The notes beneath the pieces are model-generated. The model was not told where the DNA came from. It searched no databases and saw only the letters and a list, made by a program, of their open reading frames with translations. This document shows positions 1-64,000 of a stretch of DNA of 64,000 nucleotides, in pieces. The DNA comes from Candidatus Kaiserbacteria bacterium (GTDB lineage Bacteria; Patescibacteriota; Minisyncoccia; Phycocordibacterales; UBA2100). The position numbers and the translations under genes were made by a program. Numbering within the stretch: position 1 is the first letter of the stretch; each line of letters begins with the position of its first letter. The stretch is from contig CP070993.1 in assembly GCA_017134395.1 (NCBI GenBank), positions 189,656 to 253,655 on the forward strand. Reading direction: 5' to 3'.

Positions 1-23
1 TGTTTCTTTTTATAGTTCTGAGT

Positions 24-1271
24 GTGATTCTTAGTACATTGTACCCGCCACTTATCGTGGCTGTTCTGACATGGATTTTTATATTGGCTCCACTCTGGGC
101 ACCTGTAGTTCTTGGTACCATATGGTGGTCGCAGTGGATTAAGTATATCCGAGCAAATTTCATTTCTGCTCAGCCACAAGTACTCTTAGAGATAAAACTT
201 CCTCGACAAATTTTAAAAACACCAAAAGCTATGGAGGCAGTTCTTTCTGGGCTCCATGTTGGTCCTGGAGAAACAACGTTTATATCTCGTTCTTGGGAAG
301 GAAAAGTGCGGCCGTGGTGGTCACTTGAGATTGCTTCAATTGAGGGCAAGATACATTTTTATGTGTGGGCGTGGGAAAAACATCGAGATTTTGTTGAATC
401 ACAATTTTATGCACAATACCCAGACATAGAGATTCACGAGGTGGAAGACTATTCTGCAGGTCTAACTTATGACCCAAGCAAAAATAATGTATGGGGAATG
501 GAATATAAACTTGCTAAAGACGATGCCTATCCAATCAAATCATACATAGACTTCGAACTCGACCAAGATCCAAAAAAAGTCGAACATGTTGTTGATCCAT
601 TGTCAGGTGTGTTTGAAAAGCTAAGCTCATTAGGACCTGGAGAACAAATGTGGATTCAAATTCTCATTCGACAAAATAAAGGCGCCACTATCGATCATAC
701 GTTCGGACGTCGAACTAAATCGTGGAAAGACGAGGCTCAAGAAGAGATTGAAAAAATTTACAAAGACTCAAAGCCGCAGGAAATCGATATCGCTACCGGA
801 GAGATTACTGAAGGGAACTACCCACTCTTAAAACCAGCACAAGTAAACACAATCAAGGCACTCGAACGCAGTGTTGATAAGCAAGGATTCGATGCAGGCA
901 TACGGGCGGTGTACATAACAAAGCCAGATGTCTTTAAGGGAAACAAAATTCCTACAAACATAGTTAATCTTTGGAGCACATTCGGTTCTGGCCATTTAAA
1001 TAAATTCGTTCCGGGTAATACATGGCATGTATCGCTTGATTATCCATGGCAGGATTTTAAAAATATGCGCGCTGCACATTTTTCACACCGTATACTTGAT
1101 GCGTACCGTCGCAGAAGCCTCTTCCATCCACCCTACGAGCGGCCTCGATTTGTACTCACAACCGAGGAGTTAGCAACTATTTATCATTTCCCAACAGAAG
1201 AAACAAAAGCGCCTGGAATCCAACGGATATCATCCACCAAAGGGGATGCGCCAACAAACCTTCCAACATAG
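24..1271 (+). CDS. hypothetical membrane protein. N-terminal TM helix. GTG start at 24, but the frame stays open to the window edge, so it may be 5-prime partial.
   Basis: 415-aa ORF with a hydrophobic N-terminus (LIVAVLTWIFILAPLWAPVVLGTIWW). No recognisable catalytic motif. Confidence 0.45.
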   Translation: MILSTLYPPLIVAVLTWIFILAPLWAPVVLGTIWWSQWIKYIRANFISAQPQVLLEIKLPRQILKTPKAMEAVLSGLHVGPGETTFISRSWEGKVRPWWSLEIASIEGKIHFYVWAWEKHRDFVESQFYAQYPDIEIHEVEDYSAGLTYDPSKNNVWGMEYKLAKDDAYPIKSYIDFELDQDPKKVEHVVDPLSGVFEKLSSLGPGEQMWIQILIRQNKGATIDHTFGRRTKSWKDEAQEEIEKIYKDSKPQEIDIATGEITEGNYPLLKPAQVNTIKALERSVDKQGFDAGIRAVYITKPDVFKGNKIPTNIVNLWSTFGSGHLNKFVPGNTWHVSLDYPWQDFKNMRAAHFSHRILDAYRRRSLFHPPYERPRFVLTTEELATIYHFPTEETKAPGIQRISSTKGDAPTNLPT

Positions 1272-1302
1272 TATGTTTGAGCACTATAAAGAAAAACTAA
1301 AA

Positions 1303-2343
1303 ATGTCTTTTGAACGTCTGTATGTTCGTTTTATATCACATCACGAGAGTGTAAGTGATGCAGTGTACGATTGGCATGACACACGACTAGACAACTTAAA
1401 CCGGCGAACATTCGTTATACTCGCAATTGGTTTAATTTTTGTATCTGTACTGTACGTAGAAAGTTTTCATCCAACGGATGATTTTCCTATTGAACAGTAC
1501 ATAACAATTGAAGAAGGGGAAACGTTGCAATCGCTTGCCCAAGTACTAGAAGACGAGGACATCGTACGAAGCGCCCACTGGTTAGAAATTCTTGTTCGGC
1601 TCCGTGGTGGACAACATTCAGTTCACGCCGGAGATTATCTGTTTGCAAAGCCAGTCGGAGCGTTTTCGGTAGCACGCATTATTACCACTGGAGCGTACGG
1701 TCTTGAGCCAATTAAAATCACTATTCCTGAAGGGGCTACTGTTGCCGATATGGCAATCATTTATGACAGGCGGCTCTTCAAATTCGATGCAGACAAGTTC
1801 CTCCGCGATACGAATGATCTTGAAGGCTACCTTTTCCCCGATACGTATCATTTCCTTCCGAATGTTCGTGAAGATGAAGTAATCCGTGTAATGCAAGATA
1901 CATTCCAATCGCGTATTGCAGAGTTTGAAGACGACCTTGCTGAATCTGAGTATTCGCTTCATGAAATAATTACACTCGCTTCTATTATTGAGAAAGAAGC
2001 GTGGAAGCCAAAAGACCAAAAACTTATATCTGGCGTACTACACAATCGTCTCGACGACGGTATGCGCCTTCAGGTGGATGCAACGTTTACATACACGCAC
2101 GACAAGGGTACCTATGACATAACACTCGCTGAACTCAAAGACGAGGAAAACCCCTACAATACATACGTGCATAAAGGACTCCCACCCGGACCAATTGCGG
2201 CAGTTGGTGAATCTGCAATAAGCGCAGCGTTGAGACCAACACCAAGTAGTTTTTATTTCTATCTCGCTGACCGTACTGGAACAACCTACTTCAGCGCAAC
2301 GTACGCCGAACATCTTGCAAAAAAACGAGTATACGTTGACTAA
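1303..2343 (+). CDS. mltG: endolytic murein transglycosylase MltG (YceG-like). Start taken at MSFERLY; the track ORF begins at 1246 and overlaps the upstream gene.
   Basis: N-terminal TM segment, YceG-like body with a GLPPGPI motif, and a C-terminal FYFYLADRTGTTYFS block typical of the MltG/YceG family. Confidence 0.75.
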   Translation: MSFERLYVRFISHHESVSDAVYDWHDTRLDNLNRRTFVILAIGLIFVSVLYVESFHPTDDFPIEQYITIEEGETLQSLAQVLEDEDIVRSAHWLEILVRLRGGQHSVHAGDYLFAKPVGAFSVARIITTGAYGLEPIKITIPEGATVADMAIIYDRRLFKFDADKFLRDTNDLEGYLFPDTYHFLPNVREDEVIRVMQDTFQSRIAEFEDDLAESEYSLHEIITLASIIEKEAWKPKDQKLISGVLHNRLDDGMRLQVDATFTYTHDKGTYDITLAELKDEENPYNTYVHKGLPPGPIAAVGESAISAALRPTPSSFYFYLADRTGTTYFSATYAEHLAKKRVYVD

Positions 2344-2374
2344 GTAGAGGTGGTTATATATTCTCCTCATACCT

Positions 2375-3427
2375 ATGAAAAAAGTTTTTGTTGCACTTTC
2401 AGGTGGCGTCGATAGTTCAGTTGTCGCTCACATATTACAAAGCCAAGGGTGGGATGTTACCGCGGTTTTTATACGTGTGTGGCAACCTGATTTCATGCCC
2501 TGTACCCAAGACGAAGAAGAACGCGCGGCACTTCGTGTCGCAGCATCACTCGGTATACCATTTCGACGCCTTGACCTCTCTGACGAATATAAGAAAGGTG
2601 TCGTTGATACAATGATCTCAGAATATCGTGCGGGGCGTACACCAAACCCTGATGTGCTGTGTAATGCTGAGATAAAATTTGGTGCATTTCTTAAATACGC
2701 CAAACGTGAAGGAGCTAACAAAATAGCAACAGGTCACCACGCTCGTGTACATACGTCTAATGATACATACACACTCCTACGTGGGGTTGATGAAACTAAA
2801 GATCAAGCGTATTTCTTATGGAAACTCACTCAAGAAGAACTGAGTCATACGTTGATGCCAGTTGGTGAAATGTCTAAGACAGACGTTCGAGAATATGCAG
2901 AAAAACACGCGCTTCCAAGTGCACACAAACCTGATAGCCAAGGGCTCTGTTTTATTGGTCACGTTGATATGAAAACGTTTCTAAAAAACTTCATCGAAGC
3001 AAAGTCAGGACGTGTGCTGGATGAAAACGGAAAAACAATCGGAAATCACGAAGGTATTGAATTCGTTACTCTTGGACAACGAGGGGGGTTCACCATTACA
3101 GACAAAGACGCTCATGGTCGCGTGTACTATGTTGTACAAAAAGATGCAGCAGCTAATACAATTACTGTTTCTACCCAACAGAACACTATCGACACAGAAA
3201 AGGTGGAGATAAAACTTACCGATACCAACTGGCTTATGCCAATTGTGTCTTCAAAAGAATATACGTGTGAAATTCGCTACCATGGTCTACCTATTGTGTG
3301 CACGGTAGAAATAACGGGAGAACATGAAGCACGTGTGCATACAACTACTCCAATCCTCGTAGCAAAAGGACAATCTGTTGTCGTGTATGAAAAGGATGTC
3401 TGCTTCGGCGGAGGAGTGGTTGCCTAA
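2375..3427 (+). CDS. mnmA: tRNA-specific 2-thiouridylase MnmA
   Basis: PP-loop motif SGGVDSS; RTPNPDVLCN and IATGHHARV motifs match the MnmA/TrmU family. Confidence 0.85.
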   Translation: MKKVFVALSGGVDSSVVAHILQSQGWDVTAVFIRVWQPDFMPCTQDEEERAALRVAASLGIPFRRLDLSDEYKKGVVDTMISEYRAGRTPNPDVLCNAEIKFGAFLKYAKREGANKIATGHHARVHTSNDTYTLLRGVDETKDQAYFLWKLTQEELSHTLMPVGEMSKTDVREYAEKHALPSAHKPDSQGLCFIGHVDMKTFLKNFIEAKSGRVLDENGKTIGNHEGIEFVTLGQRGGFTITDKDAHGRVYYVVQKDAAANTITVSTQQNTIDTEKVEIKLTDTNWLMPIVSSKEYTCEIRYHGLPIVCTVEITGEHEARVHTTTPILVAKGQSVVVYEKDVCFGGGVVA

Positions 3428-3481
3428 TTTTATACACGCGAAAAAATGTAATATTTTTCTCTTCGCGTATAATCAGCCTAT

Positions 3482-4327
3482 ATGGCTACATTAATTACAA
3501 AGATGAACGGTGAGCAAGAACCGTTTAATCCAGAAAAACTAGACCGTTCACTTGCACGCGCTGGAGCCTCAGCAGACATACGCAAAAAGATTGTCCAACA
3601 CGTAGTCGAGACAATTCATGATGGCATAACGACACAAGAAATTTACCAACATGCTTTCGATTTGCTTCGCACAGAAGAACGACAACCAGTTGCGGCTCGC
3701 TATTCAGTAAAACGTGCCGTATTAGATTTAGGGCCTTCTGGATTTCCATTTGAACAGTTTGTGGCTGCAATTTTTGAATCGATGGGATATACGGATGTAC
3801 AAACAGGAGTTGCTGCACAAGGAAAGTGTGCACCGCACGAAGTTGACGTCATGGCTGAACACCAAGGAAAACGCATTGCCGCTGAAGTAAAATTCCACAA
3901 CAGCCTTGGTATCAAAACAGATTTAAAAGTAGCTCTCTATGTAAAAGCTAGATTTGATGACCTAACTAATAAGGGACGTGCTGTTGATGAAGGGTGGCTT
4001 ATTACAAATACACGGTTTACTCGTAATGCAGCGCGCTTTGGAAATTGCAGTAACATGCATTTGTTGGGCTGGGACTACCCGCGAGGTCGTGGACTTGAAG
4101 TTCTTATCGACCAAGCGGGGGTACACCCAATTACCGCACTCACTTCTATTAATCAAACAGAGAAACGAGCATTGCTTGATGACAACATTGTCTTATGTCG
4201 ACAGATGCCAAACACTGATGAAGACATGGCGCGCTATGGGATACATGGGGACAACCAAGAAGCTGTTCGCGAAGAGGTGAATGGGCTTTGCACTATCCCA
4301 AAAGTTACACCCATGACAGCACAGTAA
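3482..4327 (+). CDS. ATP-cone domain protein fused to an Mrr-like (PD-(D/E)XK) restriction-endonuclease-fold domain
   Basis: The N-terminus (NGEQEPFNPEKLDRSLARAGASADIRKKIVQHV) resembles the NrdR/RNR ATP-cone. The central part carries a D...E-V-K signature (HEVDVMAEH...RIAAEVKF) typical of the Mrr catalytic fold. Confidence 0.55.
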   Translation: MATLITKMNGEQEPFNPEKLDRSLARAGASADIRKKIVQHVVETIHDGITTQEIYQHAFDLLRTEERQPVAARYSVKRAVLDLGPSGFPFEQFVAAIFESMGYTDVQTGVAAQGKCAPHEVDVMAEHQGKRIAAEVKFHNSLGIKTDLKVALYVKARFDDLTNKGRAVDEGWLITNTRFTRNAARFGNCSNMHLLGWDYPRGRGLEVLIDQAGVHPITALTSINQTEKRALLDDNIVLCRQMPNTDEDMARYGIHGDNQEAVREEVNGLCTIPKVTPMTAQ

Positions 4328-4349
4328 TTAATCGCTACAATACACATAT

Positions 4350-4877
4350 ATGACAAAAATAATTGGAAGCTTTGGGGTAGGATTCGTTCTTGGACTTATT
4401 ATAATTTTAGGATGGAATGCCTATACTGATGCACGTTTAGAAAAAGCGCCAGGACAGACAACAGCACCAGACTCAATCCCTGCAGAGGCGATTGCCCCTA
4501 CAATAAACACCCAAGACGGTGACCCAGTAGCAAACGAAGAAATAACTGCAGCTACACCTTCGGAATATATAACAGTAAACGACCAATCTGCTGGGAGTGC
4601 AGTAACCGTTAGTTTTGCAACACTTTCAGCAAACGGCTGGATTGTAGTACACGAAGAGAGAAATGGATTTATCGGAAATGCGCTTGGTGCTAAGCGAAAA
4701 GATGCCGGTACTCACCAAAATACTGTTATTCCACTTTTGCGTGATACACAGGAGAATACTCGTTACTGGATTGTTCTCTATAGCGATGACGGTGATAAAC
4801 AGTTTAATCTTTCTACCGATTTTCCACTTCGAAATACTGAAAACGACCCAATTACTAGTTCATTTCAGGCACAATAA
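4350..4877 (+). CDS. hypothetical membrane-anchored or secreted protein
   Basis: N-terminal TM/signal-anchor (IIGSFGVGFVLGLIIILGW) followed by a Thr/Ala-rich linker. No known motif. Confidence 0.4.
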   Translation: MTKIIGSFGVGFVLGLIIILGWNAYTDARLEKAPGQTTAPDSIPAEAIAPTINTQDGDPVANEEITAATPSEYITVNDQSAGSAVTVSFATLSANGWIVVHEERNGFIGNALGAKRKDAGTHQNTVIPLLRDTQENTRYWIVLYSDDGDKQFNLSTDFPLRNTENDPITSSFQAQ

Positions 4878-4879
4878 GT

Positions 4880-5380
4880 ATGTTCTTCGAATTTGATCCA
4901 ACTCTTTTCACTATCTTTTTTCAGCTCACCCTTGCCGCAGTGCTCGGGCTCATTCTTGGTGCTGAACGATCTATCGCCGGAAAAAGCGCCGGAATGCGAA
5001 CATTTGCGCTTGTATCACTTGGTGCCTGTTTGTTTACCGTTATTTCTATTCTTATAACAACAGAATACTTTGGGAAGGTAAACTTTGATCCAATGCGTGT
5101 TCCTGCAGCTATTATTACTGGTATTGGATTTATTGGTGCAGGTCTTATTATGTTTCGCCAAAACCTCATGCGCGGATTAACAACAGGTGCAGGTATGTGG
5201 ATTGCCGCTGGAGTAGGAATGGGAGTTGGCTTTGGCTTATATGCCATCGCAGCATACACAACAGCTTTAACACTCTTCATCTTCACTGCTGTATGGTTTA
5301 TCGAAGCAAAATTGAAAGTACACTTTGGTCGGCATAATGTAGAACCGATACGCGGTACTGAGGGCGAGACAGAAGAATAG
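4880..5380 (+). CDS. MgtC/SapB family membrane protein
   Basis: Motifs LAAVLGLILGAERS...GMRTFALVSLGACLF...ITGIGFIGAGLIM are characteristic of the MgtC family. Confidence 0.75.
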   Translation: MFFEFDPTLFTIFFQLTLAAVLGLILGAERSIAGKSAGMRTFALVSLGACLFTVISILITTEYFGKVNFDPMRVPAAIITGIGFIGAGLIMFRQNLMRGLTTGAGMWIAAGVGMGVGFGLYAIAAYTTALTLFIFTAVWFIEAKLKVHFGRHNVEPIRGTEGETEE

Positions 5381-5386
5381 AAAGGT

Positions 5387-6211
5387 ATGTCTTCTTTTTA
5401 TAAACCTCATCGAAAAACAGATTGGAACTACGGTGGCCCGCGATGGAGATTGTCTCGATCAAAAATAGATCTTTTTGTATCGTGTCCTCGCTGTTTTTAT
5501 ATAGACAACAAATTAGGAACTGCACGTCCTCCAGGCTTTCCATTTAACCTTAACTCAGCAGTTGATGCTCTATTTAAGGTTGAGTTTGATTTGCATCGTA
5601 AGGCTCAAACACCACACCCGATTATGGAAGAGTACGGTATCGACGCCGTGCCATTTCAACACGCGGACATAGACGAGTGGCGCGAAAACTTTAAGGGTGT
5701 TGCCGTGTTGCATGAGCCAACGGGCTTTACTGTTTCAGGGGCGGTAGACGATGTGTGGGTAAACAAAGAAGAGGAGTTATTCGTTGTTGACTATAAATCA
5801 ACAAGTAAAGACGAACGCATAGACGCACTCGACCAAGACTGGCATGATGGATACAAACGACAGATGGAGATATACCAGTGGCTGCTTCGACAAAAAGGCT
5901 TCACTGTTTCTAACACTGGATATTTTGTGTACGCAAACGCACGAAAAGACAAAGAAATGTTTGATAATCGCCTTGATTTTGAGACAACCCTCATTAGCTA
6001 CGATGGAAATGATAACTGGATTGAACAAACTCTCGCCAACATACAACTATGTCTTGATGATCCACGGATTCCGAAAGCATCAACTGAATGCGATTACTGC
6101 ACATACCGTGAAGCAGTTGGGACTGTTGTACTCAAAAACAAAGAAGCCCGCACAAGTACCAACTCACCAAAAGAAATACCGAAACAGAAAAAGAATGATA
6201 CGCTTTTTTAG
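5387..6211 (+). CDS. PD-(D/E)XK nuclease family protein (RecB/Cas4-like fold) with four Cys, possibly an Fe-S cluster
   Basis: Motif II/III VVDYKSTSK, a QhxxY-type motif (QMEIYQWLL), N-terminal CPRC and C-terminal CDYC cysteines. Confidence 0.6.
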   Translation: MSSFYKPHRKTDWNYGGPRWRLSRSKIDLFVSCPRCFYIDNKLGTARPPGFPFNLNSAVDALFKVEFDLHRKAQTPHPIMEEYGIDAVPFQHADIDEWRENFKGVAVLHEPTGFTVSGAVDDVWVNKEEELFVVDYKSTSKDERIDALDQDWHDGYKRQMEIYQWLLRQKGFTVSNTGYFVYANARKDKEMFDNRLDFETTLISYDGNDNWIEQTLANIQLCLDDPRIPKASTECDYCTYREAVGTVVLKNKEARTSTNSPKEIPKQKKNDTLF

Positions 6212-6212
6212 T

Positions 6213-6482
6213 ATGACCAAGAATGTTGCATTTTCAGAAAAAGTAAGAGATGTAGTGCGCGCTATACCGAAAGGGGAAGTGCGAACCTATAAAGAAGTAG
6301 CGATTGCAGCTGGTTCACCTCATGCTGCACGCGCCGTAGGTACTATAATGCGGAACAACTATCTTGAGGACGTACCGTGTCATCGAGTTATTCGTTCAGA
6401 TGGTGGTTTAGGTGGCTACAATCGAGGTGGCGTTGCAAAAAAGAAAGAACTTCTTACTCGCGAAGGATTTTATAAAAAATAA
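6213..6482 (+). CDS. MGMT-family protein: a stand-alone methylated-DNA-protein-cysteine methyltransferase C-terminal domain with a PCHR active-site motif
   Basis: Sequence MTKNVAFSEKVRDVVRAIPKGEVRTYKEVAIAAGSPHAARAVGTIMRNNYLEDVPCHRVIRSDGGLGGY. It is the in-frame tail of the track ORF 5844-6482; an ATG at 6213 immediately follows the upstream stop. Confidence 0.65.
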   Translation: MTKNVAFSEKVRDVVRAIPKGEVRTYKEVAIAAGSPHAARAVGTIMRNNYLEDVPCHRVIRSDGGLGGYNRGGVAKKKELLTREGFYKK

Positions 6483-6485
6483 ACA

Positions 6486-6572
6486 CCACCACAAGAGTAC
6501 TTCACTATTTCTAAACACTGCGTATTAAGAAAAATGAACGCCTCAATTGACTGAGGCGTTCATTCATTTTGC
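6486..6572 (+). repeat. repeated roughly 85-nt element, copy A: a conserved 45-nt core (GAGTACTTC..TATTTCTAAACACTGCGTATTAAGAAAAAT) followed by a terminator hairpin
   Basis: About 75-80 percent identical to 41884-41962 over the whole length and near-exact over the core. Hairpin GAACGCCTCA-ATTGAC-TGAGGCGTTC then a T-run. Sits directly after the MGMT stop. Confidence 0.75.
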
Positions 6573-6606
6573 CCATTAACCACGGTGTTTCCTGCCGTTT
6601 TTGTCT

Positions 6607-7887
6607 CTATACTTTTAAAAGCTTCAAAAACGCTTTTTCGTCTGTGTGAGGACCAATGATTGTCAGGTTTAGGTTCTCTGTTTTAAACAAATCTTTTGCA
6701 ACCTTGAGCAGTTGTTGTGCCGTGACCGCATCTACTTTTTTATTGAACGCATCGAGGCCACTTTTCTTACCACGCACAAGTGCTGTGTACCCAATAAACT
6801 GTGCCTGTGCGTCCGTAGTATCAAGAGACAGGGCGAATGTTCCTTTTACGTACTCTTTTCCTTTTTGTAGCTCTTGTGATGTCACAGCTTTTTTAGTTAT
6901 CTTCTTCAATTCTTTCACAATCATAGCGATAGCGTCGTGTGCACTGATGTTTGCAACTCCCGCTCGCATGTAAAAACTTCCGACATCACTGTACACATCA
7001 TTTTCTGCGCGCACGTAGTAGGCAAGCCCTCTCCTTTCACGAACTTCACTAAAAAGCCTACTCGACATACCGCCTCCTAAAATTGCAGCGAGCACTTCGG
7101 CTGCTGCTTCATTCGCATGGTCAAACGGATATGAGGGTACTGATATCACAAGGTGTGTTTGGTCGGTTTTCTTCTTTTTTATATTCACGCGAGGTTCATG
7201 TTGCTCCTCTTCGTACGGAGCACATTCAGGAGTCTCGCCAACTCTCATGTTCTTAAATAGTTTCTCTGCTTCTTTGAGAACCTGTGTCTTAGAGAAAGAA
7301 CCAGCAATACACAGTGCTGAGTTACTCGCCACATAGTTTCGATTAAAGTATTCAGTGAACTGCTTTCGTGTAAATGAAAGAATGTTTTTCTTTGGCCCAA
7401 GGATAGTTCGCCCCAATGGGTGGTTCGCACCAAACAACGTAATGTCGGCATCATCTAACACTGAGCGCATTGGCATGTCTTCGTACATATTAATCTCTTC
7501 GACAACCGCACCTCGTTCTCGTTTTATTTCTTCTGGTGGCAATGTTGGATTCAGGAAAATATCTGAAATAACACTCAACGCAGTACTAATGTGCTTCTTA
7601 TCTACCTTAGCGTAATACGCAGTGTGATCTTTTGACGTAAACGCATTCATTTGCCCACCAACTGCATCTATCTCTTCTGCTATTATCCGAGCACTCTTTC
7701 TGTTCTTTGTGCCTTTAAAAAGCATGTGCTCAAGGAAGTGAGCCATACCGTTTTCTTCTTTTGTCTCATACCGTGAGCCAGTTCCTGTCATCACCATAAC
7801 GGTTACAGACTCTGAGCCGGTTGAAGGTGCGAGCAATACGCGCATTCCGTTTTTTAGTGTATGTGTTTCAAATTTCATAGTCTGCAT
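6607..7887 (-). CDS. M16 family zinc peptidase (pitrilysin/insulinase-like). Start at MQTMKFETH; the track gives 7995.
   Basis: HFLEHMLFKGT inverted zinc-binding motif (HxxEH). An AGAGGT Shine-Dalgarno lies about 7 nt upstream of the ATG at 7887. Confidence 0.8.
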   Translation of the reverse strand: MQTMKFETHTLKNGMRVLLAPSTGSESVTVMVMTGTGSRYETKEENGMAHFLEHMLFKGTKNRKSARIIAEEIDAVGGQMNAFTSKDHTAYYAKVDKKHISTALSVISDIFLNPTLPPEEIKRERGAVVEEINMYEDMPMRSVLDDADITLFGANHPLGRTILGPKKNILSFTRKQFTEYFNRNYVASNSALCIAGSFSKTQVLKEAEKLFKNMRVGETPECAPYEEEQHEPRVNIKKKKTDQTHLVISVPSYPFDHANEAAAEVLAAILGGGMSSRLFSEVRERRGLAYYVRAENDVYSDVGSFYMRAGVANISAHDAIAMIVKELKKITKKAVTSQELQKGKEYVKGTFALSLDTTDAQAQFIGYTALVRGKKSGLDAFNKKVDAVTAQQLLKVAKDLFKTENLNLTIIGPHTDEKAFLKLLKV

Positions 7888-7933
7888 AGCATACCTCTTT
7901 TGCTCAGATTCACAAAAGTGGTATGCTAGAACA

Positions 7934-8158
7934 ATGTTATTTTGGGGATTAACGCTAGGAATTATTGGAAAAATTTTACTCGGTGCAACGGTCATTATGG
8001 TGCACAGTAAGATTACTCACGAGAAACGAATTGACGGGCTTGTCCTTATGGAAATGAAACGAGAAAAGAGGATTGCTCTCTTAGGGATTGCTCTGATGGT
8101 TATTGGGTATGTTCTTGAGCTTACTTTCTATGACTTCCTTGGATTTATATCGTTCTAG
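7934..8158 (+). CDS. small two-helix membrane protein (hypothetical)
   Basis: 74-aa ORF with two hydrophobic helices in a divergent intergenic space. No homology recognised. Confidence 0.3.
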   Translation: MLFWGLTLGIIGKILLGATVIMVHSKITHEKRIDGLVLMEMKREKRIALLGIALMVIGYVLELTFYDFLGFISF

Positions 8159-8182
8159 TGGTACGTTCTTGTAAATAGTGAT

Positions 8183-10075
8183 ATGAATGCAAATGATGTT
8201 CGAACAAAATATTTAGATTTTTTTGCCGCACGTGGACATGCGATTATTCCGTCTGCTTCCATCGTTCCAGAAAACGATCCTACGACACTTTTCACTGGTA
8301 GTGGCATGCAGCCGATGCTTACCTACTTTCTCGGAGAAACACACCCAAAGGGAACACGCATTACCGATTCGCAAAAGTGTTTTCGTGCTGAAGATATTGA
8401 CGACATAGGCGACAATAGGCATACCACTTTTTTTGAAATGCTTGGAAACTGGTCGCTCGGCGATTATTTCAAGGAAGAACAAATTCCGTGGATTTTTGAA
8501 TTCTTAGTAGATGAAATAGGACTCGACCCTAAAAATTTATACGTCACTGTATTTAGCGGTGAAGAAAAGAACAACATTCCAAAAGATGAAGAAACCCCAA
8601 TGCTTTGGAAAAAAGTGTTCGATGAGGCTGGTCTAGATTCAAAGATAGTCGACATGGGATCGCAAGCAGACGGTGCATCAAAAGGAATGCAAGACGGTCG
8701 AATATTCTATTACGATTCAAAAGAAAACTGGTGGAGCCGAGCAGGCGTGCCCGATAATATGCCAGTTGGTGAACCCGGAGGACCAGACTCTGAAATGTTT
8801 TATGATTTTGGCACTGAACATGACACACGTTTTGGCGAGCATTGCCACCCAGCGTGCGACTGTGGACGATTTATGGAGATTGGAAACTCTGTATTCATGC
8901 AGTATGTCAAAAAAGGGGAAGGAGTTTTTGAAGAACTCGAACACAAAAATATAGACTTCGGCGGTGGGCTAGAGCGAATTGTAGCTGCGGCACAAAACAT
9001 GCCGGACGTATTTCTTGCAGTAAGCTCACTTGCGGATATCATTCGCCACCTCGAAAATGCTAGTGGTAAAAAATACGAAGAAGACGTACGAAGCTTCCGT
9101 ATCATTGCCGATCATATTCGTGGTGCACTCTTTATGATAGGAGATGGGGTGCGACCATCCAATACAGAGCAAGGATACTTTGCTCGTCGTCTTATTCGTC
9201 GGAGTGTTCAATATGCTGATGCGTTAGGCATTGCCGAAGGAACATTAGTTGATGCCGTGAGTATTGTTACCAAGTCCTACGAGGAACACTATCCAGAACT
9301 TACAGAAAAAGAGACAGGAATAAAAGAACTCTTTGCTGCTGAAGAAACTAAGTTTCGAAAAACACTGACTAAAGGTATGCGAGAATTCGAAAAACTTGCT
9401 GAAACTGGAACCATAACTGGGGAGCAGGCATTCCTTCTCTTTACCACGTATGGATTTCCTATTGAACTCACTCAAGAACTTGCAGAGCAAAAAGGTATCA
9501 TTGTAGACAGAGATGCCTTCACTACGTTCATGAAGGAACACCAAGCAAAAAGTCGCTCAGGAGCTGAGCAAAAGTTTAAAGGTGGACTTGCTGATCATTC
9601 AGAAGCCACAACAATGCTTCATACGACACACCATATTTTACTTCGCGCATTACAGATTGTTCTTGGAGATCACGTGAAGCAGCGGGGAAGTAACATTACA
9701 AGTGAACGGCTTCGTATTGATTTCTCCCATGATGAAAAAATGACTGATGAGCAAAAAAGTGAAGTGGAACGGATAGTTAACGAACAAATTGAAGCAGGTG
9801 TTCCTGTCATGAAGACAATACTGCCGAAAGAAGAAGCTGAACGGCTTGGAGCTCAAAAGGAATTCGGCCAAAAGTATCCAGACATGGTTAACGTCTATTC
9901 TGTTGGACCCAAAGATGCCACTGAGGGCGACCCAAAAATTGAACAAGCATACTCGCTTGAATTTTGTGGAGGACCACATGTTACAAACACAGGGAACATC
10001 ACCGGGGTATTTCGTATCCAAAAAGAGCAAGCATCTTCAGCAGGAGTACGTCGCATTAAGGGAGTACTTGAATAA
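8183..10075 (+). CDS. alaS: alanyl-tRNA synthetase, short form (catalytic, tRNA-recognition and editing domains; no C-Ala domain)
   Basis: N-terminal FTGSGMQPM...CFRAEDID...FFEMLGNWS class II AlaRS motifs. Editing-domain HTTHHILLRAL and CGGPHV. Only 630 aa. Confidence 0.85.
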   Translation: MNANDVRTKYLDFFAARGHAIIPSASIVPENDPTTLFTGSGMQPMLTYFLGETHPKGTRITDSQKCFRAEDIDDIGDNRHTTFFEMLGNWSLGDYFKEEQIPWIFEFLVDEIGLDPKNLYVTVFSGEEKNNIPKDEETPMLWKKVFDEAGLDSKIVDMGSQADGASKGMQDGRIFYYDSKENWWSRAGVPDNMPVGEPGGPDSEMFYDFGTEHDTRFGEHCHPACDCGRFMEIGNSVFMQYVKKGEGVFEELEHKNIDFGGGLERIVAAAQNMPDVFLAVSSLADIIRHLENASGKKYEEDVRSFRIIADHIRGALFMIGDGVRPSNTEQGYFARRLIRRSVQYADALGIAEGTLVDAVSIVTKSYEEHYPELTEKETGIKELFAAEETKFRKTLTKGMREFEKLAETGTITGEQAFLLFTTYGFPIELTQELAEQKGIIVDRDAFTTFMKEHQAKSRSGAEQKFKGGLADHSEATTMLHTTHHILLRALQIVLGDHVKQRGSNITSERLRIDFSHDEKMTDEQKSEVERIVNEQIEAGVPVMKTILPKEEAERLGAQKEFGQKYPDMVNVYSVGPKDATEGDPKIEQAYSLEFCGGPHVTNTGNITGVFRIQKEQASSAGVRRIKGVLE

Positions 10076-10093
10076 CCTTTACACAGAGCCTAC

Positions 10094-11275
10094 GTGTCGC
10101 TCTACCGAAGCATTGCTATACTAATAGATATGGATGTTCTTTCACTCTTGCAGAAAAAAACATACTCACTTGTTTTTGATATCGGCAGTGCAACGGTTGG
10201 TGTTGCAATAGCGAGGTATTCAAAAGGTAAACCTATACACATACTGTTTACGCACAGAGAACTCATACAGTACGGTGAGACACAAGGTGCTACTGCATTG
10301 GGAAACTACCTTGCAGATACTATTGAAAAGGCTGGGAGCAAGGCACTCGAAGCATTAGGTACATTAGGTGATCGAGATATTTCGTACTCTCTGTACGCCT
10401 TTGCTCACGCTCCATGGGCACACACACGTGCGCAACACGTTGAAGGAAATCTCCAAAGTGAAGTCCCAATTACCAAAGAATTGCTGCAACAATTTATGGC
10501 AAAAAAAATGCCTGTTTCGAAAGTCCAAGGGAGGACGCAACTCGAAAGACATATAACCAAGATTACCCTGAATGGATATCCGACACTCGATCCGTACGGA
10601 AAAAAAGCAACACACATTGCAATAACTGCACTGGAAAGCGATGTGTCAGATGTTGTCCACAATTCAATATCTAATGCATTTCAAAATGTATTTCCAAATC
10701 ATCGTGTGAGTCTGGACTCTTTTCTTTTTGCCGCCACTCACTTACGAGAGTTTTTTGAGAAATCAGATACCTATACAATGATGGATATAAGTGGTGAATA
10801 TACTTCCTTGAGCATCATTCGCGACGACACTATTGCTGCAAGTACCTGGGCTGGATTTGGGACCGAGTATCTTATACGGTCATTGCTTACCGGAGAAAAA
10901 ACTGATAGGCAAAGTGTCGTATCAGAACTCGCTATGTACATTGATAATACATGTACCCCATCTCAGTGCAGAAAAATTGAAACTGCGCTTGTAAGCACTG
11001 AACAGGAGTGGGTAAAAGCATTCGGTGATGCTTGCGCAACTTTGAGCAAGCACTCCCGAATTCCAACCCGAGTATATATATCAGTTGATACTCGTTATGG
11101 AAAATGGTTTAAGACAGTTATTGAAAAAATTGATTTTGCTCATTTCACCATTACCGGGAAGCCTCTTCAAGCACATATTTTAAACCTTGATAGGACACAA
11201 AAGCCCATAAAATATAAAGAGGGAGTGAAACAAGATACTGTATTGGCTTTAGGGGTGTTGTTTGTGGATAAATAG
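10094..11275 (+). CDS. actin-like (ASKHA) ATPase family protein, FtsA/PilM-like
   Basis: Phosphate-1-like VFDIGSATVGVAIA and phosphate-2-like MMDISGEYTSL motifs. Specific function is not resolvable by eye. Confidence 0.4.
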   Translation: MSLYRSIAILIDMDVLSLLQKKTYSLVFDIGSATVGVAIARYSKGKPIHILFTHRELIQYGETQGATALGNYLADTIEKAGSKALEALGTLGDRDISYSLYAFAHAPWAHTRAQHVEGNLQSEVPITKELLQQFMAKKMPVSKVQGRTQLERHITKITLNGYPTLDPYGKKATHIAITALESDVSDVVHNSISNAFQNVFPNHRVSLDSFLFAATHLREFFEKSDTYTMMDISGEYTSLSIIRDDTIAASTWAGFGTEYLIRSLLTGEKTDRQSVVSELAMYIDNTCTPSQCRKIETALVSTEQEWVKAFGDACATLSKHSRIPTRVYISVDTRYGKWFKTVIEKIDFAHFTITGKPLQAHILNLDRTQKPIKYKEGVKQDTVLALGVLFVDK

Positions 11276-11324
11276 GCACTTTTGGATGACGTGTTTATCG
11301 TTTTTATTGGTATACTAAACAGAT

Positions 11325-12683
11325 ATGGGAAGAGCTATTTTTGATGATATCAAACCACCAGAGGAAAGTGGTAACAACGATGACACTGCCTCAGCTGCAG
11401 ACCACTCAATACGAAACGTAGCACCTCTGGAAACACAAGAGCGAGAAACTCGACGTGCAAAGCGCGCAGAGCGCCGAAGAGTTCCTGAAGTGTTTGAAGG
11501 AACTACTGCAAAAAAACGATCAAGTGCACGTGGGATTATTACAAAGTATGGTGTATGGGCATTAGCTGTTGTAGTTCTTGCATTAGCACTGTCAGTTGTT
11601 GGCTTTGTCTTTATTGGTAAAACAACGATAGACATCGTACCTCAACAAGATGCTGTAACTCTTTCATCAAACATTGTGTACACGGCATATAAAGATGCTG
11701 AGGATGGGGAATTACAATATGCAGTTATCACACACACTACAGAGGCAACCGAAACAATTACCGCAACAGGCAGCGAGACAGTAGAAGAAAAGGCGTCAGG
11801 TAAAATAATTGTTTACAACAACCATAGCTCAGCATCGCAACGCCTCATTAAAAACACTCGCTTTGAAGCGCTAAACGGTGAGATTTATCGAGTACGAAAC
11901 TCAATAGTCGTTCCGGGTAAGAAAAGCGATGGAACTCCAGGAACTATCGAAATAACAGTTCATGCGGACAAGGCAGGTGAGGGTCAAAATATTACTGCGA
12001 TTGGTTCAAAGTTTACTATTCCAGGCCTTAAGGGCGATCCACGATACGATACATTTCATGCAGAATTAAGTGCTCCAATCATAGGAGGTTTTGTCGGAGA
12101 ACGTGCAATTGTAGATGAGGATGTTCTTAACGCAACACAGACAAAACTGCGAGGACAATTAAGGGACGCGGCACTGGCAACAACGCAAGAGCGTATATCA
12201 GACACTATGGTGTTCTTTGGAGAAAACTCTCTTTTTACTTCTTTCGAATCAGCACCGGTAACATATACGAATGATAACGAAGCACTCGTTCGAGAAATTA
12301 TGTACACTCATGCAGTAGTCTTTAACGAAAACGAACTCGCCCGTATGCTTGCATCCGCTGCACTTGCAACGCCAAACGACGGGGAGATATTGATCGACAA
12401 CCCTGATGATCTTTCTATGACTATCGTTAACAAGGATGGTGTCGACATACAAAATGATGCACTTATACAATTCACTTTCGAAGGGAGAGCTGCTCTAACA
12501 TGGCAGGTGGATACAGAATCACTAAAGCAAGATCTTGTTGGCAAAAACAGTGAAGCCTTAAATACTGTTATGAGTGGATATCCCGGAATAAAGAGTGCAC
12601 AAGCAACAATTAGACCATTTTGGAAGAGTGAATTCCCATCAGAAACGGCTGGAATATCAGTCGAACTACACCCGGTAAACTAA
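11325..12683 (+). CDS. bitopic membrane protein: basic disordered N-terminal tail, one TM helix, large extracytoplasmic domain (hypothetical)
   Basis: RRAKRAERRR tail, TM helix WALAVVVLALALSVVGFVFIG, then a roughly 350-aa domain with no motif. Immediately downstream of the actin-like ATPase. Confidence 0.45.
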   Translation: MGRAIFDDIKPPEESGNNDDTASAADHSIRNVAPLETQERETRRAKRAERRRVPEVFEGTTAKKRSSARGIITKYGVWALAVVVLALALSVVGFVFIGKTTIDIVPQQDAVTLSSNIVYTAYKDAEDGELQYAVITHTTEATETITATGSETVEEKASGKIIVYNNHSSASQRLIKNTRFEALNGEIYRVRNSIVVPGKKSDGTPGTIEITVHADKAGEGQNITAIGSKFTIPGLKGDPRYDTFHAELSAPIIGGFVGERAIVDEDVLNATQTKLRGQLRDAALATTQERISDTMVFFGENSLFTSFESAPVTYTNDNEALVREIMYTHAVVFNENELARMLASAALATPNDGEILIDNPDDLSMTIVNKDGVDIQNDALIQFTFEGRAALTWQVDTESLKQDLVGKNSEALNTVMSGYPGIKSAQATIRPFWKSEFPSETAGISVELHPVN

Positions 12684-12784
12684 TTCTTAGTAGTATTTTC
12701 TCTATTTTTAGCACATCTCGTCTGACTGGCGCAGATGCCAAAATAATCTAGCTTTACTCTTTATCCACAATACGGCAGAAGGGC

Positions 12785-12813
12785 TTGTCAAAATGAGTAC
12801 ATTCTGTTACGAT
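12785..12813 (+). promoter_or_regulatory. putative sigma70 promoter upstream of infA (TTGTCA-N17-TACGAT)
   Basis: Hexamers read directly from the sequence with 17-nt spacing. Confidence 0.35.
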
Positions 12814-12824
12814 AGCGCAGCACT

Positions 12825-13046
12825 GTGAGTGAAGATACCAATGAAAACAAAGATATTGTAGAGGGAGTTGTCGTAGAGGCACTGCCGAACGCACTTTTTC
12901 GTATTGAACTCAAGAACGGTGAAGAGGTAATTTCTTACCTTGCAGGTAAGATGCGTTTGCATCGAATCAAAGTTTTACTCGGTGATACAGTTCAAGTCAA
13001 AGTTGATCCGTACGGTGGTAGAGGAAGAATCGTGAGACGTGGTTAA
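12825..13046 (+). CDS. infA: translation initiation factor IF-1 (GTG start)
   Basis: Classic S1-like IF-1 sequence (EGVVVEALPNALFRIELKNGEEVISYLAGKMRLHRIKVLLGDTVQVKVDPYGGRGRIV). Confidence 0.9.
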   Translation: MSEDTNENKDIVEGVVVEALPNALFRIELKNGEEVISYLAGKMRLHRIKVLLGDTVQVKVDPYGGRGRIVRRG

Positions 13047-13066
13047 TCGTCCACATTTTTTAATTA

Positions 13067-13181
13067 TATGAAGGTTAAAAGTTCAGTAAAAACACTCTGT
13101 AAAGAATGCAAGCACGTTCGCCGTCGTGGACGCCTTTTTGTCATTTGTAGCAACCCACGACATAAACAACGACAAGGTTAA
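13067..13181 (+). pseudogene. rpmJ: 50S ribosomal protein L36 gene with an apparent +1 frameshift near its 5-prime end; either an assembly error or genuinely disrupted
   Basis: Frame 13071-13181 encodes [36 protein letters not shown], a clear L36 zinc ribbon. The only ATG (13067) is in another frame, and removing one G from the AAAAGG run (13077-13082) restores [10 protein letters not shown]. Confidence 0.6.
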
Positions 13182-13194
13182 TTTTTAATATACT

Positions 13195-13575
13195 ATGCGA
13201 ATATCTGGTATCACAATCCCTGACTCAAAGCGTCTCGAAATCGGCCTCACCGAAGTTTTTGGTATTGGACGCGTTCGCGCAGAACGAATTCTTACTGAAG
13301 CAAAAGTTGATTTCGGAAAGAAACCTACAGAATTAAGCGCAGATGAGGAAAGCAAAATCTCGGAATTAGTAACTGCACACAACATTGAAGGGGAACTGAG
13401 ACGCGATATCAGTGGAAATATAAAGCGTTTGAAGGACATAAAAAGCTACCGAGGTGAACGACACTCACGTAACTTACCTTCACGAGGACAACGAACAAAG
13501 ACAAACTCGCGTAGTGTTCGAGGAAACGTTCGAAAAACTATGACGAGTGGTCGCCGTAAAGTAGATAAGAAATAA
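13195..13575 (+). CDS. rpsM: 30S ribosomal protein S13
   Basis: MRISGITIPDSKRLEIGLTEVFGIGRVRAERIL... is a canonical S13. Confidence 0.95.
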   Translation: MRISGITIPDSKRLEIGLTEVFGIGRVRAERILTEAKVDFGKKPTELSADEESKISELVTAHNIEGELRRDISGNIKRLKDIKSYRGERHSRNLPSRGQRTKTNSRSVRGNVRKTMTSGRRKVDKK

Positions 13576-13576
13576 T

Positions 13577-14011
13577 ATGGGTAAGAAACGAATTGTTAAA
13601 AAGTCAGGTGGTACTGTAAACAAGGGATTGCGATCTCGAGCACTCGGAAACTCACCGAAGCGAAAAATGCTTTCTGGTATTTTGTACGTTCAAGCAACAT
13701 ACAACAACACGAAAGTACAGCTTACTGATGGAGAGGGTAACTCTGTTATGTGGTCATCTTCAGGCGCACTTGGTTTTGCAGGAGCAAAAAAGGGAACTCC
13801 TTTTGCAGCTGCGAAAGTAGGTGAACTTATTGCTGAAAAGGCACAGACAATGGGATTGAAATCAGTAGACGCTATCATTAAAGGAGTTGGCGCAGGACGT
13901 GAATCAGCTCTTCGGGCGTTCGCCGGAAAAGGTATCGACATTACTAGTATCTCAGACCAGACACCTGTTCCATTTAACGGTCCTCGTCAACGTCGTCCAC
14001 GCCGTGTCTAA
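13577..14011 (+). CDS. rpsK: 30S ribosomal protein S11
   Basis: Canonical S11 core (GTPFAAAKVGELIAEKA...VKGVGAGRESALRA). Confidence 0.95.
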   Translation: MGKKRIVKKSGGTVNKGLRSRALGNSPKRKMLSGILYVQATYNNTKVQLTDGEGNSVMWSSSGALGFAGAKKGTPFAAAKVGELIAEKAQTMGLKSVDAIIKGVGAGRESALRAFAGKGIDITSISDQTPVPFNGPRQRRPRRV

Positions 14012-14025
14012 TACACAATATTTTT

Positions 14026-14628
14026 ATGTTATCTAAACCAAAATACAAAATCTGTAAACGTCTCGGTAATGGAGTTTACGAGAAATGTCAGACAGAAAAA
14101 TTTGCTCTTTCTGAAGCTCGTGTAAAGAAAACCTTTAAACGAAGAAAAAACTTAAGTGACTTTGGACGTCAGTTACTTGAAAAGCAAAAAGTACGATATG
14201 CCTACGGAATTACTGAGAAACAACTTCGGAAGTATGTAGAAAGTGCAGTACGAACGAAGGAACCAGCAGCAGAACTTTTCAAAGGACTAGAAACTCGATT
14301 AGATAACACAGTATACCGATTAGGATTCGCGCCAACACGTCGCGCAGCGCGACAAATGGTTAGTCATGGTCATGTTACCGTAAACGACAAGAAGATGACC
14401 GTTCCGTCACACATTGTAAAAACAGGTGACACAATCTCAGTTCGAGAAGCAAGCAAGATAAAACCTTTGTTTGTTGGAAACATGGATACTATTACTAAAC
14501 ACACGGCACCAAAGTGGCTTGCGGCAGACTCGAAGAAGCTTACTTCATCAGTTAAGGCAGCGCCGGAATACAGTGCCACAGATTCAATCTTTGATTTCCC
14601 AGCCGTATTCGAGTTCTACAGTCGATAA
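14026..14628 (+). CDS. rpsD: 30S ribosomal protein S4
   Basis: PKYKICKRLG N-terminus and an S4 RNA-binding domain (LDNTVYRLGFAPTRRAARQMVSHGHVTVN). Confidence 0.95.
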   Translation: MLSKPKYKICKRLGNGVYEKCQTEKFALSEARVKKTFKRRKNLSDFGRQLLEKQKVRYAYGITEKQLRKYVESAVRTKEPAAELFKGLETRLDNTVYRLGFAPTRRAARQMVSHGHVTVNDKKMTVPSHIVKTGDTISVREASKIKPLFVGNMDTITKHTAPKWLAADSKKLTSSVKAAPEYSATDSIFDFPAVFEFYSR

Positions 14629-14661
14629 TATTAATTCATTAGTAATTTTAAACCTATTTGT

Positions 14662-15636
14662 ATGTCAGATCACCAAGTAACAGTCCCCTCAAAACCACGC
14701 GTTATAGATGAAAAGGATTTCGCAGGTACTTACGAAATCAATGGTTTATACCCCGGCTACGGGCACACACTCGGCAACTCCCTTCGCCGAATCATTCTTT
14801 CATCACTTCCAGGTGCTGCTATTACGCATGTAAAGATTGATGGTGTTTCTCATGAATTCTCAACTATTGAAGGAGTTTCAGAAGACACAGTAATGCTTTT
14901 ACTTAACCTTAAACGTGTACGAATTAAGATGCTTACTGAAGAACCGCAGGTTTTACGGTTACGTGTAAAAGGTCCAAAATCAGTTACTGCTGCGGACTTT
15001 GAAGTTCCTGGCCAAGTTGAAATTTTAAACCCAGAACAACATATTGCCGAAGTATCAGGAAAAATAGACTTCGATGTTGAAGTGACTGTCGAGAGAGGTT
15101 TGGGATACGTTGCAAAGGAAGTACATCAGAAGGAGAGAGTAGACATTGGAAGTATCGCACTTGATGCAATTTTCTCACCAATCCGGCGAGTTAATTACGA
15201 AGTCGAGAATATGCGTGTCGGTGATCGTACAGACTTCAACCGATTGCGTGTATTCATCGAAACTGATGGAACAATTACTCCACGAGAAGCGCTTGAAGAT
15301 TCAATCGCAACTATGATCCATCAACTTAAGGCGGTGATTGGTTTCCAAGAAGAGACTGAAACACCAGTTGAAGAAACACCGGCTAAAGAAGAAGAGGAAT
15401 CGGAGCCAGTGGAGGACAAGAAAGAAGCTGACAAGGAATCTTTCAAGACTCGGATTACTGAACTCGAACTTTCTCCTCGCGTTGAAAGCTCACTTGATGA
15501 ATCTGGAATCCGTACTGTTGGAGGTCTTGCACGAAAGCACGAAGAAGACATCCTTGCCATCGAAGGGCTTGGTCAGAAGGGATTGCAGGAAATTAAACGA
15601 TCATTATCTAATCTTGGAATTACACTTCGCAGCTAA
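14662..15636 (+). CDS. rpoA: DNA-directed RNA polymerase subunit alpha
   Basis: N-terminal dimerisation domain ([32 protein letters not shown]) and C-terminal CTD ([23 protein letters not shown]). Confidence 0.95.
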   Translation: [324 protein letters not shown]

Positions 15637-15659
15637 TCTGTGTTAGAGTATCGCAGCTC

Positions 15660-16013
15660 ATGAAGCATCATAAATCACAACGTAAATTTGGCCGAGTACG
15701 GAAAGTCCGTGTTGCTCTTTTGCGTAGCCTCGTACGAAGTTTGGTACTACACGAACGTATCGAAACAACTATTGCAAAGGCTCGTGAATTACGACCACAG
15801 GTTGAGAAGCTTATTACCGTGGCACAGAAAGATACACTTGCGTCACGTCGTTTAATAGCAGCACGTCTTGGAAACGATACGGAAGTATCAAAGAAACTGC
15901 ACGAGGTATTGGCACCACGTTACAAGGAGCGTCCGGGAGGATACACACGTATTAGCAAACTGGGAACATTTGAAGACGCAAAGCGAGACAAGGCAATCAT
16001 AGAATTTGTATAA
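15660..16013 (+). CDS. rplQ: 50S ribosomal protein L17
   Basis: HHKSQRKFGRVRKVRVALLRSLVRSLVLHERIETT is a canonical L17. Confidence 0.95.
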   Translation: MKHHKSQRKFGRVRKVRVALLRSLVRSLVLHERIETTIAKARELRPQVEKLITVAQKDTLASRRLIAARLGNDTEVSKKLHEVLAPRYKERPGGYTRISKLGTFEDAKRDKAIIEFV

Positions 16014-16014
16014 T

Positions 16015-16380
16015 ATGACTGACAATATGACCAAAAAGCGAGAACATACTATCGATGCAAAAGGAAAGCGACTTGGTCGCCTTGCTTCATCAGTGGCGCA
16101 TATTCTCCTCGGGAAAGATTCTACGGATTTTGCAAAAAACATTATTGCACCAGTTACAGTAACAGTAGAGAATGTTGATGCACTTGAAATCACCGAAAAA
16201 AAGCGAGAAACAAAGATATATGATCGCTACTCTGGATACCACGGTGGTCGCACAGAAGAGACTCTTGAAGAATTGATCGCAAAGAAGGGTGTTGCAGAAG
16301 CTTTAAAGAAAGCGGTATACAACATGCTTCCCGGCAATCGTCTTCGTAAGGAGCGAATGAAAAATTTGATAATTAAGTAA
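16015..16380 (+). CDS. rplM: 50S ribosomal protein L13 (ATG at 16015 right after the rplQ stop; the track uses TTG at 16006)
   Basis: L13 family sequence. Fused directly behind the alpha operon. Confidence 0.9.
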   Translation: MTDNMTKKREHTIDAKGKRLGRLASSVAHILLGKDSTDFAKNIIAPVTVTVENVDALEITEKKRETKIYDRYSGYHGGRTEETLEELIAKKGVAEALKKAVYNMLPGNRLRKERMKNLIIK

Positions 16381-16381
16381 T

Positions 16382-16780
16382 ATGGCTAAAGACGAAAAAT
16401 ACATTGAAGCAGTAGGGCGACGAAAAACGGCAACAGCTCGTATTCGTTTATTCCCTGCAGCTAAAACAACGTACGTTGTGAACGACAAGAAAGCTGATGA
16501 ATACTTCCCAACAGCTCACCTGCAAAAGATTATAAAAGATGCATTTGTTGTAGCTGAAGGAGTTGCCTTTAAGGTAAGTGCTAAGGTGATGGGAGGTGGT
16601 GTCCCAGCTCAAGCTGAAGCAATCCGTCTTGGTATTGCACGAGCACTTGTGAAAGACGACCAGATGCGACGAAAAGAGCTCAAAGCAGCTGGATACCTAA
16701 AACGAGATCCTCGTATGAAGGAACGAAAGAAGTTTGGACTTCGTGGAGCACGGCGTGCTCCGCAGTGGTCAAAACGTTAA
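16382..16780 (+). CDS. rpsI: 30S ribosomal protein S9
   Basis: C-terminal KRDPRMKERKKFGLRGARRAPQWSKR is a canonical S9. Confidence 0.95.
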   Translation: MAKDEKYIEAVGRRKTATARIRLFPAAKTTYVVNDKKADEYFPTAHLQKIIKDAFVVAEGVAFKVSAKVMGGGVPAQAEAIRLGIARALVKDDQMRRKELKAAGYLKRDPRMKERKKFGLRGARRAPQWSKR

Positions 16781-16786
16781 AAGAAA

Positions 16787-16811
16787 AGCGACACGAAGGT
16801 GTCGCTTTTTG
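16787..16811 (+). terminator. rho-independent terminator after rpsI
   Basis: GCGACAC-GAAG-GTGTCGC stem-loop followed by TTTTT. Confidence 0.75.
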
Positions 16812-16830
16812 CATTTGTGCTATATAATCA
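16809..16830 (+). promoter_or_regulatory. putative extended -10 promoter (TGcTATATAAT) for the grpE operon; the ATG lies about 8-10 nt past the -10, so the transcript is leaderless or nearly so
   Basis: TG-n-TATATA/TATAAT at 16818-16828. The grpE ATG at 16836 has no Shine-Dalgarno. Confidence 0.4.
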
Positions 16831-16835
16831 CGCCA

Positions 16836-17354
16836 ATGAAAAAGGAAGAAGAAACAACTGAAGAAATTGTCTACGAAGAAGATCAGGGCGCTGAACTTGT
16901 AAAGAAGCTTCGTGCCAAATTAAAGAAATGCGAGCAAGAGAAGAAAGAATATCTCGATGGCTGGCAACGCCTAAAAGCTGACACAGTAAATGCTCAGAAG
17001 AATCAGAAACAAGGTTTGGAATTATCTCAGAAACGTATAGTGCAAAATTTCGTTCAGGAATTGCTCCCAGCACTAGACAGTTTTGATATCGCAACACAAA
17101 GCGGTGCGTGGGAAAAGGTAGACGTCGTGTGGAGACAAGGTATTGAGTATGTACACGCGCAGCTTTTAACTAGTCTAGAAAACAGTGGGGTTGAAAACTA
17201 TGGTGTAGTAGGTGATACATTTGACCCAGCACTCCATGAAGCTGGAGGACACGCTGAAGGGGGGGAGAGTGATATCATTGCGCGTGTTGAACGACGTGGA
17301 TACAAAATGGGAGATACTGTTATTCGCCCTGCACAAGTTGTGGTATACAATTAG
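16836..17354 (+). CDS. grpE: nucleotide exchange factor GrpE (start at MKKEEETT; the track ORF begins upstream inside rpsI)
   Basis: Coiled-coil N-terminus followed by a GrpE core (FVQELLPALDSFD...GYKMGDTVIRPAQVVV). Confidence 0.85.
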   Translation: MKKEEETTEEIVYEEDQGAELVKKLRAKLKKCEQEKKEYLDGWQRLKADTVNAQKNQKQGLELSQKRIVQNFVQELLPALDSFDIATQSGAWEKVDVVWRQGIEYVHAQLLTSLENSGVENYGVVGDTFDPALHEAGGHAEGGESDIIARVERRGYKMGDTVIRPAQVVVYN

Positions 17355-17389
17355 AAAAATATCCTGTCAAGATTGCTGCACGTCACACT

Positions 17390-17410
17390 TGTAGCTACAA
17401 TGTAGCCACA
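17390..17410 (+). promoter_or_regulatory. operator-like nested palindromes TGTAGCTACA-A-TGTAGC immediately 5-prime of the RHH gene
   Basis: TGTAGCTACA (17390-17399) is a perfect 10-bp palindrome. GCTACAATGTAGC (17394-17406) is a second palindrome. TGTAGC half-sites recur 11 bp apart. Confidence 0.4.
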
Positions 17411-17743
17411 ATGTCTGTTAGAAAGCATTACATTATTATTGGTAATAGGCGACATGGGTACACACTCTATCCCGCACAAAAAGTGACAACTCTTGTTTGC
17501 AAGAGCGCAAATATATCAGCACGGTTTCCTAATGAGGAAATCCCAAATATTCTTGCTGATTTACCTCAAGCAATCTTAGAGCGATACGGGACAGTTGAGA
17601 GTGAGCCGCAAACTGAAGTTCTTCGGTTTCGAGTCTCAGAAAGTGAGAAGGAGCAGATAGAACAAAACGCCTATGACGCTGGTTACGAATATGTTTCCGC
17701 ATATTTACGTGATGTGTCGCTGCAAAGAACAGACACCAATTAA
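17411..17743 (+). CDS. hypothetical protein with a C-terminal ribbon-helix-helix (CopG/MobC/Arc-like) DNA-binding motif
   Basis: C-terminus VLRFRVSESEKEQIEQNAYDAGYEYVSAYLRD fits the RHH beta-strand/helix-A/helix-B pattern. Sits between grpE and dnaK. Confidence 0.5.
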   Translation: MSVRKHYIIIGNRRHGYTLYPAQKVTTLVCKSANISARFPNEEIPNILADLPQAILERYGTVESEPQTEVLRFRVSESEKEQIEQNAYDAGYEYVSAYLRDVSLQRTDTN

Positions 17744-17774
17744 GACTTAAAAGATACTAATTAACTAACATACT

Positions 17775-19694
17775 ATGTCTAAAATTTTAGGAATCGACCT
17801 CGGTACTACAAACTCAGCAATGGCTATTGTTGAAGGCGGAGAACCAGTAATAGTTGAAAACACCGAAGGAGCACGAACGACACCATCTATCGTTGGTATT
17901 TCTAAGAATGGAGAGCGTATGGTAGGAGTTCTCGCAAAGCGTCAAGCTGTAACGAACCCACAAAACACCATTTTTGGTGTAAAGCGTTTTGTAGGACACA
18001 AATTCACTGACGCGTCAGTGCAAAAAGATAAAGATATCGTCCCGTACGAACTTAAAGAAGGAACAGATAAAGGAGTTATGATTACGCTTTCAGGCAAAGA
18101 GTATCGACCTGAAGAAGTTTCAGCAATGATTCTTCAAAAACTTAAAGCAGATGCTGAAAAGAAAACGGGTGAGACGATAACAGAGGCGGTCATTACAGTA
18201 CCTGCATACTTTGATGATGCTCAGCGTAAGGCAACGAAAGATGCGGGTAAAATCGCGGGACTTGATGTAAAACGCATCATTAACGAACCAACGGCTGCTG
18301 CTCTTGCGTATGGCTTCAATAAGAAGAATGACGAACAAATAGTCGTATTCGACTTTGGTGGTGGAACCTTTGATGTATCAGTACTAGAAGTTGCAGATGA
18401 CGTAATTGAAGTAAAAGCGACAGACGGTGACTCACACATGGGAGGACGCGATATTGACCAAAAAATTATAACGTGGATCGTAGATGAATTTAAGAAAGAG
18501 TCGGGTATTGATGTAAGTAAAGATGCTCTTGCCCTTCAGCGTCTTGATGAAGCAGCCGAGAAAGCGAAGATTGAACTCTCTACTGCAGCAGAATCAGAAA
18601 TAAATATTCCATTTATTACCTCAGATGAATCTGGTCCAAAACACCTTATTTTAAAGCTCACTCGGGCAACTCTTGAAGAGCTTGCAGATGAATACGTACA
18701 GCAAGCGCTTGCCATTACAAAGCGAGCAGTGGAGGCAAGTCCTTTTGAAATTAATGATATCGATGAGGTAATTCTTGTTGGTGGACAGACTCGAATGCCT
18801 ATCATTGTTGAGAAAGTGAAAGAGCTGTTTGGCAAAGAACCAAATAAATCTATCAACCCGGATGAAGTAGTAGCGCTTGGAGCCGCACTACAAGGTGGCA
18901 TTCTACAAGGAGACGTTAAGGATGTGCTCTTGCTTGATGTTATTCCACTTTCATTAGGAATTGAAACTATGGGCGGTATTGCAACGAAGCTTATTGAACG
19001 AAACACAACAATCCCAACAAGTAAATCTCAAATATTCTCTACGGCAGCTGAGAACCAACCTTCAGTTGAGATTGTAGTATCACAAGGAGAACGTGAAATG
19101 GCAGCAGACAATAAAATTCTTGGACGCTTTGTACTTGATGGTATTGCGCCTGCTCCACGTGGTGTTCCTCAAATTGAAGTTACTTTTGACATCGATGCAA
19201 ACGGTATCTTGCAAGTGAAAGCGCTAGACAAGGGAACCAGCAAAGAACAATCAATTCGTATTGAAGGAAGCTCGGGGCTATCAGAAGAAGAAGTAGAGAA
19301 AATGAAAGCCGATGCTGAGGCGCACGCTGATGAGGATAAGAAAAAACGAGAGATTATTGAAGTGAAGAATACCTCAGAACAAATTGTGTACGCTGCTGAA
19401 AAAGCACTCAAAGAACATGGAGAAAAAGTTGACGAAGCAATTACAAAAGATATTACAGAAAAAATTGATGTACTAAAGAAAGCACGCGAAGGTGATGACG
19501 TAGCTGCTATTACTACAGCCTCAGAAGGCCTCAGTGCTGCTATAAGTAAGATTGGAGAAGCAATGGCCAAGCAAGCAGAAACAACACAACCTGAAGGTTC
19601 TGAAGAGTCAAAAGAAGATGCTCCTGAAGATCAAAAAGACGCAGGTGAACAAGAACGTGATGCAGAGTTTGACGAGACTGATGAGAAGAAGTAG
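17775..19694 (+). CDS. dnaK: molecular chaperone DnaK (Hsp70)
   Basis: Motifs [29 protein letters not shown] and a C-terminal acidic tail. Confidence 0.97.
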
Positions 19695-19706
19695 TCTGAT
19701 GGCACA

Positions 19707-20783
19707 ATGAAAGATTATTACCAAATCCTCGGATTACAAAAGAGTGCAACTGATTCTGAAATAAAGAAAGCATTTCGTGCACTCGCACAAAAATACCATC
19801 CAGATAAAAAGACTGGCGACGAAGCTAGATTCAAAGAAGCCAGTGAAGCCTACGCAGTACTTGGAGATAAAAAGAAGCGTGCTGAGTACGATACCTACGG
19901 ACGTACGTTTGCTGGCGGTGGACAACAACAAGGTGCTAGCTTTGGCGGGTTTGATTTCTCACAATTCCAACAAGGGTTCGGCGGCGGTGCCGATGGCGTT
20001 GAATTTGACCTTGGTGATATATTCAGTGAAGTATTTGGAGGTGGCGGAAGATCGCAAGCACGTCGCGGGCGAGACATTTCGATGGACCTCGAGCTTGATT
20101 TTAAAGATGCTGCCTTCGGCATAGAAAGAACAGTACTCTTAAACAAAGTTGGCTATTGTAGTGAATGTGAGGGGAGCGGTGCCAAAGACAAACGAGATGT
20201 GAAAACATGTACCACCTGCAACGGTAAAGGTTCTGTACACGAAACACGCCGTTCAGTACTAGGTACCTTTACCAGTGCACGAGAATGTAAGGAGTGTCAT
20301 GGTATCGGAAAGATTCCTAAAACTCCTTGCAAAACTTGTAAAGGGAAGGGTGTACTCCAAAAACAAGAAGAAATTAAGCTCGCGATTCCTGCCGGAATTG
20401 ATAATGGCGAAATGATTCGTCTTATGGGAAAAGGAGAGGCTGTGCAAGGAGGTACCGCAGGAGATTTATATATAAAGATACATGTGCGTCCGCATAAAGA
20501 TTTTGTTCGCAGCGGGAAAGATATTCGTATGAGTTTGAATGTAAAGCTCACTGATGCACTTTTAGGAAGTACGTACACGATTCCTACTCTTGAAAAGAAT
20601 GTAGATCTTAAAATTCCAGCAGGTATTACGCACGGCGAGGTGCTGAGGATAAAAGGCAAGGGAATACCTCGTGAAGACAGTAGCCGAGGAGACCTCCTCG
20701 TTGCGGTTCATATAGATCTTCCGAAAAAATTATCGCGTTCTGCAAAAAAACTTATCGAGGGGCTACGAGACGCAGGTATCTAA
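19707..20783 (+). CDS. dnaJ: molecular chaperone DnaJ
   Basis: J-domain with HPD (YHPDKK), a G/F-rich region, and four CxxCxGxG zinc-finger repeats. Confidence 0.95.
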   Translation: MKDYYQILGLQKSATDSEIKKAFRALAQKYHPDKKTGDEARFKEASEAYAVLGDKKKRAEYDTYGRTFAGGGQQQGASFGGFDFSQFQQGFGGGADGVEFDLGDIFSEVFGGGGRSQARRGRDISMDLELDFKDAAFGIERTVLLNKVGYCSECEGSGAKDKRDVKTCTTCNGKGSVHETRRSVLGTFTSARECKECHGIGKIPKTPCKTCKGKGVLQKQEEIKLAIPAGIDNGEMIRLMGKGEAVQGGTAGDLYIKIHVRPHKDFVRSGKDIRMSLNVKLTDALLGSTYTIPTLEKNVDLKIPAGITHGEVLRIKGKGIPREDSSRGDLLVAVHIDLPKKLSRSAKKLIEGLRDAGI

Positions 20784-20792
20784 AATATCTGT

Positions 20793-21533
20793 ATGTCACA
20801 GTTTTCTTCTTTCTCAATACGGAAAATACAGCTTTTAACACCATCGCTTCTACAAGGTTTTGCGTGGCCGTTCGGTCGCTTTGCAGTACATTTTTTTACC
20901 CATCTTACAATAGAGGGTAAAGAGAACATAAAAAAAGCATCGCACTATAGGAAACAAAACGATGTCGGTACTATTTTTGTAGTAAACCACACACATGAGC
21001 TCGATTTTCTCTTTCCTCTTGTTGGAGTGTCACCATTATCATCCCTATTCCCCATGTTCTATGTTGCGCATGCGAGAAAAAAGTATAGTGAAAAAACTGG
21101 ATTCGGACTCAGGCGATATATTTATAGCTTTCCTGCTTTTCTAACATCATGGGGTGCGCATCCATATATCGCAGATCAAAAGGATTACAGTAAATCAATG
21201 CCCTATCACGAAATTTTATTGCGTAATAAAAAAAGTGTTTGTATCTTTCCCGAAGGAGGAATACGAAAAGAAGGTGCGGACCGGAAAATCCGTGGAGGGG
21301 TAGCTTACCTTGCTGAAGCAACAGGAGCGGCAATTCTTCCTATAGCCATTTCAGGTGCAAAAGGTATGAATTCACGCTCCTTCTTTAAGAGAGAGAAGAT
21401 GATTACTATAAAATATTTACCGCCACTTTTCATAAAGGATATCGAAGATACTACTCTACCAATACCTGAACGCTACAAAGATTCTGCAAAAAAACTAATG
21501 AATATCATTGAACAGAAAGTAAAAACTAACTAA
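20793..21533 (+). CDS. lysophospholipid (1-acyl-sn-glycerol-3-phosphate) acyltransferase family protein, PlsC-like
   Basis: HX4D motif (VNHTHELD) and an FPEGG motif. Confidence 0.65.
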   Translation: MSQFSSFSIRKIQLLTPSLLQGFAWPFGRFAVHFFTHLTIEGKENIKKASHYRKQNDVGTIFVVNHTHELDFLFPLVGVSPLSSLFPMFYVAHARKKYSEKTGFGLRRYIYSFPAFLTSWGAHPYIADQKDYSKSMPYHEILLRNKKSVCIFPEGGIRKEGADRKIRGGVAYLAEATGAAILPIAISGAKGMNSRSFFKREKMITIKYLPPLFIKDIEDTTLPIPERYKDSAKKLMNIIEQKVKTN

Positions 21534-21576
21534 CATAGCCACATAAAACGAACCTGATAACTGCTATACTTTTATC

Positions 21577-22737
21577 ATGGGTTCACTTTTTAAATTAATC
21601 TCGCATACGGCTCGAGATTTGGTTGATTTACTTATTCCTCAGCAAGGATACAAGGATATGTATTCATTTGCTTTTCTTGTACATCCTCGAGATGAACGAG
21701 ATATGCATAGACGTTTCCCATTCCTAGCTAAAACACCTGCATGGCTCAAACGTTTGATACAACATCATTTTTGGCCTATTACAGTCTCACATATAACAGG
21801 ATTACAGTCTGCGGAGAGCGGAGAAGAAATTCCTGGGTTTGTAATTACAATCCCGATGACCGCTGATGAAATGTTAAAAAACCGAGAGCGTGCTAAAAAA
21901 CAAATAATTCGTGCTACTACATTAGCTCGCAATAAGGGTTCAAAAATTGTAGGTCTTGGTGCACTTACTTCCTCATTGTCTCGCGGAGGACTAGACTTAC
22001 TAGAAATAAACGGTATCGCCGTAACGACAGGACATGCGTATACTGGCTACACGGTAACACAGACACTACTGAAGCAACTAAATGACGCACAAGTCAATTA
22101 CAAAGAAACGGATCATCCTATTGGAATAGTTGGAGCCGCTGGATCAGTTGGTTCTATTTCGGCAGAAATTCTTGTACATGCTGGAGTAAAATCTCTTCTT
22201 CTTATTGATATAGATAGAAAGATGGAGTCAGTAAACAATTTAAAAACGCAACTGATTTCTTTAAATCCAAACCTAAAAATTGAATGTAGCACAAACATGG
22301 GAATACTAAAAAATGCACTTGGAGTTATTACTGCAACAAACGCACCAGATACCTTGGTAAAAGACGAACACATTTCTGCTGGCACAATTATTGTAGATGA
22401 TGCACAACCAAGTGATATATCTCCAGAATTATATGACAGGGAAGACGTGCTGGTTCTTGAGGCTGGTGCGGTTCATACACCCAACATATCTACCAACTTC
22501 AATATGGGACTTGCTAATCGCAATGATAACTTCTGCTGTCTGGCAGAAGTCCTGATTCTGGCTTCTAAAAAGCACGCCCACAACTTTGTAATAAATAGAG
22601 CAACTCTTAGTGACGTCGAGCACATACGAAAAGGCGGTGATGAATTAGGCTTTACACTTGCAGAAGCGCAAAATGAGCATGGGGTCATTCATAAAGAAAA
22701 AATACAACGAGTAGCATCACTTGCCCAAAAACGCTAA
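21577..22737 (+). CDS. NAD(P)-binding oxidoreductase resembling cyanobacterial acyl-ACP reductase (AAR family)
   Basis: Co-linear with AAR as I remember it: FAFLVH..., GLGALTS, TTGHAYTGYTV, Rossmann IGIVGAAGSVGS, and a NFCCLAEVLIL block that aligns to the AAR catalytic-Cys region (QMFACFAEAMLL). Confidence 0.5.
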   Translation: MGSLFKLISHTARDLVDLLIPQQGYKDMYSFAFLVHPRDERDMHRRFPFLAKTPAWLKRLIQHHFWPITVSHITGLQSAESGEEIPGFVITIPMTADEMLKNRERAKKQIIRATTLARNKGSKIVGLGALTSSLSRGGLDLLEINGIAVTTGHAYTGYTVTQTLLKQLNDAQVNYKETDHPIGIVGAAGSVGSISAEILVHAGVKSLLLIDIDRKMESVNNLKTQLISLNPNLKIECSTNMGILKNALGVITATNAPDTLVKDEHISAGTIIVDDAQPSDISPELYDREDVLVLEAGAVHTPNISTNFNMGLANRNDNFCCLAEVLILASKKHAHNFVINRATLSDVEHIRKGGDELGFTLAEAQNEHGVIHKEKIQRVASLAQKR

Positions 22738-22745
22738 CCTTCATT

Positions 22746-24395
22746 ATGAATCTTTCATTCGACACGATAAACGCACTTATTGCCCTCGCTACTGTAGCGA
22801 ACCTGCTGTATGGATTTCTCGTATATAAGAGAAACAGTGCTTCAGCAAGTAATATAGCTTTCTTCTTGCTTACCATTGCAGTCACGGGGTGGGGAGTGAC
22901 GATGATTATTTTTCGTAGCACAACAGCTATCGAAATAGCATTAAACGCGTCCTATTGGCTTTATGCCGCTGCGGCTGCAATACCAACATTCTTTTTATTA
23001 TTTGCCATATTGTTTCCAAGTGAGAAGTATGTTCTAGAATCAAAACACACTGCTTATATTTTTATCCCGTTTAGCCTAGTCCTTTTTTCTATTTTCTACC
23101 CTGACCTATTTATAAAAACTGTAATCTTTGAAACAGGTAAGGAGCATGCAATCGTCTTCGAGCCATTTTTACATATTGGATACGCCTTATATGTGAGCGG
23201 GATGTTTTTAGCCAGTTTTTTTGTTCTTATTAGAAAATATGCAAAGAGCGCTGGAATACTGCGCTCACAAGTTATATATATCTTGATAGGAGCTTTAGTA
23301 CCAACCTTCGTTGGCTTATTTTCAAATCTTCTCCTACCAATCATGGGAGAATTTCGTTGGAATTGGATGGGGCAAATTAGCATAGCAGTAACAACCGGGA
23401 TAATAACGTACGGTATTCTTCGCCATCGTATATTTAACATACGAATTATTGCAACAGAAATTCTTATTTTTATAGTATGGTTTATTGCGTTCTTACGAAT
23501 AATTTTTTCAGATACTCCCCCTGCTGTTATATTCAATACAGTCGCGTTTCTTGCACTCGTAACTGTTGGATTCTGGCTCGTACGAAGCGTATCTAGAGAA
23601 GTCGATACGAGAGAAGAGTTAGAGGTTCTTACTAAACAATTAAAAAAAGCAAATGGTCGTCTTAAAGAACTTGATAGACAGAAGTCAGAATTCCTTTCAA
23701 TAGCAACTCATCAACTTCGTGGTCCACTGGCAGGTATACGTGGGCATCTATCATTAGTTATAGACGGCTCATACGGAGAAATTCCACAAAAGGCACTGAC
23801 TATCATAGCGAAGGTATTCGAGGCAAGTGGTACTCTTACGGGGACAATAAACGATTTTCTTAACGTTTCTCGTATTGAACAAGGTCGTATGCAATACGAT
23901 AAAGAGCACTTCCGTTGTAGTGAATTGGTAAAAGACATCACCGAAGAACTCCAGCCAGTGGCACAAGCGAGGAAACTTGAACTCAAATTCGTAAATAAGT
24001 GTATAGGAACGTGTGGGATATATGCTGACAAGAATAAGTTGCGACATATATTTACAAACCTCATTGATAACGCAATTAAATATACCGAAAAGGGTTGGGT
24101 GAAAGTAACCGTATACGATGATGAAAAAGAAGAGAGGATACGCGTAGAAGTATCAGATAGTGGAATTGGAATAAACACAACAGAAAAGGAGGAGCTCTTC
24201 CAAAAGTTTGTAAGAGCACGTGGTGCTTCAGGAATAAATGTAAATGGGACAGGATTAGGACTCTACGTCGCTCGTCAAATGGTCGAAGCGCATAAGGGTA
24301 AAATATGGGCAGAATCAGAAGGCGAAGGTAAAGGATCGACGTTTATCGTAGAATTGCCAACAGCTACTGATACACCGGATGCGGAAGAGAAATAG
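22746..24395 (+). CDS. sensor histidine kinase with a polytopic N-terminal membrane domain; no cognate response regulator adjacent
   Basis: About 8 TM helices, then an H-box (SIATHQLRGPL) and an HATPase_c domain (DNAIKYT...GTGLGLYVARQMVEAHKGKIWAESEGEGKGSTF). Confidence 0.85.
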   Translation: MNLSFDTINALIALATVANLLYGFLVYKRNSASASNIAFFLLTIAVTGWGVTMIIFRSTTAIEIALNASYWLYAAAAAIPTFFLLFAILFPSEKYVLESKHTAYIFIPFSLVLFSIFYPDLFIKTVIFETGKEHAIVFEPFLHIGYALYVSGMFLASFFVLIRKYAKSAGILRSQVIYILIGALVPTFVGLFSNLLLPIMGEFRWNWMGQISIAVTTGIITYGILRHRIFNIRIIATEILIFIVWFIAFLRIIFSDTPPAVIFNTVAFLALVTVGFWLVRSVSREVDTREELEVLTKQLKKANGRLKELDRQKSEFLSIATHQLRGPLAGIRGHLSLVIDGSYGEIPQKALTIIAKVFEASGTLTGTINDFLNVSRIEQGRMQYDKEHFRCSELVKDITEELQPVAQARKLELKFVNKCIGTCGIYADKNKLRHIFTNLIDNAIKYTEKGWVKVTVYDDEKEERIRVEVSDSGIGINTTEKEELFQKFVRARGASGINVNGTGLGLYVARQMVEAHKGKIWAESEGEGKGSTFIVELPTATDTPDAEEK

Positions 24396-24425
24396 CGCTT
24401 TCCAAAGCCGTTCAATGCTGCTACC

Positions 24426-25382
24426 ATGCCTATTATCATGCAGGAAAAAAAGCGATTACTCACCGGCTTACAGCCTTCAGGGACACTCCATATAGGAAAT
24501 TACTTTGGTGCACTTAAGCCATTTGTGGATTTATACGATTCATACGATAGCTACTTGATGGTTGTTGACTATCATGCGCTTACTACAATGCGAGACCCTG
24601 AACAATTACAACAGAACATTCGCAATATTGTTAAAGACTATCTTGCTGTTGGTGTTGATCCCGAAAAAATTACTTTGTTTAAACAATCAGACGTAGCGGC
24701 ACACACTGAACTAGCGTGGATTTTTGAATGCTTAGTGACTGTACCATTTCTTATGCAAGCACATTCATACAAAGACAAAGTTGCAAAAGGACTAGAAGCG
24801 AACGCCGGATTATTTAATTATCCAATGCTTATGGCGGCCGATATTCTTCTCTATGACACACAAGTAGTCCCTGTAGGGGAAGACCAACGGCAACACATAG
24901 AGTACGCACGTGAAGCAGCACATAAGTTTAATAATGCATTTGGAGAAACATTCACTGCGCCAAAAGAACATATCGTTGACGGTGTAGGTGTTGTTCCTGG
25001 AACTGATGGAAAGAAGATGAGTAAAAGCTACGGGAATACTATTCCATTGTTTGGTACAAAAGAGGAAATCACTAAAGCAGTAATGGGAATTGTAACTGAT
25101 TCATCTGGCGGGCGTCCGGAGAATGTATACGCGATACATAAGTTATTGCGATCAGAATCAGAACTAGAAACCCTCTACAAAGAAAAAGAAGGTAATTACA
25201 AAGAGTTAAAGGAGGCACTCATCGAAGACATTGAAACGTTAGTTGCACCAATGCGAGAAAAACGAGATAGCATCACTGATGAACAAGTACGAGAGGCTCT
25301 TGCATCTGGTGCAGAGAAAGCACGAGCATACGCTCACGTAAAGATGCAAGATGTTAAAAACAAAATTGGTGTAACAGTATAA
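24426..25382 (+). CDS. trpS: tryptophanyl-tRNA synthetase
   Basis: HIGNYFGAL (HIGH-like) and KMSKS motifs. 318 aa. Confidence 0.9.
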   Translation: MPIIMQEKKRLLTGLQPSGTLHIGNYFGALKPFVDLYDSYDSYLMVVDYHALTTMRDPEQLQQNIRNIVKDYLAVGVDPEKITLFKQSDVAAHTELAWIFECLVTVPFLMQAHSYKDKVAKGLEANAGLFNYPMLMAADILLYDTQVVPVGEDQRQHIEYAREAAHKFNNAFGETFTAPKEHIVDGVGVVPGTDGKKMSKSYGNTIPLFGTKEEITKAVMGIVTDSSGGRPENVYAIHKLLRSESELETLYKEKEGNYKELKEALIEDIETLVAPMREKRDSITDEQVREALASGAEKARAYAHVKMQDVKNKIGVTV

Positions 25383-25384
25383 TT

Positions 25385-26710
25385 ATGGAAAGAACCACAA
25401 TCGGAGATATTTCAGCACACAAAGGAAAAAAGGTACACATCAAAGGATGGGTAGATGTTCGACGCGATCACGGGAAATTGATGTTTCTTGTCTTGCGAGA
25501 TAGAAGTGGCACAGTGCAAGCTATTATAAAAGATGGCATTGAGGCTTTCACAAAGGCACAGAAATTACGCGAACAGTGGGTAGTAAGTATCCAGGGAATT
25601 GTTACTGAGCGGCCAGAAAAAATGATCAAGGATGAGCAAAATGGGGATGTAGAGTTACTCATAGAGGATCTGCAAATTCTTTCAGAAGCTGCGGAACTTC
25701 CCTTTGATATGGAAGCTGAATTAAATCTCGACACCTACCTCGACAACATGCCGCTAACACTACGAACACAGCGTGCGCGAGACGTTTTTACAATTCAAGC
25801 AACTATAACTGAAGCGTTCCGAGGCTTCCTACGAGATAATGGATTTACTGAGTACCAAGCGCCGGCGCTTGTAGGTGGAGATGCTGAAGGTGGAGCTTCG
25901 GCCTTTAAAGTGAATTACTATAACGATAAGGATGCCTACTTAGCAACGAGCCCACAGCTCTATAAACAAATTATGGTTGGAGTTTTTGAAAGAGTTTTCA
26001 GTATCGGGAAAGTATTCCGAGGAGAAGAACATGCGACATCGCGACATATTTCTGAATATTCTTCTTTGGACTTTGAGATGGGGTTCATTGAGGACCACAA
26101 AGATGTAATGGAAATGACTCAAGCCGTTTACACTTACATTTCTAAAACAATCGCAGAACGTCATGCTGACATACTGAAGCGATTCGGCATTGAAGCACCT
26201 AAAACTCCAGAAAAGTTCCCAGTGCTGAAATTAAGCGAGGCTCAAGAAATCATTGAGAAAGAATTTGGAGGTAAAGCAGTTGGCGAACCAGACCTAGAAC
26301 CAGAGCATGAGCGACAGCTATCTGAATGGGCTCTCAAAAACCATGATTCTGATTTTGTGTTTATTACACATTATCCAGTATCAAAGCGCCCATTCTATAC
26401 ATACGAAGATAAAGACGAACCAGGGACTACAAAAAGTTTTGACCTATTGTTCCGCGGTCTTGAAATCACCACCGGAGGACAGCGAGTACATGACCATGAC
26501 GAAATGATAGAAAAAATAAAGGAAAAGGGAATGAACCCAGACCTCTTTTCTTTCTATCTGCAGGCATTTAAGTACGGCATGCCACCACACGGTGGTACAG
26601 GTAACGGACTTGAACGTGTAACTGAACTTATGCTTGGTCTAAAAAATATCCGTGAAGCAACGCTCTTCCCTCGCGACATGAATCGCATTGATACTCGCCT
26701 TTCAGAATAA
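25385..26710 (+). CDS. aspS: aspartyl-tRNA synthetase, archaeal/type-2-like
   Basis: Class IIb. The C-terminal block GGQRVHDHDEMIEKIKEKGMNPDLFSFYLQAFKYGMPPHGGTGNGLERVTELMLGLKNIREATLFPRD is close to archaeal AspRS. 441 aa. Confidence 0.75.
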   Translation: MERTTIGDISAHKGKKVHIKGWVDVRRDHGKLMFLVLRDRSGTVQAIIKDGIEAFTKAQKLREQWVVSIQGIVTERPEKMIKDEQNGDVELLIEDLQILSEAAELPFDMEAELNLDTYLDNMPLTLRTQRARDVFTIQATITEAFRGFLRDNGFTEYQAPALVGGDAEGGASAFKVNYYNDKDAYLATSPQLYKQIMVGVFERVFSIGKVFRGEEHATSRHISEYSSLDFEMGFIEDHKDVMEMTQAVYTYISKTIAERHADILKRFGIEAPKTPEKFPVLKLSEAQEIIEKEFGGKAVGEPDLEPEHERQLSEWALKNHDSDFVFITHYPVSKRPFYTYEDKDEPGTTKSFDLLFRGLEITTGGQRVHDHDEMIEKIKEKGMNPDLFSFYLQAFKYGMPPHGGTGNGLERVTELMLGLKNIREATLFPRDMNRIDTRLSE

Positions 26711-26715
26711 CGTAT

Positions 26716-28098
26716 ATGAAATTCCACATTAACCAAAGTCCTACAAAAAAGCACGTAAAGGTTTCTTTTGATGCGAAAGAAACCCTGCGCGTAAGCGAAG
26801 ATACTATCCGTATTGGTGTAGAAGGTGCAAAAAAGATTTCAATGAAAAAGTTTTCACGCCTTGCACGAAGTGTAGTGCGTACTGCACATATGCATCGCGC
26901 GCCACAACTAACCATAGCCTGGGATGAATTCACGCAGTTTCCTGTGCTTGCTAATTTTTCTGATGCTGAACTTGCAGAGCGCATCGCAATAGAAATGCTT
27001 CTTGCAAACTACTCTTTTACTGAATACAAGACAACACCAAAAAATGGATGGCCAACAGTCAAAGATGTTCTTCTCACTGATGTCCCAACAAAGAGTCTTT
27101 CCACTGTAAAGTCAGCACTAGCACGCGCTACTATTATTGGAGAAGAGATAAATGCTGCACGAACTCTTGCAAACACTCCCGGGTGCGATATGCCACCAAA
27201 AAAGATTTCATTCGCTGCACAAAAAGCTGCAAAAGGTATCGCTGGGTTAAAAGTAAGCGTCTTGGGTACAAAGGAAATGACAAAACTAGGCATGGGGGCA
27301 ATTCTTGGTGTAGGCCAAGGTTCGGTGCATGAGCCACAATTTATCGTACTTGAATATTCTGGAGGAAAAAAAGGCGAAAAACCTTTGGCCCTGGTAGGAA
27401 AAGGTATCACCTACGATACAGGTGGACTGGGCCTCAAACCGGCAGACGCCATGATGGGTATGCATATGGATATGACAGGAGGTGCACTGGTAATGCATGC
27501 AATTATCCTTGCCGCACGATTAAAAACTAAAAAGAATATTGTGGCTGTGGTTGCTGCAGCTGAAAATGCTGTTGGCAAAGAAAGTTACCGCATGGGGGAT
27601 ATTCTCAAAGGGATGTCAGGAAAAATGATAGAAGTACGTCATACAGACGCAGAAGGTCGTCTTGTGCTATCTGATGCGCTTACGTACGTACAGAAAAAAC
27701 ATAAACCGGGTCTTATTATAGATGTCGCGACTCTTACTGGTGCTGCATTAGTCGCACTGGGTCAGTCTGCTTCAATACTTCTTTCGCGCGACGAAAAGTT
27801 AGCTTGGGATATACATCTCAAAGGAAATGCTGTCGGTGACTATACGTGGCCGCTACCTTTATGGGATGATTTTAAACCAGAACTTGAAAGTAAGGTTGCA
27901 GACATATCAAACATCGGAAGAACACGCTATGGCGGCACAATAAATGGCGGTATGTTCTTAGGAGAATTTGTAGATGAAAAGCAGCCATGGGTGCACATAG
28001 ATATTGCACCTCGCATGGAGGCAGTAGAAGGAGACCAACTCGCGGACGGTGCAACAGGAGAGCCAATGCGCCTACTTCTTGCATTAGCCCAAGACTAA
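26716..28098 (+). CDS. pepA: leucyl aminopeptidase (M17 family)
   Basis: VGKGITYDTGG and HTDAEGRL M17 signatures. Confidence 0.9.
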   Translation: MKFHINQSPTKKHVKVSFDAKETLRVSEDTIRIGVEGAKKISMKKFSRLARSVVRTAHMHRAPQLTIAWDEFTQFPVLANFSDAELAERIAIEMLLANYSFTEYKTTPKNGWPTVKDVLLTDVPTKSLSTVKSALARATIIGEEINAARTLANTPGCDMPPKKISFAAQKAAKGIAGLKVSVLGTKEMTKLGMGAILGVGQGSVHEPQFIVLEYSGGKKGEKPLALVGKGITYDTGGLGLKPADAMMGMHMDMTGGALVMHAIILAARLKTKKNIVAVVAAAENAVGKESYRMGDILKGMSGKMIEVRHTDAEGRLVLSDALTYVQKKHKPGLIIDVATLTGAALVALGQSASILLSRDEKLAWDIHLKGNAVGDYTWPLPLWDDFKPELESKVADISNIGRTRYGGTINGGMFLGEFVDEKQPWVHIDIAPRMEAVEGDQLADGATGEPMRLLLALAQD

Positions 28099-28146
28099 CT
28101 CACTATACACAACTAAAAGCTCCAACTACACGGTATAATACAAAAC

Positions 28147-28869
28147 ATGGCATCGGTATTTACACTAGAAGTGGGGGAATTTAAAGGACCACTCGAACTT
28201 CTTCTTGATCTTATTGAACGACGAAAACTTGAGGTTAGTGACATTTCTCTTTCGACAGTTGCAGATGAGTATGTCGAATATATAGAAGACAGGTCCCACA
28301 TACCTCTTTCTGAAACAGCACAATTTGTAGTTATCGCATCGACATTACTTCTTATAAAATCGAGAGCCCTATTACCTTCACTAGCACTTACTACTGATGA
28401 GGAAGAAGATATACGTGATCTTGAGCACAGATTAAAGCTTTATGCCCATGCACGCCACGCTGCAAAATTACTACGAGCGCACTGGGGTAAAAGCGCGTAC
28501 TTACCAAAAAATCCGCAAAAGAGTGAGGTTATTTTTGCGCCAGCAAATGACATCACCGAGTCGAACATACTTCTGGCATTAAAGAAAGTAATGGAAGCTA
28601 TTCCAACTTTTACAAAAGCTCCTATTGCTCAAATAGCACGCGAAATTAGACTTGAAGATATTATAGATAGCCTTACTACACGTATGCAGTCAGCTTTTAC
28701 TGACTCTTTCAAAAACCTAACATCTAAAGCTGACAGAGTAGAATCTATTGTTCATTTTCTGGCACTCTTAGAATTGGTAAAACGCGGTACACTAGGAGCA
28801 CAGCAACAAGGAAATTTTTCAGACATAACAATGAACCACGAAGATGTAGACACACCACACTATGGATAA
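28147..28869 (+). CDS. scpA: segregation and condensation protein A
   Basis: N-terminus FKGPLELLLDLIERRKLEVSDISLSTVADEY is canonical ScpA. Confidence 0.85.
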   Translation: MASVFTLEVGEFKGPLELLLDLIERRKLEVSDISLSTVADEYVEYIEDRSHIPLSETAQFVVIASTLLLIKSRALLPSLALTTDEEEDIRDLEHRLKLYAHARHAAKLLRAHWGKSAYLPKNPQKSEVIFAPANDITESNILLALKKVMEAIPTFTKAPIAQIAREIRLEDIIDSLTTRMQSAFTDSFKNLTSKADRVESIVHFLALLELVKRGTLGAQQQGNFSDITMNHEDVDTPHYG

Positions 28870-29419
28870 TACTATTCCTCACAAATTACAAGCTGTGCTT
28901 TATGCGCACGGTGGCGAAATGAAGAAAAGTCAAATACTGACTGTCCTCAGTATTAGTTCAAGTCATCTTATCGAGGCACAAAAAACGCTCCAAGAAATTA
29001 TTGCAGGGCAGGGGATAGAATTATTTGAGACTGACACCACGCTATCTCTGCGAACTGCAACACAGTATGTAGATTTTTTGAAGGAGCTGCGGCAAAAAGA
29101 TGATGAAAAAGACATCGGAACTGCAGCGCTTGAGGTGCTATCCATAGTTCTGTACAAGAACGGTACGTCTCGTAGTACAATTGATTATATTCGCGGGGTC
29201 AATTCAAGCGGTACACTGCGTCAGCTTGTTCTACGTGGACTGTTAGAGCGATCACGCAGTACGACAGATACACGGGCATGGGTTTACACTGCTACCCCCG
29301 AATTGCTTGCTCATATAGGAATTTCCTCATACCATGAGCTTCCTGAGTACTCAGAACTCTCGTCTGCACTAAACGAGCAAGAGCAGCTGGAAATTCAACA
29401 ATTACACGATGAACAATAA
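28862..29419 (+). CDS. scpB: segregation and condensation protein B
   Basis: Winged-helix ScpB motifs (ALEVLSIVLYKNGTSRSTIDYIRGVNSSGTLRQLVLRGLLE). Overlaps the scpA stop. Confidence 0.85.
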   Translation: MDNTIPHKLQAVLYAHGGEMKKSQILTVLSISSSHLIEAQKTLQEIIAGQGIELFETDTTLSLRTATQYVDFLKELRQKDDEKDIGTAALEVLSIVLYKNGTSRSTIDYIRGVNSSGTLRQLVLRGLLERSRSTTDTRAWVYTATPELLAHIGISSYHELPEYSELSSALNEQEQLEIQQLHDEQ

Positions 29420-30326
29420 TTCAAATGCATTCTTAAGATATATGGCGCTATTTTCACTTATAGGTGGGGTGGGACTAATAGCAAGTTCACTAAATATTTT
29501 CTTTACCCAAGCAGCAGCAACACAGCAAGCTTCAGTAGTGCTAGCAGTAGAACAACCATATGATTTCTCTGACACTACTGTCATGGCAAAGAGTGCGTAT
29601 GTTTTTGATATAAACGAAGGAAAGGCACTTTTCAAAAAAAATGCAGAAGCTCAGTTACCATTAGCGTCAATCGCAAAAATTCCTGTTGCACTATTGGCTA
29701 AAAAATATCTTGATCCAGAAGAAATGATTACGATTACTCCATATGCGCTGACACCAGAAGGCGACTGGGGATTTACAATAGGTGATTCATGGAGAGTACG
29801 TGATCTGATTGATTACACACTGATGACATCATCTAATGATGGCGCAGCAGCTCTTGCTGAAAGTATTGAAATAGAAACAGGGAAGAAAATAGTGACGCTG
29901 CTAGACGAACAAGTAAGCGAAATTGGATTACAACAAACGTACTTCCTTAATGAAACAGGTTTAGATAGCAGCATTGCATTCAGTGGTGCGTATGGGTCAG
30001 CACAAGATATAGGAGCACTCTTTGCTCATGCGTATGCTGTTGCACCCGATACACTCATGGCCACTGCAATCTCAGAACGTACGTATTACAGTGCAGAAGG
30101 GTTGGAGTACGAAGCAAAAAATACAAATAAGGCAATTGGGCAGCTTCCTGGTCTTGTCTTCGGAAAAACTGGTTTTACTGATTTAGCTGGGGGTAATCTT
30201 GCTGTTGTTACTGAATCAGAACCAGGACATCCTTTTGTAATTGTTGTGTTAGGCTCAACGCTCGAAGAGCGCTTCAATGATGTTGTGAAATTAACACGCG
30301 CAACACTGCGCACCCCTGCTAAATGA
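29409..30326 (+). CDS. D-alanyl-D-alanine carboxypeptidase (S11, PBP5-like)
   Basis: SxxK (ASIAKI), SxN (SSND) and KTG (KTGFT) motifs. N-terminal signal anchor. Confidence 0.85.
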   Translation: MNNNSNAFLRYMALFSLIGGVGLIASSLNIFFTQAAATQQASVVLAVEQPYDFSDTTVMAKSAYVFDINEGKALFKKNAEAQLPLASIAKIPVALLAKKYLDPEEMITITPYALTPEGDWGFTIGDSWRVRDLIDYTLMTSSNDGAAALAESIEIETGKKIVTLLDEQVSEIGLQQTYFLNETGLDSSIAFSGAYGSAQDIGALFAHAYAVAPDTLMATAISERTYYSAEGLEYEAKNTNKAIGQLPGLVFGKTGFTDLAGGNLAVVTESEPGHPFVIVVLGSTLEERFNDVVKLTRATLRTPAK

Positions 30327-30327
30327 T

Positions 30328-31389
30328 ATGGAACTTCTAAACATTATTAAGATAATTACTCCAACACTTGTAGCCTTTACAATTGGAATTCTTATTACAC
30401 CTTTGCTAACAAAGCAGTTATATCGACACGGTGCCTGGAAGAAGAAGCCTGGCAAGCAAACACTAGAAGGAACGGAAGCAATTGAATTTAATAAGCTCCA
30501 CAAAGAACGAGAACGTGAAGTACCACGTATGGGAGGTATTATTATTTGGATGAGTGCACTTATAACCATCTTCGGATTTTGGTTTGTTTCGTTCATCTGG
30601 CCATCAGCAGAAACTATAAAAATGGACTTCCTCAGTCGTGCACAAACATGGATACCACTATTTGCACTTGGTACCGGTGCGTTAGTAGGTCTTCTGAATG
30701 ATATATTGGACATCTATTTCAATGGTAATGGCCTTTCTCTAAGGCGGCGCCTTACAGTGGTAATTGGAGTCGCACTCTTCATTGGTTGGTGGTTTTATGA
30801 AAAATTGGAAATTATATCTGTGGGAGTACCTTTTGGTGAACCTATCGAGATTGGATGGTTGATTATTCCATTCTTCGTCCTGGTGACTTTGGCAATCTAT
30901 GCAAGTGGTATTATCGACGGTATCGACGGATTAGCAGGGGGGGTGTTTGCTATGATTTTTACCGCGTATTCAGTCATCGCACTAGCACAAAACCAAATCG
31001 ATCTTGCGGCATTTTCTGCGATGCTTGTTGGAGCAATCTTGGCATTTTTATGGTTTAACATACCACCGGCTCGTTTCTTTATGACAGAAACAGGAACCAT
31101 GGCTCTCACTCTTACGCTCGCTACGGTAGCCTTTATGACAGATACGTTAGGTGATGGTATAGGTATTGCCGTTCTCCCAGTGATTGGCTTCCTACTCGTT
31201 GCTACTGTTGCAAGTGTGATTCTTCAGGAATTCTCAAAAAAGGTTTGGAAACGAAAACTCTTTAGAGTTGCCCCCCTACACCACCATTTTGAAGCATTAG
31301 GATGGCCAAGTACAAAAGTCGCTATGCGGTACTGGGTACTGGGTGCAGTCTTTGGTTTTTTTGGTGTCGTCTTAGCACTCATCGGATAG
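30328..31389 (+). CDS. mraY: phospho-N-acetylmuramoyl-pentapeptide transferase
   Basis: Polytopic membrane protein with the DGIDGLAGG motif. Confidence 0.9.
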   Translation: MELLNIIKIITPTLVAFTIGILITPLLTKQLYRHGAWKKKPGKQTLEGTEAIEFNKLHKEREREVPRMGGIIIWMSALITIFGFWFVSFIWPSAETIKMDFLSRAQTWIPLFALGTGALVGLLNDILDIYFNGNGLSLRRRLTVVIGVALFIGWWFYEKLEIISVGVPFGEPIEIGWLIIPFFVLVTLAIYASGIIDGIDGLAGGVFAMIFTAYSVIALAQNQIDLAAFSAMLVGAILAFLWFNIPPARFFMTETGTMALTLTLATVAFMTDTLGDGIGIAVLPVIGFLLVATVASVILQEFSKKVWKRKLFRVAPLHHHFEALGWPSTKVAMRYWVLGAVFGFFGVVLALIG

Positions 31390-31393
31390 GGTT

Positions 31394-32497
31394 ATGCGCG
31401 GCGTCGGAAACAAAATAGACCGACCACTTCTTATAATTATTGCGCTACTTGTATTTGTAGGATTCTTTTTGTTTTCCTCTGCCTCTCTTGGTCTTCTTGC
31501 TCGCGAAGGCGCGCGTTTCTCTTCTGTCGCCTTCAGTCAGCTCGTGCTTGGAATCGGACTTGGATCAGTTGCTCTTTTTATTGTAAGTCGCATTCATTAT
31601 CGATTTCTTAAACAGTATTCAATTTACTTCTTCATTTTCGCCTTAATCCTTACATTGCTTGTTTTTGTACCATCTTTTGGGTTCTCCTCAGGTGGTGCAA
31701 CACGATGGATATCTCTTTTTGGCTTAGTATCTATACAACCAGCAGAAATACTTAAGATTGCTACAATACTCTACCTTGCAACTTATCTTGCAAATATGCG
31801 CGGTAAACTCAGTTCATTTAAAACCGGTCTTATTCCGTTTGCACTTATACTTCTTGTTCCAGCTATCGTCCTTCTTCTTCAACCAGATACGAGCACACTT
31901 GTAGTAATAGCAGCTGCAGCGGTTGGCATGTTTTTTGCTGCCGGTGCTAAATGGCGAGATATTGGAATCCTCATACTTGTCGCCATACTTGCTCTTGGTG
32001 TCCTTGTTACAGCCCGTCCGTATGTGCTCGATCGTATCACTACCTTCATGCATCCAGCACAAGACCAACTCGGGTCTGGTTACCAAATAAAGCAATCTCT
32101 TATTGCTGTTGGTTCTGGAAAAATTGCCGGCCGTGGTTTTGGCCAAAGCGTTCAAAAGTTTGGCTATCTGCCTGAACCAACAGGGGACTCAGTGTTTGCA
32201 GTTGCAGCAGAAGAGTTTGGTTTCATTGGTGCAGTTTTAATACTCGGGCTCTTTGTTGCGCTTGTTATTCGCGCACTATGGGTTGCCGTCCGTGCACCTG
32301 ATTATTTTGGAGGTTTAGTGGTTATAGGGCTTACGCTTCTTATTAGTACACAAGCGCTTATAAACATAGCTTCTATGCTTGGTGTAATACCTCTTACTGG
32401 CTTACCTTTGCCATTTATTAGCCACGGCGGAACAGCCATGCTCGTTATGCTCGCAAGCATGGGAGTAATCTTGAATGTTTCGAAATATGCAAAATAA
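31394..32497 (+). CDS. ftsW: SEDS family peptidoglycan glycosyltransferase FtsW/RodA
   Basis: 10-TM SEDS architecture. Sits between mraY and murG. Confidence 0.85.
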   Translation: MRGVGNKIDRPLLIIIALLVFVGFFLFSSASLGLLAREGARFSSVAFSQLVLGIGLGSVALFIVSRIHYRFLKQYSIYFFIFALILTLLVFVPSFGFSSGGATRWISLFGLVSIQPAEILKIATILYLATYLANMRGKLSSFKTGLIPFALILLVPAIVLLLQPDTSTLVVIAAAAVGMFFAAGAKWRDIGILILVAILALGVLVTARPYVLDRITTFMHPAQDQLGSGYQIKQSLIAVGSGKIAGRGFGQSVQKFGYLPEPTGDSVFAVAAEEFGFIGAVLILGLFVALVIRALWVAVRAPDYFGGLVVIGLTLLISTQALINIASMLGVIPLTGLPLPFISHGGTAMLVMLASMGVILNVSKYAK

Positions 32498-32536
32498 ACC
32501 CTTTGTTAGTGGCCTTCGTGCGGTTATACTAGTGGA

Positions 32537-33676
32537 ATGAAAATCGTTTTTACAGGTGGCGGCACGGGAGGACACTTCTATCCCATTATTGCTGTAGCAG
32601 AAGAAATACACGAAATTGTACAAGACGAAAAGCTCCTCAGTCCTGAACTGTACTATATTGGTCCGAGTGTCTTGGATTATGAAGCCCTTGCTGAACAAAA
32701 TATTACCTGGAAGAAAACGAGTGCTGGTAAAATGCGGCGCTACTTTTCAATACGAAATGCTTTCGACTTAATTAAAGTAACCGTGGGTGTAGTTCAATCA
32801 GTAATACAATTGTTCTTCCTATATCCTGACGTTGTATTCAGCAAAGGTGGCTATGCTGCTTTTCCAACTACGTTTGCTGCACGTATTCTTCGTATACCTG
32901 TGATAGTTCATGAATCAGATGCACATCCAGGTAGGGCAAATGTTATTGCCTCAAAATGGGCTCGAGCAGTCGCCATTTCTTTCCCGGGAGTTTCTGAGTA
33001 TTTCCCTGGAACTGACAGATCTAAATTCGCACTTGTTGGAAATCCAATTCGCCGCGTTCTCTTCAAACCAGCTCGTGAAGGAGCCCATTCATATCTAAAT
33101 CTAAAAGATGACATACCAACACTTCTGATACTTGGTGGCTCACAAGGAGCTCAGACAATCAACTCCGTGGTTCTTGATGCACTACCACAATTACTAGAAA
33201 AGTATCAGGTAATCCACCAAACAGGGAAAGACAACATCGAACATGTACGTGGTATTGCAAGCGTTTCTCTGCGTGATAATCCAAACAAAGATCGATATCG
33301 TCCATTTGGCTTCTTGAACACACTTGCAATGCGTATGGCAGCAGGTATTACCTCTGTTGTTGTAGCTCGGGCTGGAGCTGGAAGTATATTTGAAACTGCA
33401 GCGTGGGGAATTCCTGCAATAATCATTCCATTACCGGAAGATATATCTCATGACCAAACAAAAAATGCATTCGCGTATGCTCGCGAAGGAGCTGCTACTG
33501 TTATGAAACAGAAAAATCTCTCAAAGAACCTACTTATTGCTGAAATCGATCGAATTATGGAAAGTCCTGAGATCCAAGCAGATATGACCGATGCTGCAAA
33601 ACGCTTTGCACAACCAGAGGCTGCAAAGAAGATAGCCCGAATGATTATAAATACCGCACTAAAGCACGAAGAATAG
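32537..33676 (+). CDS. murG: UDP-N-acetylglucosamine--N-acetylmuramyl-(pentapeptide) pyrophosphoryl-undecaprenol GlcNAc transferase
   Basis: Motif MKIVFTGGGTGGHFYP. GT28 family. Confidence 0.9.
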   Translation: MKIVFTGGGTGGHFYPIIAVAEEIHEIVQDEKLLSPELYYIGPSVLDYEALAEQNITWKKTSAGKMRRYFSIRNAFDLIKVTVGVVQSVIQLFFLYPDVVFSKGGYAAFPTTFAARILRIPVIVHESDAHPGRANVIASKWARAVAISFPGVSEYFPGTDRSKFALVGNPIRRVLFKPAREGAHSYLNLKDDIPTLLILGGSQGAQTINSVVLDALPQLLEKYQVIHQTGKDNIEHVRGIASVSLRDNPNKDRYRPFGFLNTLAMRMAAGITSVVVARAGAGSIFETAAWGIPAIIIPLPEDISHDQTKNAFAYAREGAATVMKQKNLSKNLLIAEIDRIMESPEIQADMTDAAKRFAQPEAAKKIARMIINTALKHEE

Positions 33677-33678
33677 AT

Positions 33679-35013
33679 ATGTCAGAAAAAATAATAGTTC
33701 GCTTTCCGCCATCCCCAACTGGAAGTCTTCACATCGGAAACATCCGTACACTTCTTTTTAATTATCTCTTCGCACGACAAAGTGGTGGGGAAGTTGTAAT
33801 GAGGTTTGAAGATACAGACAGAGAGAGAAGCGGTATTGAGCACGAAGCGCTAGCACTCGAGGCACTTAGTGAACTCGGATTAGACTTCGACAAAGGTCCG
33901 TTCCGTCAATCTGAACGAACTCAAAAGTACGTAGACGCACTACAAGCAATGGTCGAAAAAGACCTCGCCTACGTTGCAGAAGAATCAGAAGGGGAGGCAG
34001 GGAAGCATGTCATTCGTTTCCGCAACCCGAATAAGAAAATCACTTTCAACGATTTAGTACGAGGAGAAATAACTATCGACACAACGGACTTTGGTGACTT
34101 TGTGATTGCTCGTTCCGAAACAAATCCTATTTACCATCTCACAGTAGTAGTAGATGATTTAGAGATGGGCATTACTCACGTGATTCGCGGAGAAGATCAC
34201 ATAACTTCAACCCCACGCCAAATTCTTCTCATTGAAGCTCTCGGTGGAACAATACCAACATACGCCCACCTTCCACTTATCATCGGGGACGATAAAAAGA
34301 AACTGGGAAAAAGACATGGTGCGGTAACATATCAAGAATTTCGCGATCTTGGTTACATACCCGCTGGAATTCTTAACTACCTCGCACTATTAGGGTGGAA
34401 CCCTGGAGATGACCGTGAGTTTTTTACCAAAGAAGAACTCATAAAAGAATTTTCCCTTGAACGCGTAAACAATTCTCCTGCGTCGTTCTCGTACGAAAAA
34501 TTTGATTCTGTAAACAAACACCACCTATTAGAACTGCCAACAGAAGAATACAAAGCATATGTAAGTGCATTCCTTGCGGCACATGCTGACGGTTCAAAAA
34601 TAGCAGGACATCCTAATTTCGATGAAATAGTAGAGAGTATATTACGTGAGCGGGTGCACAAATTTTCAGATATTACTACCATGCTTAATGAAGGAGAGTT
34701 TAACTGGATTATTAATCAACCAGTAGTAAAAGCAGAAGATATTCTCTGGAAAGAGACTCCCGCTGAAACTATCAAAAAGCACCTAGAATATGCCTACAAA
34801 ACGCTTGAAAATGCCTCAAAATGGACTCCTGAGAGCATCAAGGAACAATTATGGTCCTATGCTGAGGAACAGGGAAAAGGAGAGGTTTTATGGCCTTTAC
34901 GGTTCTCGCTAACCGGTCAAAAAAAGTCACCCGACCCATTTACTGTAGCTTATATTCTTGGAAAGGAAGAGGTTCTTAATCGTCTACAAAATGGCATACA
35001 GTTGTTAGAATAA
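33679..35013 (+). CDS. gltX: glutamyl-tRNA synthetase
   Basis: RFPPSPTGSLHIGNIRT HIGH region and a KLGKRHG KMSKS-like motif. Confidence 0.9.
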   Translation: MSEKIIVRFPPSPTGSLHIGNIRTLLFNYLFARQSGGEVVMRFEDTDRERSGIEHEALALEALSELGLDFDKGPFRQSERTQKYVDALQAMVEKDLAYVAEESEGEAGKHVIRFRNPNKKITFNDLVRGEITIDTTDFGDFVIARSETNPIYHLTVVVDDLEMGITHVIRGEDHITSTPRQILLIEALGGTIPTYAHLPLIIGDDKKKLGKRHGAVTYQEFRDLGYIPAGILNYLALLGWNPGDDREFFTKEELIKEFSLERVNNSPASFSYEKFDSVNKHHLLELPTEEYKAYVSAFLAAHADGSKIAGHPNFDEIVESILRERVHKFSDITTMLNEGEFNWIINQPVVKAEDILWKETPAETIKKHLEYAYKTLENASKWTPESIKEQLWSYAEEQGKGEVLWPLRFSLTGQKKSPDPFTVAYILGKEEVLNRLQNGIQLLE

Positions 35014-35019
35014 TTATCT

Positions 35020-36297
35020 ATGATTCTTTCCATTCGAAGTTTATTTGTTGGATTTTTAATCGCCACACTATGGGTACCAGTCTTTAGTGATGCCCAAAAT
35101 GCAGACGATCTTCGAGACAAGATAAACGAACAACAAAGCGAAATCGCTGAAATTGAAACAGAAATCAAAAAGTACGAGCAGCAACTGACTGAAATAGGAA
35201 GAGAGAAACAGACACTTGAAAGTGCCGTTAAAGAACTTGATGTCTCTCGCCAAAAAGTGAGTGCAAGTGTTTCTCTCGCACAGCGTCAAATTAACGCAAC
35301 AAATTCTAGCATCAGTGAACTTTCAGATGATATCGATGCGAAAGAAATACTCATAGGCCAAAATCAGGACGCGTTGGCTGAAACACTTCGCCGGATACAC
35401 GAAACCGAGTCTGGTTCATTCGTTGAGGTAATCCTCGGAAGCGACGATATTTCAAACCTCTGGAATGACCTAGATAGTATCCAGCAATTCCAAATTGTCG
35501 TACGAAACGAAGTGGAAATTCTTGCGGAACAAAAAACACAACTTGAAGACGTTAAAACAAAAAAAGAAATAGAACAAGGTATTCTTGTTGAGCACAAAAC
35601 AGAATTGTCTACACAAAAACGCTCCTTGGATATTAACCGCCAAGCAAAAAACAACCTTCTTAAAGAAACTCAAAGTCGCGAATCTACCTACCAAGAACTC
35701 ATAGCAATTAAACGACAGGCTAAAGAAGAGTTCGAAGCTCAACTGCGAAGTTTTGAAGCTGAATTACAATACATTTTGGATCCGACAACAATCCCACCAG
35801 CAGGGAAGGGTGTGCTCAGTTGGCCTCTTTCAAATGTAACCATTACACAGAATTTCGGAAACACGAAGTTTGCAAGCTCTGGTGCATACAACGGGAGTGG
35901 CCATAACGGGGTAGATTTTCGTGCAGCAATTGGTACACCAGTAAAAGCCACCCTCTCAGGAAACGTAAAAGCAACAGGGAACACAGATGCGTTCAGAGGA
36001 TGTTATTCCTACGGTAAGTGGATACTTATTGAGCACGTAAATGGTCTTGCAACGCTCTATGCTCACTTATCTGATATAAACGTAAGTCCAGGAGAAGCTG
36101 TTGGTACTGGAAAAGTTATTGGCTACTCAGGTAACACAGGATTCTCGACCGGCCCTCATCTTCACTTTACTGTGTACGCCAGTGACGCTGTACAAGTCGT
36201 ACGACTTGGCGACGTTAAATCAAGAACAAACTGCGCAGATGCAAAAATTCCAGTAGCATCATGGAGTGGATATCTTAACCCTCTCGATTATCTTTAG
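35020..36297 (+). CDS. M23 family peptidoglycan metalloendopeptidase with an N-terminal coiled coil (EnvC-like)
   Basis: Signal anchor, long coiled-coil, then HNGVD (HxxxD) and GPHLHF (HxH) M23 motifs. Confidence 0.85.
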   Translation: MILSIRSLFVGFLIATLWVPVFSDAQNADDLRDKINEQQSEIAEIETEIKKYEQQLTEIGREKQTLESAVKELDVSRQKVSASVSLAQRQINATNSSISELSDDIDAKEILIGQNQDALAETLRRIHETESGSFVEVILGSDDISNLWNDLDSIQQFQIVVRNEVEILAEQKTQLEDVKTKKEIEQGILVEHKTELSTQKRSLDINRQAKNNLLKETQSRESTYQELIAIKRQAKEEFEAQLRSFEAELQYILDPTTIPPAGKGVLSWPLSNVTITQNFGNTKFASSGAYNGSGHNGVDFRAAIGTPVKATLSGNVKATGNTDAFRGCYSYGKWILIEHVNGLATLYAHLSDINVSPGEAVGTGKVIGYSGNTGFSTGPHLHFTVYASDAVQVVRLGDVKSRTNCADAKIPVASWSGYLNPLDYL

Positions 36298-36896
36298 TAC
36301 GATTTCTAGCAGATAAGTTCTTCAGACACTTTGCGGCGGAATTAGTTTCCTATCCTAGGTTTCTCTGCATACAATGCATCATAAGGAAGTGATGTCGCAC
36401 AATTTTTGGGAGGCAGAAGAGCTCCAAGACAGGCGATAGAGGTATCAAAGTGTACCAAAAGTTTACACGAAGGTTTCAGGGAGTTTCATCCTGATATAGA
36501 GACAGCTTTATAGATAGAAAAATATGCGAATCCGAACAAAAAATTTTGAAAATAAAAAATAGTAAAAGTATAAAAACGAACGTAAAACAAAAGAGTGCAA
36601 AAGAAGTAACAATAGTCGTCGAAAGCGATGGATTAAACCTAATCCGCACATCCGCATCACTACAGCCATTCTTACATTGCGTGATGTCGCAAAAGATATA
36701 TTGTAGGGCGTATAACACTTCTTTCCCGTCACTCTCCTGTTAAAGGAAGACTAGGAAGAAAACATTATATGCTCTACATTTAAGTAGAGTAAATAATGAA
36801 GTATAAACGTCCCACAACCCGACCGAATCCTGTTTCTCATTTTGATGAGGTGTCTGATATCGTGCCTACTGAAAAAGGGGTGTCCTCTACCCTGTC

Positions 36897-37664
36897 TCAA
36901 ATACCTACTGCAAATTTTTGAATAATTCTTTCTGCCTCTATGCGGCCTGTATCCATCAACATGCACTCGCCTTCTCTATATGTAATCAAACGTGTCTTAT
37001 GCAACTTTTCAGTAAGCACCTCTTTCTTAAACCGATGTTCATTTTTATATTCAATTGATTCAAACAACTCAACATCTAGTTGTTCATCTTTATAAAAAAG
37101 CAATACCAGCACCTCTTCCTCTGTCTTCAACCCAGTGTATTGCACCCTAACTAGCGACCCATTTTTCCAAAGCAGTGGAATTTGCCGCTCTGTGATTTGA
37201 TTAACAATTTGTTGAGTATCTTCAATTGATAAATTTGATTTTAATCGAACTATCTCAGATAAGACCCATTTTATAGAATACAGAATCAGCGTAGAGTCCA
37301 TTTCATTTGCTGAAACTAACCCAGGAACATGTCCTACGCCGCGCTTATTGCGAATATTATAGACGCTCCACAAAATCCTTGGGATAAATTGCCTGAACGC
37401 AATATCCCCTGATGCGTCTTGATAACGCTTTATTTCCCTCTCATCAAATCGTATTAGAGACTGAGAAAATGGTGTTCGCTTAAGATTAAGCTCTATCTCA
37501 ATAATTCTGCGTACTACTTCAACAAAGTGACCTGCATCAAGTTCAGACGGCTTCCATTTTCTAATAGCAAAACTGTTTTCAACCTCTGTGTAAGACTGTA
37601 TTAATTTATCAGCAATATCGTTTCCATATGCTGACTGCAAAAATTTATGAACTATCGGATTCAT
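36897..37664 (-). CDS. hypothetical protein with a candidate HEPN-like Rx6H motif (RNKRGVGH); distal gene of a two-gene operon
   Basis: 255 aa. No family recognised beyond the R-x6-H spacing. Overlaps the upstream gene by 20 nt. Sits in an AT-rich accessory region. Confidence 0.35.
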   Translation of the reverse strand: MNPIVHKFLQSAYGNDIADKLIQSYTEVENSFAIRKWKPSELDAGHFVEVVRRIIEIELNLKRTPFSQSLIRFDEREIKRYQDASGDIAFRQFIPRILWSVYNIRNKRGVGHVPGLVSANEMDSTLILYSIKWVLSEIVRLKSNLSIEDTQQIVNQITERQIPLLWKNGSLVRVQYTGLKTEEEVLVLLFYKDEQLDVELFESIEYKNEHRFKKEVLTEKLHKTRLITYREGECMLMDTGRIEAERIIQKFAVGI

Positions 37665-38214
37665 CGTTTGAACGAATGGACTTGATTAATTTTACCGCCT
37701 CCTTTTTTCCTGGGTTTGAAAGAGCGGCAACCTGATCCTTTCCCTTTCCTGAAATAGTTATCAGCTTTGGCTGGCTTTTAAGGTGTGCAGCAAAATTCTT
37801 TTTATGAAGGCATCCCTGTTTTTCACACTGAGATCTAATTTTCGACGTTGAGTCTTTTGTTTCGTCACCACCAGTGAGTTTTTCAAGTAAATATAAGTAT
37901 ATTAATGCTGCTTCTTGTGTATTTTTCTTATCATTGTTTTTATGTTGAAGGTCATAAACTAGCCTAATCTCACCATCTACCAACTGGGCGATATCCTCAA
38001 AATCATCGTCTCCTATATGCTCATCGGCGATATCATCCTTATGATTGTCCTTATCTGGAATGTTCTTTACTTTTTTTGTTTTAACCTGCCCAATCGTGTT
38101 ACGAATCTCTTTATCAAAAGACTCTATCATCTCCCTTACAAACTTCTCTGTCCCCATAACCTCAAATATTCCATCGTTGAGAGAGAAGACTGCGTGTGTT
38201 TTTTCCTTTTCCAT
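37645..38214 (-). CDS. hypothetical acidic/lysine-rich protein; proximal gene of the two-gene operon
   Basis: 189 aa with an acidic stretch (IADEHIGDDDFEDIAQLVDGE). No motif recognised. Translationally coupled to the downstream gene. Confidence 0.4.
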   Translation of the reverse strand: MEKEKTHAVFSLNDGIFEVMGTEKFVREMIESFDKEIRNTIGQVKTKKVKNIPDKDNHKDDIADEHIGDDDFEDIAQLVDGEIRLVYDLQHKNNDKKNTQEAALIYLYLLEKLTGGDETKDSTSKIRSQCEKQGCLHKKNFAAHLKSQPKLITISGKGKDQVAALSNPGKKEAVKLIKSIRSNDESDSS

Positions 38215-38311
38215 ATAAAGACATATTCCTACTGTTTAAGGACATTATCAAGTTCAATAGGTGCATAAGTCGTTTGATGTCTTTTTCTTGACCTAAACCT
38301 CTACAGTTTAT

Positions 38312-38330
38312 CTCCCCCCACCCCGCCGCA
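38312..38330 (+). repeat. copy 1 of a perfect 19-bp direct repeat, CTCCCCCCACCCCGCCGCA
   Basis: Identical to 41011-41029. The two copies bracket the DUF3800 and TM-protein genes. Confidence 0.8.
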
Positions 38331-38795
38331 TCCATTGAACACCACGGAACAATCTGATACATTTCTTGTACTGGTTGATGTGTACTGGCCACCACATCAC
38401 TTCCCGCAAGGGCGACACAGTCGGCTAACGCACAAGGTTTAGAGTGTGGGGATGCGCAACAATGATAGCGCTTGTAAAAACCGATCCCCACTATACTCTA
38501 CTCCTTGTGCGTTTTTTGATATCCATATAAAAACCCCCAGGAGGAATCATACGCGTCATCGAAACACACTAGATTCAACTCCCAGGGGTCAGTCCCTGCA
38601 CCTGGTCGCTATTATGCAAGAACTACGAGGGAGGTCCTACCAAAACCTATATCCCTCGCAGGTACATTTATACTTGAATGGTTAATGGTTTGCAATGTGT
38701 TTCCCTACCCTGTTGTGGTGTTTGGGTGAAGCTATCCCCATTCGCACATCCACCCTATTGCATTCCACCTACATCGAGGCGTAGTATGCGAGGAT

Positions 38796-47421: not shown

Positions 47422-48891
47422 ATGGCTATAAACAATATGCAGATAAAGCCAATTCTTTTTTATAATACTCTATCGAGAGAAACTGAGACTTTTAAAAGCC
47501 TTAAGGAAGGTAAGGTTCGACTGTATAGCTGTGGGCCAACTGTTTACGACCGCGGGCATATTGGCAACATGCGCTCGTATGTACTATCTGACATTATTCG
47601 ACGGACGCTTGAATACAACGGGTACGAGGTACAGCAGGTTATAAATATAACTGACGTTGGACATTTGACTGGTGATAATGAAGGGGACGCAGATACTGGT
47701 GAAGACCGTCTGGAAAAAGCAGCGGCCAACTTAGGTGAGTCAGCACAAGATATTGCGAAGAAATATACTGAACTCTTTTTCACAGACATACAACGTCTTA
47801 ACATTGATACCGAAAAAGTAGAATTCCCTCGTGCTACTGAATACATCAACGAGCAGATAGCGATGATTCAGACGCTAGAAGATATTGGTTATGCATATAA
47901 AACATCTGATGGCATATATTACGACACATCCATGTTCAAAGACTACGGAAAATTAGGTGGTATCAATACTGGCGCATTAGAAGAAGGTGCTCGCGTCGAA
48001 GCAAACAAAGAGAAACGCAATCCGACAGATTTTGCATTATGGAAGTTTTCTAGCCCAGACCAACAACGACAACAAGAATGGGAGTCACCATGGGGTATTG
48101 GTTTTCCTGGTTGGCATATTGAATGTTCTGCAATGAGCCGTGCTCTTCTTGGGCGTCAAATTGATATACACACTGGAGGAATCGACCACATCCCTGTTCA
48201 TCACAACAATGAAATTGCCCAAAGCGAAGTAGTGAATAAAAAGAAATTTGTTAATTACTGGTTACATAATGCATTTATAAATGTAGAAGGCCGGCGCATG
48301 GGTAAGTCAATCGGAAACCTTATAAGTCTCGACCAGGTTATCGACCGTGGCTTCTCTCCCCTTTCATACCGATACTGGCTTCTTACCGCACACTACAGAA
48401 CTCCTGCAAACTTCACGTGGGATGCGCTTGAGGGCTCACACACAGCGCTAAAGAAACTGCACAGATATTTTGTAGATGAACTGAATGTTGCACTCGGTGT
48501 TGTAGATTCAAAATACAAAGAACAATTCCATACATTTATAAATTCAGATTTAGATACACCAAAGGCCATCGCCTTGGTATGGGAGCTTGTTAAAGATGAT
48601 TCTGTCTCGGTGGAAGACAAACGCGCGACACTTCTAGACTTCGATACCGTTCTTGGCCTTGGGTTAAATGAATCTGATGAGTCAATGGTAAAACTTCTAC
48701 ATGGCGGTGGTCAAAAACTCTCTGTTTCAGATATCCCTACAAACGTAAAAGTAATCATAGACGAGCGTGAACACGCACGAGAACAAAAGGATTTCAAAAA
48801 AGCTGATGAACTGCGAGAGCAATTGGATGCAGAGGGGTATGAAATAGAAGATACTGATGAGGGACCAAAACTATCAAAAAAAGAGGCGTAG
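47422..48891 (+). CDS. cysS: cysteinyl-tRNA synthetase (the start may instead be ATG 47437)
   Basis: LYSCGPTVYDRGHIGNMRSYV HIGH region, a KMSKS-like RMGKSIGN, and the zinc ligand context CGPT. Confidence 0.9.
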   Translation: MAINNMQIKPILFYNTLSRETETFKSLKEGKVRLYSCGPTVYDRGHIGNMRSYVLSDIIRRTLEYNGYEVQQVINITDVGHLTGDNEGDADTGEDRLEKAAANLGESAQDIAKKYTELFFTDIQRLNIDTEKVEFPRATEYINEQIAMIQTLEDIGYAYKTSDGIYYDTSMFKDYGKLGGINTGALEEGARVEANKEKRNPTDFALWKFSSPDQQRQQEWESPWGIGFPGWHIECSAMSRALLGRQIDIHTGGIDHIPVHHNNEIAQSEVVNKKKFVNYWLHNAFINVEGRRMGKSIGNLISLDQVIDRGFSPLSYRYWLLTAHYRTPANFTWDALEGSHTALKKLHRYFVDELNVALGVVDSKYKEQFHTFINSDLDTPKAIALVWELVKDDSVSVEDKRATLLDFDTVLGLGLNESDESMVKLLHGGGQKLSVSDIPTNVKVIIDEREHAREQKDFKKADELREQLDAEGYEIEDTDEGPKLSKKEA

Positions 48892-48996
48892 ACATTCCCT
48901 TAACACAGCCTTATTTGAGTACTATCCACACGCGATTCACATACCCCCATGTCGTCAATAGTGGGGTCGGAAGATGGAACGTGCTAAAATCTCTGC

Positions 48997-50379
48997 ATGA
49001 CTGAGACTCGTATACCACCACAAGATCTAGAATCCGAACGCGCTCTTCTTGGTGCGATAATGCTCAAGCCAAATGCTATGTACGACATGTCAGACATGGT
49101 TGTACCTGATTCTTTCTATGCAGCAAAACACGGAATTATATTTGAGGGAATGCTCGCACTCTTTAACAAAGGTGAACCTATCGATCTCGTTACCCTATCT
49201 GGAAACCTTGAGTCACAAAAGAAACTTGAACAAATTGGTGGTCGCGGATACCTATCAGAACTTGCAGGAGCAGCACCAGCTGCAACAAACGCACTGCACT
49301 ATGCTCAAGCTGTAAAAGCAAAACACATTCACCGCGAACTGATTACCGCAGCGGACTATATTGGAGAACTCGGGTACAAAGAAGATGGTGAAATAGACAA
49401 GCTTCTAGACGAAGCACAATCTACAATTTTTCAGATTGCGAATACTTCTACGCTACAAAAATTTGTTTCAATTGGTGAAGAGTTGAAAGATGCATGGAAA
49501 CGACTGGAGTCACTCCAAGAAAATAAAGATGAAATTCGTGGTATCCACACTGGCTTCAAAGATTTAGATAACTTACTTGCTGGATTTCAGAAGTCAGACC
49601 TCATTATTTTAGCCGCTCGCCCTTCTATGGGTAAGACATCTTTGGCGCTAGATATCGCCCGACAAACTGCCATCAAGCATGGCAATTCAGTCGGTTTCTT
49701 CTCATTGGAAATGTCCGCGCAGCAGCTAACTGACCGAATGCTTGCATCAGAATCTAACGTAAATGGTTGGCGTTTGCGTACAGGCAATTTATCGTCTGAC
49801 GAAGAATACGACCGTCTTCGTAATGGTATGGATCGCCTCTCTTCGGCACCAATTTATATTGACGACAAGTCAGAACGTACCGTGTTACAAATGCGTTCAA
49901 TAGCACGACGTCTTAAAGCGGAAAAAGGTCTTTCGTTAATTGTTGTTGATTACCTACAACTTATTGTTCCTGGTGCAACTCGCCAAAGTGATTCTATGGT
50001 GCAACAGGTAACTGAAATATCCCGTTCTCTTAAGGGGATGGCTCGTGAACTTGATGTGCCAGTTCTTGCCCTCTCACAACTTTCTCGTGCTGTAGAACAA
50101 CGCCGTGATCACCCACGTCTTTCTGACCTTCGTGACTCAGGTTCTATTGAGCAAGATGCCGATGTGGTGATGTTTATTCACCGCGATGACAAAATGAACG
50201 ATAACTCAGACCGCCCTAACATTGCTGATATTATGGTTGAAAAGCACCGAAACGGTCCCGTAGGACGTATTGAGCTCTACTTCAACGATGAACAAGCAAC
50301 GTTCAACACAATCGAAAAAAATGACTTTGGAGATTTTGCTGAAAGTAATGACACTAATAATCAGAACGATGAATTCTAG
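48997..50379 (+). CDS. dnaB: replicative DNA helicase DnaB (no intein)
   Basis: N-terminal DnaB domain (PPQDLESERALLGAIML), Walker A (ARPSMGKTSLAL) and the RecA-like DnaB C-terminal motifs. Confidence 0.92.
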   Translation: MTETRIPPQDLESERALLGAIMLKPNAMYDMSDMVVPDSFYAAKHGIIFEGMLALFNKGEPIDLVTLSGNLESQKKLEQIGGRGYLSELAGAAPAATNALHYAQAVKAKHIHRELITAADYIGELGYKEDGEIDKLLDEAQSTIFQIANTSTLQKFVSIGEELKDAWKRLESLQENKDEIRGIHTGFKDLDNLLAGFQKSDLIILAARPSMGKTSLALDIARQTAIKHGNSVGFFSLEMSAQQLTDRMLASESNVNGWRLRTGNLSSDEEYDRLRNGMDRLSSAPIYIDDKSERTVLQMRSIARRLKAEKGLSLIVVDYLQLIVPGATRQSDSMVQQVTEISRSLKGMARELDVPVLALSQLSRAVEQRRDHPRLSDLRDSGSIEQDADVVMFIHRDDKMNDNSDRPNIADIMVEKHRNGPVGRIELYFNDEQATFNTIEKNDFGDFAESNDTNNQNDEF

Positions 50380-50390
50380 GATGTTTTAGT

Positions 50391-50996
50391 ATGAACGATC
50401 TCGATACACTCACAGAACTATTTACCCAATTCCCTGGTATAGGCCCGAGACAAGCGCGGCGGTTTGTTTTTTTCTTACTGCGCCAGAATGAGGGATACCG
50501 CAATACATTTATACGAGCTATTCAAAATACTGCCGCACAGGTAAAACAATGTTCTCGCTGTCTACGATATGCGCAGCTACACGTTAAGACCCCAATATGC
50601 GACCTGTGTGCTGATTCAAGCCGTGCCGATGATCTACTCATGCTTGTTGAGAAAGATACCGATGTTGAGCAAATGGAGAAAAGTGGTGCGTACACTGGAC
50701 GATACTTTGTTCTTGGTGGAACATTTTCACTAACTGGCAAAAAGAGCTACATACGTGAAAAAGAACTTACTGCTTTTTTAAAGAAACATGGGTTTGGACT
50801 TACAGAAATAATTCTCGCCCTTTCTGCAACGCCTGATGGAGAGTACACAACCGACTATCTCACTACTAAATTTAAAGAAGACCCTGAACTAACTGGGGCA
50901 ACGGTAACTGTTCTTGGACGTGGCCTTTCAACTGGTTCTGAGCTTGAATATGCTGATGCTGCTACTTTGAAGCAGGCGTTGAAAAACAGAGTCTAA
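50391..50996 (+). CDS. recR: recombination protein RecR
   Basis: HhH (FPGIGPRQARRFVFFLL), C4 zinc finger (CSRC...CDLC) and a Toprim domain. Confidence 0.9.
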   Translation: MNDLDTLTELFTQFPGIGPRQARRFVFFLLRQNEGYRNTFIRAIQNTAAQVKQCSRCLRYAQLHVKTPICDLCADSSRADDLLMLVEKDTDVEQMEKSGAYTGRYFVLGGTFSLTGKKSYIREKELTAFLKKHGFGLTEIILALSATPDGEYTTDYLTTKFKEDPELTGATVTVLGRGLSTGSELEYADAATLKQALKNRV

Positions 50997-51027
50997 AAAG
51001 CGCTGCCAGAGGCAGCGCTTTTTTTAT
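50997..51027. terminator. bidirectional rho-independent terminator between recR (+) and rplU (-)
   Basis: GCGCTGCC-AGA-GGCAGCGC hairpin with a 5-prime A-run and a 3-prime T-run. Confidence 0.8.
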
Positions 51028-51047
51028 ATACAAGTAATTTATTTTGG

Positions 51048-51482
51048 TTACCCTATCTTTGTGATCTTTACGCGGGTATACGGTTGTCGATGTCCTCGGT
51101 TCTTGAAGTAGCGACTCTTTGAACGGAAGCGAATAACAGATATTTTTCTCTCTCGTGCGTTCTCAACAAATTCAGCAGTTACCTTCGCACCTGAAACAGT
51201 TGGCTCTCCTACCTTGGTTGTTTTGCCGTCATCTACAAGAAGTACTTCAGTAAACTCAATCTTTGCCCCTTCTTTGTGCTCGCCATCTAATTTTTCAACA
51301 TTAAGCGCATCTCCTTCACGAACAATATATTGCTTACCTCCAGTTGCAATCACTGCAAAAGAGCTAGACTTTTTTGCAGCCTCTTTCTTAGGTGTAGCTT
51401 TCTTAGCTGCTACTTTCTTAGCAGCACTCTTGGGTGTTGCCTTTTTTTCGTCTTCTTTCTTTGTAACCTTCTTTTCAGCCAT
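51048..51482 (-). CDS. rplU: 50S ribosomal protein L21 with a roughly 45-aa Lys/Ala-rich N-terminal extension
   Basis: L21 core (FAVIATGGKQYIVREGD...ISVIRFRSKSRYFKNRGHRQPYTRVKIT) preceded by AKKVAAKKATPKKEAAKK repeats. Confidence 0.9.
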   Translation of the reverse strand: MAEKKVTKKEDEKKATPKSAAKKVAAKKATPKKEAAKKSSSFAVIATGGKQYIVREGDALNVEKLDGEHKEGAKIEFTEVLLVDDGKTTKVGEPTVSGAKVTAEFVENARERKISVIRFRSKSRYFKNRGHRQPYTRVKITKIG

Positions 51483-51556
51483 AGTGGCGCAATATTACCA
51501 GAAGGGTTCAAAAAAGCAACGGGTACGGGCTATTTCTTAGAATGATTAGAACCCCA

Positions 51557-52627
51557 CTAGTCTTCTCTGTTTGGTTTTTCGATGCTTTCTATCTCAATCC
51601 CAGGCGCTGTACCGGTTATACGAAGAACGTCTTTATCTACCTTACCAAGCTCCTTATACCCCGCATTATAGTGGTTTACCGTAGTAGAAAGTGAGTTGCC
51701 GAGCTTTTCGTAATAGTCATCATACTTTTCGATATGCTTTCCGAGCTTGCTCACGTTTTTGATGATATCTTTTGCTTTCTCTTCTATATCCATCGCCTTG
51801 AGACCTTGCAATACTGTCTGCAAATACGCTAAAAATGACGTAGGAGACACAATGATGACCTTATGTGTTCCCGCGGCGCGTTGTATTAAACTTTCATCCC
51901 CTGTCCCAACTTTGTTGGATAGTAATTCGTAGTAAATTCCCTCAGACGGAATAAACATAAAAGCAAATTCTGTCGTCCCTTCTTCTGGGCGAATATATTT
52001 TGAAGTTTCTGTAATACGAAGTTTGAGGTCGTTCACAAATGCCTTTTCAAACTGCACTCGCTCTGTTTCGTCCTTTGCCTCAACCATTCTATTGTAATTC
52101 TCAAGAGAGAATTTTGAATCAATCGGAACTACTTTGTCCTTTACGAATACAACAGCATCTACAATCTCTTTATCCGGAAAGCTATACTGCATTCTAAAAC
52201 TATCAGGAGGAAGAACATTCTGTAATACTGACTCTAAATAATACTCGCCCAAGATTCCTCGCTGTTTCGGATTCTTCAAAACATCCTGTAGTTGCCGCAA
52301 TTGCTCGGTAAAAGACACTACTTGTTTATTAGTTTCTTCCAGACGGGTAAGTTTCTCAGTAACGTCCCCTACTACTTTCTGCGAACTCCGAAGCTGCTCA
52401 CGCATACTTTCGTTTATGTCTCGTGTACTGTCCCCTATTTTTCGGTCAAACAAATCACGGAGGCCATGAATCTCTTTCTGCAAAAAATCAACCCCATTAT
52501 CAGGCTTGGTATTTTTAGTGCTCCGTATGAAGTACCACAGAACAAGCGCGTTGCTTGCAACAATTATAACGGCGAGGCCAATGAGTACCATTGTTACAGA
52601 AGTCATGATGCTAGTATACCAAAACAA
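51557..52627 (-). CDS. rmuC: DNA recombination protein RmuC
   Basis: N-terminal TM helix, long coiled-coil, and an RmuC C-terminal domain (FAFMFIPSEGIYYELL). Confidence 0.75.
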   Translation of the reverse strand: MFWYTSIMTSVTMVLIGLAVIIVASNALVLWYFIRSTKNTKPDNGVDFLQKEIHGLRDLFDRKIGDSTRDINESMREQLRSSQKVVGDVTEKLTRLEETNKQVVSFTEQLRQLQDVLKNPKQRGILGEYYLESVLQNVLPPDSFRMQYSFPDKEIVDAVVFVKDKVVPIDSKFSLENYNRMVEAKDETERVQFEKAFVNDLKLRITETSKYIRPEEGTTEFAFMFIPSEGIYYELLSNKVGTGDESLIQRAAGTHKVIIVSPTSFLAYLQTVLQGLKAMDIEEKAKDIIKNVSKLGKHIEKYDDYYEKLGNSLSTTVNHYNAGYKELGKVDKDVLRITGTAPGIEIESIEKPNRED

Positions 52628-52648
52628 TACTCTTTCCCTATATGCGTA

Positions 52649-55318
52649 TTAACGCCGTGACTTCTTTTCTTTAAATATAAAATGTTTTGCAATTTCTACA
52701 CCAATTAAACTTGCAAAGCCTAAGCTAAACAAAACGGCTAATTCTTGGAGAGATAGCGGCCGTAATGAGAGTAATTGCTGCATTGGTGTCACCGAGATGA
52801 CGAACAAAAGAAGTGTTGAGTTTATCGCAAATGCTCCTAATAAAAACTTGTTTGAGAAAAAATTGATGCGCCAAAATGGTTGAGAAAGATCACGAAATGC
52901 AAACGCAAAGAGAATAGAATCTATTGAAAGCATGATGAATATGATGGTTCTGATTTTGTCGATGTGCACTCCTACAGATAAGAGAATGAAAAAGAGCCCA
53001 AGGAGCGTCACACCGGTGATTATACTGACGGAAAAAATAAACCAACGGGCTTGTTTTGTGAGAATACTCCGTACACCTCGCTTCCCTGGCTTTTGTTTCA
53101 TTGCACCTTTCTCCTTTGGTTCAAAGGCTAACGGGAAACTCATGAATCCTTCTCCGATAATATTCGCCCAAAGAATTTGTGTTGGAAGTAATGGCAGTGG
53201 AGCGCCAGCTGCGAGTGAGCCTCCTATTACTATAATTTCACTGAAGCTCGTCGAAAGAAGGGACGCTACAATTTTTCGTAAATTTGCAGTAATTCGCCTT
53301 CCCTCACCAATAGCAGCGGTTATCACAGAGAAACTATTGTCGATAAGAATAAGATCGGCTGCCGCTTTGGCAACGTCTGTTCCGCTCCCTACGGCAATAC
53401 CAATGTCTGCTGCGGCAAGCGCTGGTGCGTCATTTACGCCGTCTCCTGTCATAGCTACTACCTCTTTTGCATTTCGAAGTAACCGCGCAACACGCAATTT
53501 CTGCTCAGGTAGGACTCGGGCAATTATCTTGTGTGAATTGAGTGCTTTTAATAATTGTTTATCGTCCATCTCACTTATCATGACGCCAGTGAGCACAGGG
53601 GCGTCAGTACGTGTATCGATTCCAACTTCCCTTGCAATAGCACGAGCTGTCTCTGGATAGTCTCCTGTTGCCATAATAACCCTTGTTCCTGCACTCTTTG
53701 CCTCCTTAATAGCTTGCGCAACATCTGGCCTTACTGCGTCACGAAATGCCAATAATCCAACAAATACAAACTGATGTTTTTTTGATGGCTTAAGGACTTC
53801 ATCGGGAACTGTATCACTCGCTGTTTTTATATACGCAATCGCAGTAAAGCGCATACCCTCAGAAGAAATCTTTTTTTGTATTTCTGAGAATTTCTTTCGT
53901 GTCACTTCATCCATTTTGCGCTCTCGCCCGTTTAGGAAATATTTATCTGAGTTAGCGAGGAGGTGCTCAGGCGAACCCGACAAATACACTCTATTACCCT
54001 TTTGAGGGCAATTATTTAGCGATATAGCATATCGACGTGACGATTCGAATTGGACAAAATCAATACGTTCAAATCCATTCAAAAATAAATCAGCCTGAGA
54101 CAATCCCGCTTCTAAACCACCTTCCATTATTGCCTTCTCAATAGGCCTGCCTCTGACAAGTAATTTCCCTGCCTCTTCTGGATCCTCCTCAACAAATGCA
54201 TCGGATGAGAGAACAGCCATTCGTAATAATTCTTTATTATCGGAAATTGCCGCAGTTTCATTTTGCTCTATCCCAGAAAAAGTATAGAGACCACTCAAAA
54301 TCATTCTTCCTTGCGTGAGCGTTCCTGTTTTGTCTGTCAAAATAACGGTGGTTGAGCCAAGGGTTTCCGCTGCGAGCAGATTCTTTACCAATCCACCTTT
54401 TCGCAGTACTGCTTCCATACCGATAGCGAGCACGACAGTAACTGCAGCAGGAAGACCTTCGGGCATCGCGGCAACCGCTACCGCTATAGCAAGAAGAAGC
54501 ATTGATGATATAGGTTCACCTCGCAACAATCCAAGGGCGAGAATGATGACGAGTGCAAAACCTACCATCCCCATTAAAAATCGAGCAATTTTCTGAATAT
54601 TCTTTTGCAATGGAGTCAGTGAATCCATTGCATCATGAGTACTTTTTGCTATCTCACCAAATCGAGCACTCTCGCCTGTCGCAACCACAATCCCTGTCGC
54701 ACTTCCTTCTGCAACAAGTGTACCCATCCATGCAATGTTTCTTTGTTCAGATGGCGGGAGCGCACGCCCAAGAGAAGTGTGTAACTTTTCAACAGGAAGC
54801 CACTCCCCTGTTAGAGCAGCTTCATTCACCGCAAAATTCTTAACCTCAAGTAAACGTATGTCTGCAGGTATCATCGTACCTCCTTGTAAAAACACTATGT
54901 CGCCAGGAACTAAAGACTCTGCAGCAACCACTTGCTGCTTCCCCATACGTAATACTGTTGCGTACTTTTCTTGAGATTTCTCTAACGCTTCAAATACGCG
55001 AGCTGCCTTACCTTCCTGTAGTACTCCAACAACGACATTAATGATTACCGCTACAATAATAACTGTCGTGTCTAAATAGGCACCTAAAAAGATAGTTGCA
55101 GCACCCGCTGCTAACAAGACGAGCGAAAGCGGACTTCGCAACTGCTTCAGTACTGCATCAATGAGATAGAACCCTTGGTCTTTGGGAAGTGCGTTTGGAC
55201 CATATTGCTTTTGTCCTTTCTCTAATTGTTTTTGAGTAAGTCCATAGTCTTTGTCTGTTCCAAATAGTGCCAGGACCTTATCTCCTGTAAAACTGTGCCA
55301 CGCTTTAGAATGTTGCAT
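52649..55318 (-). CDS. P-type cation-transporting ATPase (P2-type, Ca2+/Mg2+-like)
   Basis: TGES-type actuator, DKTGTLT phosphorylation site, TGDGVNDAPAL hinge, about 10 TM helices. 889 aa. Confidence 0.9.
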   Translation of the reverse strand: MQHSKAWHSFTGDKVLALFGTDKDYGLTQKQLEKGQKQYGPNALPKDQGFYLIDAVLKQLRSPLSLVLLAAGAATIFLGAYLDTTVIIVAVIINVVVGVLQEGKAARVFEALEKSQEKYATVLRMGKQQVVAAESLVPGDIVFLQGGTMIPADIRLLEVKNFAVNEAALTGEWLPVEKLHTSLGRALPPSEQRNIAWMGTLVAEGSATGIVVATGESARFGEIAKSTHDAMDSLTPLQKNIQKIARFLMGMVGFALVIILALGLLRGEPISSMLLLAIAVAVAAMPEGLPAAVTVVLAIGMEAVLRKGGLVKNLLAAETLGSTTVILTDKTGTLTQGRMILSGLYTFSGIEQNETAAISDNKELLRMAVLSSDAFVEEDPEEAGKLLVRGRPIEKAIMEGGLEAGLSQADLFLNGFERIDFVQFESSRRYAISLNNCPQKGNRVYLSGSPEHLLANSDKYFLNGRERKMDEVTRKKFSEIQKKISSEGMRFTAIAYIKTASDTVPDEVLKPSKKHQFVFVGLLAFRDAVRPDVAQAIKEAKSAGTRVIMATGDYPETARAIAREVGIDTRTDAPVLTGVMISEMDDKQLLKALNSHKIIARVLPEQKLRVARLLRNAKEVVAMTGDGVNDAPALAAADIGIAVGSGTDVAKAAADLILIDNSFSVITAAIGEGRRITANLRKIVASLLSTSFSEIIVIGGSLAAGAPLPLLPTQILWANIIGEGFMSFPLAFEPKEKGAMKQKPGKRGVRSILTKQARWFIFSVSIITGVTLLGLFFILLSVGVHIDKIRTIIFIMLSIDSILFAFAFRDLSQPFWRINFFSNKFLLGAFAINSTLLLFVISVTPMQQLLSLRPLSLQELAVLFSLGFASLIGVEIAKHFIFKEKKSRR

Positions 55319-55372
55319 ATTGCTAGTATTGTACCATTCAACTCCTCCGTAAAATTGATATAATACACATAT

Positions 55373-55825
55373 ATGTTACATACCCAACTTAAAGAAGACA
55401 TGAAGACCGCACTAAAATCGAGAGAAGAACTTCGCCTCTCTACATTACGTGGTCTTTTGAGCGCACTTACAAATGAACTCGTTGCACAAAGAAGAAAGCC
55501 TGATGAACTACTCGAAGACGATGGGGTTCTCTCAGTGATAAAACGAGCAGTGAAACAGAGAAAGGATTCTATTGAACAATTTGATAAAGGTGGTCGCACT
55601 GACCTTGCCGATAAAGAGAGGAGTGAAATGGAAGTTCTCGAAGAGTATCTTCCTGCACAAATGTCGAGAGAAGATGTGGAGACAGCTGTCGTCCGCGTAC
55701 TCGAAACAATGCCTGATGCAGAGTTAAGTAAAGCGGGGATTGTTGTCGGTGCTGTTATGAAAGAACTACAAGGCAATGCAGATGGTACGGTGGTAAAAGA
55801 AGTTGTCACCGAAAAACTCTCATAA
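55373..55825 (+). CDS. GatB/YqeY domain-containing protein
   Basis: 150-aa protein matching the YqeY/GatB C-terminal domain pattern (ALKSREELRLSTLRGLLSAL...). Confidence 0.7.
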   Translation: MLHTQLKEDMKTALKSREELRLSTLRGLLSALTNELVAQRRKPDELLEDDGVLSVIKRAVKQRKDSIEQFDKGGRTDLADKERSEMEVLEEYLPAQMSREDVETAVVRVLETMPDAELSKAGIVVGAVMKELQGNADGTVVKEVVTEKLS

Positions 55826-55855
55826 TATCGACTGTAGTCACAGACGCACGTACAT

Positions 55856-55888
55856 ACCCACTTAGGACATCGGATGTCCTAAGTGGGT
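55856..55888. terminator. 15-bp perfect hairpin between convergent genes; terminator-like but with only a weak U-tract
   Basis: ACCCACTTAGGACAT-CGG-ATGTCCTAAGTGGGT. Confidence 0.45.
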
Positions 55889-55896
55889 ATATTGCT

Positions 55897-57102
55897 TTAG
55901 CGTATTTTCATCTTTGCATTAAGACCAAGCATAAACAAAGCAACGAAGGCTGCTATTACGAACGCGATACGCATATCTAAATAGAGTACAAGAACTGCCA
56001 TAAGGAGAAGCATGACAATGCGCCCAACAGAAAGTGCCATTTCTTTCAGTGCGGTGTATTCATCTACATATCTACCATTGTCCGCTGCCTGCTCATAGGT
56101 GGTAGCATCGAATGAAAGAGAGTTAACAGTTCGTCCAAAGTTGTGATAACTGTCAGCTGCAAAAACCTCAAACGGCGTCTGAACAAATATTTTTGTGACC
56201 CACCCTGTTGTCGCCATAATCACTCCAACCCACAGCATTCGTTTCTGACTCCAGGTGTCAAAAAGTTTGCCTACAAATGTCCGTAATGCAATAACAACCA
56301 CAACAGTGAGTGACGCAATGATACCCAGTACGGTAAATCGCTCGTCAAGTAGCGTGAAGATGTAAATTGGCCAAAAGAGAGTTATCGCCATGCCTTGTGC
56401 GCCATTTGCGAAATTTGCAATAAACAAAGATCGATTTCCATGGGCAAACAAATGTTGAAATGTTTCCATATATCCCCAACTATACCGTTCGTACGTGTGA
56501 CTCATAAACCACAACGGAATCATCGCAAAAACCATTATGAAAATGGAGAAAAGAAACACGGCATCAAACCCGGCAGATGAGATAATCAAACCACCAATCG
56601 TTGGTACTGCAATAAGTACGACACTCGCGGTGTTGCGCAATATAGCCAGTTGCCTTCCGCGCATTGATTTATCAAGGCCATTAGAAAAATCGACGTGATA
56701 AGGAACCCAGTAAAGTGCACGATACGCAGCAATAAATAAAATATACAGTACCGTTACATATTCTGGATTACGTGGGAACAAATAAAGTGCCACTATAGAA
56801 AGCACCGCGAATACAAGACCGAGCATTATCATTCGACGTGTTCCTATTATTCCGAGGAGTCTCGAACTTAATGGAGTCAATAAAAGATGCAGCCCGTAAA
56901 TGGACACAAAAATTGCAATAACCAATTGGAGATCATAATTGAACTCTCGAAAAAAAAAGATTGGAAGAAAAACCCCAAGTGCACCAAGAGAAATTCGCAT
57001 CAACGTGCGGCTTGCATACAGTGCCACGAGATCTCGTGAAAAGTGCGTTTTCTTATATAGTGCGTGCACTACTTTCTCTGCCTTATCTTGGAGTTCATCC
57101 AT
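55897..57102 (-). CDS. MFS family transporter
   Basis: About 12 predicted TM helices, an MFS-like loop motif, 401 aa. Confidence 0.65.
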   Translation of the reverse strand: MDELQDKAEKVVHALYKKTHFSRDLVALYASRTLMRISLGALGVFLPIFFFREFNYDLQLVIAIFVSIYGLHLLLTPLSSRLLGIIGTRRMIMLGLVFAVLSIVALYLFPRNPEYVTVLYILFIAAYRALYWVPYHVDFSNGLDKSMRGRQLAILRNTASVVLIAVPTIGGLIISSAGFDAVFLFSIFIMVFAMIPLWFMSHTYERYSWGYMETFQHLFAHGNRSLFIANFANGAQGMAITLFWPIYIFTLLDERFTVLGIIASLTVVVVIALRTFVGKLFDTWSQKRMLWVGVIMATTGWVTKIFVQTPFEVFAADSYHNFGRTVNSLSFDATTYEQAADNGRYVDEYTALKEMALSVGRIVMLLLMAVLVLYLDMRIAFVIAAFVALFMLGLNAKMKIR

Positions 57103-57149
57103 AGAAATTAATTATATAGCACTGCAGCGTAATATTTTGAGCAATACAC

Positions 57150-57181
57150 AATAACCCTTCGCGTAAGCGAAGGGTTATTTC
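57150..57181. terminator. hairpin downstream of the peroxiredoxin gene, AATAACCCTTCGC-GTAA-GCGAAGGGTTATT
   Basis: 13-bp perfect stem. The T-rich tract is only on the + side. Confidence 0.4.
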
Positions 57182-57198
57182 TGTTTAGAGGGCGGTTC

Positions 57199-57804
57199 TT
57201 AAATCTTTCCCACAAGATCTAAACCAGGTTCAAGCGTATCGTCTCCTGGATTCCAGTTTGACGGGCACACTTTCCCATCGTGTTCAGCAACAAATTTGGC
57301 CGCCTGAATCTTTCGCAACGTCTCTTGCACATTCCGTCCAATGTCATTGTCATGTATTTCAGCAACGCGAATAACGCCTTCTGGGTCGATAATAAATGTC
57401 CCACGAAGTGCTACACCCTCGTCAGCAACATGTACACCAAATGCGTGTGATAATTCATGTGTTGGGTCAGCTGCCATCGGGTACGTAATCTTGCTTATAG
57501 CGTCCGATGCATCGTGCCATGCCTTGTGTACGAAAATTGTGTCAGTTGATACCGAAATCACCTCAGCTCCTTCTGCTTGGAATTTTTCGTATAGTTTTGC
57601 AAGATCTTCAAGCTCTGTTGGGCACACAAACGTGAAGTCAGCGGGATAAAAGAAGAGGACAGTCCACTTACCGTGTAAGTCACTCATGCTCATCTTTTTT
57701 GTCTTTTCGTCTTGAAATACTTCAAATTCAAAGTTGGGTACAGAATCACCTACGGTCAGCGGTCCAAAAAGTTCAAATTCGTCATACGTGTCGTTTGGTT
57801 CCAT
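57199..57804 (-). CDS. peroxiredoxin (AhpC/TSA, typical 2-Cys)
   Basis: Peroxidatic FTFVCPTE motif and a resolving GKVCPSNW motif. Confidence 0.9.
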   Translation of the reverse strand: MEPNDTYDEFELFGPLTVGDSVPNFEFEVFQDEKTKKMSMSDLHGKWTVLFFYPADFTFVCPTELEDLAKLYEKFQAEGAEVISVSTDTIFVHKAWHDASDAISKITYPMAADPTHELSHAFGVHVADEGVALRGTFIIDPEGVIRVAEIHDNDIGRNVQETLRKIQAAKFVAEHDGKVCPSNWNPGDDTLEPGLDLVGKI

Positions 57805-57845
57805 AATATATTGTATCTAGTGAGTAACGGCTATATAGTAACATA

Positions 57846-64000: not shown

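Follow-up and report, generated by a model that had tools for sequence, protein, structure and literature searches.

The window, a 64,000-nucleotide stretch of a Candidatus Kaiserbacteria contig (CP070993.1, positions 189,656 to 253,655), carries closely similar sequences at two distant places, A (6478-6572) and B (41880-41971). The two share an exact 30-mer, TATTTCTAAACACTGCGTATTAAGAAAAAT, at 6506-6535 and 41909-41938, with no match in 100 dinucleotide shuffles of the window, which bears out the near-identical core that an earlier, sequence-only reading had described. A repeat search of the window gives their similarity as 58 nt at 83% identity. The likeness reaches farther 5' than that reading had placed it, with AATAAACACCACCACAAGAGTACTTC in A matching AATGAACGCCACCGCAGGAGTACTTCC in B through differences that are A/G transitions without exception, and its 3' limit lies past a hairpin and a T-run. 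Because of this greater 5' reach, the TAA stop of an 89-aa MGMT-like gene (6213-6482) falls inside copy A; a Pfam scan identifies the product as an MGMT-type DNA-binding protein (PF01035), whose stop region forms the start of the copy. Facing copy A is the 3' end of a minus-strand M16 peptidase gene, and facing copy B that of a PNPOx-like gene. Convergent junctions had been claimed for both elements; this holds at A, which faces the M16 3' end, but only loosely at B, where the plus-strand ORFs lie far upstream. About 700 nt without an ORF longer than 67 aa precede copy B, the nearest plus-strand ORF above that length ending at 40867 and a 27-codon ORF at 41186.

Both places resolve into a copy of a short unit and the parts of a terminator-like hairpin that appears to have hosted it, and further copies lie elsewhere in the window:

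6478..6487, plus strand: decayed upstream copy of the 5' arm of the putative host hairpin, AATAAACACC, carrying the MGMT-like TAA stop (6480-6482)
6487..6542, plus strand: copy A of the unit (nhmmer with the family profile, E=1.4e-10), its 5' box at 6487-6503 with 0 mismatches
6508-6532, plus strand: hairpin of copy A, TTTCT-A-AACAC / TGC / GTATT-A-AGAAA
6535-6542, plus strand: 3' end of copy A, TGAACGCC, replacing the usual 3' box TTGGTCGC
6533..6571, no strand assigned: predicted bidirectional terminator hairpin of the host at A, AATGAACGCCTCA / ATTGAC / TGAGGCGTTCATT, then CATTTTG
41880..41889, plus strand: 5' arm of the putative host hairpin at site B, AATGAACGCC, parted from its partner arm by the insert
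41889..41945, plus strand: copy B of the unit (nhmmer E=1.3e-18), with 5' box 41889-41905, hairpin 41911-41935 and 3' box TTGGTCGC 41938-41945
41946..41971, no strand assigned: loop and degraded 3' arm of the putative host hairpin at B, TCAATTTATTGAGGTGTTTGTT, then a T-run
45080..45096, plus strand: remnant copy, a solo 5' box TCACAAGAGTACTTCCA of 16-17 nt in the S41/rplI spacer, antisense to both genes
58865-58920, minus strand: third full copy, type 2, CACTACAGGAGCACTTC - GATTTTTA - TAGTCGCTGCACTTCT - TAAAAATC - TGGTCGT

An alignment of 29 sequences defines the unit as 54-59 nt in three parts: a 5' box, a hairpin and a 3' box. The true unit is therefore about 57 nt long, not the 85 nt first proposed. 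The 5' box is a near-invariant 17-nt sequence, CACCACARGRGYACTTC, and the 3' box is (T)GGTCGC(TC), most commonly TTGGTCGC, with TC usually present after GGTCGC. Type-1 stems have the A/T-rich form CATTRTTTCT-A-AGNGC / 3-4-nt loop / GCNCT-A-AGAAAAATT, in which the lower stem and the mid-stem A.A mismatch are invariant. The covariation check suggested for the hairpin gives a clear result for the unit's own stem, where four apical pairs covary (GC19/AU8; AU9/CG5/GC5/UA2; GC19/AU5/CG1; CG19/GC5). Their covariation score is reached by 0/500 shuffles and collapses in slid registers, and mutual information places the same four pairs on top. Type-2 units keep both boxes and the overall length of 54-59 nt, with a different 8-bp A/T stem and a loop of 14-17 nt.

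Outside the apical stem-loop, copy B is identical at 39-43 of 44 positions (89-98%) to five copies from other Patescibacteria MAGs; three of those five MAGs encode neighbouring cell-wall proteins with only 45-81% identity to their counterparts in the window, and two carry the label Saccharibacteria. Wobble evidence on the folding strand is contradictory, with plus-strand C.A mismatches representing about 3 independent events against 1 G.T. After the unit hairpin the plus strand reads AAGAAAAAUUGG and the minus strand UAGAAAYAAUGG. The unit is not itself a terminator, since one copy lies inside an ftsW-murG operon and no U-tract follows the hairpin; an intrinsic terminator was rejected on the grounds that neither strand has a U-tract and that the terminators at A and B are host hairpins.

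The hairpin and T-run that had been described after both cores are present at A and B but do not form part of the unit, because a relative's genome, sampled in two loci (L005 and L043), retains the hairpin without it. At A, no terminator-like site in positions 1-20000 ranks above the hairpin at 6532-6565, which has 15 pairs and an RNA fold z of -4.7; the downstream TGAACGCC forms a perfect 13-bp hairpin here. In L005, whose M16 peptidase is 82% identical, site A is a 49-nt spacer empty of the unit. Only a simple hairpin, AAATGAACGCCTCA-CTATAG-TGAGGCGTTCATT, makes up this spacer; its 5' arm contains the MGMT stop TGA, and the empty site reads AAATGAACGCC^TCA. In the window, TGAACGCC flanks the insert on both sides, its upstream copy having decayed to TAAACACC, which still has a stop codon, TAA instead of TGA. 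Read directly from the flanks, this direct repeat is 8-11 nt long with 2 mismatches, and it may stem either from duplication of the target or from repair of the terminator afterwards. The L005 state could also reflect loss of the unit through the 10-nt direct repeat instead of insertion in the window. Other relatives differ at the same site: a 90% relative (L003, L004) has another sequence, about 195 nt long, inserted at this point, and in L006 and L007 (73% identity) the genes overlap, with no spacer and no unit. Copy A would thus have split a terminator hairpin, leaving a tight hairpin that now adjoins the unit. The minus-strand U-tract of this hairpin (TTTTTCTT) is supplied by the AGAAAAA of the unit, whose A-run may in this way serve the minus-strand M16 gene.

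At B, structure prediction pairs GGUGUUUGUU with the 5' arm; divided by the insert, the host hairpin is weak. L043 (slipin 91% identical) carries a hairpin without a break behind the same PNPOx gene, ACGAACGCC^TC..GAGGCGTTCGT, with the arms ACGAACGCC-TC..GA-GGCGTTCGT. Two 94% relatives (L040 and L044) have another terminator there and no unit. In both host hairpins the unit lies at the identical point, GAACGCC^TCA. Relatives whose neighbouring proteins are 82-91% identical retain the hairpins uninterrupted at both sites, so the hairpins probably predate the unit, and sequence comparison thus indicates that the hairpin and T-run at A and B are older terminator hairpins interrupted by it. The earlier reading correctly placed ATGAACGCC after the core in A (6534-6542) and before it in B (41881-41889). 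The sequence is, however, not the joint of a tandemising unit, as had been suggested, but the 5' arm of the host hairpin, duplicated around the insert at A. The ability to tandemise is real all the same, as head-to-tail arrays exist in which TTGGTCGC is joined directly to ACCAC. The host hairpin arms were also considered as a separate repeat family and rejected; among the sequences compared, they are confined to A, B and a single site in L005.

A third full copy, missed by the sequence-only reading, lies at the miaA/tRNA-Trp junction, about 245 nt downstream of tRNA-Trp and in the same orientation, and its architecture recurs in L014, L026, L031 and L036. The window matches the 5' box 3 times when as many as 2 mismatches are allowed, where 0.04 matches would be expected. 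The partial third copy reported at 45078-45094 is in fact at 45080-45096; it does not overlap the S41 3' end, as had been stated, but lies outside the coding sequence in the S41/rplI spacer, a single base separating its end from the S41 stop codon (45098-45100). In L040 and L044 the orthologous place is occupied by an almost complete type-1 copy (nhmmer E=5e-9) whose box has a 5-nt deletion, which identifies the window's sequence as a decayed remnant; the L043 spacer holds a trace of the unit at most. The region 3' of the M23 peptidase gene carries a degenerate type-2 copy in L040 and L044, a type-1 copy in L034 (proteins 71-81% identical to the window's) and none in the window. Across 42 kb of the L005/L043 genome there are 0 copies of the unit. 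Genomes with 82-94% identity in the neighbouring proteins therefore differ through copies that one of them has gained or lost, or that have decayed.

Genome searches show that the unit belongs to a wider family. A profile built from three copies detected a weaker relative beside tRNA-Ser in L001, with the stem altered on both sides, and for this reason a degenerate pattern, CTTCCATTNTTNCTAAN{11,15}AGAAAAA, was chosen to scan 185,579 species genomes. The scan returned 32 loci, about 24 of them clearly homologous and all of these in Patescibacteria, namely Kaiserbacteria, Paceibacterota, Saccharibacteria and unclassified 'Patescibacteria group' MAGs. The 8 remaining matches, in other phyla, lack the flanking boxes and were set aside as chance. 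Family members have nhmmer E-values of 1e-20 to 1e-10, a single MAG has up to 5 unit copies, and related copies occur at non-orthologous loci in at least 10 other genomes. With three full copies and one remnant in the window besides these roughly 24 loci elsewhere, the description as a small dispersed element stands.

The exact core 20-mer has 0 matches in the same 185,579 species genomes, which implies that the source genome or its subfamily is absent from the species representatives. In metagenomes it has one real match, L001, behind an unrelated flavodoxin-like gene; a second, L002, was dismissed as chance. In the L001/L028 copy, the unit is joined to the 3' half of tRNA-Ser, present there as a duplicate; this is a single odd copy, not the ancestral form.

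Copies also cluster and form local lineages. L022 holds a head-to-tail array of 3.3 copies with a period of 57, which reads as a 78-aa ORF, and adjacent unit copies occur in L020, L011, L033 and L014. The array junction TTGGTCGCACCA is nearly palindromic. Genome-specific subfamilies have common extended flanks (winA/winB/L017/L001; L019/L029, 68 nt; L030/L037, about 130 nt), such as proliferation from a local master copy would give, and a composite of the winA/winB type recurs at non-orthologous loci in another organism.

Database searches did not recover a known family. Rfam 15 finds only two tRNAs above the gathering threshold in the window, and permissive Rfam scans of A and B with E up to 10 yield only chance-level miRNA or snoRNA matches. 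Phage, plasmid and IMG/VR collections contain no match to the unit, and a full-text literature search found no paper describing such an element in Patescibacteria. On these searches the 57-nt hairpin repeat is previously undescribed, although its kind, small dispersed intergenic hairpin repeats, is already known.

Most unit copies lie 3-60 nt past stop codons, between convergent genes or beside tRNA genes, with only one case between divergent genes. About one fifth are within 200 nt of a tRNA gene, and three end 0-13 nt upstream of a tRNA 5' end (L033, L035, L031). The flanking genes are unrelated housekeeping genes with no consistent association. Between co-directional genes, the plus strand of the unit is sense in 15 cases and antisense in 2, or about 11 against 1-2 when independent loci are counted, on crude ORF calls; the window remnant at 45080-45096, L036 and L026 provide antisense copies. 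Nearly all copies have C as the last base of the left flank (L039 and the L019/L029 variants differ), and in this small sample roughly one third to one half have (G)TCGC there, with ..CGCC at A and B. Cumulative GC skew peaks at about 34-36 kb of the window, which we take to be the probable replication terminus, and copy B adjoins a variable island near this peak. With a terminus there, transcription and replication directions would coincide in the window, so the orientation bias fits a transcript-level rule and a lagging-strand-template rule alike. Among the ORFs within 2.5 kb of copies, inspected at eight loci, there was no transposase, RAYT or other candidate enzyme; the ORFs of the window and of L001 were scanned with Pfam, those of the other loci read by eye, and the window ORFs included no RAYT.

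Among known systems, REP/BIME elements are short extragenic hairpin repeats that have been proposed to be non-autonomous mobile elements (PMC3184786). The unit resembles them in its many copies, its location after gene 3' ends or between convergent genes, its clustered arrays and its possible effects on mRNA 3' ends (PMC3184786). REP/BIME elements are imperfect palindromes, usually G+C-rich, whereas the unit has an A/T-rich stem with a conserved A.A mismatch and a long unpaired 17-nt 5' box. Their arrays alternate in orientation, while unit arrays run head-to-tail. They belong to proteobacteria and number hundreds per genome; the unit belongs to Patescibacteria and apparently numbers tens, by extrapolation from 3-4 per 64 kb. 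REP copies flank a RAYT gene (HUH Y1 transposase-like), and none was seen near the unit copies inspected. GTAG or GTGG is likewise missing from the unit ends throughout the 29-sequence alignment, where the ends read ACCAC.. and ..GGTCGC. Lacking both GTAG and a RAYT gene among the ORFs inspected near copies, the unit does not fit the REP label that had been offered for it.

[quoted passage not shown] For both, as for the unit, structure is predicted at the RNA level and the mobilising enzyme is not known (PMC3184786). The unit nevertheless has no sequence similarity to either and is a single 57-nt module that repeats whole. It has no U-tract of its own after its hairpin, the terminators at A and B belonging to the host target.

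MITEs such as Correia/NEMIS and RUP share with the unit a non-autonomous character, a length below 200 bp, intergenic location, a rod-like stem-loop and presence/absence polymorphism. They have terminal inverted repeats, however, whereas the unit has only a 4-bp ACCA/TGGT match that varies on one side without compensatory change. MITEs show a target duplication of fixed length at every copy, the unit only at site A and in L010; a search of 9 of the 29 copies found only the L010 case (10 nt, 1 mismatch), the TGGTCGC in L014 being an adjacent copy. A MITE also has a parent insertion sequence, and for the unit none is known. The MITE label proposed earlier is thus discarded, both terminal inverted repeats and consistent target duplications being missing.

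IS200/IS605 elements combine an irregular hairpin with short flanking recognition sequences and need neither terminal inverted repeats nor target duplications. They insert beside a short specific sequence and show strand bias. The unit, with its conserved hairpin irregularity and short flanking boxes, looks similar, though membership would be a guess by analogy: IS200/IS605 elements have two different subterminal hairpins at their left and right ends, the unit one. Neither TnpA, TnpB nor RAYT was seen near the unit copies inspected.

Several other identities were considered and rejected. Integron attC sites are excluded because the R''/R' boxes (RYYYAAC, GTTRRRY) are absent from the consensus, the neighbours are housekeeping genes and no integrase gene is nearby. 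A CRISPR array does not fit, since the 'spacer' in L022 is the homologous hairpin itself and most copies are solitary. A and B are not att sites of a 35-kb island, as the interval contains alaS, ribosomal protein genes and mur/fts genes and has uniform GC. The A/B indel, the variable loop lengths and stops in two of three frames dispose of a short ORF or readthrough peptide. A tRNA-like or tmRNA-like RNA was discarded because, at the L001/L028 copy, ARAGORN finds nothing and Rfam tRNA-Sec reaches only 19 bits, and other copies have no T-arm. The A/G transitions suggested a template/variable repeat pair of a DGR, but the element is non-coding, multi-copy and family-wide. For a portable promoter there are only weak -35/-10 look-alikes, and copies at convergent junctions and in operons speak against it.

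Taken together, the dispersed copies, the arrays, gain and decay among relatives, the same insertion point, the lack of gene association and the genome-specific subfamilies make it probable, with some reserve, that the unit is a mobile repeat of the REP/BOX kind, non-autonomous and with a preference for certain sites, spreading and decaying in Patescibacteria genomes. In such a mechanism a trans-acting enzyme would read the hairpin and the two boxes, probably on single-stranded DNA, and would prefer targets like the unit's own 3' end (..TCGC / ..CGCC). Both the arrays and the common occurrence of GTCGC as left flank would follow from this preference. Movement may be peel-and-paste or copy-paste, as in the HUH/Y1 class (IS200/IS605, REP-RAYT); flank preference and the conserved hairpin irregularity make a single-strand mechanism of the HUH type the most natural guess. 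Effects of single copies on their hosts look incidental. Against mobility stands the 39-43/44 conservation, which is unusually tight for selfish DNA and calls for a strongly conserved partner, spread by horizontal transfer or a function for the host. A function at the transcript level would predict the sense-strand bias equally well.

Such a function, which takes in the 3'-UTR-derived RNA first suggested, leads to the main alternative, that the unit is a functional RNA module in mRNA tails or tRNA precursors, its copies arising by repeated recruitment; we regard this as unlikely but deserving serious consideration. The box and mismatched hairpin would bind a conserved protein or RNA and act in processing, 3'-end protection or even catalysis. 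This would suit the 15 to 2 sense-strand bias in co-directional pairs, the scarcely varying unpaired nucleotides alongside a covarying helix and a constant 54-59 nt in types 1 and 2, and a conservation across MAGs assigned to different Patescibacteria groups that far exceeds that of neighbouring proteins where measurable. It would also suit the copies in L033, L035 and L031 that precede tRNA genes by 0-13 nt and the copy inside the ftsW-murG operon, which shows that the unit is tolerated in transcripts. However, no consistent gene association accompanies the unit, orthologous sites of close relatives have it decayed or absent, and some copies are antisense (45080-45096, L036, L026). Rfam gives no match even at E up to 10, and the wobble evidence is contradictory (about 3 C.A events against 1 G.T). 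Mobility and RNA function are not exclusive and may well be compatible, as REP and BOX elements show.

On a quite improbable reading, a protein that organises or recombines the chromosome (nucleoid, gyrase, IHF, Xer-like) would bind the unit as double-stranded DNA, and the cell's need for many binding places would account for its copies, as has been suggested for some BIMEs. The boxes are conserved whatever the hairpin type, the array junction comes close to a palindrome, and the window spans the skew peak, a probable terminus, where copy B adjoins the variable island; yet the pairing-preserving apical covariation favours a folded single strand over a duplex, close relatives can do without particular copies, and chromosomal spacing is not regular. 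Mere local duplication or gene conversion of one terminator region, which would account for the hairpin arms that A and B have in common besides the unit, can be given very little credence: copies occur at non-orthologous loci in at least ten other genomes, the third window copy has different flanks, and relatives keep the hairpins at orthologous sites without the unit. The case that would have made the repeat a simple local event is thereby contradicted by its many copies elsewhere and its presence or absence at orthologous sites.

Beyond the preferred reading of a mobile repeat of the REP/BOX kind, a more speculative proposal, which we consider doubtful, is that the unit represents a new class of nucleic-acid module kept near-invariant by an unrecognised conserved partner. 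This could be a new mobilising enzyme without an IS200-like or RAYT relative, or the unit could be a new functional RNA (a processing signal, protein sponge or small ribozyme) on mRNA 3' ends and tRNA precursors.

The genomes of Patescibacteria (CPR), tiny and streamlined, are generally considered to contain few repeats and little mobile DNA. A repeat common to Kaiserbacteria, Paceibacterota and Saccharibacteria MAGs would mark the genome dynamics of the group and provide a handle for strain typing in metagenomes. Annotation is affected too, since copies take in stop codons, break up terminators and can be mistaken for short ORFs, such as the 78-aa frame in L022. Finally, the repeat would offer a route to a trans-acting partner, whether an enzyme or an RNA-binding factor.

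Copy B of the roughly 57-nt repeat unit forms the right border of a 5.6-kb variable island, which is flanked by the M23 peptidase and PNPOx genes and has a lowered GC content (0.386-0.397). Relatives carry unrelated content in its place, 1.6 kb long in the two 94% relatives (L040 and L044) and 6.9 kb long in L043, a relative whose slipin is 91% identical. The island is located at the cumulative GC skew peak, which probably marks a replication terminus. The island and the features inside it are as follows.

36298-41880: variable island, with a DUF3800 gene, three ORFs without a Pfam match and small ORFs
41104-41186: 27-codon ORF encoding a very hydrophobic peptide, MNLADFLIALVILAVIGDIIVMIIQAV
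41762-41850: long hairpin, GGAGAGCCTAGCTC ... GAGCTGGGCTCTTTC, located within 41187-41880, a stretch free of ORFs

The 27-codon ORF has a clean terminator hairpin on its 3' side (about 41216-41260) and may encode a small membrane peptide or be toxin-like. The long hairpin is also present in L043 (about 12995-13070), whereas the island around it is not conserved. Rfam searches with this hairpin returned chance miRNA-like matches only, and the structure may represent a terminator or else a small RNA. Across the window, three long palindromes stand out, the first two of which look like bidirectional terminators.

39859-39915: near-perfect palindrome, arms of 27 nt, 96% complementarity
44548-44601: near-perfect palindrome, arms of 25 nt, 100% complementarity
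58762-58811: near-perfect palindrome, A/T-rich arms of 25 nt, 80% complementarity, TAATTACGTAATTAAATAGGTAATT

The third unit copy, of type 2, adjoins the region downstream of tRNA-Trp. Downstream of this tRNA gene, two additional pieces of its 3' end (CGATTCTCTCA) occur within 58960-59190, together with a hairpin.

59165-59236, minus strand: tRNA-Trp
59119-59162: perfect 20-bp hairpin in the downstream region
59099-59126: tRNA-Trp 3'-end fragment, inverted
about 58969-58985: tRNA-Trp 3'-end fragment, direct

The fragments and the hairpin look like integration or rearrangement scars at the tRNA. Unit copies also lie at tRNA genes in other loci, including one fused to part of a tRNA gene.

L001 10341-10452, corresponding to L028 about 4173-4284, minus strand: diverged unit copy fused to part of tRNA-Ser(GGA)

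The fusion partner duplicates the T-arm and acceptor 3' half of the neighbouring tRNA-Ser(GGA), and the two parts together make a tRNA-like gene of roughly 105 nt. ARAGORN did not call this gene, and its Rfam tRNA-Sec score is only 19 bits. Arg(TCG), Gly(GCC), Pro(TGG) and Gly(TCC) tRNAs are common to loci L008 and L031, with the first three also in L018; in all three loci a type-1 copy is found antisense to tRNA-Gly(GCC), at a distance of 89-156 nt on its downstream side. More copies adjoin the remaining tRNAs in L008 and L031.

Site A, the junction of the MGMT-like and M16 peptidase genes that holds copy A, seems to be a hot spot. At the orthologous site, the 90% relative has an insert, about 195 nt long, that is unrelated (L003 2521-2715; the same in L004). 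This insert begins TGAGTCGC, contains two internal palindromes, and is bounded by the same direct repeats as at site A (..CTAAACACC / AATGAATGGC..).

In locus L022, the unit forms an array (1618-1854) whose 57-nt period is a multiple of 3 and which reads through; the resulting 78-aa ORF is spurious and contains a 19-aa repeat, GRTTRALPLFLRAKALRKI. Arrays of the 57-nt unit may be annotated as proteins by gene callers.

Follow-up and report, generated by a model that had tools for sequence, protein, structure and literature searches.

A conserved gene pair from Candidatus Kaiserbacteria encoding a candidate HEPN-winged helix protein and a partner with a related winged helix

Introduction

What do two overlapping, unannotated genes of Candidatus Kaiserbacteria encode, and is the product of the distal one a HEPN ribonuclease kept in check by its neighbor? 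The two genes, called A and B below, belong to a 64,000-nucleotide stretch of DNA (GCA_017134395.1, CP070993.1:189656-253655), referred to as the window. A sequence-only reading of the window had noticed an R-x6-H motif in the B protein and proposed a HEPN-based abortive-infection or toxin-antitoxin system. The analysis presented here largely supports a two-gene HEPN module in which B represents an unannotated HEPN family with a fixed winged-helix fusion and A is a partner sharing this winged helix. Three points go beyond the sequence-only reading: the winged helix at the C-terminus of B, the homologous winged helix ending A, and the wide distribution of the pair as a family. In all likelihood, the cassette is a toxin-antitoxin or abortive-infection module that has not been described before.

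Organization of the gene pair

Gene A, the proximal one, encodes the partner protein of 189 aa (37645..38214, minus strand, ATG start), and gene B, the distal one, encodes the 255-aa protein that combines the HEPN-like domain with a winged helix (36897..37664, minus strand, ATG start). Both ORFs were recovered on the minus strand with the 20-nt overlap described in the sequence-only reading, the end of A running over the ATG start of B (37645..37664, minus strand, from the ORF coordinates). Two small, adjacent, and co-oriented genes, often overlapping, are characteristic of type II toxin-antitoxin systems, and A and B display this organization.

A is 100% identical to the GenBank hypothetical protein JXR01_01175 of a Candidatus Kaiserbacteria MAG, and B is 100% identical to the hypothetical protein JXR01_01170. 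The GenBank version of B starts at a TTG codon located eight codons inside the ATG (37640-37664) and thus counts 247 aa; this start would leave a 4-nt gap to A and no overlap. In the nearest relative, whose B is 62% identical to that of the window, the start is equivalent to the ATG and B overlaps its own A by 17 nt. Its B protein begins with MQQEVEKILETAY, compared with MNPIVHKFLQSAY in the window, and the AlphaFold2 model of B contains a helix at residues 3-13. The ATG start is preferred because the N-termini of homologues match it and because it restores the overlap with A; the TTG start of GenBank is probably eight codons too short.

Among 60 related loci, most have a partner ORF upstream of B that either shares 1-20 nt with it or ends within a few nucleotides of it, the commonest overlaps being 4 or 11 nt with the starts of B taken as longest-ORF calls. 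As overlap or abutment is usual across these loci, the tight coupling of A and B is a family trait.

The N-terminal domain of B

The AlphaFold2 model of full-length B (pLDDT 90.8) is composed of two domains. The first one, residues 1-162 (37179..37664, minus strand), is modeled as a HEPN-like helical bundle, and when modeled alone it reaches a pLDDT of 91.2 and a pTM of 0.87. Its core helices are predicted at residues 15-33, 44-58, 88-106, and 119-142, and an insert spanning residues 59-87, which includes a helix at 75-83, stands between core helices 2 and 3.

The candidate HEPN catalytic motif is R105-N-K-R108-G-V-G-H112 (37329..37352, minus strand), an R-x6-H with a polar N after the R. RNKRGVGH is the sole R-x4-6-H of the protein, and since a single occurrence in 255 aa is about what chance would provide, the weight of the motif comes from its conservation. 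Among 182 diverse B homologues, E49, H112, D123, and W133 are invariant (182/182), P95 and E137 occur in 181, R108 in 178, R105 in 177, N106 in 165, and R53 in 159. The motif R and H, on whose conservation in homologues the sequence-only reading had made its proposal depend, are thus retained, with exceptions at R105 that belong to a divergent branch. The four members of this branch carry a T at position 105 and retain R108 and H112, so that the identity of the catalytic arginine is ambiguous.

The published definition of the HEPN superfamily (Anantharaman et al. 2013, PMC3710099) comprises four features, namely an R/H motif where helix 3 passes into the following loop, a polar residue next to the R, an acidic E-x3-[KR] signature within helix 2, and an insert separating helices 2 and 3. 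Like the RNases of this superfamily, B is predicted to be an up-down helical bundle interrupted by such an insert, and the other three features are also seen in its model. R105-N106 end helix 88-106 and H112 falls in the loop preceding helix 119-142. The second HEPN signature is found as E49-V-V-R-R53 in helix 44-58 (37506..37520, minus strand), an E-x3-R of helix 2 identified from the model and from conservation. The fold prediction, also named in the sequence-only reading as a test of its proposal, hence returned a helical bundle with the motif at HEPN-defined positions, and the HEPN proposal is largely supported as far as the predicted model can be relied upon. The B family adds P95, R108, N120, D123, W133, and E137 of its own to the signatures known from HEPN RNases. 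Judging from the bundle topology and the positions of the helices, E49, R105/N106, R108, H112, N120, and D123 would lie near the same pole of the bundle.

Foldseek comparison of the B model with the PDB gave no significant match. Its list of weak, non-significant matches is enriched in HEPN proteins, AbiV and HepT among them. Overall, the best structural matches are AF0298 (2hsb) and the HEPN domains of Csx1/Csm6, and chains of HepT, LsoA, and AbiV also occur among the structural matches. More weight is carried by the positions of the motifs, with which their conservation agrees, and there are good grounds for regarding the N-terminal domain of B as a member of the HEPN superfamily whose family is absent from current libraries.

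The winged helix of B and the extent of the family

The C-terminal third of B is a MarR/PadR-like winged helix-turn-helix (residues 165-255; 36900..37172, minus strand). An indexed search with B retrieved 284 homologues at E <= 1e-3, the best 120 of which share 44-62% identity, are called "hypothetical" where they are named, and carry no Pfam domain. With a profile of the N-terminal domain, a full HMMER search of 1.84 billion representatives yielded 871 clusters (50% identity) at E <= 1e-3. Nearly all B homologues among the matches listed measure 245-270 aa, a near uniformity indicating that the combination of an N-terminal HEPN-like domain with a C-terminal winged helix is fixed across ~870 clusters. 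This fixed architecture distinguishes B among the HEPN superfamily RNases.

The sequence-only reading could assign neither protein to a family, and the same held in scans of Pfam, NCBIfam, PADLOC, and PHROGs, none of which gave a significant match. A Pfam-A hmmscan of the window B and 30 members detected no HEPN family, the nearest signal being Abi_C at E 0.16 in two members. When 30 B and 31 A homologues were scanned one by one, Pfam otherwise gave weak winged-helix matches. An NCBIfam scan of B found no match, so that B, which differs in this from the described HEPN RNases, is detected by no Pfam or NCBIfam HEPN model. For B, profile searches against PDB sequences returned chance matches (myosin, a glycosidase). 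PADLOC-DB 2.0.0 (2023) contained zero families matching A or B at E <= 1, and a PHROGs scan of A, B, and two neighbors gave nothing significant. At the profile level, these scans linked B to none of the established HEPN families (Pfam clan CL0291 and the later HEPN_* models).

The partner protein A

A can be divided into three parts. Its N-terminal conserved domain, delimited from family alignments, covers approximately residues 1-45 (38080..38214, minus strand) and displays the family motif aKIxISLxxGxFEIsGSEeFVxxQIenFkxiI, in which E18 and G21 never vary and E23, F25, and V26 hardly do. The sequence pattern reads as a strand-turn-strand-helix arrangement. It is followed by an acidic low-complexity linker at about residues 46-95 (37930..38079, minus strand), with a net charge of -8 in the window protein, whose length and sequence vary so much that it is unalignable across the family. 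The part of the gene that codes for this linker contains two imperfect 24-nt direct repeats (37987-38049; 75% identical, 39 nt apart), which are probably a low-complexity expansion. The protein ends with a basic winged-helix-like domain (net charge +7) at about residues 96-189 (37648..37929, minus strand).

Comparison of this C-terminal domain with that of B by hhalign gave a probability of 93% and an E of 3.5e-7 at the profile level, the values for the full-length profiles being 26.7% and 7e-4. PF25051, a winged-helix domain, was matched in one A-family member. From these profile comparisons, the C-terminal domain of A is considered homologous to the winged helix of B. Apart from this, scanning A and 30 family members against Pfam revealed no nucleotidyltransferase and no other match, and PDB sequence matches were absent too. 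An indexed search with A alone recovered A itself, and its relatives surfaced solely through the neighbors of B homologues.

Pairing and distribution

In 36 of the 60 loci, B is directly preceded by an ORF homologous to A (phmmer E 6e-26 to 7e-5, and HMM). When the A-type C-terminal domain is taken as the mark, a partner adjoins B in at least 51 of the 60, from more than ten phyla; such loci come from Bacteroidota, Proteobacteria, Chloroflexota, Acidobacteriota, CPR phyla, Cyanobacteria, Planctomycetota, Firmicutes, and a Methanoregula archaeon. The position of the partner varies, as it is sometimes located downstream of B and sometimes on both sides. Indeed, an A-like paralogue of ~170 aa, with the same N-terminal motif and winged helix, is found immediately downstream of B in 15 loci (L004-L006, L008, L010, L015, L041, L043, L046-L048, L050, and L052-L054), at about 6750-7300 in locus coordinates in most of them. 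The resulting arrangements are A-B-A' or B-A', some loci with the downstream copy being devoid of an upstream A. This second A-like gene indicates that the partner was duplicated or repositioned in some lineages. In several divergent loci, the N-terminal part of the partner differs and the C-terminal domain is the same (95% probability). In pairwise comparisons, the identity of A varies with that of B (r = 0.68), and A diverges faster, with a mean identity of 32% versus 49% for B.

B homologues occur in Bacteroidota, Alpha-, Beta-, Gamma-, and Deltaproteobacteria, Chloroflexota, Acidobacteriota, Cyanobacteria, Planctomycetota, Verrucomicrobiota, Firmicutes, four CPR lineages, and a Methanoregula archaeon. 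Identities of ~45-50% between phyla point to horizontal transfer. Homologues are also present in cultured strains, namely Pseudomonas sp. 30_B, Marinobacter sp. 1-4A, Alcanivorax nanhaiticus, Paralcaligenes ureilyticus DSM 24591, and Polaribacter vadi. The Gracilibacteria homologue (locus L026, 6001-6669) has no intact ORF under table 11, yet tblastn aligns residues 5-229; this may reflect the alternative genetic code of that lineage, in which UGA is a sense codon.

B homologues were absent from 72,556 plasmids, 50,697 phage records, and 2.9 million viral contigs (IMG/VR).

Genomic context

In the window, murG, gltX, and an M23 peptidase gene are directly followed by a low-GC stretch that opens with the pair. 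The G+C content of 36300-41500 is mostly 0.35-0.39 versus 0.40-0.45 in the upstream flank, with values of 0.42-0.43 in two 500-nt intervals within 38000-39000. In the nearest relative (L061), gltX and the M23 peptidase gene occur in the same order and the A-B pair occupies the same site in the opposite orientation, and the genes following this flank differ, encoding a DUF378 protein, an NYN-domain protein, and a DUF2441 protein. A shared flank with different following genes and a flipped pair makes the site look like a hypervariable insertion hotspot.

No third gene is conserved across the 60 loci. Flanks elsewhere include IS91, IS1595, and Y2 transposases, integrases, type I restriction-modification subunits, AAA_21, and DUF3800. 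Such defense and mobile-element families represent a minority of 148 flanking genes, the commonest of them accounting for 3-4 genes, and many of the 60 loci sit between housekeeping genes. In a Ruminococcus MAG (L038, 765-8115), the pair is nested inside a type I restriction-modification operon, in the order hsdM-hsdS-A-B-hsdR. The HsdR N-terminus at this locus bears an R-x6-H (...IRRVGNMTVH...) similar to that of the HEPN-clan family DUF4145. Of the 148 flanking proteins scanned, two matched DUF4145, and this HsdR may be one of them. Aligned by hhalign with the DUF4145-like N-terminus of this HsdR, the profile of the B N-terminal domain reached a probability of 0.4%, which provides no link between the two.

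Two further genes lie close to the pair in the window. A divergent gene for a DUF3800 protein (38796-39638, plus strand; Pfam E 3.9e-12) is located 580 nt from A. DUF3800 genes flank the pair in two of the 60 other loci and show no phmmer homology to the one in the window. The DUF3800 gene was rejected as a component of the system, as phmmer found no homologues of it in the 60 loci, and is probably a co-resident gene of the island. The next ORF, of 284 aa with hydrophobic N-terminal helices (40013-40867, plus strand), matches nothing in Pfam, NCBIfam, PADLOC, or PHROGs and is unrelated to the 258-aa membrane-like neighbor found in L061; it was likewise rejected on the lack of phmmer homologues in the 60 loci.

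The 580-nt gap between A and the DUF3800 gene (38215-38795) contains no convincing gene. Its G+C content of 0.42-0.43 is above that of A-B, with a C-rich run near 38315-38335, and neither a sigma-70-like promoter nor an Rfam family was matched in it. It could be a gene remnant, or an unrecognized promoter or RNA. Promoter, terminator, and repeat scans of the locus yielded nothing informative.

Comparison with known systems

Several characterized systems associate a compact HEPN RNase with an adjacent neutralizing partner, as in HepT-MntA (HEPN-MNT, type VII), RnlA-RnlB and LsoA-LsoB (type II), and AbiV, whose HEPN protein is paired with an RNA antitoxin. A-B resembles them in this respect and differs from each. 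In contrast to MntA, A is not a nucleotidyltransferase, and a HEPN-MNT system was rejected because neither A nor the 30 family members scanned against Pfam gave a nucleotidyltransferase match. Neither an RnlB-like antitoxin nor an RNA antitoxin is evident beside B. To our knowledge, the HepT, RnlA/LsoA, and AbiV effectors have not been reported with a C-terminal winged helix homologous to that of the partner.

A HEPN domain and a winged helix or HTH are also combined within one polypeptide in the ROQ/HEPN region of Roquin and in Csx1/Csm6, a likeness to B that concerns architecture only, as domain order and context differ. The winged helix of Roquin binds RNA. B is devoid of RING and other eukaryotic parts of Roquin, and assignment to Csx1/Csm6 was rejected since a CARF sensor domain is missing from B.

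The winged-helix protein of the type IX retron Kva2, assembled from small alpha/beta domains and an HTH, wraps around a HEPN nuclease, occluding its active site and reducing its toxicity (bioRxiv 10.64898/2026.07.14.738597). A-B is comparable, by description, in setting a HEPN nuclease candidate beside a separate protein with a small N-terminal domain and a C-terminal HTH/winged helix. The blocking by the Kva2 winged-helix protein is the closest experimental precedent for the mechanism proposed for A. However, unlike B, the HEPN of Kva2 does not have the canonical motif, and B additionally carries a winged helix of its own. Among the Pfam families matched by the 148 flanking genes, the 25 most frequent include no reverse transcriptase, and no ORF of reverse transcriptase size with a family match is present in the island of the window. 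A type IX retron was rejected on the lack of a reverse transcriptase, of a noncoding RNA (no Rfam family at gathering score in 36000-42500), and of a PADLOC match.

Proposed function and alternative explanations

In the mechanism put forward here, B would be the effector, its HEPN-type bundle being predicted to act as a metal-independent endoribonuclease, an activity that HEPN RNases exert from a dimer with a composite R/H active site, and its C-terminal winged helix to bind nucleic acid, either the target RNA or the DNA of its own operon. A would be the partner, translated just before B from the same message, and would probably bind B and keep the RNase silent, via the shared winged helices, via its acidic N-terminal part placed over the basic active-site face of B, or via both. 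It might also be the repressor of the operon. Loss, degradation, or displacement of A, for instance upon phage infection, would free B to cut cellular RNAs and thereby arrest growth. The fold of the A N-terminal domain and the contact between A and B are conjectural; it is from the features described above that we infer RNase activity, toxicity, neutralization by A, the trigger, and a role in defense.

A toxin-antitoxin or abortive-infection function is plausible, being in keeping with an operon that is conserved, with a patchy distribution across phyla, and with a location in a variable island. Against it count the absence of B homologues from the plasmid, phage, and viral collections searched, the small share of defense and mobile-element families among the flanking genes, and the lack of a PADLOC match. 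On balance, the pair is somewhat favored to be a horizontally mobile cassette working as a toxin-antitoxin-like or abortive-infection module. A more far-reaching proposal is that A-B, complemented in some genomes by the extra A-like gene, constitutes an undescribed anti-phage or conflict system spread over many phyla, including the reduced genomes of CPR bacteria. There, a HEPN RNase and its inhibitor would share a winged-helix module, and A would be a nuclease-less mimic that pairs with B, or competes with it for one and the same nucleic acid, until A is removed by infection, a mode of control unlike that of HEPN-MNT, RnlAB, AbiV, or retron IX. This proposal is tentative and its correctness doubtful.

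Three other explanations must be weighed against the mobile toxin-antitoxin or abortive-infection cassette. One of them is a plain chromosomal type II addiction module devoid of any phage-defense role, in which A would be a DNA-binding antitoxin and autorepressor and B an RNase toxin; it overlaps the favored explanation and differs from it in biological role alone. The small partner encoded first, the overlap, and the faster evolution of the partner speak for it, and the DNA-binding-type domain and acidic region of A fit type II systems. However, the 15 loci with an A-like paralogue downstream of B, some of them lacking an upstream A, are unusual for a classical type II system, the toxin carries its own winged helix, and the family is missing from the plasmid collection, where addiction modules are common. 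Taken together, a mere addiction module is fairly unlikely. Another explanation concerns the N-terminal domain of B, which would be another helical-bundle enzyme or binding module, for example with a metal site made of E49, H112, D123, and E137, its likeness to HEPN being coincidental. In favor of the HEPN proposal made in the sequence-only reading are the conserved motif and the predicted fold and positions; against it, no HEPN sequence model matches B, and the fold comes from a predicted model. A bundle of another kind is judged distinctly improbable, and the pair may even then be a conflict system with another activity.

The last explanation is a regulatory, non-toxic pair, with B as a winged-helix transcription factor whose helical N-terminal domain senses a ligand or a partner, comparable to catalytically inert regulators with a HEPN fold such as MtlR, and with A as a co-regulator or anti-repressor. 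It would account for two proteins that both end with homologous MarR/PadR-like winged helices, and is in line with the many loci located among housekeeping genes, with the absence of the family from the plasmid, phage, and viral collections searched, and with the lack of any matching defense model in PADLOC. HEPN-fold domains without catalysis are documented, which also counts in its favor, but the described non-catalytic families have lost the R-x4-6-H (PMC3710099), whereas in B H112 and E49 are invariant and R105/R108 nearly so. Moreover, no conserved target genes accompany the pair, and its ~45-50% identity across unrelated phyla, together with the flipped orientation and different neighbors in the nearest relative, gives it the appearance of a mobile selfish or defense cassette rather than of a housekeeping regulator. 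A purely regulatory role is therefore held to be unlikely.

Significance

Homologues in cultured strains make toxicity, RNase, and phage-challenge tests of the proposed HEPN module feasible. Should this proposal be wrong, A-B would still be a conserved and unannotated gene couple deserving a family entry. If it is right, the pair adds to the HEPN superfamily a family of ~870 clusters at 50% identity that is unrecognized by Pfam 2025, NCBIfam 2026, and PADLOC 2023, as well as a new two-gene architecture in which effector and partner have homologous winged helices. It would also provide a candidate defense or addiction module for CPR bacteria.
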